The notes under the pieces were generated by a model. It saw only the letters and a list, made by a program, of their open reading frames with translations, was not told the origin of the DNA and searched no databases. Both the position numbers and the translations under genes were made by a program. Positions 1 to 64,000 of a stretch of DNA of 64,000 nt are shown here, one piece after another. Position 1 is the stretch's first letter, and every line of letters starts with the position of its first letter. Source of the DNA: Eledone cirrhosa (Eukaryota); contig OZ024743.1 of the NCBI GenBank assembly GCA_964016885.1, forward strand, positions 225,122,001 to 225,186,000, read 5' to 3'.

Positions 1-564
1 GTAGAGTTTATTATAGGAATGGTCAAAATAAAGCTATCCTCAGTTTATTTAAATAGTGTACATAGCAACGGGATTGCTTGCTTAGCTTTAGTGTTCAACT
101 TTAACTAGCTACTCTTGAACTATACAACAACCCTTAATATTGCAACAAATTTTCTGTTTGCAGTCTACTCTACTACATTTCAAATACCACAAAGAGAAAG
201 TTGAGCGTAATTTAATATCTTTACTCAAAGATACTTTATACTTCCCCATTCTTAGGCAATCCTGTGGAACAGATAAAGAACAAAAGATAAAAGTAATAAG
301 TGATCCTTAACACAATAAGAGATCTTTAACAACAATAAAAGAAGCTAACAATTGTTTAATTAATAACTGTATAGAGAAAATAAACAACCATGATGCTAGT
401 TTAACAAGCTAGATCAGCAGTTCCCAAATAATGATGCCTGACATACCAATATGCTGTTAGGTGCACCATAAAAATTAGTAAAATTGTATTTTAAATATCT
501 GAAAAATACAAGGTAAAATTCTAAATATACTCTTTATAATTATGTATTATTTATTGAATAAGAT

Positions 565-840
565 GAAGGCATGTAATTTAGTTAGGGTGTTTGGGTCCAC
601 AACTGTAAGGTTATGAGTTTGATTCTTGGTGGATTCAGCTGGAAAAAAATGAGTTGTACCTATAATGCCTTGCGACACAGTGTCATGCTCAATCTCCCTG
701 AGAACTATGCTAAAGGTGCATGTGACTGTGGAATGATCAGCCACATGCATGATCATTTATGAGCAGGCTAGCTGTTCCATCGGCTAAACAACTGTTACAC
801 TCATCACTTATTGTCAGAATCAATGGAAGTCCAATAACAA
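565..840 (+). mobile_element. Degenerate tRNA-derived SINE
   Basis: Decayed tRNA-like head (GTTAGGGTGTTTGG...GAGTTTGATTC), body CTCCCTGAGAACTATGCTAAAGGTGCATGTG and AAC-rich tail; resembles an octopus SINE consensus from memory. Confidence 0.5.
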
Positions 841-890
841 CATTAATTATATAAAAATGTAAGTACTAAATCATTTTCTATAGTCTAAAT

Positions 891-1499
891 CACAGGTTCT
901 CAACCCATTTAGGCCAAACGCCTCCTTTTGTCCCTCGAAATCACGAAACGTGATTAAGTGTGTAAGGATGTTGACATGATTTATGCTTTTTTTGGTAAGG
1001 AGAGAATTTTGACTCCAGATTTTATTACCTAGGGAGATTAAATACCACAGCTCTGACTGAAAGCTGACCAGGTTCTCAACCTCATCAAACACCAATGCCG
1101 GCCTGTGTGTATGTATGTATGTATGTATGTATGAATGTATGTATGTACGTATGCATGTGTGTGTGTGCGCGTGTATGATTGTATCACTATTGCTTCTTTT
1201 TCTTGTCGTTTGTGTTCTTTGTAACTGTTGTAAAAGTTGACGGTGTCCTTATTTTCATTTTCTTTGATTTCTTTCATTTTTCTTTTATCTCTCTAGGGAA
1301 TTTGTTGACAAGCTTCTTTTATTTATTTTCTTCGTTTTCTTCACTCAAATGCATTCACACTGCTGTCTCAGAGACATACAAATATGGCTTATAAAACTTA
1401 CCTAAGTAAATAGCCTAGCGCCCCTCAAAGCTTCAAATGTCCCCCTAACGCCCCCAAAGCTTCAAACTCCCCCCTAACGCCCCCCGTTGAGAACCTTTG
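891..1499. mobile_element. hAT-like MITE
   Basis: TIRs CACAGGTTCTCAAC (891-904) / GTTGAGAACCTTTG (1486-1499); imperfect 8-bp TSD GTCTAAAT/GCTTAAAT; subterminal CGCCCC..CAAAGCTTCAAA repeats. Confidence 0.7.
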
Positions 1500-1834
1500 G
1501 CTTAAATAATATATAGCAATTGGTATGGTCCCATATCTCCTGATAGTGTCATAGGGGCACTGTGTTAACATACAGCCTTTCTTGGGAATTTTAAAGCCTG
1601 GTGGAACTCATCCCCTCCACGTTATAGCAATTACATTGGGGAAAAGTCATTTTAGCCATTCAAAACCACATGAAAACTTAACTTCATTTTATACTTACTT
1701 ATTTCTGATTGTCCAAATTTTCATTGCACTATTTGCAACTTGGTCACTGACACAATTCCACTGTAACATGTGTATTTTTGAATAGCTAAAATGACTCTTC
1801 CATGATGCAATTGCTTTAGTTACAACACATTGTC

Positions 1835-2040
1835 TTAACCCTTTAGCATTTACATTATTCTACATATACTATTGTATTTTTGTGTTAAAGGCTTTATCTT
1901 ACATAATATCTCACATAATATCGAGTCTATGGAATTTTGATATTATTTATTTTGAAAACAATACCTTAACATCAGTATGAGCAGCCGGTTATAGCCAGTT
2001 TGAACAGAAAAAGGTGGGAGAATTCAGGCCAGATATGGCC
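1835..2040 (-). mobile_element. piggyBac-like MITE, partial
   Basis: Starts TTAA-CCCTTTAGCATT; body is the reverse complement of the copy at 5235-5450; second TIR missing. Confidence 0.65.
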
Positions 2041-2434
2041 ATAACCTATGAACAAAACACACTAAAAAAAAAAATCAAAGCCAACATTTTAAATAATTTA
2101 TTTTTAACTTAATACAAAATGTGCACAAAAATATTTGTACTTGCATTTGCTTTAAAGTGTGCTGTGGGCTAACTATTTATAGTTAGCAAACCACTGATCT
2201 TGATAAATCTGGAAATCCTCCATACACAGACCAGAACTTACACTATCACTGAGAGACAAAGGGAGATGGTTTGTTAATAAAGAATTATACTTCATAAATC
2301 ATTCTTGTTCTTTTTCTGTTCTGTTCTATTACTTGTCAGTCCATCATGTATACTATATATATATACATACATACACATAATCATAATCATCATTTTATGA
2401 CTGTTGCCCCTTAAGATATGAAAGGACATACATG

Positions 2435-2445
<11 letters not shown>

Positions 2446-2513
<68 letters not shown>
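2446..2513. repeat. (GA)n microsatellite
   Basis: Perfect AG run. Confidence 0.95.
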
Positions 2514-2516
<3 letters not shown>

Positions 2517-2563
2517 TCATTTTATACAAAAATATATGAAAAACCATATATATATAAATATAT

Positions 2564-2878
2564 GTAGGCAACACGGTAAAAACCTCCCAGCCCCACACTG
2601 TAAATGTGGTTGGTGTTAGGAAGGGCATCCAGCTGTAGAAAACCCGCCAGACAGTCCACGCTGTAATGTGGCCGTGTAGGCAACACGGTAAAAACCTCCC
2701 AGCCCCACACTGTAAATGTGGTTGGTGTTAGGAAGGGCATCCAACTGTAGAAAACCCGCCAGATAGTCCTATGCGAGCAAGACAACCACTCTTGCCTCAA
2801 GTGGGAAAACCCCCGTCCAAACCCATGCAAGCGTGGAACACGGACGCTAAACCTGATGATGATGATGATGATGATGAT
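2564..2878 (+). mobile_element. RTE LINE 3' UTR fragment with ~110-bp tandem duplication
   Basis: Matches 3' UTR at 18945-19137; GTAGGCAACACGGTAAAAACCTCCCAG block duplicated; (GAT)n tail. Confidence 0.85.
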
Positions 2879-3234
2879 ATGCACATGTGTGTATGTATGT
2901 ACATAAACACAGACACACATGCATTTATAACATCAATATTCAACAGGAGTCAGATTATGGAATCAATTATTGAATTAATCAACAATAGCAATGAGTAAAC
3001 GATATTATTTAGTCAATTAATAATAATAATGTGTATGTACTATGGTATAATGTTACAATGTTAGTCAATTATTTGTGAGAGGAAACATATCACTGAATAG
3101 ACCTTATTCTTAATTAAAACTGAATGCATATTCCAGTCTTTAGAGATATAATTATTGTTTCTTGCTTTGATCAGTTGAGCTATTGACATTATCACTGACC
3201 TCTCACCATCAGCCTCATTATTATCACATCCCAT

Positions 3235-3421
3235 GGCGGTGACTTGGCAGTATCGGTAGAGGGTCGGACGCCATGCTTTGCAGCATAGAGTTACGGCCCT
3301 TTAGGGTCTGAGTTCAAATTCCACCAAGGTTAACTTTGCCTTTCATCCTTACAGGGTCGATAAAATAAAGTACCAGTAATGCAATGGGGTAGTTGCTGGC
3401 CTTGTGCCAAAAGTAGAAATA
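3235..3421 (+). mobile_element. tRNA-derived SINE (family B)
   Basis: A box TGGCAGTATCGG, B box GAGTTCAAATT; 19-bp TSD ATTATTATCACATCCCATG (3217-3235) / ATTATTATCATATTCCATG (3422-3440); homologous to 6794 and 57145 copies. Confidence 0.85.
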
Positions 3422-3439
3422 ATTATTATCATATTCCAT

Positions 3440-3764
3440 GCTGGCATGGTTTGGATGAGTTGCCCCCATCTGAGACTGGGTTGGAGAACAACATCTTGCT
3501 CAAACAGACCATATTTAGCATGCTTTCTATGGCTGGATACCCTTCCTAATGTCAACCATTCTGCAGAGTGCACTAGGTGCATCTTTTGTGGCACCAGTGC
3601 TATCACTTTGCAGAGTGTATTAGGTGCATTTTATCATAGCACCAAAAACTACTTTTTTACAGTGTGTATGAAGTGTATTTTACTGTAGCACCAGCACTAC
3701 CATTTTACAGAGTGAATGAAGTGTATTTTACTGTAGCACCAGCACTACCATTTTACAGTGTGTA
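3440..3764 (-). mobile_element. Degenerate RTE 3' UTR remnant
   Basis: GGCTGGATACCCTTCCTAA motif and GCACCAGCACTAC repeats as in other RTE tails. Confidence 0.6.
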
Positions 3765-4032
3765 CTGAGAAAAACAGAAAAAGTGAAAGGGACTGAATAG
3801 TAATTTAAATATGTAAATCAATGTTTTTAATAGCTTACTTAGGGTTGTTTCCCTGACCTTCATAACCCTCCCTGATTGGCAAGATTAGTGTTTTGGTTGA
3901 ACAACTGTTGATGTTTATAGGAAAAGCAATCACAGGAAATGAATTCCAGAATACTGACATTCTAGGAAGGTCTGAGACTTTCAGGTTTAGTGAGCGGATT
4001 GAAATGAGAAACACAGGTGCTGGTGTAGTTAT

Positions 4033-4460
4033 AATGGTTTCTGATTTAGGTACAAGGCCAAATATTTTTGGGGAAGGGGCAAGTCGATTAAATTGACCCC
4101 AGTGCATTACTAGTACATTATTGTATCAATAATTAATAAGGATTAAAGGCAAAACTAACCTGAGCAGGATTTGAACTCAGAACATAAAGGACCATAACTC
4201 GATGTTGCAAAGGATGGTGCCCAATGCTCGACCAATAACGTAGTGTAGTAATAATGGTATGTAATATAGGCACAAGGCCAGGAATTTGGTAGAGAGGAGT
4301 ATGTCAATTAATCAGTTCCAGTACTTGACTGGTACTTTTTTATCAACACTCAGAGAATGAAAGACAAAGTTGATTTCGGTGAGATATGGACCAAAAACAT
4401 TAAGAGCTGTAAGTAAATGCTACAAAGCACTACTTTAATGATTCTGTAAATCTAACACTC
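4033..4460 (-). mobile_element. Two adjacent degenerate tRNA-derived SINEs
   Basis: AGGTACAAGGCCA...AAAGGCAAAACTAACC...GATTTGAACTCAG (4033-4235) and a second related copy (4252-4460). Confidence 0.65.
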
Positions 4461-5184
4461 TAACAGATGAAAACATAATGAGAAATAGTTGTATTATGTG
4501 AGCTTGGGTAAAAATGGTATGCAGCTAACTAGCTTTGAGGAGCAGAGACCTTTATAGTAGCAGTAGAAAAGGCAGAGTAAAGAAACAATACATCTATGAG
4601 TTAGAGGTAGGAATACCTTTTGTCAAACACTATGTGAAGAGGACTGAATGATATTCAACGTTTCTTGAGTACTTTTATCAGCCAGCACACAAACATACAC
4701 ACAAACAAACACACACATATACATACACATAAAAACACATGCCCTTTATTCAGCAGCACTTGTAACACACAAATATGAGAAATAAATAGACAGATAGAAG
4801 TGAAATTAAGAATGCTGACTGATAGCCAATAAATATGTTGTTTCTAACAGATCCACAGCCGGTGGATAAAATGACGAATTTATTTCTGAATGTCATTGTC
4901 AAAATCTGACAGATAATTAAGCAACAGCCAATGATATATTATTATAATGGATAATGAGATGTTGATGAAATAAAACTAAAGTTTTTGATTGACACAAATT
5001 ATATTAGATAGCGACAGAAGAAAGTAAATGAAATATGTGTGTAGCAAATAGAAAGACTGAAGAGTAGGGAAAATAAGACACCATGTTGAATGGTGAGAAA
5101 AGACACCTATGAGATAAGTAAAGTAATTTTGTTATGTTTGTAGGTGTCAAAATCAAAGAATTAAATCTACATGAATAGCTATTA

Positions 5185-5712
5185 TTCTTTTATTGAATTC
5201 AGTCATGAGACTATGGCCATGCTGGGGAATCACTTTAACCCTTTAGCATTTAAACCAGCCGTATCCAGCCAGAATTCTCTCACCTCTTTCTGTTCAAACT
5301 GACTGTAACCGTCCACTCATACTGACGTTAAAGTATTGTTCTCAAAATAAATAATATCAAAATCTCATAGATTCAATATTATGTGAGATAAAGCCTTTAC
5401 CATGAAAATATAATAGTAAATATAGAGTTATGTGAATGTTATAGGGTTAAAGGTATTATTTAGTCGATTATAACAACCCTAGTACTTATTTTCTCAACAT
5501 CTTTTTTTTTAGTGAACTACCAAGTTGCAGGACATACACACAAACACATATATGATGGGCTTCTGCAGTTTTCATCTACCAAATTTCATTCATAAGGCAT
5601 TGATCAACCTTATCGAAACAAACACTGGCCCATAGGACCATTCATTGGGATTGAACCCAAAATCACATGATTTTGAATCAAACTCTCTAAACATGCAGCC
5701 ATTCCTACACCT
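5185..5712 (-). mobile_element. Degenerate tRNA-derived SINE (octopus OR-like) interrupted by a MITE
   Basis: CAGTCATGAGACTATGGCCATGCTGGGG tail and GGGATTGAACCC B-box complement at ~5647. Confidence 0.65.
5235..5450 (+). mobile_element. piggyBac-like MITE
   Basis: TTAA-CCCTTTAGCATT...AATGTTATAGGG-TTAA: TIRs with TTAA TSD. Confidence 0.8.
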
Positions 5713-6111
5713 GTTAGTAAATAATATCAACATCTAAACCTCTAAGTTCTCATTATAAGCAGACTCATGTTGCTGAAAACCTTGTCTTTGAATTTTCTTT
5801 CTATAATTTTCTGAGGAGAGGCCGTATGCATGTGCGCACAGCAAGCTGTAGACATAGCGGCAGTCACTTCCCCCGAACAGGAGAGGCTCTGAAATCACAT
5901 CACTATCCTTGATAAGGCGGGACATCCAGCCCAAACCCTAACCACCCCTAAATGGTTTCTGTAATTTTAGTTAGAACAATATGATAACTTTAACTCTTAA
6001 CATAATGTTCTGAATGAAACCAAAATTACCAAGACATTCTTGAAAAGTAGAAAACAGTACTATGATTGCACCACATTAAAAATTGACGTGCTTACTCTAA
6101 TACTACAAAAA

Positions 6112-6205
6112 TACAGGGTGTGCTCCAAAAATGTATACACCATTGTAAGAAATACTGCCTGTACAGGTAATCAAAGTGTGTATACATTTTTGGGGACACC
6201 CTGTA
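6112..6205. mobile_element. Tc1/mariner-type MITE (~90 bp)
   Basis: TA-CAGGGTGTGCTCCAAAAATGTATACAC...GTGTATACATTTTTGGGGACACCCTG-TA. Confidence 0.85.
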
Positions 6206-6289
6206 TATCCAATACTAACGATACTATAAACATTGCAATTAACAAATATGTTTTAGATATTTTCTGCTAAATCATTACAAGATGTTAAT

Positions 6290-6545
6290 CATTATCATCT
6301 TTATTTTATGTCCATTTACCAAGATGCCATGGATTGGATAGGTAATCAAATTCTGAGACTAGACTGATCAAATGACCATGCCTTGCCCAAACATTTCATT
6401 TTGGCATGGTTTCTTTGGCTAGAAACCCTTCTAACATCAACTGCATTACTGAGTGTAATGTGTGTATTTTATCATGACACTAGCACAACCAGTTTACAAA
6501 GTGCATTGGGTACATTTTATTGAGGCACCAGCACTACTACTTTCC
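6290..6545 (-). mobile_element. Old RTE 3' UTR remnant
   Basis: ATCATC tail, GGCTAGAAACCCTTCTAACATCAAC and GGCACCAGCACTAC motifs. Confidence 0.5.
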
Positions 6546-6767
6546 ATTTTAGATAACTTCTGTTAAATTATTCATTGTAAGAGTTTAAAAACACAAGACT
6601 GGTTTTATTCAACCAAAATTTGGAGAAGATATTACAAATAAGAATTGTTAAAAATTTTGATCCAGCAAAAATGTTTGTTTACAGAATTGATAGTCAGGTA
6701 ACTAAACTAATTTAACAGAATTATGAATTTTGAGATGCTTAATAAAAACATTATATATTTAAATAAG

Positions 6768-6980
6768 ATGGTGGATTGGCAGTATCCAAATAGGGTGGTG
6801 GATTGGCAGTATCGGTAGAGGGTAGGACACCATGCTTTGATGCATAGAGTTACGGCCCTTGCCATTCTGAGTTCAAATCCCGCCGAGGTTAACTTTGCCT
6901 TTCATCCTTACGGGGTTGATAAAATAAAGTACCAGTAATGTACTGGGTAATTGCTGGCCTTGTGCCTAAAGTAGAAACAA
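6768..6980 (+). mobile_element. tRNA-derived SINE (family B) with duplicated head
   Basis: A/B boxes; 16-bp TSD TTATATATT[T/C]AAATAA at 6751-6766 and 6981-6996; head fragment repeated at 6768-6786. Confidence 0.85.
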
Positions 6981-7045
6981 TTATATATTCAAATAACAAA
7001 CATAATTCTTTGCACTCACTTTATAACTTTATATGCCTGTCTGTC

Positions 7046-7082
<37 letters not shown>

Positions 7083-8604
7083 CAAGGAGATAACAGAGGT
7101 AGAAAAAGTCTTATTAGTTTCATACTTTATATTGGAAAGAGGAAATAAAGTTTGACGTGTCAGGTTTAAACACTTTTTCAGGAGTACAAAATAGAGACAG
7201 AATCACAATGGAAAAACAGAAAAAAGGTCCAGTAAAGAAAAAAAAAAAACTTCGAAAACGAAACGTTAACAAGACTGTTATTACTCCAACCAGTCTATTT
7301 ACTTTCAATAACTACCCTAAATATACATACACCTATACTATACATATATATACTATATATACATATAGAACAAACCCAAGCAATCATCGAATTCCCTCTG
7401 TGTAAACAATGCACTTGGAAGCCAACAATAAACAAAGCATCTAGTGGACAAGACCTTCAGATTCCAAACTCATGAAAATTACATTCATAAAAACTGAGCC
7501 AATCATGATTAAATGTCCATATTAGAGCTAAGACATCTCCCCAAATCCCTACCTCAGACATCATCCATATATACCAACCCTTAACCTGCCCTAAAAAGAG
7601 ACTGGTGGGGACGGACTATTTCAAGCTGCAGTCGTCAAATTACGCAGTTTCTGTATAAGAATAGACATTGAATATCCATTATAAAAAGGAAGTTTGTTTG
7701 TACATTAACTGCTAATAACAATAAATAATTGATAATAATTAAGGTTTTTCGTGTCTTCATCTAATCCTATGTACAACAAATTCGCTTACAACTTGTTTTC
7801 TGAAAACAGAATGGGGGAAGTGAGTTGGGGGAGATTTACTGCTCTTTCTAGTATGTAATATTGTCAGTCTGTCTGTCATCTATCTATACACTTACAAAAA
7901 GGAAATTTGTTTGTATATTGACTGCTAATAACACTAAATAATATTGGTAATAATTAAGGTTAGACATGTGTTTTCAACTAATATGAGCTCAGACATCCTT
8001 GGAATCGATTTTTTCCTCTGAAAATGGAATGGGAGTGACCCTCGGATTTTCCCACCCTCGGAGATTTCTTCTGTGGTAATTTTTTTCTTTTCTAGCTGCT
8101 TTTCCTTTGTTTTCGAACAATCTGACAGCTGAATCACTCACCAATAATTCGTTTTTTCGAAAACAGAGGAAGACCCCCAGAGTTACAGATAAGCACTTCT
8201 CAGCCATTTAAATTTATAGAAAAGCACCTGCTGGGGCCATGAAGAAATTTTTGCCCTAGGTATTTTCATGTGCTTTTAACTAATCAGACCTCCAACATGC
8301 TTGCAATTGCCTTCTTTTCATAAAACTGAAGGTCCCAATCTTGGAGATTTCTCTGTGCGAGTAACAGAGGCAGGAAAGGAGGGGCAACCTCAGAGTTACA
8401 GATAAGCAACTCACAGCTGTTTAAATTTATAAAAAAGCAATGCCTTGATACTGAAGGATGGTTTGATCCCTCATCATTTTGTACTGTTGTAGAAAGTATT
8501 GTAAACTTAATTAATTAAGTGTTCCCCAATTTCCAAATCCACCATTCCAATGAGGAGTGGCAGTGTGAAAGAGCAATCCTTACCCTCTATATGTATATAT
8601 AGTA

Positions 8605-9510
8605 ATATACATAAACAGCAAAGCATAAATGAAATGAGAGAGAAGCTGGGCATAAGAGGGATCAGATGCAGTGTGCAGGAGAAGAGAATGCATTGGTATG
8701 GACATATGATGGGTATGAAGGAAGACAGCTGTATAAAAAGGTGCTGGCGCTCAAAGGACATGGCAGCTAAAATGCAGGAAGAACTAGAAAGAGTTAGGAT
8801 GAGGTGAAAAAAATCTGACCTTGCACAGTAGCACTCCCTGAAGGGGTGATGACACAGGATTGAGATCTCTGGCATTACGCAGTAATATAGAAGACCAGCC
8901 TTCCCATGTACAGAAGTTGAAACATACATCTTCTTTGCACCACCTTCCCATCCAACTTCTATACACATGCATATCCTAAAACCCAACCTTCATTTACATC
9001 ACTCCTTCCACTCTTGCAACTGCCATGTCCTAACACTGCACTCTTCATCCACATCCTTATACCCAAACCCTTCTCCAGATAAGTGCCACATCCTAGATCT
9101 ACATCACCAATCGCCATCTACTTTCCCCAACTCAGCCTACAGACAACACTGTAAAGTGATCATTTTGGTGCCATGACAAAAAAGGGGCCCAGTTCACATA
9201 ATAAAGTGGTTGTGTAAGTGTCATGACAAAAAGGACCCTGTCCACACTGTAAAGTGTGGTCATGTAGGTGTCACAACATAAAGCAGCCAGTCCATACTGC
9301 AAAGTGGTTAAGTAGGTGTCACAACAAAACGCGCCCAGTCCAAACTGTAAATATTGGCGTGAGGAAGGGCATTCAGCCATAGATACCCAGCCAGAAACAG
9401 TTCTATGAGAGCAACTGACAGTCATTTAATCTGGCTTGTCTCATAGCGGGACAACTTGTCTAACCCATTCTAGCATGGAAAAATGGACATGAAACGGTGC
9501 CAATGTTGAT
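8605..9510 (+). mobile_element. Old RTE LINE 3' fragment
   Basis: QSINEMREKLGIRGIRCSVQEKRMHWYGHMM matches RTE ORF C-terminus; followed by RTE-type 3' UTR. Confidence 0.85.
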
Positions 9511-9732
9511 GATATATGATATATATATACACACACACACACATATATATATATACATATGTATACATATATATATATACACACACATATATATATATGT
9601 ATACATATATATATATATACATATGTATACATATATATATATACACACACATATATATATATATATGTATACATATATATATATACACACACATATATAT
9701 ATGTATATATATATATATATATATACACACAC

Positions 9733-9763
<31 letters not shown>

Positions 9764-9772
9764 TACACACAC

Positions 9773-9803
<31 letters not shown>

Positions 9804-10330
9804 TATATCTACACACACACACACACATATATACACACACATATATATATATGTATATATATATATACACACACACATATATACACACACATATATATGT
9901 ATACATATATATATATATACACAAACACACATATATATGTATACATATATATATATACACACACACACACACATATATATATATATGTATACATATATAT
10001 ATACACACACACACACATACATATATATATATGTATACATATATATATACACACACATACATATATATATATGTATACATATATACACACACACATACAT
10101 ACATATATATATATGTATACATATATATATACACACACATATATATGTATACATATATATATATATATACACACACACATATACATATATATATATATGT
10201 ATACATATATATATACACACACACATACATACATATATATATATATATACACACACACACATACATACATACATACATACATATATATGTTTACACACAC
10301 ACATATATATATATATATACATACACATAT
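9511..10330. repeat. Compound (TA)/(CA) microsatellite
   Basis: TATACACACACATATATATGTATACA variants. Confidence 0.95.
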
Positions 10331-10612
10331 ATCATCATCATCATCATCATTTTACGTCCACTTTTCCCTGCTTGCAAGGGTGGGACAGGAACTGATTCTG
10401 GCTTGATTTCTACAGCTGGATGCCCTTCCTAACACCAACCTCATTTACAGTGAGTGCTGGGTGCTTTTTTGCTGTGGCACCTCAACGACCACTTTACAGT
10501 GGAATGATAGGGACTCCAGTCCCTATCATCTCATTTCTACAGCTGAGTAAACTGAAGCAATGTGAAATAAAGTGTCTTGCTCAAGGAAACAACACATCAC
10601 CCGGTCTGAGAA
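10331..10612 (-). mobile_element. CORE-type SINE with RTE tail (family A), head truncated
   Basis: Reverse complement of 19452-19732; (CAT)n tail. Confidence 0.9.
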
Positions 10613-14181
<3,569 letters not shown>

Positions 14182-15945
14182 ATCATCATCATCATCATCA
14201 TCACCGTTTTACGTCCGTTCTTCCACGCTAGCATGGGTTAGACGGGTTGTCCTGTTGTGGGCAGTGTCTGGTCGGCTGACCATGCCTTGCTCATACAGGA
14301 ACTGATCTGGCTTGATTTCTACAGCTGGATGCCCTTCCTAACACCAACCTCATTTACAGTGAGTGCTGGGTGCTTTTTCGTGGCGCCTACACGTCCACTT
14401 TACAGTGTGGGCTGGGTGCTTTTTTGCCGTGGCACCTCCACGACCACCTTGCGGTGGGGGGGGTGGGGGGGGGGGCATATTGTTTATATGCTTCAGCATG
14501 TACCCATGGGAGGTCGGGTACCCTGTATTACTGCGTGACGCCAGAAGTCACGGTCGTGTGTCATTGACTTTGAGAGGTGTAGTTGGGTAAGGTCGGCTTT
14601 TATCACCTCATCCCAAGTCATCTTGGGTCTCCCCACTCCGCGGTTTCCATCAACTTCTAGTGCTCTGCACCTTTTTATGCAGCTGTCATCCTTCATACGC
14701 ATCACATGTCCATACCAGCGTAACCGCCTCTCCTGCACGCAGCATTTGATTCCTCTTATGCTCAGTCTCTCTCTCAATTCATTTATGCTTTGTCGTTCAC
14801 GTATATTACTGTTACACATCCATCGGAGCATGCAGGCTTCGTTTCTCTCTAATCTACGTAAGTCTTCCACCTTCAGCGCCCAGGTCTCACTACCATGCAA
14901 CATCGCTGTTCGGATACACGCATCATACAGTCTGCCTTTCATTCTGAGGGAGAAGCCTTTTGCAGCTAGCAGTGGTAGTAGTTCCCTAAACTTCTTCCAT
15001 CCCGTTCTTACCCTAGTTATTGTACTTTCTGAGCACCCACCTCCGTTGCTAATTCGGTCACCTAGGTAGCAGAAGCTGTCTACTGTTTCTACAGGGCCCT
15101 CCCAGAGATTGGTGGTACTTGTTTCCTGTGGCTGTTTGCTTGCTGTTTCAGCACAGCTGCTGCATGTGAATCCTACATTCTTAATTAAGCTTCCTGAGAT
15201 CCCGCTACATCTCTTGTGTACCCATTGTTTGCATTTGGGGCAAAGAATGGAGTTCCTACCTACACCTTTCCTACATACTGAGCAAGGCCATTTCCCTGAG
15301 GGGATCTGGGTTCTGTTTTCTCGTCTACTTATAAGGACCTTAGTCTTTGTCATGTTGACTTTGAGGCCCTTTCTCTCTAGTCCCTGCTTCCAGGTTTGGA
15401 ATTTATTCTCTAGTTCTACCATAGATTCAGCTATGAGTGCGAGGTCATCAGCATACAGGAGTTCCCATGGGCATCCGGTCTTAAACTCCTCCGTTATTGC
15501 CTGCAGGACTATGATGAACAGGAGAGGGCTAAGAACAGAGCCCTGGTGGACCCCAACCTGTACGCTAAATTCCTCGCTATACTCATTGCCAATCCTAACT
15601 TTGCTGACTGCTCCCCTATACATGGCTTGTACCGCTTTCACAAGCCATTCATCTACTCCTAGTTTTCTAAGAGCCCACCAGATTACTGCACGTGGAACTC
15701 TGTCAAAGGCTTTCTCAAGGTCGACAAATGCCAAGTAGAGTGGCTTACTTTTAGCTAGGTACTTTTCCTGTAATTGCCTCACAAGGAAGAGCGCATCAGT
15801 GGTGCCTTTCCCTGGTACAAACCCAAATTGCATCTCGTCTATATTCACCCGGTCCCTAATCAGCTGTGCTATAACTCTTTCTGTTACTTTCATGACCTGG
15901 TCCATCACTTTATACCTCTATAGTTTCCTCTATCTAGTGCATCGC
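14182..15945 (-). mobile_element. RTE LINE, 5'-truncated (subfamily 1)
   Basis: RT ORF, 3' UTR and (GAT)n tail; both ends embedded in TA arrays. Confidence 0.93.
14493..15908 (-). CDS. RTE reverse transcriptase, open 471-aa C-terminal part with PHD-like finger
   Basis: [37 protein letters not shown] motifs; 5' part lost. Confidence 0.85.
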
Positions 15946-16047
15946 ATATATACATATATATATATATATACATATATATATACATATATATATATACATA
16001 TATATATACACATATATATATATATATATATATACATATATATATAC

Positions 16048-16078
<31 letters not shown>

Positions 16079-16121
16079 CATATATATATACATATATACA
16101 TATATATATACATATATACAT

Positions 16122-16153
<32 letters not shown>

Positions 16154-16192
16154 CATATATATACATATATATATATACATATATATATATAC

Positions 16193-16223
<31 letters not shown>

Positions 16224-16258
16224 CATATATATATACATATATATACATATATATATAC

Positions 16259-16293
<35 letters not shown>

Positions 16294-16294
16294 C

Positions 16295-16347
<53 letters not shown>

Positions 16348-16348
16348 C
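15946..16348. repeat. (TA)n/TACA array
   Basis: Direct observation. Confidence 0.95.
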
Positions 16349-19135
16349 AGCCAGGTAGATTATATCCTTACCAGAAGACGTGACAAAGTGACTGTTGTAA
16401 ACACTAAATCCCTCCCCCATGAAGAATGCTTCTCCCAACATAGACTGATAATTAGCGACCTAATAGTCAGGACGAGACGTACTAGGCAACAGAAGAAGAC
16501 TACCCTCAGGAGAAAAATATGGAAGCTAAAGGACCCCACAGCCAAAAATAAATTCCAAAGCATATTACTTGATGCTTTCGACAGTAAGGAAGAGCAAATA
16601 GAGTCGTACAAGGTAGAGGAACAGTGGGAATTCTGAAAGCAAACCTGCTGACGGCGACAGACGAAGTCTGTGGCTGGAGCAGGCCTGTAGGCAGGAGGAG
16701 AGTAACATGGTGGTGGAACAGTAAGCTGGAGGGGTCAATTAAGGCCAAAAAGCAGGCTTGGAAAGTATGGCGGGATGGGGGAAGCAGAGAAGACTATCAA
16801 GTGGCCAGGAGGGAAGCTAGGAGACAAGTGTACTTCGCAAGAAGGGAAGTAGAGGAAAGAAAGTTCAAGCATGTTCTACAACGCGAGGACCAAAAACGTG
16901 AGGTGTTCAGGATTGCTAGGCATTGTGTCAAGGAAAACAGTGATATTGTCGGGGAGAAGTGTGTACTTAACAATGACGGCGTACTTGCCATCACCGACGC
17001 CGATAAGAAGGTAGCTTGGAAGTGTCACTATGAAAGGCTACTCAATGAGGAGAATAAATGGGAGAAAGACAGTCTCCCCCACATCGACCCAATAGAGGGA
17101 CCAGCTGTGTTAGTTGAGGGTAGTAAAATAAGTAAGGCAATCAAAGATATGAAGACCGGCAAGGCGGCTGGGCCTTCGGAAATAGTTGCCGAGATGCTGA
17201 AGGCATCTGGTACGGTGGGACACACCATGGTCACCCGGATAGTCAACCAAGTCATACAGAATGGGATTGTTCCGAAGGACTGGCGTAGCAGCATTATCGT
17301 TAACTGTTATAAGGGTAAAGGAGATGCCCTAGATAGGAGTAACTATAGAGGCATTAAATTAATCGACCAGGTCATGAAGGTCGCGGAAAAAGTAATAGCG
17401 CAACTAATCAGAGAGCAAATTGATCTAGATGAAATGCAGTTCGGGTTTGTGTCAGGAAAAAGTACCACAGACGCTCTTTTCATTGTACGACAACTACAGG
17501 AGAAGTACCTAGCTAAAAGTAAACCCCTATACTTAGCTTTCGTCGACTTGGAGAAGGCCTTCGACAGAGTCCCCCGTTCCATTATCTGGTGGGCTCTTAG
17601 AAAACTAGGTGTCGATGAATGGCTTGTGAGAGCTATACAAGCCATGTATAAAGAAACAGTCAGCAAGGTTAGAATTAACAACGAATATAGTGAAGAGTTT
17701 AGTGTAAAAGTTGGTGTTCATCAAAGCTCTGTTCTTAGCCCCCTACTATTTATTATTGCCCTCCAGGCTATAACAGTGGAGTTCAAGACCGGCTGCCCAT
17801 GGGAACTCCTATACGCAGATGATCTAACGCTCATAGCTGAATCAATGGCCGAGCTAGAGAAGAAATTCCAAACATGGAAGCACGGGCTAGAATCAAAAGG
17901 CCTTAAAATTGACCTGGCTAAGACTAAAGTTCTAGTTTGTAAGAAAGAAAATAAGGCGGCGGTCCCCTCCGGGAAGTGGCCATGCGCAGAGTGTAGGAAA
18001 GGCGTAGGTAGAAATTCCATTTTGTGTCCCAAAAGCAAAGTTTGGGATCACAGGTAAGCTAACTAAGAACATAGATTTTACATGTGGCCGGTGTTCTGGG
18101 GCAATAAGTAGCAGCAAGTGCCCACAAAATACTAGCTTTTTTCAACTGCGCAGAGGGTTCTATAGAAATAGTGGACAGCTTCCGTTACCTGGGTGACAAA
18201 ATCAGAAGTGGGGGAGGGTGCTCTGAAAGTACAGTAGCTAGAGTCAGAACTGGGTGGAAAAAGTTCAGAGAGCTTATACCACTATTAGCCGCTAAAGGGT
18301 TCTCCCTAAAAATGAAAGGCAGGTTGTACGATGCCTGCATACGAACAGCAATATTGCATGGCAGTGAGACCTGGGCATTGTGTGCAGAGGATATACGCAG
18401 ACTAGAGAGAAACGAAGCTTGCATGCTCCGCTGGATGTGTAATAGTAATATACGTGAACGACAAAGCATAAACGAACTAAGGAAAAAATTAGAAATAAGA
18501 GGGATCAGATGTTGTTTACTAGAGAGAAGGCTACGTTGGTATGGTCACGTGATGCGCATGAAGGACGATATCTGTATAACAAAGTGCAGGGCAATAAAGA
18601 TAGACGGTAGCCACGGAATAGGCAGACCCAGAAAAACCTGGGACGAGCTGACAAACTCCGACCTCACACACTTACACCTCACCAAGACAATGTCACTGGA
18701 CCGAGACCTTTGGCGGTACTCAGTAATAGAGAAGACCCGCCTTACCTAAATACAAAGTAAAACCTACTACAGTCAGTAGGCATCTCTAACAAAATACACC
18801 CCCGTCCCACCACCCCCACCCCATCCACACCGCCCCCTTCTATGTAAAGTTTTGTTGGTGCCACACCATCCAGGCCGAAACAAATGAGATCGTGTAGGTG
18901 TCACGACAAAAAAACACACAGTCCACGTTGTAATGTGGCCGTGTAGGCAACACGGTAAAAACCTCCCAGACCCACAGTGTAAATGTGGTTGGTGTTAGGA
19001 AGGGCATCCAACTGTAGAAAACCTGCCAGACAGTCCGATGCGAGCAAGACAATCACTCTTGCCTCAAGTGGGAATACCCCCGTCCAAACCCATGCAAGCG
19101 TGGAACACGGACGTTAAACGTTGATGATGATGATG

Positions 19136-19137
<2 letters not shown>
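16349..19137 (+). mobile_element. RTE LINE, 5'-truncated, frameshifted (subfamily 2)
   Basis: ORF pieces 16388-16636, 16624-18057 (YADD), 18171-18749; starts at end of APE domain (QVDYILTRR); (GAT)n tail. Confidence 0.93.
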
Positions 19138-19170
<33 letters not shown>

Positions 19171-19394
19171 CATATATACATATATATACATATATATATA
19201 TACATATATATACATAAACATATATACATATATATACATATATATACATAAACATATATATACATATAATCATCATCATCATATACATATATATATACAT
19301 ATAAACATATATATACATATACATATATATACATATACATATATATACATATATATATATATATACATATATATACATATACATATATATATAT

Positions 19395-19732
19395 GGAGGC
19401 ACATGGCTTAGTGGTTAGAGCATTGGCCTTGCAATCGAAAGGTTGTGAGTTCAATTCTCAGATCGGGTGATGTGTTGTTTCCTTGAGCAAGACACTTTAT
19501 TTCACATTGCTCCAGTTTACTCAGCTGTAGAAATGAGATGATAGAGACTGGGGTCCAAATCATTCCACTGCAAGGTGGTCGTGGAGGTGCCACGGCAAAA
19601 AAGCACCCAGCACTCACTGTAAATGAGGTTGGTGTGAGGAAGGGCATCCAGCTGTAGAAATCAAGCCAGAATCAGTTCCCGTCCCACCCTTGCAAGCAGG
19701 GAAAAGTGGACGTAAAATGAAATGATGATGAT
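19395..19732 (+). mobile_element. CORE-type tRNA SINE with RTE tail (family A), full length
   Basis: A box TGGCTTAGTGG, B box GAGTTCAATTC, CORE-like CCTTGAGCAAGACACTT...CCAGTTTACTCAGCTGT, RTE-like GGAAGGGCATCCAGCTGTAGAAA, (ATG)n tail. Confidence 0.9.
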
Positions 19733-19782
19733 ACAAATATATACATGTACATATATATACATATATATATATATATACATAG

Positions 19783-19813
<31 letters not shown>

Positions 19814-19971
19814 CATATACATACATAAACACATATATATATATACATATATATATATATACATATACATACATAAACATATATATACATAAACATATAT
19901 ATACATAAACATATATATACATAAACATATATATACATAAACATATATATACATATACATATATATAAATA

Positions 19972-20751
19972 TATATGAAAAAGTTTGTACTCATAAGTGG
20001 CCTTCCAACCGTCGTAGGCATTTCGTCGCATTAAAGGCCATATACCTCAGGTTGGTGCGAGCAACGGCTAAAAAAGTCGTTGGGACACGTAAATAAGGGG
20101 GACGCTAGGGTAAACAAACAAAATGGTTTAAGCAACAGAAAGTGATGAAGAAGAAACAAGCCCCAGGTTTCTATGAATATAAATTCGGTGGAATCGTGAA
20201 CGAGAGAATAAAGACCATCAAAGCTGGTTGAAATGTGAGCAAGGAAGGAATTTCGCACAGGTCTAACGGGGGGAAGAAGGGGTCTGGTCTGCGAATTCGG
20301 TAAACATAAGTTCTGTGAAGTCGCAGACGAGAGAGAGAGAAAAAAAATTCATACCGGCTTGGCCAAGTGCCCGCGAGAAAAGGATTACGGACAGGTCAAA
20401 CGGGAAGAAAGGGGAGGAAGAGAGGTAGTGACAGAGAGTGAGTGAGTGAAAGTTGAGGAAGTGGCTAACAGAGAGAGAGAGACTGCTAGAAAGGGTAAAG
20501 ACACAAAGAACGAAACAGACTGGTGGCAGCGGAGGAAAAAATATATGTGTAAATATGATAATAATGGAGCTGCGGCGCTGCAAATGGGTTACATATGAAA
20601 AACTTTGTCCTCATCAGTGGCCTTCCAACTGTCGTAGGCATTTCGTCGCATTACAGGCGAAATGCCTACGACGGTTGGAAGGCCACTGATGAGGACAAAC
20701 TTTTTCATATGTAACCCATTTGCAGCGCCGCAGCTCCATTATTATCATATT

Positions 20752-20755
<4 letters not shown>
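19972..20755 (-). mobile_element. Unclassified ~620-bp non-coding unit, 1.1 copies plus inverted end
   Basis: Direct repeat 19972-20033 / 20592-20653; fold-back 20548-20645 / 20658-20755; homologous to 45709-46612. Confidence 0.75.
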
Positions 20756-21636
<881 letters not shown>

Positions 21637-21801
21637 ATAAAATATTAAACAAATAATGAATAAACAATGAAACAGTTCCTTATATTAAACAAAAAAAGTT
21701 CATTATTTAAATAATGAACTTTAAATAATGAACTTTTTTTGTTTTTTGTTTAATATAAGGAACTGTTTCATTGTTTATTCATTATTTGTTTAATATTTTA
21801 T
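21637..21801. repeat. AT-rich inverted repeat (~70-bp arms)
   Basis: ATAAAATATTAAACAAATAATGAATAAACAATGAAACAGTTCC... mirrored by ...GGAACTGTTTCATTGTTTATTCATTATTTGTTTAATATTTTAT. Confidence 0.85.
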
Positions 21802-21941
21802 CTTGACTCTGTATACCGTTTATCTTTCACCGAAAGTGATTTTTCATTACATCTCTTCTTTCCATGATATCCGGAATACATTGAGTTCTTCATACGGATT
21901 GGACACTACCGTAAACTCTTGGTAGATTTATCTACATATAC

Positions 21942-21972
<31 letters not shown>

Positions 21973-21980
21973 CATATACA

Positions 21981-22056
<76 letters not shown>

Positions 22057-22087
22057 CATATATATATACATATATATATACATATAC

Positions 22088-22214
<127 letters not shown>

Positions 22215-22227
22215 CATATATATATAG

Positions 22228-25200
22228 TTTAGCGAGGTTTTTTATATGAAATCGTGTGTTGAAACAGATATTGTTATACTTGGGGAGGGTCATATTTGCG
22301 TAATATTGCCAGAATTAATAACAGAACACACTCACTGTTTGGTTGGTTTAACAACAATAACGGTGAAGTAAACAACAATACATCTAGCAATCATAACAAT
22401 AATAATAATGCTAATGATAGAAACAACAACAATAGCAACACACACAACTATGACGATAGATATAATGACAACCCCTTAGAGAAACTATTTTTCAACCCAG
22501 CTGACAAAACATATAAGATGGGTAATATCTATCCTACGAGGTTACCCTTTAATAAAAGAATTTGCATACCACAGCAAATAGATGACGAGACGGAGGCACA
22601 GTTCACCATAGCTAGAAATAAGATTAGACAAGTAGTAGAGAGGTATACTAAGAGACAGAGCAGACCAGAGGCCCAACAACTTGGGAGAAAACCTGTAGAA
22701 GGCTTGGTTAGCCTCAAGCAGCGCACAAGGGATGGTGAGGTAGTGTGTCTACCCACAGATAAGTCTGGTAGGATGTCAATAGATAGCATGCCGAACTACA
22801 TCGAGGCTATGCAACCCCACATCACCAACACGAGCGAAGTTGCACAACAAACACACGATGGGAGAGAAAAAATCCTCAACGCTCACATGATGATGTGGAC
22901 TGACATCCTAAAGCCAAGCAGACGCACTGCCAACAACTTCCAGGCGTCTAACAATGGCATACCACCCTTGTATGGGCTCCGCAAAGACCACAAGACAGTC
23001 GACGACCAGACAACAGGACCACCAACAAGACCCGTATGCGGAGCTAATATAGCTAGCAACTACAGGATCTCCTACTTCCTCTCAATGGTTATACGCCCCA
23101 TAATCAAGATGTCCCCAGATGTATGTGAAAGTACAGAGGACCTCCTCAGCGGAATCAGTGAGTGCAACAAAAACAGGAGCCTATCCAACTGCATAATAGG
23201 CAGCATGGATGTGGTGTCACTGTACCCATCCATTAACATTGATTTTGCTGTGAAAAGATGTGTGGTGATGATCATTGAGAGTGAGGTGGAGTTCTGCGAC
23301 GTCGACACAGACGAACTGGGCCTCCTACTTAGACTTACCTACGACACTGACTACCTAGACAGCCATGACCTTAGATGTTTCTGCCCTAGTAGACCTATAA
23401 GAGGTAGACCCCCCACCATAACCTCAATGGCAAAAAAGACTCCCATAGGAAGGTAGATTGGGTGGACCAAAGCTATACGGACCCCCAAAAACGCTGATCA
23501 GGTAAGAAAAATGGTCGCACATGCAATAGGGGCTAGTATCAAAACTACCCTAAAGGGCCACATATTTAAGTTCAATGAGAAAATCTACACCCAAAATGAG
23601 GGAGCAGCCATTGGCGTCAGCATAGCTGGTGATGTTGCCAACCTTTTCATGGTATGGTGGGAAAGGAGACTTAAAGATCTCCTTAATGAAAGCTCCATAG
23701 ACCTCATCATGTACTCTCGTTATGTAGACGATATCAATATAGTTATAAGAACACCCCCACTAGAGAGCACTAACAAGTTTGACTTAGAACGTAGCACGAT
23801 GGAAAGCATCCAGCAGATAGCTAATTCCATACACCAGAGTATAACTGTAACTATCGACTTCCCTTCCAAACACCCTAACAATAGACTACCTGTATTAGAC
23901 ACAGAACTCTGGATTAACACTATAGACGAGAGAGCCCAAATTCTCCACTCACACTATGCTAAACCCATGGCCTCCAAATACCTGGTACTCAAAAACTCAG
24001 CAATGTCCAGTAGTGCTAAGTTTAATATTCTGATCGCAGATTTGGTACGAGTGATGAAGAATGTGTCCAGCATGTGCAACCCAACAGAAATGGAAAGACA
24101 CATCCAACACTTCATCAACCGCATGCAGTTCTCTGGCTACAACCAAAGAGACAGAGTCAGAGTATACGAAGGAGCCATGGAAAAGTATAAGACCCTCATA
24201 GAACTGGACATGAAAGGAATTTGCCCACTATACAGGAGCAAATCATGGAATAGCTTAGATAGGGCTAGACATAAGATAGGGAAGGCCACATCATGGTACA
24301 ACAACCAGAGATATCAAAGTGTCATGTTTGTGGACGCCACCCCTGGAGGGAAATTAGCTAACCAGTGTAGAAAGTCCCTGAGAAAGACCCACTTAAAAAT
24401 AAAGGTGGTAGAAAAGCCAGGAACCACCATAAAAACCCTGATCAGCAAAACCTACCCTTTTAAGAAAACCCATTGTACCAATAGGAAATGTATCATATGT
24501 AAGGTGAACCCCCGGATAAACTGCAAAACTAGAAACGTAGTCTATAGCATAAGATGTACAGAGGGTACTTGCAGAAACATGACAACAACATACATAGGTG
24601 AGACAGCTCGTAGCATAGGTGAAAGGATAGACCAACACTGGGGGGAACTAAAAGGACGAAAAAACGGGTCAGTACTATACGAACATGCTAGACAACAACA
24701 TGACGGTAACATAGACAACATAGAAATTAGAATAATATCTAAACATAGGAATGACCCAACAGATAGGCAAATCAGAGAGGCCAGTGAAATAGAAATTAGA
24801 AGACCAAAGCTAAACAGAAAGAATGAGTGGAACAACAACAACACCCAAAGAAACAACACTGACCTAAGAGAAGTATAAATAAGTAAATAAATAAAATAAA
24901 ATAAAATGAAATAAGATAAATAAATACATACACAAGCACAACAACAACAAGCACATAAACACACACTAGTCACCCAGCAGACACAACACTATACACACTA
25001 GTCACACACAAAACACTATACACACACGCAAACGCATGCGCAAAGAAGACAAAATAAAATAAACAAACAAGCAAATAAATAAATAAATATATAGACAGAC
25101 TGAATAAAAAATGGCGTAGACATACAACACAACAGGAGGAAAAAAATATAACACCACTGACGATGTTGCAGATGTGCAACGAAAGATTTATGTAAATTAT

Positions 25201-25401
25201 GTAAAATATATATATGTGTTTGTATCTATATTGTATCTGTATTATTTTTGAGCGTCGGTCAGTCAATGGCAACATTGAGGACCGAGTAAGTTAGATCGCA
25301 GATATAAAAGACAGCGAGAAGCGAAAACCAACCAAGCAGTGAGTGTGTTCTGTTATTAATTCTGGCAATATTACGCAAATATGACCCTCCCCAAGTATAA
25401 C
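22228..25401 (+). mobile_element. Penelope-like retroelement 1 with inverted termini
   Basis: RT + C-terminal GIY-YIG; 77-bp inverted repeats 22273-22349 / 25325-25401; flanked by TA arrays. Confidence 0.92.
22350..24878 (+). pseudogene. PLE RT-GIY-YIG polyprotein, one in-frame TAG (23454-23456), 5' end replaced by inversion
   Basis: PTDKSG, LYGLRKDHK, RPV, MDVVSLYPSI, YVDD, LPVLD, VVYSIRC...YIGET, ERIDQH, LNRKNEW; ORFs 22296-23456 and 23511-24878 are in the same frame. Confidence 0.88.
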
Positions 25402-25402
25402 C

Positions 25403-25473
<71 letters not shown>

Positions 25474-25601
25474 CATATATATACATATATATATATATAC
25501 ATACATATATATACATATATATACATATATATATATATACATACATATATATATATATACATACATACATATATATATACATACATACATATATATATAC
25601 A

Positions 25602-26209
25602 TGGTGGCTGCCAACTCGTTTTCGAGTACGGCCACTACTTTATATCCATGTAGGAGAACCCCTACCGATGCGCTGAACGAGTGTGACTTTTTAGTCCAGC
25701 CAGCGACTTGAAAACTCTGGTACAAACACTACACTTGTGACAATTATTGACACATAGTGCTGGGCCCATGGTACCATGTGACGACAAGTGCAGAGAGATC
25801 TCCAGATATAAAGCAATGCCTGTGCCGTGAAGCTTTTATAGTGAGAAAAGGCACTGCACAAAGCCAGTCCCACTCTCTTAACCAAGATGATATTTACCAA
25901 AAAGAAGAACACTTCAACATCATTGGATACCATCAGGGTTGCAGGTGTTATATCAGAGTTTTCCTTCTCCTAGAATTCTGCCTTGACAAAGGCTAAGGGG
26001 TCATCTCTCCCGGTGATTTTGGATGGCCATTGACTCTTAAGAGCTCCTTTGCCCTTTGACAGGTTTTGTTTTTAGTCCTGCAGGATGTCCAAAGTCACCC
26101 TCCTCACCAAGAAATCTTGGTGGGGTTGCCAGTTTAGTCGCCAACGACTCGACCATGAGACAGGTTGTACTGGGATACATGTTACCAGTAGCACCAACTG
26201 GTGACCTGA
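25602..26209 (-). mobile_element. Non-autonomous bipartite RTE-derived element
   Basis: Reverse complement of 58943-59563; TAGGAGAAGGAAAACTCTGA RTE 5' UTR motif and C2H2 remnant at 3' end. Confidence 0.8.
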
Positions 26210-26428
26210 CACATATATATATACATACATACATATATACATACATACATACATATATACATACATACATATATATATACATACATACATATATATATAC
26301 ATACATATATATATACATACATATATATATATATATATACATATATATATAGACATATATATATATATACATATATATATATACATATATATATAGACAT
26401 ATATATATATATACATATATATATATAC

Positions 26429-26477
<49 letters not shown>

Positions 26478-26488
26478 CATATATATAC

Positions 26489-26611
<123 letters not shown>

Positions 26612-26654
26612 CATATATATACATATATATATATATATATACATATATATATAC

Positions 26655-26735
<81 letters not shown>

Positions 26736-26736
26736 C

Positions 26737-29700
26737 ATCATCATCATCAACGTTTAACGTCCGTGTTCCACGCTTGCATGGGTTTGGACGGGGGTAGTCC
26801 CACTTGAGGCAAGAGTGATTGTCTTGCTCGCATAGGACTGTCTGGCAGGTTTTCTACAGTTGGATGCCCTTCCTAACACCAACCACATTTACAGTGTGGG
26901 TCTGGGAGGTTTTTACCGTGTTGCCTACACGGCCACATTACAGCGTGGACTGTGTGTTTTTTTGTCGTGACACCTACACGATCTCATTTGTTTCGGCCTG
27001 GATGGCGCGGCACCAACAAAACTTTACATAGAACGGGGTGGTGTGGATGGGGTGGGGGTGGTGGCGGGACGGGGTGTATTCTGTTAGAGATGCCTACTGG
27101 CTGGAGTAGGTTTTACTATATATTTAGGGAAGGCGGGTCTTCTCTGTTACTGAGTACCGCCAAAGGTCTCGGTCCAGTGACATTGTCTTGGAGAGGTGTA
27201 AGTGTGTGATGTCGGAGTTTATCAGCTCGTCCCAGGTTTTTCTAGGTCTGCCTATTCCGTGACTACCGTCTATCTTTATTGCCCTGCACTTTGTTATACA
27301 GCTATCGACTTTCATGCGCATCACGTGTCCATACCAACGTAGCCTTCTCTCGAGTAAACAACATCTGATCCCTCTTATCTCTAATTTTTTCCTTAGTTCG
27401 TTTATGCTTTGCCGTTCACGTATATTACTGTTACACATCCAGCGGAGCATGCAAGCTTCGTTCCTCTCTAGTCTGCGTATATCCTCTGCACACAATGCCC
27501 AGGTCTCACTGCCATGCAGCATTGCTGTTCGTATGCAGGCATCGTACAACCTGCCTTTCATTTTTAGTGAGAACTCTTTAGCAGCTAATAGTGGTATAAG
27601 CTCTCTGAACTTTTTCCAACCAGTTCTGACTCTAGCTACAGTACTTCCAGAGCACCCTCCCCCACTGCTGATTTTATCGCCCAGGTAACGGAAGCTGTCC
27701 ACTATTTCTATAGAACCCTCTGCGCAATTGAAAGAGCTAGTAGTTTGTGGGCACTTGCTGCTACTTATTGCACCAGAGCACCGGCCACATGTAAAATCTA
27801 TGTTCTTAGTTAGCTTACCTGTGATCCCACTACATCTTTTATGCACCCATACTTTGCATTTAGGACATAAAATGGAGTTTCTACCTACGCCTTTCCTACA
27901 CACCGAGCACGACCATTTCCCAGAAGGGACCGCCGCCTTGTTTTCTTTCCTACAAACTAGTACTTTGGTCTTAGCCAGGTTAATTTTAAGTCCTTTTGAC
28001 TCTAGGCCGTGCTTCCATGTTTGGAATTTCTTCTCTAGCTCGGCCATTGATTCCGCTATGAGTGTCAGGTCGTCTGCGTATAGGAGTTCCCATGAGCAGC
28101 CTGTCTTGAACTCCTCTGTTATAGCCTGAAGGGCAATAATAAATAGTAGTGGGCTGAGAACAGAGCTCTGATGGACGCCAACTTTTACGCTAAACTCTTC
28201 ACTATATTCGTTGTTAATTCTAACCTTGCTGACTGTTTCTTTATACATGGCTTGTATAGCCCTCACAAGCCATTCGTCAACGCCTAGTTTTCTAAGAGCC
28301 CACCAGATAATGGAGCGGGGGACTCTGTCGAAGGCTTTCTCCAAGTCGACAAAAGCTAAGTAGAGGGGTTTACCTTTAGCTAGGTACTTCTCCTGTAGTT
28401 GTCGTACTATGAAAAGAGCGTCTGTGGTACTTTTGCCTGACACAAACCCGAACTGCATTTCATGTAGGTCAATTCTCTCTCTGATTAGTTGCGCTATTAC
28501 TTTTTCCGTGACCTTCATGACCTGGTCGATTAATTTAATGCCTCTATAGTTACTCCTATCTAGGGCGTCTCCTTTACCCTTATAACAGTTAACGATGATG
28601 CTGCTATGCCAGTCCTTCGGAACAACCCCATTCTGTACGACTTGGTTAAACTATGCGGGTGACCATGGTGTGTCCCACCGTGCCAGATGCCTTCAGCATC
28701 TCAGCAACTATTTCCGAAGGCCCAGCCGCCTTACCCGTCTTCATATCCTTGATTGCCTTACTTATTATACTCCCCTCGACTAACACTGCTGGTCCCTCTA
28801 TTGGGTCGATATGGGGGAGACTGCCTTTCTCCCAATTATTCTCCTCATTTAGTAGCCTTTCATAGTGACACTTCCAAGCTACCTTCTTATCAGCGTCGGT
28901 GATGGCAAGTGAGCCATCGTCGTTTAGTACACACTTCTCCCCGACAATATCACGGTTTTCCTTGACGCATTGCCTAGCAATCCTGAACACCTCACGTTTT
29001 TGGTCATCGCGTTGTAGAAAATACTTGAACTTTCTTTCCTCAGCTTCCCTTCTTGCTAAGTACACTTGTCTCCTAGCTTCCCTCCTGGCCACTTGATAGT
29101 CCTCTCTACTTCCCCCATCCCGCCATACTTTCCAAGCCTGCTTTTTGGCCTTAATTGACCCCTCCACCTTACTGTTCCACCACCATGTTACTCTCCTCCT
29201 GCCTACAGGCCTGCTCCAGCCACAGACTTCGTCTGTCGCCAACAGCAGGTTTGCTTTCAGAAATTCCCACTCTCCCTCTATATTGTCCGACTCTAAATGT
29301 TCTTCCTTACTGTCGAAAGCATCAAGTAATATGCTTTGAAATTTATTCCTGGCTGTGGGGTCCTTTAGCTTCCATATTTTCCTCCTGAGGATAGTCCTCT
29401 TCTGTTGTCGAGTACGTCTCGTCCTGACTATGAGGTCGCTAATTATCAGTCTATGTTGGGAGGTGCATTCTTCATGGGGAGGGATTTAGTGTTTACAACA
29501 GACACTCTGTCACGTCTTCTGGTAAGGATATAATCTACCTGGCTTGTGTGTCCCCGGATCTATAGGTGATCAGGTGATTGTCACGTTTTTGAAGTTAGTG
29601 TTACAGATAGTTAGGTTATTTGCGTCACAGAATTCCAGGATTCTGGAGCCTTCCTCATTTCTAGTACCAAACCCATAGCCTCCATGGATTTCGTCGTAGC

Positions 29701-30795
29701 CGTCACAATGTTGTCCAACGTGACCATTAGGTCGCCTGCGATAATTATATAGTCACTGTCGATATTTGGGAGGTAGTTAGCATCAGTGTCTCATAGAATC
29801 TGTCTTTTATAGTTCCGGGCAGTCCGGATTGGGGTGCGTACGCAGATATTACTGTCACCGTAGTTCTATTGAGGACAAGTCTTATTTTAATTATTCTGTC
29901 GTTCACTCTATTTACGTCTATTATCTTATCTGCTACATAATTCCTACTCCACCCAGCCCATCGTCGTTTCCCACCCAGAAAAGCTTATAACATCGTTTTT
30001 TACCCTCAATGAACCTAGCAGACCCACCCCTCCACCTGGTCTCTTGAATACAACAAACATCGACCTCCTTACGTTCAAGCATTTCTACAACCTCGTTAGC
30101 GCGACCCTTTAGGGTGCCTACATTTATGGTACCAACTCTGAAGTTTTGGATTGCGTTTGGAGGGTGGGGGGCGGGGGGCGATGGGGTTATGTTAGCCGTC
30201 CGCGGTCGAAACAATGAGGAGTGCTCGCATTCTCGTCCAAGAGGTGAATTTGTCTTTATCTTTGGCATTGTCGCTGAGCGTCCAGATTTTTCTCTCTCTC
30301 ACCTCCACTCTCCAGGATTCCGCAGTCCATCCATCCATCATATATCGAAAGGCAACCAGGCAAGCGATAGTATAGGCCTCTGGTTTCTGATTGGTCCGCG
30401 TAATAATACTGGTGATGCGTGGGGGCTCTGTTTTATGATTGGTCCACGTAATAGCAATGGTGGTGCGTGGGGGTGGGAGGGAGGGGTGTTGGGTAGCTAG
30501 CAAGAAGGTAATGATTGAATGGGGTCCTTGCATTTAACAAGCGATTAACAAAAATACAAAATTTGTTCTGTTAAATACGCCCAAAAACTTTCGTATTTAA
30601 CAATTAATAGAAACAGAAAATGTAGTTTGTTTTAGCGATAGATTGGCTATTTGGACTTGATACGAAATATGGATTGTTTTGAAAATACGCTAGAATTAAG
30701 ATTTGTGGAGGGAGAGAAATGAAATCCGTACATTACGTTTACATGCATATCGTGGGTAGACAGCAAGCAATGAAATTTGGCGAAGTGAATTCCTA
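26737..30795 (-). mobile_element. Near full-length RTE LINE (subfamily 2); 5' boundary uncertain
   Basis: 5' UTR, APE start (GTINVGTL...CIQETRW, ORF 29933-30268), RT pieces 28646-29242 and 27124-28518, 3' UTR, (GAT)n tail. Confidence 0.92.
27124..30268 (-). pseudogene. RTE APE-RT polyprotein, several frameshifts
   Basis: Complete domain set from initiator Met to stop, broken by small indels. Confidence 0.88.
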
Positions 30796-30797
30796 TC

Positions 30798-33960
<3,163 letters not shown>

Positions 33961-35248
33961 TTGATGACATTTTGAGAGCCTTGGGAGAGGGTTCCAACAC
34001 TGATGTTATCTACCTTGATTTCAGCAAGGCCTTTGACAGGGTTGATCATAACATTCTACTGAGAAAGCTGTCCAATATTGGTGTCACTGGAAAGCTGCTG
34101 CAGTGGATCAAGAGCTTCCTGTCAAACAGAACCCAACATGTTGTAGTTGAGGGAGTCAAATCAAGCCCAGCCAAAGTCAGTAGTGGAGTCCCACAAGGCA
34201 CTGTGTTGGGCCCACTTCTCTTCATCATCTATATTAATGACATCACTGACATCATCAAACACAGCAACATTAAAATTTTCGCTGATGATTCCAAGCTCCA
34301 AAAGGTCATCAATGCGTGGATGACCGGATAAGCCTTCAGTCAGACCTACTGGCTGTTACCCAATGGGCAGAAAAGAACAACATGTTACTGAACGAAGACA
34401 AATTCGAACTGATCCACTTTGGAAAAGAGGATGCTCTGAAACTCCCGTACTCCCTTCCCTCCGGGGAAACTCTCGTGGCATCTAACAACATCAGAGACTT
34501 GGGAGTAACCGTGGACAGCAACATAAGCTGGACCACGCATATAAGCAGCAAAGTTGACATGGCCCGCAGAATGTGTTCCTGGATCCTCAGAACCTTCCAG
34601 TCGAGAGATTCCCGCACCATTATCCTTCTCTTCTCTACTTTCGCCGACCACACCTTGAATACTGTTGTCCACTGTGGTCTCCCCACACGAAACAAAGTAT
34701 CATGAAACTTGAAGCTCCTCAAAGGGCAATCACGAAAAAGATAGATGGCATGTCAGACCTTGACTACTGGGGTCGATTGGAAAACCTGAAACTTTACTCA
34801 CTCCAACGTCGCCGTGAGCGTTATATTATCTGCATGATGTGGAAAATGTTCCATCATCACTGCCCAAATGATGTTGGCATCGCCTTCAAGATACACCCAA
34901 GGCTGGGCCCCGTGCTATCCGTCCCATTCAAAAATCTAAATCGCAACTCATAACAACAATACGGCACAATTATTTCACCTCAATCGGCCCTGCTCTCTTC
35001 AACATCACACCAGGACACGTCAAAACAGAAACTGACCACACAAAATTCAAGAAGTCTTTGGACAAATTCCTCCAAGTAATCCCGGACAAACCACCCACAC
35101 CCGGATATGTCTCCGCAAACAGTAATTCTCTTCTCGAATGGGCCATGGTGCCCAAATCCTGAATTGAAAGACTTCGCCAGGTGGTGCTATTAAGTTAGAC
35201 ATGGCCTGGGCCAATACTGGCCAAAACATTTCAAAGTTATTCAAAGTT
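33961..35248 (+). mobile_element. CR1-group LINE, 5'-truncated RT fragment
   Basis: [58 protein letters not shown]; tail TTCAAAGTTA x2; frameshifted. Confidence 0.9.
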
Positions 35249-37590
<2,342 letters not shown>

Positions 37591-37640
37591 AAAATAAAGT
37601 TAAATAAAAGTCAAATGATTAAAATTTAGCTTCGTTTATT

Positions 37641-37695
37641 ACTGCTATATATATTTCAGTGACAGCCATCTTTGGCTGTGACCTCTTCAGGCAGT
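37641..37695 (-). ncRNA. Minimal type I hammerhead ribozyme (sense to PLE 2)
   Basis: ACTGC-CTGAAGA-stem II-GAAA-TATATA-TA-GCAGT on the minus strand. Confidence 0.85.
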
Positions 37696-40600
37696 TTAAT
37701 TAGTATGGTATAGACAAGTACATATGTTGTTTAGGTGTATGATATTGTCAATACTCTGATATGCCAGTTCCTTGTTGGGTTGTTAATTCACTGGGGAACT
37801 GGAGTCATATGAATTCTAACAAACGAATTTCATGTCACAGGTCCCCTTCTCCTCTCATTGGTCAGTTATTAGAACATTCCTCATTCTAAGTGTTGTTATT
37901 GTTGGAGTTAGCTTAAAAATTGGTAAAATGGTAGAAGGGACAATGTGTTAAAGGAACAAAATAACAAAATAACGAAAAAAGTGTCAAACTTCCCATTGTT
38001 CAGTTCTGAGAGCATTCCTCAGTCAGAAGTCTATAGAATTCTTTCTGGGGTGAGGCTCCCTGTAGTGTTTTTGCCTGCTATTGTTCAGTACATTTGACCT
38101 CCACCATTATTTTGGTACTGTTGTTGTTGTAGTGGTCAGCTTATATCTTGCTGCTGCTAACAATATATCTTGCTGCTGCTAACAATTTAGAAGTATCCAG
38201 TTTGTGTTTTTTCTTCATCTCTCCGGTCACCATCGTAGTGGTGGTGGTGGTGGTGGTGGTGGTGTGGGAGGGGGGGGGGGGCTTCTTTCATGTATATGAA
38301 GAAATATAAGGCAATAAATGAAGAAAACAGAAAATAAATAAATAATATAATAAAGTAATTAATATAATTTGTGTAATTTGAAAATAAATAAATAAATAGA
38401 GAATAAAGAATAAAGAGTAAATGAGAGATTGGTGAAAAAGTAATGATAATGTATATGGAGAGGTGAGAAATAATGTAGGATAAAGTGTGTGTGTGCTATA
38501 ACCAATCTCAAGGTCAGAATATGTTGGATAGATTGGTATGAGACAAGATGTTAAGATGAGATATTCAATGTGTTTGTGTTATAATCTATCTCAACTTAAA
38601 ATAAATATAAGGTGATACAGTGAAGAGGGCAGAAAACAAAAAACAAATTAATAAAGAGAAATCAAGATTTAAGATTGGAACTTGAAAGTCAGAAATCTGG
38701 TAAATTAAAAGTGTTTGTGTTATAGATGTTGGCCAAATTATTATGGCTGTGTCCGATTCTATCTCTAGGCTATCATGGTGTCTGCTCTGCCTGGGTTGTT
38801 CCCTGTGGCTTGAGGGGAGTTCACAACCTAGGGTTTTGTTATTGCCCATATAGCTTGAGGGAGGTCTGGCCGAGAGGTGTTTTCATGTTCTGTAGAAGTC
38901 CCTATAGCTTGAGGGGAGTTCACATCTTCTTGTGTTGCTACTGTCCATATATCTTGAGAAAGGTCCCGGCTCTAAGGTGTCTGCATGTCATGAAGAAGTC
39001 GGTTCTGAGGTTTATCAGGCCGCTTCCACCTCTTAGTATCTCGAGGGTCTCGTTCAGGCATAGTTTGCATATGCAAGATCCCCTTTATCGGGTGGTACTT
39101 TCCTGATTATGTACCAGGCCAGAGAGTATGGGGTCCTGTCCAGCTTAAGCTTCCAGATCAGGTCGGAGAGAGCTGTGCTTTTCCTTTTGGCCTCCTTCTT
39201 GAATGAATGGCGATGGTTGTACCAGCGGTCCTTAAAGCTCGTTGATGTGGCTCCTATGTAGAGGTGTTCGGAGTTGGGGTTTTAACCCTACAACCGTACA
39301 CTAGGTTCTTCTTGAGACATTCATTACCAAGGGGGCATGATTCGGGGTTTCTGCAGTTGCAGAGGGTGGTCGGCCTCTGCGTGCCTATATTAGGGTTCTC
39401 ATTATGTGTTACATGTGGGTCTTCCCCCATGCTCGGTGGGGGGTCCTTGGGTCTGTTTGTGTTTCTTGGGTGGGCTCTGGGTCCCCCCTTCCCTCCTTTC
39501 ACATGGTTCTGCTGAGTGTTTGTATTGCCATCTTCTGGTTGTGTGTGGTTTTTAAGCCTACTTCTGTTGATGCTAGCTATGTGTTGGGCCAAATTTCTCG
39601 TGGTGGAATACGAAAGCTTCACAGTGTGTCTGTTGAAGATCCTGTGGTATCTGTGGTCCCTCGGGAAGCATTTGTCAAGTGCTCCAAAGAATATTCGGGC
39701 CAAGCTTTTCTTTAGGGCCGCTGAGTAGGGTGGGTTGTACCACGTGATTTGTCGGTGTCTTCTCCTATATGTGTGGGTTGGGGGCTTCGTGATTTGTTGG
39801 AGATTTGTTGGGTTGCTGGTGGTTTCCGCACTGTTGCTTCCCTTTTGGGCTCTATACTTTTTGTTATCTTCGCGGCCTGGATTTGTGGGGTGGTTGTTGT
39901 CCGCCCCGGGAGATCCATCGTGGGGTGGTCGCCCGTTTCCTCCCCCCCCCCCCCACGTGTCCTGCGGTTGGGGTTGTCCGTCCTGGGGTAGTTAGCGTCA
40001 CGCCTGAGACTGCTACTCATATTGTGGTCCATCTCGTGGTCAAGCGCACTAGTCCCCACCGCCCGTGTGGTGGTGTCTGGTACATGTTGCCTATTTGATT
40101 CTGCTCTGCCTGTATTGTTAGGGTTCGCCCTCCCCCCTCTGGCAACGCGGTTGTGGGTGTCTGTTGGGCTATCCACCTCCCGGCTTTTCGGACTATATGT
40201 TATATTTTATCCATGTGCCGCCTTCTTTAGAGCTGCGTTGTAATATTCCGCGTGGTTGTTGAATATTTCCTTACTTGCTGACAGGCTGGAGATGGAGATC
40301 CTGTCCGAGACACTCTTCACCACTGCCTTAGTTATGGATCTAGGGTGGTTTGATTTGGCGTTAACATATACGAGTTTATCGTTGGGCTTGTGGTAGGGGT
40401 AGTATTGCTCGGTGTTCAGGTTTAGGGTGGTGTCTAGGAAGTTAACTACCTTCCTATTTGGGTCTATTTCTATGCTGAGCCCCTGGTTCTTAAAGAAATG
40501 GCGAATACGCCTCCTCATACCCTCCAACATATTGGTTGCTGTGGTCATGTACTGTGAATAGAGCATCGTCACGATATAATCCGCCGCCCAGGCAGGGGAT

Positions 40601-40805
40601 TTCATCTTTTATCTGCTTCAGCAGGTAGAGCCCAACCAGGTCCGTTACCTGCGCTGAGTCGCTGGAGCCCATCGTGATGTCAAAGTTATTTGGCCAATCA
40701 CTCCTGGTCCAAAGGTCTCCATCGAAGTGAACTGGGCATATCAGAGTATTGACAATATCATACACCTAAACAACATATGTACTTGTCTCTACCATACTAA
40801 TTCAA

Positions 40806-40860
40806 ACTGCCTGAAGAGGTCACAGCCAAAGATGGCTGTCACTGAAATATATATAGCAGT
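40806..40860 (+). ncRNA. Minimal type I hammerhead ribozyme (inverted copy)
   Basis: ACTGC CTGAAGA GGTCACAGCCA AAGA TGGCTGTCACT GAAA TATATA TA GCAGT. Confidence 0.85.
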
Positions 40861-41059
40861 AATAAACGAAGCTAAATTTTAATCATTTGACTTTTATTTA
40901 ACTTTATTTTACACTACTCCGGAGTAACCAAACCAACCTGCGCACTTCGTCGAGTGCTCCAGCCTGCATACTGAGGTGTTGGTATACAACCAACATAAAC
41001 TCAAAATCTATATATATACATATATATATATATACATATATATGTAGGAGGTGAGTTTT

Positions 41060-41346
41060 ATTGTAGTACAATAAAGCAATGCAGATATCGGATAAGAAGC
41101 AAACATGTTTTAGTCCACTCTGACAAAACCAATAATTTATATGGTATTTCCAAGGATAATTATAACAACCTTATCTTATAGGAACTTATCGTAAAACCAA
41201 CCATGATCAATTTAGAATCCATAAACTTTGAAGCCTCTGAGATTATGTCAAAACTTGGCATCGGAAAAAAGACCGAACCATTCCTTCCAAGAACTCCGAG
41301 GATAAATCTCAAGGATCACAAAAACAATTTTCGCACTGATCTACCT
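41060..41346 (+). mobile_element. PLE RT N-terminal fragment
   Basis: SDKTNNLY and PRINLKDHKNNF motifs (DK and KxHK motifs of PLE RTs). Confidence 0.65.
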
Positions 41347-41559
41347 AAATATATATATATATATAAATATATATATATAAATATATATATATAAATATAT
41401 ATATAAAAATATATATATAAAAATATATATATAAAAATATATATATAAATATATATATATAAATATATATATAAATATATATATAAATATATATATAAAT
41501 ATATATATAAATATATATATATAAATATATATAAATATATATATATAAATATATATATA

Positions 41560-41599
<40 letters not shown>

Positions 41600-41692
41600 A
41601 ATATATAAATATATATATATATATATAAATATATATATAAATATATATATAAATATATATATAAATATATATATAAATATATATATAAATAT

Positions 41693-41747
<55 letters not shown>

Positions 41748-41808
41748 AATATAAATATATATATATATAAATATATATATATAAATATATATATATAAAT
41801 ATATATAT
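41347..41808. repeat. (TA)n array with TAAA interruptions
   Basis: Direct observation; same variant at 42185-42436 and 45634-45708. Confidence 0.95.
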
Positions 41809-42184
41809 ATGGCTTAGTGGTTAGAGCATTGGACTTGCAATCGAAAGGTTGTGAGTTCAATTCTCAGACTGGGTGATGTGTTGTTTCCTTGAGCAAGACA
41901 CTTTATTTCACATTGCTCCAGTTTACTCAGCTGTAGAAATGAGATGATAAGGACTGGGGTCCCTATCATTCCACTACAAAGTGGTCGTGGAGGTGCCACG
42001 GCAAAAAAGCACCCAGCCCACACTGTAAAGTGGACGTGTAGGTGCCACGGGAAAAAAGCACCCAGCACTCACTGTAAATGAGGTTGGTGTTAGGAAGGGC
42101 ATCCAGCTGTAGAAATCAAGCCAGAATCAGTTCCCGTCCCACCCTTGCAAGCAGGGAAAAGGGGACGTAAAATGAAATGATGAT
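41809..42184 (+). mobile_element. CORE-type SINE with RTE tail (family A), extra internal tail repeat
   Basis: Near identical to 19395-19732 with the GGTGCCACGG...GCACCCAGC unit present twice. Confidence 0.9.
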
Positions 42185-42196
42185 ATATATATAAAT

Positions 42197-42243
<47 letters not shown>

Positions 42244-42300
42244 TATATATATAAATATATATATATATAAATATATATAAATATAAATATATATAAATAT

Positions 42301-42347
<47 letters not shown>

Positions 42348-42436
42348 TATATATGTAAATATATATATATAAATATAAATATATAAATATAAATATATAT
42401 ATATATAAATATAAATATCATCATCAAATATAAATA

Positions 42437-45400
42437 TCATCATCATCATCAGCGTTTAACGTCCGTGTTCCACGCTTGAGGCAAGAGTGATTGTCTTGCT
42501 CCCATAGGACTATCTGGCAGGTTTTCTACAGTTCGATGCCCTTCCTAACACCAACCACATTTACAGTGTGGGTCTGGGAGGTTTTTACTGTGTTGCCTAC
42601 ACGGTCACATTACAGCGTGGACTGTGTCTTTTTTTGTCGTGACACCTACACAATCTCATTTGTTTCAGCCTGGATGGTGTGGCACCAACATAACTTTACA
42701 TAGAAGGGGGCGGTGTGGATGGGGTGGGGGTGGTGGGATGGGGGTGTATTTTGTTAGAGATGCCTACTGACTGTAGTAGGTTTTACTATGTATTTAGGTA
42801 AGGCGGGTCTTCTCTATTACTGAGTACCGCCAAAGGTCTCGGTCCAGTGACATTGTCTTGGAGAGGTGTAAGTGTGTGAGGTTGGAGTTTATCAGCTCGT
42901 CCCATGTTTTTCTAGGTCTGCCTATTCCGTGGCTACCGTCTATCTTTATTGCCCTGCACTTTGTTATACAGCTATCGACTTTCATGAGCATCACGTGTCC
43001 ATACCAACGTAGCCTTCTCTCGAGTAAACAACATCTGATCCCTCTTATTTCTAATTTTTTCCTTAGTTCGTTTATGCTTTGCCGTTCACGTATATTACTA
43101 TTACACATCCAGCGGAGCATGCAATCTTCGTTCCTCTCTAGTCTGCGTATATCCTCTGCACACAATGCTGTTCATATGCAGGCATCATACAACCTGCCTT
43201 TCATTTTTAGGGAGAACCCTTTAGCGGCTAATAGTGGTATAAGCTCTCTGAACTTTTTCCATCCAGTTCTGACACTAGCTACTGTACTTTCAGAGCACCC
43301 TCCCCCACTGCTGATTTTGTCACCCAGGTAACAGAAGCTGTCCACTATTTCTATAGAGCCCTCTGCACAGTTGAAAGAGCTAGAATTTTGTGGGCACTTG
43401 CTGCTACTTATTGCACCAGAGCACCAGCCACATGTGAAATCTATGTTCTTAGTTAGCTTACCTGTGATCCCACTACATCTTTTATGCACCCATACTTTGC
43501 ATTTCTGACACAAAATGGAGTTTCTACCTACGCCTTTCCTACACACTGAGCATGGCCACTTCTCGGAAGGGACCGCCACCTTATTTTCTTTGCTACAAAC
43601 TAGAACTTTGGTCTTAGCCAGGTTAATTTTAAGGCCTTTTGCTTCTAGGCCATGCTTCCATGTTTGGAATTTCTTCTCTAGCTCGGCCATTGATTCAGCT
43701 ATGAGTGTTAGGTCGTCTGCGTATAGGAGTTCCCATGGGCAGCCGGTCTTGAACTCCTCTGTTATAGCCTGAAGGGCAATAATAAATAGTAGGGGGCTGA
43801 GAACAGAGCCCTGATGGATGCCAACTTTTACGCTAAACTCTTCACTATATTCGTTGTTAATTCTAACCTTGCTGACTGTTTCTTTATACATGGCTTGTAT
43901 AGCTCTCACAAGCCATTCGTCAACACCTAGTTTTCTAAGAGCCCACCAGATAATGGAACGGGGGACTCTGTCGAAGGCTTTCTCCAAGTCGACAAAAGCT
44001 AAGTATAGGGGTTTACTTTTAGCTAGGTACTTCTGTAGTTGTCGCACAATGAAAAGAGCGTCTGTGGTACTTTTGCCTGACACAAACCCGAACTGCATTT
44101 CATCTAGATCAATTCTCTCTCTGATTAGTTGCGCTATTACTTTTTCCGTGTCCTTCATGACCTGGTCAATTAATTTAATGCCTCTATAGTTACTCCTATC
44201 TAGGGCATCTCCTTTACCCTTATAACAGTTAACGATGATGCTGCTCCGACAGTCCTTCGGAACAACCCCATTCTGTACGACTTGGTTAACTATCCGGGTG
44301 ACCATGGTGTGTCCCACCGTGCCAGATGCTTTCAGCATCTCAGCAACTATTTCCGAAGGCCCAGCTGCCTTACCCGTCTTCATATCCTTGATTGCCTTAC
44401 TTATTATACTACCCTCGACTAACACTGCTGGTCCCTCTATTGGGTCGATGTGGGGGAGACTGTCTTTCTCCCATTTATTCTCCTCATTTAGTAGCCTTTC
44501 ATAGTGACACTTCCAAGCTACCTTCTTATCAGCGTCGGTGATGGCAAGTACGCCGTCATCATTAAGTACACACTTCTCCCCGACAATATCACGGTTTTCC
44601 TTGACACATTGCCTAGCAATCCTGAACACCTCACGTTTTTGGTCCTCGCGTTGTAGAACATGCTTGAACTTTCTTTCCTCTGCTTCCCTTCTTGCGAAGT
44701 ACACTTGTCTCCTAGCTTCCCTCCTCGCCACTTGATAGTCTTCTCTACTTCCCCCATCCCGCCATACTTTCCAAGCCTGCTTTTTGGCCTTAATTGACTC
44801 CTCCACCTTACTGTTCCACCACCATGTTACTCTCCTCTTGCCTACAGGCCTGCTCCAGCGACAGACTTTGTCTGCAGCCATCAGCAGGTTTGCTTTCAGG
44901 AATTCCCACTGTTCCTCTATATTGTACGACTCTAATTACTCTTCCTTACTGTCGAAAGCATCAAGTAGTATGTTTTTAATTTTATTTCTGGCTGTGGGGT
45001 CCTTTAGCTTCCATATTTTTCTCCTGAGGATAGTCCTCTTCTGTTGTCTAGTACGTCTCGTCCTGACTATTAAGTCGCTAATTATCAGTCTATGTTGGGA
45101 GGTGCATTCTTCATGGGGGAGGGATTTAGTGTTTAAAACAGACACTATCACGTCTTCTGGTAAGGATATAATCTACCTGGCTTGTGTGTTCCCCAGATCT
45201 ATAGGTGATCAGGTGATTGTCACGTTTTTTGAAGTTAGTGTTACAGATAGTTAGGTTATTTGCGTCACAGAATTCCAGGATTCTGGAGCCTTCCTCATTT
45301 CTAGTATCAAACCCATAGCCTCCATGGATTTCGTCATAGCCGTCACAATATTGTCCAACGTGACCATTTAGGTCGCCTGCAATAATTATATAGTCACTGT

Positions 45401-45633
45401 CGGTTATTTGGGAGGTAGTGAGCATCAGTGTCTCATAGAATCTGTCTTTTATAGTTCCGGGCAGTCCGGATTGGGGTGCGTACGCAGATATTACTGTCAC
45501 CGTAGTTCTATTGAGGACAAGTCTTATTTTAATTATTCTGTCGTTCACTCTATTTACGTCTATTATCTTATCTGCTACCATAATTCCTACTCCACCCAGC
45601 CCATCGTCATTTCCCACCCAGAAAAGCTTATAG
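42437..45633 (-). mobile_element. RTE LINE, slightly 5'-truncated (subfamily 2)
   Basis: APE (SAYAPQ, AGDLNGHVG, QVDYIL), 569-aa RT ORF 43172-44881, C-terminus 42794-43165, tail. Confidence 0.93.
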
Positions 45634-45708
45634 CATATATATAAATATATATATATATAAATATATATATATAAATAAATATAAATATATATAAATATAT
45701 ATATATAT

Positions 45709-46612
45709 ATTCTCTCATTCACGATTCCACCGAATTTATATTCATAGAAATCTGGGACTTGTTTCCTTCTTCATCACTTTCTGCTGCTTAAACCATTTTG
45801 CTTGTTTACCCTAGCGTCCCCTTTATTTACGTGTCATAATGACTTTTTTTTTAGCCATTGCTCGCACCAACCTGAGGTATATGGCCTTTAATGCGACGAA
45901 ATGCCTACGACAGTTGGATGGGCACTGATGAGGACAAAGTTTTTCATATGTAACCCATTTGCAGCCCCGCAGCTCCATTATTATCATATTTACACATATT
46001 TTTTCCTCCGCTGCCACCAGTCTGTTTTGTTCTTTGTGTCTTTACCCTTTCTAGCAGTCACTCTCTCTCTGTTAGCCTCTTCCTCACCTTTCACTCACTC
46101 ATTCTCTGTCACTACCTCTCCTCCTCCCCTTTCTTCCCGTTTGACCTGTCCGTAATCCTTTTCTCGCGGGCACTTGGCCAAGCCGGTACGAATTTTTTTT
46201 CTCTCTCTCTCGTCTGCAACTTCACAGAACTTATGTTTACCGAATTCGCAGACCAGACCCCTTCTTCCTCCCGTTAGACCTGTGCGAAATTCCTTCCTTG
46301 CTCACATTTCAACCAGGTTTGATGGTCTTTATTCTCTCGTTCACGATTCCACCAAATTTATATTCATAGAAACCTGGGGCTTGTTTCTTCTTCATCACTT
46401 TCTGCTGCGTAAACCATTTTGTTTGTTTACCCTAGCATCCCCTTTATTTACGTGTCCCAACGACTTTTTTTTTTTAGCAGTTGCTCGCACCAACCTGAGG
46501 TATTTGGCCTTTAATGCGACGAAATGCCTATGACGGTTGGATGGCCACTGATGAGGACAAACTTTTTCATATGTAACCCATTTGCAGCGCTGCAGCTCCA
46601 TTATTATCATAT
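45709..46612 (+). mobile_element. Unclassified ~622-bp non-coding unit, 1.45 tandem copies
   Basis: ATTCTCTC..TCACGATTCCACC at 45709 and 46331; homologous to 19972-20755. Confidence 0.78.
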
Positions 46613-46630
46613 ATAAATATATATATATAT

Positions 46631-47781
46631 AAGGCCTTGTTCGAAGCCATGTGTTGGCAGTGTTTTTAGCTTCTTCAACACCACTAAAACGGGTTCCTTT
46701 TAGCATTCCTTTGAGTTTTGGAAAGAGGAAAAAGTCTGATGGGGCTAAATCTGGACTATAAGGCGGGTGAGGAAGCACTTCCCATCGAAATTCTCGAAGA
46801 ACTTCTTTTGCAACCCACGCAGAATGCGCTGGTGCATTGTCATGGTGAAACAAGATCCCACCATGAAGTTTCCTTTTTCGTTTCTTAACTAATGCCTCTT
46901 TCAGCTTCCTTAAAACATTTGCATAGTAAGCTCCTGTCACAGTTCTTTGACCTTCAAGATAATCTATTAGTATCACACCATCTGAATCCCAGAAAATGGT
47001 GGCCATCACTTTTTGATCCGACTTTTGAGATTTGAACTTGATTGGCCCCGATGATCCACGTGAAAGCCACTGTTTTGAATGCTGTTTGGATTCAGGATCA
47101 TACTGGTAGATCCAGGTTTCATCTCCGGTGATGATTCTGGTCAGGAAATGCTCTTCATCAACTTCAATTTTGTTTAATATCGCCAAAGACAGATCACTTC
47201 GAAGAATCAACTGATAAAGGCGCAACGCTTTTGGGACCCATCGCGCTGAAAGCTTGCCTAGTCCCAAATTATCGTGCAGAATTGAATTTGCCGAACCATA
47301 TGAAATGTCTAGGGACTTAGCTAACTGATTAACTGTTATTCTTCGATCTTCTTCAATTAAAGTCTGAGCAGCCTCAACGTTTTGGTCATTTTTTTATGTT
47401 CCTAGTCTTCCACTGTGATGGACGTCTTCAAGGTCGTCTCTCCCTTGTTTGAATCGCTGAATCCACTTATAGACAGCAGTTTTCTTTGGAGCAGTAGTAC
47501 TGTAAACTTTAACTAAAACCTCCATAATCTGTGTCCCTTTCCATTTGAGTTTCACCAGAAACTTGATATTCGATCTTATCTCAAAATAGCTATTTTCCAT
47601 TGTTCCAAAAAGAGGTTTTTTAAAGAGTGTCAGTACTGTACAATAGTCCGCGCATAACTGACTGCAAGTGACTAATAGCAAGGTAAAGACCCAGTGACAA
47701 TGTTCTGACATGTTTAATATTGTTTTAATCTACTTTTTTCTTACAACGATAAAATTCCGCGAACTTTTTCACTCCACCTCG
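46631..47781 (-). mobile_element. Mariner (DD34D) transposon, 3'-truncated pseudogene
   Basis: TA-CGAGGTGGAGTGAAAAAGTTCGCGGAAT terminus; HTH region; WVPKAL, GDETW, HHDNAPAH, YSPDLAPSDF; ORF disrupted near 47394; other TIR absent. Confidence 0.9.
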
Positions 47782-47799
47782 TATATATACATATATATG

Positions 47800-47833
<34 letters not shown>

Positions 47834-48526
47834 TATGTATATATACATATATATGTATATATACATATATATGTATATATACATATATATGTATATATAC
47901 ATATATATGTATATATACATATATACATATATATGTATATATACATATATATGTATATATACATATATATGTATATATACATATATATGTATATATACAT
48001 ATATACATATATATGTATATATGTATATATACATATATACATATATGTATATATGTATATATACATATATATGTATATATACATATATATGTATATATAC
48101 ATATATATGTATATATACATATATACATATATATGTATATATGTATATATACATATATACATATATGTATATATGTATATATACATATATATGTATATAT
48201 ACATATATATGTATATATACATATATATGTATATATACATATATACGTATATATGTATATATACATATATATACATATATACGTATATATGTATATATAC
48301 ATATATATGTATATATACATATATATGTATATATACATATATATGTATATATACATATATATGTATATATACATATATATGTATATATACATATATATGT
48401 ATATATACATATATATGTATATATACATATATATGTATATATACATATATATGTATATATACATATATATGTATATATACATATATATGTATATATACAT
48501 ATATATGTATATATACATATATATAC

Positions 48527-48557
<31 letters not shown>

Positions 48558-48561
48558 TATG

Positions 48562-48596
<35 letters not shown>

Positions 48597-48629
48597 ATAT
48601 ACATATATATGTATATATACATATATATG

Positions 48630-48661
<32 letters not shown>

Positions 48662-48971
48662 TATGTATATATACATATATATGTATATATACATATATAT
48701 GTATATATACATATATATGTATATATACATATATATGTATATATACATATATATGTATATATACATATATATGTATATATACATATATATGTATATATAC
48801 ATATATATGTATATATACATATATATGTATATATATATATATATATACATATATATGTATATATACATATATATGTATATATACATATATATGTATATAT
48901 ACATATATATGTATATATATATGTATATATACATATATATGTATATATACATATATATGTATATATACATA

Positions 48972-49033
<62 letters not shown>

Positions 49034-49051
49034 TATGTATATATATACATA

Positions 49052-49111
<60 letters not shown>

Positions 49112-49341
49112 CACATATATATGTATATATATATACATATATATGTATATATATATACATATATATGTATATATACATATATATGTATATATACATATAT
49201 ATGTATGTATATATATATATGTATGTATATATATATATGTATGTATATATATATATGTATGTATATATATATATATGTATGTATATATATATGTATGTAT
49301 ATATATATGTAAGTATATATATATGTAAGTATATATATATG

Positions 49342-49415
<74 letters not shown>
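47782..49415. repeat. 18-bp higher-order repeat (ATATATACATATATATGT)n
   Basis: Regular alternation of C and G interruptions. Confidence 0.9.
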
Positions 49416-49779
49416 TATTACTGCGTCACGCAGTAATACAGGGTACCCGACCTCCCATGGGTACATGCTGAAGCATATAAACAATATGCCCCCACTCTCC
49501 CCACCGCAAGGTGGTCGTGGATGTGCCACGGCAAAAAAGCACCCAGCCCACACTGTAAAGTGGACGTGTAGGCGCCACGAAAAAGCACCCAGCACTCACT
49601 GTAAATGAGGTTGGTGTTAGGAAGGGCATCCAGCTGTAGAAATCAAGCCAGATGAGTTCCTGTATGAGCAAGGCATGGTCAGCCGACCAGACACTGCCCA
49701 CAACAGGACAACCCGTCTAACCCATGCTAGCGTGGAAGAACGGACGTAAAACGGTGATGATGATGATGATGATGATGAT
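49416..49779 (+). mobile_element. RTE 3' end (subfamily 1) with small 5' hairpin
   Basis: Reverse complement of 14182-14538; (GAT)n tail. Confidence 0.9.
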
Positions 49780-49896
49780 ATACATATATATATGAAATGC
49801 GCATAATAAAATACATGGAACTCTTTTAACCATCTTTTGTTCTTATATATTATGTATATATACATATATATATATGTATATATTTATACACATATA

Positions 49897-52743
49897 TTTC
49901 AAAAAACGAGACAATCACTTGATCACCTATAGATCAGGGGAACACACCAGTTAGATAGATTATATCCTTACCAGAAGACGTGATAGAGTGTCTGTCGTAA
50001 ACACTAAATCCCTCCCCCATGAAGAATGCACCTCCCAACATAGACTCATAGTCAGCGACCTCGTAGTCAAGACAAGACGTAGTCGACAACAGAGGAGGAC
50101 TATCCTCAGGATAAAAAATATGGCAGCCAGTAATAAATTTAAAAGAATATTACTTGATGCTTTCGATAGTAAGGAAGAGCAATTAGTGTCGTACAATATA
50201 GAGGAACAGTGGGAATTCCTGAAAGCTAACCTGCTGATGGCTGCAGACGAAGTCTGTGGCTGGAGCAGGCCTATAGGCAGGAGGAGAGTAACGTGGTGGT
50301 GGAACAGTAAGGTGGAGGAGTCAATTAAGGCCAAAAAGCAGGCTTGGAAAGTATGGCGGGATGGGGGAAGTAGAGAAGACTATCAAGTGGCTAGGAGGGA
50401 AGCTAGGAGACAAGTGTACTTCGCAAGAAGGGAAGCAGAGGAAAGAAAGTTCAAGCATGTTCTACAACGGAAGGACCAAAAACGTGAGGTGTTCAGGATT
50501 GCTAGGCAATGTGTCAAGGAAAACCGTGATATTGTCGGGGAGAAGTGTGTCCTTAATGATGATGGTGTACTTGCCATCACTGACGCTGATAAGAAGGTAG
50601 CTTGGAAGTGTCACTACGAAAGGCTACTAAATGAGGAGAATAAATGGGAGAAAGACAGTCTCCCCCACATCGATCCAATAGAGGGACCAGCAGTGCTAGT
50701 TGAAGGTAGTATAATAAGTAAGGCAATCAAAGATATGAAGACGGGCAAGGCGGCTGGGCCTTCAGAAATAGTTGCTGAAATGCTGAAAGCATCTGGAACG
50801 GTGCGACACACTATGGTCACCCGGATAGTAAACCACGTCATACAGAATGGGGTCATTCCGAAGGACTGGTGTAGCAGCATCATCATTAACTGCTACAAGG
50901 GTAAAGGAGATGCCCTAGATAGGGGTAACTATAGAGGCATTAAATTAATCGACCAGGTCATGAAGGTCACAGAAAAAGTAATAGCGCAACTAATCAGAGA
51001 GCGAATTGATCTAGATGAAATGTAGTTCGGGTTTGTGTCAGGTAAAAGTACAACAGACGCTCTTTTCATTGTACGACAACTACAGGAGAAGTACCTAGCT
51101 AAAAGTAAACCCCTATACTTAGCTTTTGTTGACTTGGAGAAAGCCTTTGACAGAGTCCCCTGTTCCATTATCTGGTGGGATCTTAGAAAACTTGGTGTTG
51201 ATGAATGGCTTGTGAGAGCTATACCAGCCATGTATAAAGAAACAGTCAGCAAGGTTGAATTAACAACGAATATAGTGAAGAGCTTAGCGTAAAGGTTGGT
51301 GTGCATCAGGGCTCCGTCCTTAGCCCCCTCCTATTTATTATTGCCCTTCAGGCTATAACAGAGGAGTTCAAGACCGGTTGCCCATGGGAAGTCCTATACG
51401 CAGATGATCTAACGCTCATAGCTGAATAAATGGCTGAACTAGAGAAGAAATTCCAAATATGGAAGCATGGCCTAAAATCAAAAGGCCTTAAAATTAACCT
51501 AAAATTAAGACTAAAGTTCTAGTTTGTAGGAAGGAAAATAGGGCACCAGTCCCATCTGGGAAATGACCATGCTCAGTGTGTAGGAAAAAAGTAGGCAGAA
51601 ACTCCATTTTATGTCCCAAATGCAAAGTATGGGTGCATAAAAGATGTAGTGGGATCACAGGTAAGCTAACTAAGAATATAGATTTTATATGTGGCCGGTG
51701 CTCTGGTGCAATAAGTAGCAGCAAGTGCCCACAGAATACTAGCTCATTCTATTGCACAGACGGTTCTATAGAAATAGTGGACAGCTTCCGTTACCTGGGT
51801 GACAAAATCAGCAGTGGGGGAGAGTGCTCCGAAAGTACAGTAGCTAGAGTCAGAACGGGATGGAAAATGTTCAGAGAGTTTATACCACTATTGGCCGCTA
51901 AAGGGTTCTCACTAAAAATGAAAGGCAGGCTGTATGATGCCTGCATACGAACAGCAATGTTGCATGGCAGTGAGACCTGGGCATTGTGTGCAGAGGATAT
52001 ACACAGACTGGAGAGGAACGAAGCTTGCATGCTCCGCTGGATGTGTATTAATAATATACGTGAACAGGAAAGCATAAACGAACTAAGGGAGAAATTAGGA
52101 ATAAGAGGGATCAGATGCTGTTTACTCGAGAGAAGACTACGTTGGTACGGTCACGTGATGTGCATGAAAGACAGCTTTATAAAAAAGTGCAGGGCGATAA
52201 AAATAGACGGTAGCCACGGAGTAGGCAGACCCAGAAAAACCTGGGACGACTTGCTAAACTCCGACCTCACAAACTTACACCTCTCCAAGACAATGTCACT
52301 GGACCAAGATCTTTGGCGATACACAGTAATACAGAAGACCCGCCTTGCCTAAGTACAAAGCGAAACCTACACTCAGTAGGCACCTCTAACAAAAATACAC
52401 CCCGGCCACACTACCCCCACCCCATCCACACCACCCCTTCCAATGTAAAGTTATGTTGGTACCACAGCATCCAGTCCGAAACAAATGAGGGCGTGTAGGT
52501 GTCACGACAAAAAAAACACACAGTCCACACTGTAATGTGGCCATGTAGGTAACACGGTAAAAACCTCCCAGTCCACACTGTAAACGTGGTTGGTGTTAGG
52601 AAGGGCATCCAGCCGTAGAAAACCCGCCAGACAGTCCTATATACGAGCAAGACAACCAATCTTGCCTCAAGTGGGAAAATTCCCGTCCAAACCCATGCTA
52701 GCGTGGAAGATGGACGTTAAACGATGATGATGATGATGATGAT
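49897..52743 (+). mobile_element. RTE LINE, 5'-truncated, with stops and frameshifts (subfamily 2-like)
   Basis: ORF pieces 49988-51025, 51035-51292, 51576-52352; 3' UTR and tail. Confidence 0.92.
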
Positions 52744-52938
52744 ATATATAAAAGAGAAAACACAGGTAAGCATTAAGAGAAGGATTTTATCCAGGTATTT
52801 ACGACCGTTTCATTGGTAAGTGCAACCTTATATTGCTATACTGCAAATAACCGTACGTTGAAACCGTCCATGAAACTGGCTTTCTTAACCACGAACTGGA
52901 TCACAATAAGCAATTTTCTGCTTCCCTAACTATATATA

Positions 52939-52981
<43 letters not shown>

Positions 52982-53073
52982 AGAGAAAGAAAGTTAGTTC
53001 CACAACAAATTAGCAAACTATAGTTGAGAACACGTGTTTCACCACAAGGATTCTGCAACTAATGTATATACAC

Positions 53074-53109
53074 GAGCTGAAGAATCCTTTAGGTGAAACA
53101 CGTGTTCTC
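53074..53109 (+). ncRNA. Minimal type I hammerhead-like motif
   Basis: GAG CTGAAGA ATCCTTTAGGT GAAA CACGTG TT CTC. Confidence 0.6.
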
Positions 53110-53503
53110 AACTATGTTTTGCTAATTTATTGTGGAATTAACTCTTATGCCAAACTCATTCATTGGACTGAATGCTCTACCAACTTTGGATATAACCTCC
53201 TGTTTTTTTACCACTATATATGTGTGTGTGGTGTGTGGTGTGTGTGTACATATATATATATATCCAAGATGGTGGACTGAATATGCACGTGTGGTTTTTT
53301 TCTCCTCAAATTATTTTCTCATTTTTCCCCCATTCCTTCCTTTATCACCCCTACTTTCTAACTTTCTTCTGATGAAGGAGTAGTGTCTTCACGAAATGTT
53401 AAGACACTCTTCCTGCTATTTTCAAACATCAAACCAATATATTTCTTCCATGTACTGTGTCTTTTTTGTTTTGTTATTGTTGTTATTTGTGTTTACCTTT
53501 TAC

Positions 53504-53755
53504 AGGCGCATAGCTTTGTGGTTAGAGCATTGGGCTTGAAATCAAAAGGTTGTGAGTTCAATTCTCGTGTTTCCTTGAGCAAGACACTTTATTTCACATT
53601 GCTCCAGTTTACTCAGCTGTAGAAATCAAGCCAGAATCAGTTCCCGTATGAGCAAGACAAGGTCAGCCAACCGGACACTGCCCACAACAGGACAACCCGT
53701 CTAACCCATGCTAGCGTGGAAGAACAGACGTAAAACGGTGATGATGATGATAATG
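53504..53755 (+). mobile_element. Family A SINE variant, internally deleted, with subfamily-1 RTE tail
   Basis: Head/CORE fused at CAGCTGTAGAAAT to tail; ends CCCACAACAGGACAACCCGTCTAACCCATGCTAGCGTGG. Confidence 0.8.
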
Positions 53756-53820
53756 ACATCATCATCATCATCATTTAACGCTCATTTTCCCTGTTAGCAT
53801 GCGTTTGGATATATATATAT

Positions 53821-55950
53821 ATGGGAACTTCTCTATGCTGGCGATCTGGTTCTTATAGCAGAATCAGTAGAGGAGCTAGAGAATAAATTCTGGCTATGGA
53901 AACACCAGTTTGAATCAAAAGGACTGAGAGTGAACCTATCATCATCATCTTCGTTTAACGTCCATCTTCCATGCTAACATGGGTTAGACTAGCTAAGACA
54001 AAAGTGTTGATAAGTAGAAAAGAGGACAAAACTCAGATTCCATCAGGGAAATGGCCATGTTTGATATGTAGGAAAGGAGCTGGCATAAATTCTATAAAAT
54101 GTACACAATGCAGATCTTCGGTACACAAAAGATGTAGTGGGATAGCAGGCAAACTAACAGGTAGGGAAAACTACGTATGCAGTAGATGTACAGGGAAATT
54201 TGACAGTAGACGTCGCAGTGATAGACACATTTTTAAAATGCAGGTGGGTTCTATGGAAGTAGTTGATAGCTTCCGGTACCTAGGTGATCAAATTAGCATG
54301 GGAGGGGGGTGTTCTGAGGCCATAGTATCTAGAATAAGGATGGGTTGGAAGAAGTTTAGGGAGCTGCTTCTTCTGTTGACAAAGAAGGGTTTTTCCCTGT
54401 GTACAAAAGGCCGGTTATATGATGGATGCGCGATGCTGCATGGTAGTGAGACATGGGCAGCAACTGCAGTGGATATGTGACGACTAGAGAGAAATGAAGC
54501 AAGCATGCTCTTTTGGGTGTGCAATGTCAATGTGCGGGATAGAAGACTGCGATGGTATGGACATGTGACGTGCATGGAGGATGACCGCTGGGTAAAGAGG
54601 TGCCAAGAAATCCCAGTAGAAGGAAAATGCAGTAGAGGAAAACCACGAAAAACATGGGTGGAGGTGGTGAGAGCAGACCACAGATTGCTGAAGGTCAAGG
54701 ACTGTGATGAAGGACTGTGACAAGTGGAGAGATGCTGTGCTGAATAGGTCCCATCCCACCCTTGCAAGCAGGGAAAAGCGGACGTATAATGATTATTTAT
54801 TTGTAAAACAAGACGATAAACTGTAATAAATACAAAAGTTTGCCAATGCTTTGTTCCACATTGCAAGGCAGTGAGTCAATGTAAATCAGGATATTGTTAG
54901 GGAAATGTGTGTTAGTAATGACACGAGTGCACTTAGAACCACTGATACTCAAAAGAAAGAAGCCAGGAAATGTTACTATGAGAGGTTGATGAATGTTGAG
55001 AATGAACAAGAGGAAGAGAAACTAACTCCAACTTACCCAACATAAGGATCATTCATTGGAGTTGACAGTTATAGGTTTAAAGAAACAATCAGAGGTAGTT
55101 GATGAGATGTAAAAAGCATCGGAAGAAGTAGAAATCAAACTAGGAATCTGCATAGTCAATCAAGTAATACAGGACAGAGTTATATCAAATGATTGGTACA
55201 GCAGTACAATTATAAATTGCTACAAGGGCAAAGATGATGCTCTAGAAAGGAGCAACTACAGAGGGATAAAACTAATGGACTAAGTTATGAAAGTGATGGA
55301 AAGTGATAGAACACAACTTATTAGGGAAAGAGTCAAATTAGACAAGATGAAGTTTGGTTTCATGCCTGGGAAAAGATGCCCTCTTTTTAGTGAGGCAACT
55401 ACAAGAGATTATTTATTTGTAAAACAAGATGATAAACTGTAATAAAAACAAAAGGATTGGAAGGATCCTCGGTTGTTTCAAAGATATGCTGCAATATTTA
55501 GCTTTTGTTCATCTTGAAAAGGCTTTTGACAGAGTACCTCGATCTATTATCTTGTGTTCCTAAAAGAAATTAGGTGTAAAAGAATGGCTTGTGAGAGCAG
55601 TGCAGGCCATGTACAGTGAGAGTAGGAAGTGAGTTTAGAGAGAAATTCAAGGTAGAGGTTCATCAGGATTCGGTTCTTAGCACACTGCTGTTCATCGTAG
55701 TTCTCCAGGCCATAACAGAGAAGTTTAAAACTAGCTGCTCTTGGTAACTTTTCTATGCTGATAATCTAGTTTTTATAGCTTAATCCACAAAAGAACTAGA
55801 AAATAAGTTCTGACTATGGAAACAGAAATCACTGTGAATCACAAAGGAGATGATGAAGGAATGCTGTGAGTGGAGAGATGCTGTTCTGAGAAGGACCCAT
55901 CTAACTCATCCAAGCATGGTAAAGCAGACGTAAAAACGATGATGATGATA
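53821..55950 (+). mobile_element. Old RTE LINE fragments in permuted order
   Basis: RT C-terminal half 53821-54790, then the more N-terminal RT region 54860-55830 and a second tail. Confidence 0.8.
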
Positions 55951-56510
55951 TATATATACATACACAGATGCATATATATATATATATATATACATACACA
56001 CATATACATACACATATGTATATACTATATATACACATGCACACACACACACACATATATATATATACTATATATACACATGCACACACACACATATATA
56101 TATACTATATATACACATGCACACACACACACACATATATATATATACTATATATACACATGCACACACACACATATATATATACTATATATACACATGC
56201 ACACACACACACATATATATATACTATATATACACATGCTCACACACACACACATATATATATACTATATATACACATGCTCACACACACACACATATAT
56301 ATATACTATATATACACATGTTCACACACACACATATTATATATATACACATGCACACACACACACATATATATACACATGCACACACACACACACACAT
56401 ATATATACACATGCACACACACATATATATACACATGCACACACACACACACACATATATATACACATGCACACACACACACACACATTATATATATATA
56501 TATATACAGA
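55951..56510. repeat. ~40-bp CA/TA minisatellite
   Basis: TATATACTATATATACACATGCACACACACACA units. Confidence 0.9.
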
Positions 56511-56597
56511 TATATATTTTGATAGTCTGCGGTACTGGGAAGACTATCAATCAAAGAAATACTCAATACATGGTAAGATGTATACACACACACATAC

Positions 56598-56850
56598 TGT
56601 GGTTAGTGATAGGAAGGGCATCCAGCTGTAGAAAGCTTGGCATACAAAAGGATTGGAAGGACCCTCGGTTGTTTCAAAGGCACAAGAACCTCACCTGGGC
56701 CCCCAGTGGAGTGTCAACCATACATAAAGTGAGACACAGATCACTAGCCTGCCTGGGAGATCAGTACCTCTGCTTCAGTACTGACTTGGGCTATGTGAGC
56801 CCATCCAGCCTTGCTAGCAGGGAAAGTGGACATTAAAACGACAATGCTGA

Positions 56851-56853
<3 letters not shown>
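56598..56853 (+). mobile_element. RTE-type 3' tail fragment
   Basis: AGGAAGGGCATCCAGCTGTAGAAA...GCAGGGAAAGTGGACATTAAAACG. Confidence 0.6.
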
Positions 56854-56888
<35 letters not shown>

Positions 56889-57144
56889 GGAATAGTTTGG
56901 TAAACATATCCATGGCTTAGCGCAACTCAAGTCCTTAGGGCAAGTTTAAATATAATTATTAAAGTCAGTTACAACAACGGCACTATATCAGATACGTACA
57001 TTTTGTTAGTTCTGAGGACTGCTTGATCAACCTGTGCCAATGAAAATGAACCAGAAAATGTTTACTCAAAAAGGAAAATACAGAATAGAGAAAAAGAAGA
57101 GAACCTCGAATTGAGGGCAGATAGTCTCGTTAAATGTTAATATC

Positions 57145-57326
57145 AATTATTTCTACTTTTAGCATAAGGCCAGCAATTACCCAGTACATTACTGGTACTT
57201 TATTTTATCAACCCCGTAAGGATGAAAGGCAAAGTTAACCTCGGCGGGACTTAACTCAGATCGTAAAGGGACATAACTATGCTGGAAAGTATGTCCGACC
57301 CTCTACCGATACTGCCAATTCACCTT
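57145..57326 (-). mobile_element. tRNA-derived SINE (family B)
   Basis: Reverse complement of 6794 copy; 15-bp TSD GTTAAATGTTAATAT at 57129-57143 and 57339-57353. Confidence 0.85.
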
Positions 57327-57364
57327 GTTAAATGCCTTGTTAAATGTTAATATTAATGTCAGAC

Positions 57365-57950
57365 AGAAAGACATTTTTAGTCCTCATAGATACACACTTC
57401 CCCATAAGACACAACTACAACAAGATCTTTAACTGTCATATGGTCAAAATTGGATACTCCTGTGCCAGGAACATGAAGTCATGCCTCCTGCATAAACAAC
57501 AGAGCCCCAAAGTAAATAGATGTTCTTGTAAAAAACCTGAGCTATGCCCACTGGATCAACGATCCAACACCCCAGCAATAATATACGAAGCTGAGGTCTC
57601 ACCATTGAATCAATATCACCAAAAGGAATCCTGAAAATACAACGGTATGTCAGAGAACCAATTTAAAAATCTCTTCCTTAATCACAAAATAACCTTCAGA
57701 TACCCAAATAAAAGAAACCACAAATTTGGTGAATGAAATATGGCAACTTAAAGACAAGAACAAAGACTTCTCCATCAATTGGAAGATGGTAGAAAATTTC
57801 TCGACCATATATAAATGGGATCAAGAACTGGAGATTATGCAATGGTGAAAAATGGTGGATATCGAATAATCTCCACAACAGTAACAAATCACTTAACACA
57901 CACACAGTTCTTCTTACGATGTTCTCACGTTTCTAGGTATCTTTTAATGA
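57365..57950 (+). mobile_element. Degenerate PLE thumb/GIY-YIG fragment, same type as PLE 2
   Basis: HFP..HNYNKIFN..VKIGYSC..NMKS, CSC-x5-CPL, IIYEAEV. Confidence 0.75.
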
Positions 57951-58279
57951 ACTGGACTCCTTAATATTGATTCATGTATTTCCCCCAAAAATCATCCCTA
58001 ATCTATCAATTTTTTCTTGGCCCTCATAATTATCAACTAATTTAGTATTTGTTCTGTTTATTTTTTTTATTAAATTGTCTCTCCTAGACAATCCAGATTT
58101 TCTGCCCTTGATTTGGGACTCTCCTTTCTTTATCGTTCTGTATTTTCCTTTTTGAGTAAACATTTTCTAATTCATTTTAAATGGCATAGGTTGAACAAGT
58201 TGGTCCTCATGGCTAATGAAACATATATACTTGGTATGGTGCCATTGTAGTAACTGGCCTTGATAATTACGCACACATA

Positions 58280-58347
58280 TAAATATATATATACAATATA
58301 TATATATACAATATATATATATATATATACAATATATATATATATAT

Positions 58348-58420
<73 letters not shown>

Positions 58421-58455
58421 ATATATATATATATATATACAATATATATATATAT

Positions 58456-58491
<36 letters not shown>

Positions 58492-58655
58492 ATATATATA
58501 TACAATATATATATATATATATACAATATATATATATATATATATACAATATATATATATATACAATATATATATATATATATATATATTGTATATATAT
58601 ATATATATACAATATATATATATATATATATATTGTATATATATATATATATACA

Positions 58656-58686
<31 letters not shown>

Positions 58687-58804
58687 ATATATATATATAT
58701 ATATATATACAATATATATATATATATATATATATACAATATATATATATATATATACAATATATATATATATATATACATATACAATATATATATATAT
58801 ATAT

Positions 58805-58848
<44 letters not shown>

Positions 58849-58866
58849 ATATATATATATATATAT

Positions 58867-58904
<38 letters not shown>

Positions 58905-59580
58905 ATATATATATACATATACAATATATATATATATATATTATGTCGGGTCACCAGTTGGTCACCAGTTGGTGCTACTGGTAACATGTATCCCAGTACA
59001 ACCTGTCTCATGGTCGGGTCGTTGGCGACTAAACTGGCAACCCCACCAAGGTTTCTTGGTGAGGAGGGTGACTTTGGACATCCTGCAGGACTAAAAACAA
59101 GACCTGTCAAAGGGCAAAGGAGCTCTTAAGAGTCAATGGCCATCCAAAATCACAGGGAAAGATGACCCCTTAGCCTTTGTCAAGGCAGAATTCTAGGAGA
59201 AGGAAAACTCTGATATAACACCTGCAACTCTGATGGTATCCAATGATGTTGACTTGTTCTTCTTTTTGGTAAATATCATCTTGGTTAAGAGAGTGGGACT
59301 GGCTTTGTGCAGTGCCTTTGCTCACTATAAAAGCTTCACGGCACAGGCATTGCTTTATATCTGGAGATCTCTCTGCACTTGTCATCACATGTACCATGGG
59401 CCCAGCACTATATGTCAATAATGGTCACCAGTGGGGTGTTTGTGCCAGAGTTTTCAAGTCGCTGGCTGGACTAAAAAGTCACACTCGTTCAGCGCATCGG
59501 TAGGGGTTCTCCTACATGGATATAAAGTAGTGGCCGTACTCGAAAACGAATTGGCAGCCACCATATATATATATATATAT

Positions 59581-59618
<38 letters not shown>

Positions 59619-59634
59619 ATATATATATACATAT

Positions 59635-59672
<38 letters not shown>

Positions 59673-59688
59673 ATATATATATACATAT

Positions 59689-59732
<44 letters not shown>

Positions 59733-59751
59733 ATATATATATACATATACA

Positions 59752-59782
<31 letters not shown>

Positions 59783-59863
59783 ATATATATATACAATATA
59801 TATATATATATATACAATATATATATATATATATATATATACAATATATATATATATATATAT

Positions 59864-59901
<38 letters not shown>

Positions 59902-59922
59902 ATATATATATATATATATACA

Positions 59923-59953
<31 letters not shown>

Positions 59954-59963
59954 ATATATATAT

Positions 59964-60003
<40 letters not shown>

Positions 60004-60050
60004 ATATATATATATATATATATATACAATATATATATATATATATATAT

Positions 60051-60127
<77 letters not shown>

Positions 60128-60156
60128 ATATATATATATATATATATACAATATAT

Positions 60157-60232
<76 letters not shown>
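58280..60232. repeat. (TA)n array with TACAA interruptions, split by an insertion at 58943-59563
   Basis: Same variant on both sides of the insert. Confidence 0.93.
58943..59563 (+). mobile_element. Non-autonomous bipartite RTE-derived element
   Basis: Second copy of 25602-26209; 3' end encodes [21 protein letters not shown]. Confidence 0.8.
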
Positions 60233-60235
<3 letters not shown>

Positions 60236-60559
60236 GCACATGGCTTAGTGGTTAGAGCATTGGCCTTGCAATCGAAAGGTTGTGAGTTCAATTCTCAGAC
60301 CGTGTGATGTGTTGTTTCCTTGAGTAAGACACTTTATTTCACATTGTTCCAGTTTACTCAGCTGTAGAAATGAGACGATAGGACTGGGGTCCATATCATT
60401 CCACTGCAAAGTGGTTGTGGAGGTGCCACGGAAAAAAAGCACCCAGCACTCACTGTAAATGAGGTTGGTGTTAGGAAGGGCATCCAGCTGTAGAAATCAA
60501 GCCAGAATCAGTTCCCGTCCCTCCCTTGGAAGCAGGGAAAAGTGGACGTAAAATGATGA

Positions 60560-60563
<4 letters not shown>
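60233..60563 (+). mobile_element. CORE-type SINE with RTE tail (family A)
   Basis: Near identical to 19395-19732. Confidence 0.9.
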
Positions 60564-60598
<35 letters not shown>

Positions 60599-60679
60599 TA
60601 TATATATATACACAAACACACATACATATATATATATATATACAAACACACATACAACAGATTAAATGTTGTATATATA

Positions 60680-63228
60680 ATCTAGTAGTTAGCGACCTTA
60701 TAGTTAGAGCTAGAAGAACTCAGCAACAGAGGACAACCTGTAGGAGAAGAATATGGAAGTTAAAGGGCCCATCAGCCAGTAACAACTTTAGAGGTATGTT
60801 GTTTGACACTTTTGACTGTAAGGAAGAGGAACTAGAGACATACAATATAGAGGAGCAGTGAGAGTTCCTGAAAGATAGCCTATTGAAGGTGACAAACAAA
60901 ATCTGTGGTTGGAGAAGGTCTCTAGGGGAAAGGAGAGTGATTTGGTGGTGGAATAGTAGGGCAAATGAGACAATTAAGGCCAAAAGACAGGCACGGAAAG
61001 AATGGCAGAATGGGGGATTGCTAAGAGAGAAGCTAGGCAACAAGTATACCTTGCACAAAGGGAAGCAGAAAATAAGAAATTCAAGCTTGTTTTGCAGGCA
61101 GTGTGACGATCAAAGGCGTGAGGTGTTCAGGACCGCAAGGCAGTGTGTCAGGGGAAATTATGATGTTGATGGGGTGAAGTGTGTCCGAGATGATAATGGC
61201 ATACTTGCCCTCACTGACGCTGAAAATGAGGTAACATAGAAGTACCACTATGAAAGATTACTGAATGAGGAGGATGCTTGGGAAGAAGAGAGTTTGCCAC
61301 AAGTTGATCCAAGAGTGACCAGTGGTACAAATCAGCAGTAGTACGACAATGAAGGATATGAAGACAGGCAAGGCAGCTGGACCTTCGGGATAGTTGCTGA
61401 AAGCATCTGGAATGGTGGGTCACACCATAGTCACCTGTATTGTAAACCAAGTAATACAAAATGGTGTCATACTTAATAACTGACATAGCAGCAGCATCGT
61501 CAACTGCTACAAGGTCAAAGGGTATGCTCTAGATAGAGAAACCTATAGAGGCATTAAGTTGGTTGACCAGGTTATGAAGGTCACAGAAAGAGTCATAGCA
61601 CAGCTGATTAGGGATCGGGTTAACCTAGAAGAGATGCAGTTTGGATTTGTGCAAGGTAAAAGTACCCTAGATGCCTTTTTTTGAGACAACTGCAAGAGAA
61701 GTACCTAGCTGAAAGTAAATCCCTCTACTTGGCATTTGTTGACCTGGAGAAAGCTGTTGACTGAGTTTCCCATTCCATTATCTGGTGGGTTCTTAAAAAT
61801 CTAAGAGTAGACTAGTGGCTTGTGAGGGTTGTACAAGCCATATATTGAGGAACAGTCAGCAAGGTCAGAATTAACAATGACCATAACAAAGAATTTAGTG
61901 TGCAGGTCAGTTCTTAGCCCTCTTCAGTTTATTATCAACCTGCAGGCTATAACAGAAGAGTTTAAGACTGGCTGTCCATGGGAACTTCTGTATGCAAATG
62001 ACCTAACACTTAGAGCTGAATCTGTGGCAGAATTAGAGAAGAAATTCCAAACCTGGAAGCATGGCCTAGAATCAAAAGGTCTTAAAGTTAACTTGTCAAA
62101 GACCAAAGTCCTAGTATGTAGCAAGGAAAACAGGGTCCAGATTCCCCCAGGGAAATGGCCTTACTTAGTGTGCAGAAAAGGAGTAAGTAGAAATTCCATC
62201 CTAAGTCCCAAAGGCAAACTATGGGTACACAAGAGTGTAGTGGGATTTCAGGTGGGCTAGCAAAGGTGCAGTAAATAACAGGAACTCACAGAATACAAGC
62301 TCCTTCAAATGCCCAGAGGGCTCTGTAGAAGTAGTAGATAATTTCTGTTACCTGGGTGAGCAAATTAGCAGTGGAGGAGGGTGTTCCGAAAACATAGTAG
62401 CCAGAGTGAAAATGGATTGAAGAAAATTTAGGGAGCTACTACCACTGCTAACTCTCAAAATGAAAGGCAGATTGTACAACGTATGCATATGAACAGCAAT
62501 GATGCATGGTAGTGAGACTTGGATGCTGTGTACAGAGGACTTGTGAAGATTGGAAAGAAATGAAGCTTCCATGCTTTGATGGATGTGTAATGATAATATA
62601 CATGAAGGACAAAGCATAAAGGAACCGAGAAAGAAACTGGCTATAAGAGAGGTCAGATGCAGAGTGCAGGAGAGGAGATTGCATTGGTATGGACATGTAA
62701 TGCATATGAAGGATGACAGCTGTATAAATAGATGCAGAATGCTCAAAGTTGATGGAAGCTATGGAGTAGGAAGAACTAGGAAGACTTTGGACGAGGTGAT
62801 AAAAGCTGACCTTGTACAATTGCTCTTCTCAAAGGTGATGACACAGGACCATGATCTCTGGTGTTATGCAGTAATACAACCCGACTTCCCATGTGCATGG
62901 CTTGAAACATAAATCATGTATGCACCACCTTCCTCTCCACTACCCATTCCATACACTTCCCACCTCTCACCCATGGCCCTAGATATACCTCTCCCATTCA
63001 AGTCCCCAGTCCACACTACAAAGTGGTCATTTTGGTGCCACAACAAAATGTGCCCAGCCCTCACTGTAAATGTGGTTGGTATTAGGAAGGGCATCCAGCC
63101 ATATAAACCAAGCCAAAATCAGTTGTGTGTGAGCAAGACATGGTCATCTGACCTGGCTTGTCTCACAGCGGGACAGCTTATCTAACCTATGCTAGCATAG
63201 AAAATAGATGTTAAATGGTGATGATGAT
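60680..63228 (+). mobile_element. Old, heavily decayed RTE LINE
   Basis: Fragmentary ORFs ([26 protein letters not shown]) and a 3' UTR related to 8605-9510. Confidence 0.88.
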
Positions 63229-63429
63229 CATCATCATAGTATATATTAGGGACTTTGGGTAATATTGTCTATAAGGTTGACTAGAGGCAAGGCAGAGACT
63301 TGGGAGCCTATCATTTCTTTTTTTTTTTTTGTTTTGTAGTGAAGTGAAAGATTGAAGTGCCGAAGAGGGCCTAAATACCTGAAAGCCTAGGGACGCCGCC
63401 ACAGATTAATACAACCCTAAGAGTCAGCC

Positions 63430-63892
63430 ATACCTATATTGTTGCATATATACAGTATGACCTTAGAGTCACATATATCTGTGTTGTAAATATACGGTGT
63501 GATAACTGTGTTGCATATAGATACATTGTATATATACACTGCCCCTATAGATATATAGTATATATATATATATAGTGATATCACTGTCACCTATATCTGT
63601 CGTAGATATAGTGTGATATCAGTCTCACCTATATCTATGTTGTATAAACTGTGATATCAGTGTCCCTGTTGATATGTTGTATATCACACACTGTGATATC
63701 AGTGTCGCCTATAGATATGTAGTATAAACTGTGATATCAGTGTCACCTATATATTATAAGTTGTATATATAGTGTGATATCAGTGTCACCTATATCTATG
63801 TTATATATATATAGTGTGATATCAGTGTCCCCTATAGATATATTATATATATACAATGTCCCCTATAGATATGTAGTATATATAGTGTGATA
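63430..63892. repeat. ~40-bp minisatellite
   Basis: GTGATATCAGTGTCACCTATA(T/G)... units. Confidence 0.85.
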
Positions 63893-64000
63893 GAAAACAA
63901 CGTTAGTTTTCTGTCTACTGCCTACCTTCGACCTATCAATAACATACTTGTCAATTTTGGTTTGTCATTTATAACACACTACTACTACTACTACGAGTAG

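Follow-up and report, generated by a model that had tools for sequence, protein, structure and literature searches.

The window analysed here is a stretch of 64,000 nucleotides of Eledone cirrhosa DNA. At positions 19973-20756 it contains a head-to-head insertion of a young, protein-free 621-bp element, lying between two (TA)n-type arrays (19731-19972 on the left and 20757-21657 on the right). Arm 1 (19973-20658, minus strand) comprises a complete 621-bp unit and about 65 bp of the one that follows, at 98.1% identity to the majority sequence of the family. Its truncated 5' end lies 3 nt downstream of a predicted ribozyme cleavage site, and it terminates without a tail at one of the two 3' ends used by the family (end 1). 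Arm 2 (20658-20756, plus strand) is an inverted, 5'-truncated copy that stops just past the other 3' end (end 2) and carries a tail (about 20709-20756). The RNA sense of the unit corresponds to the minus strand of the window. The hairpin at 20612-20691 is merely the inversion junction.

This structure agrees with an earlier note on the same DNA, which described a unit of about 620 bp, some 60 bp of a second one and an inverted copy of the end, all between TA arrays. The absence of a credible ORF, also claimed there, holds for the family: the longest stop-free frame in its majority sequence is 115 aa long and of low complexity. Likewise no tRNA head was found, as ARAGORN reports no tRNA gene in 19300-20800 and Rfam gives no match, although degenerate heads can escape both. 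The statement that the element has no tail needs correction, since the family possesses a PLE-type tail with two fixed 3' ends, and the inverted arm at the locus carries that tail.

A second insertion of the same family, a direct partial tandem with a tail (45708-46612, plus strand, 95.7% identity), contains two predicted ribozymes, one at about 45862-45932 with a single stem I mismatch and one at 46485-46555 with an AUU triplet. Directly beside it lies a mariner-type transposase fragment (Transposase_1, about 46625-47393, minus strand). The window further holds six RT-encoding LINE copies adjoining TA arrays (14185-15942, 16349-19133, 26741-29989, 42428-45632, 49899-52750 and 60686-63237), with RVT_1 and PHD finger domains, which we take to be RTE-like. 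A SINE-like repeat of about 330 bp is present in four copies (19396-19728, 10338-10610, 41812-42180 and 60233-60559), none of them called by ARAGORN.

A genome search with the unit returned 3,536 first-look candidates, 40 of which were scored. The 32 best full units show a mean identity of 99.0% to their own majority sequence, a value biased to the best matches, and the between-locus difference within the family is 2.3%, in a comparison that counts one locus twice (L019, L029). Arrays reach about four units, each of them non-coding and carrying one predicted hammerhead. The 621-bp family is young and non-coding. It also occurs, as fragmented contigs, in three sequencing runs of one sample. Mapping of the copy ends, proposed in the earlier note together with this search, gives scattered 5' ends and two fixed 3' ends. 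Nor do the copies flank an internal coding region as LTRs or pLTRs would: in the 72 clusters inspected the units adjoin one another directly, their 5' ends are scattered and their flanks unrelated.

The predicted ribozyme of the locus copy occupies 19990-20060 on the minus strand and is a permuted hammerhead, in the order X - I5' - S - G - I3' - C. Stem II would be completed by upstream strand X (20056-20060), which pairs with 20030-20026; the 5 pairs form in 98.3% of cells and include one double change. Strand X is followed by the 5' strand of a bridging helix I (20050-20055), whose partner is 20010-20005 (6 pairs, two doubly changed). Block S (20035-20046) provides a stem III strand, the cleavage triplet AUA and a stem I strand; by analogy with the ribozymes of PMC10085705, the cut is predicted between 20041 and 20040, after AUA. 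Block G (20017-20030) provides a stem II strand, GAA and the other stem III strand. The segment 20011-20016 contains a 3-nt bulge and the GA of a K-turn-like loop, with its partner GA at 20048-20047. Block C (19990-20003) provides a stem I strand, the core and G10.1. The earlier note saw only half a hammerhead core here, but all three blocks can be traced at 20060-19990 in S-G-C order. What is altered is the core of the locus copy itself, CUUAUGA instead of the CUGAUGA of the family. Because of this G5 to U change, the locus copy of the predicted ribozyme is likely inactive. The two other partial copies at the locus lack the cleavage-site block.

The intact motif is common in the family. The S-G-C pattern has 912 exact family matches, all with the core nucleotides CUGAnGA, GAAA and UH, against none in the reversed control. 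A scanner for all six block orders gave a single match in the unit, S-G-C with stems I and III crossing, and type I, II and III hammerhead readings of the unit were rejected on this ground. HDV-like and miRNA readings were considered as well and dropped. A covariance-model scan, also suggested in the earlier note, identified no Rfam family at gathering score, only hairpin or low-complexity matches below it, and the Rfam hammerhead models did not match the motif in three loci with intact copies. The best nested fold by RNAfold, whose model excludes pseudoknots, forms stem III and helix I and leaves out stem I.

Opening a type-SGC ribozyme between A9 and position 10.1 or 10.2, and placing the remainder of the unit in the gap, would give the predicted fold. 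Stem II would form one pair with the base 3' of the core and 4-6 bp with the upstream strand. Facing C11.1, the upstream strand of the 621-bp family has a C, and the core would therefore depend on just one G-C pair, which stacks on helix X. By consensus a K-turn lies between two helices and has a 3-nt bulge and then tandem G-A/A-G pairs. A loop of this kind, leading from stem III to helix I, is found in 247 of 274 descriptor matches, mostly from the 621-bp family, and is variant or absent in three LINE families.

The existence of the four helices (stem I, stem III, stem II with strand X, and bridging helix I) is supported by compensatory changes. In a 12-row alignment of related sequences, representing about two to three lineages, 96.2% of 288 cells pair, compared with at most 44.4% in slid controls, and 7 of the 24 pairs are doubly changed, a count reached by 15 of 500 shuffles. 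Substitution rates within the 621-bp family itself are similar in the motif (0.95%) and elsewhere (1.21%). A four-helix descriptor gave no match in reversed loci (227 sequences, 895 kb) and one in 20 Mb of random sequence, and it found four untargeted variants in locus flanks. Ten family representatives were then compared, picked by a descriptor that itself demands most of the pairs, the core and a cleavable triplet; within this selection 173 of 180 cells pair, and 17 of 18 columns show two to five pair types. The base after CUGAnGA is not G in three of the ten, and in two of these the upstream strand supplies a G for C11.1.

It seems to us very improbable indeed that chance arranged the motif or that misassembly created the inversion. 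Palindromes in TA arrays are hard to assemble, and among contigs from the three public runs none crosses the inversion, but these contigs are fragmented in repeats and so uninformative. Fold-back artefacts would give symmetric arms, whereas all 21 clean head-to-head pairs scored in the genome (see below) are asymmetric, with differing truncation points. As for chance, dinucleotide shuffles of the unit never produced stems this long in any block order (0/3000), a weak hammerhead-like triple appearing in 5/3000, and the reversed controls are empty.

The fold recurs outside the 621-bp family. A sister family of 512 bp, F3, with 3,247 candidates and about 64% overall identity to the 621-bp unit, came from a BLAST search that preceded knowledge of the structure, and was aligned without the descriptor. 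The two families differ at 16 of 71 motif positions. Counted by eye, 13 of these differences are in paired positions, where pairing is kept throughout, with five double changes; none of the 16 falls in the core. Another double change segregates inside F3. Each of 20 F3 loci lacks an inversion and uses a single 3' end (L157:1990-2755 and L159-L178); F3 may have a different mover.

Two older families, found by relaxed patterns, are preceded by sequence encoding a restriction-like endonuclease and an RT of the R2-superfamily type; we take these restriction-endonuclease-type LINEs to be HERO-like. In a protein-led sample of LINE 3' ends the motif is present in 4 of 12 regions, two of them without mismatch. 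In these two a U follows the core, and the upstream strand must therefore supply G10.1. The permuted hammerhead stands in the 3' UTR, soon past the end of the ORF, of R2-superfamily LINEs at L282, L284, L286, L291, L231 and a subset of L205-L222. The restriction-endonuclease-type LINE copies inspected are old and broken. Further pyrimidine-rich non-coding families exhibit the same fold with other stems (L127, L229, L227 near 2267 on the plus strand and L228 near 1261 on the minus strand). A GC-rich repeat family (L130, L215, L216) has GAAA upstream of CUGAnGA, and no cleavage block or stems were found in it.

Naiads have been said to lack canonical hammerheads, with eight "half cores" listed (PMC8557442). 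Read by eye, the 3' ends of Naiad_Obim and Naiad_Ovul in the supplement of that paper show the same four helices, and the full motif was confirmed by eye in none of 15 other Naiad 3' ends, which are given there as short excerpts. Several bivalve Naiad 3' ends in the supplement share a different conserved GC-rich motif that looks structured and contains no hammerhead by eye.

We classified 110 distinct insertion clusters of the 621-bp family as direct (71), clean head-to-head (21) or complex (18). The two fixed 3' ends lie +66 nt (end 1) and about +106 nt (end 2) from the predicted cleavage site, 40 nt apart, and some copies, the locus copy included, extend past the second to about +114. Direct clusters use end 2 in 45 cases, end 1 in 19 and other ends in 7. 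All 21 clean head-to-head pairs combine end 1 with end 2, compared with about 42% expected by a hand-worked calculation if the ends were independent. An earlier scoring gave 19 mixed pairs of 20, the remaining one (L108) having a partial tail and being classed later as complex. Flanks are TA-rich for 34 of 38 copies with end 1 and 33 of 49 with end 2. The 5' ends are scattered, and 5' truncation, partial tandems, inverted copies and a tail at one end only are all present.

These features are those described for PLEs. In AT-rich DNA a PLE protein cuts the two strands and extends each of them, starting reverse transcription at two internal sites on the RNA, the spacing of which equals the genomic PLE tail (PMC11167929), a tail of 30-40 bp found at one end only (PMC8557442). 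From this two-end insertion anatomy and the two descriptions we infer that PLEs mobilise the 621-bp family, a conclusion that is well supported. It sides with the earlier note, which proposed a non-autonomous, PLE-mobilised element from partial tandems and inversions in microsatellites; 5' truncation, (TA)n targets and paired 3' ends now point the same way, and no autonomous partner was found among the loci compared.

The genome is rich in PLEs, with 10,595 GIY-YIG candidates (150 scored). Among 30 GIY-YIG loci compared with the unit by BLAST, no autonomous PLE shares sequence with it, and a motif scan of 18 further GIY-YIG regions revealed no permuted motif in their own 3' ends. The Pfam GIY-YIG loci inspected contain PLE families with type I or degenerate hammerheads, their 3' ends resembling the unit weakly. 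A Naiad pattern search of the genome gave one decayed copy, similar to the published Octopus Naiads, and two unconvincing matches, without an RT match, by strict patterns that cannot show absence. The window itself contains a coding PLE (22226-25402, plus strand) with an RT, a GIY-YIG motif at the C-terminus, one in-frame stop and a truncated 5' end. Its left end is inverted and bears a tail of about 46 nt, and a hammerhead core in type I order lies near 25157-25185. Its sequence shows no similarity to the 621-bp unit; its tail/no-tail inverted arrangement is the same. A broken PLE at about 37590-40910 (minus strand), labelled Hydra-like from its resemblance to an alignment in the supplement of PMC8557442, carries two canonical type I hammerhead copies in inverted orientation. 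In the abundant PLE families of L181, L182 and a subset of L031-L058, type I-order hammerhead cores look degenerate by eye.

We consider it probable that the locus represents the head-to-head insertion of a young, protein-free tandem retroelement, likely copied by a PLE, whose units contain a predicted S-G-C hammerhead with stem II completed from upstream. A PLE protein would nick both strands of a (TA)n target, and reverse transcription of a read-through tandem RNA would start internally, at two priming sites located 66 and about 106 nt downstream of the predicted cut. Priming on a single strand would yield a 5'-truncated partial tandem; priming on both would yield a mirror pair, one arm with the 40-nt tail and the other without. 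In the RNA, the K-turn-like loop may bend helix I back and so join the far ends of stems I and II, and cleavage after AUA would cut tandem transcripts into unit-length RNAs. Such cleavage is probably slow or dependent on a helper protein; we propose this because most insertions were copied through uncut sites.

One question raised by this model is whether the ribozyme cleaves at all. The four-helix fold could be real and non-cleaving here, kept for RT recognition or folding, with the core as a relic. Direct insertions exceed one unit in 39 of 64 cases, so the RT must have run through uncut or religated sites; their 5' ends do not pile up at the predicted cut (2/64, with 1.75 expected), and the PLE hammerhead proved dispensable for insertion in vitro, the dominant PLE substrate being uncleaved RNA (PMC11167929). 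The 5' ends of head-to-head arms do fall at the cut in 5 of 42 cases (p 0.006), in a window chosen post hoc, and in none of 10 in a position-ordered sample. The conservation seen speaks against a relic core: core nucleotides and a cleavable triplet are kept in all ten representatives despite their differing stems (the descriptor requires both), and the descriptor-free alignment with F3 places no difference in the core. We regard a non-cleaving motif as fairly unlikely.

Cleavage might instead be accompanied by ligation, as in a classical retrozyme: a 621-nt monomer circle, produced by self-cleavage and ligation and copied by rolling reverse transcription, would yield partial tandems. The earlier note named a circular RNA stage as a possibility. 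Animal retrozymes do form circles (PMC7229834). One ribozyme per unit and arrays of about four units suit this model, and so does the folding energy of the circular monomer (-118.5 kcal/mol, compared with -99.7 +/- 5.6 for 30 shuffles), but the F3 circle lies just about 1.4 SD below its own shuffles. A diagnostic A/T site was compared as well. In 55 adjacent tandem pairs, duplicates removed, the units agree in 50 (A/A in 37, T/T in 13), again as expected of a circle, yet five pairs, on five different flanks, have A upstream and T downstream, and none has the reverse order. An obligate monomer circle is contradicted by these five pairs, because one circle cannot template differing adjacent units; they are consistent with descent from a tandem donor of mixed units that was read as linear or multimeric RNA. 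Circles may still arise as a by-product. The retrozyme scheme appears to us unlikely.

The mover could also be other than a PLE, the unit being a SINE-like passenger of a restriction-endonuclease-type LINE (R2-superfamily, HERO-like). The 3' UTRs of such LINEs in the genome contain the same predicted ribozyme, F3 has a single 3' end without inversion in 20 loci, and the sole Naiad found in the genome is decayed. The LINE copies are old and broken, though, compared with the young 621-bp family, and no common 3' tail sequence was seen. Moreover, head-to-head pairs of one tailed and one tailless arm, 21 of 21 here, are described for PLEs, and the coding PLE of the window is arranged alike. A LINE as mover is in our judgement quite improbable.

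We return to the preferred reading, a PLE-copied element with a predicted S-G-C hammerhead, and to its wider implications. On balance we lean towards a more general proposal: that an overlooked, active four-strand hammerhead, non-circularly permuted and with its catalytic block split, is widespread in animal retroelements, stem II being supplied from upstream and the fold closed by a K-turn; that it is the ribozyme which Naiads, at least the cephalopod ones, had seemed to lack; and that Naiad PLEs, the 3' UTRs of R2-superfamily LINEs and their non-coding parasites share it. If the motif cleaves, hammerhead topology reaches further than the six permutations set out in PMC10085705, and animal genomes contain a non-circular permutation at high copy number. 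It would also place a hammerhead in the 3' UTR of R2-superfamily LINEs, account for the "half cores" of some Naiads, and explain why Rfam and retrozyme surveys with type I descriptors have missed these families. The paired 3' ends furthermore provide genomic support, through a non-coding passenger, for PLE integration from two initiation sites.

Compared with known systems, the 621-bp element stands between several. In the literature searched, no report of the permuted fold in animals was found; subscription journals, Repbase and Dfam lay outside this search, so a name for the family may exist. The type-SGC hammerheads (HRIMA-1 and its variants, PMC10085705) share with the unit the S-G-C order, the full core, a stem I of about 5 bp, a short linker connecting stem I with stem II, and a helix that bridges these two stems on their other sides. 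In the 621-bp unit this bridging helix has 6 bp and a permuted connectivity. The stem II strand directly follows CUGAnGA in type-SGC, block C being assumed uninterruptible, whereas here it lies upstream of the motif; a K-turn-like loop between stem III and the bridging helix is a further difference of the unit. As published there, type-SGC hammerheads come from metatranscriptomes only, with none from the genome of a known organism, in contrast to at least 912 genomic copies here.

With the animal non-LTR retrozymes (PMC7229834; 10.64898/2026.07.22.740005) the element shares non-coding tandem units, one hammerhead in each and a proposed PLE dependence; its length of 621 bp lies inside the range of 51-972 bp given by Li, Clavereau and Pollet 2026 (10.64898/2026.07.22.740005). 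Retrozymes are defined by type I hammerheads and were surveyed with type I descriptors, whereas the 621-bp unit has no type I motif. Their circles have been shown for coral, mussel and axolotl (PMC7229834; 10.64898/2026.07.22.740005), and one of nine predicted retrozymes cleaved in vitro (10.64898/2026.07.22.740005).

The likeness to PLEs (PMC8557442, PMC11167929) extends to 5' truncation, partial tandems, an inverted 5'-truncated copy, a tail at one end, a (TA)n preference and two priming sites downstream of the ribozyme. The unit differs in having no ORF and, among the loci compared, no 3'-end homology to an autonomous family, and the coding PLEs inspected in the genome have ordinary or degenerate type I hammerheads, unlike the unit. 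The octopus Naiads come closest by eye, with the same four helices, K-turn-like loop and GAAA-to-CUGA spacing, Naiad_Ovul being annotated "HHR_half_core" in the supplement of PMC8557442; in contrast to the unit, they are coding, are said there to have been long inactive in cephalopods, and have other stem sequences. The 621-bp element thus resembles type-SGC ribozymes in its predicted fold while departing from one of their defining features, and is retrozyme-like without the type I ribozyme. It is probably a non-autonomous, retrozyme-like, PLE-dependent element with a hammerhead variant for which we found no earlier description.
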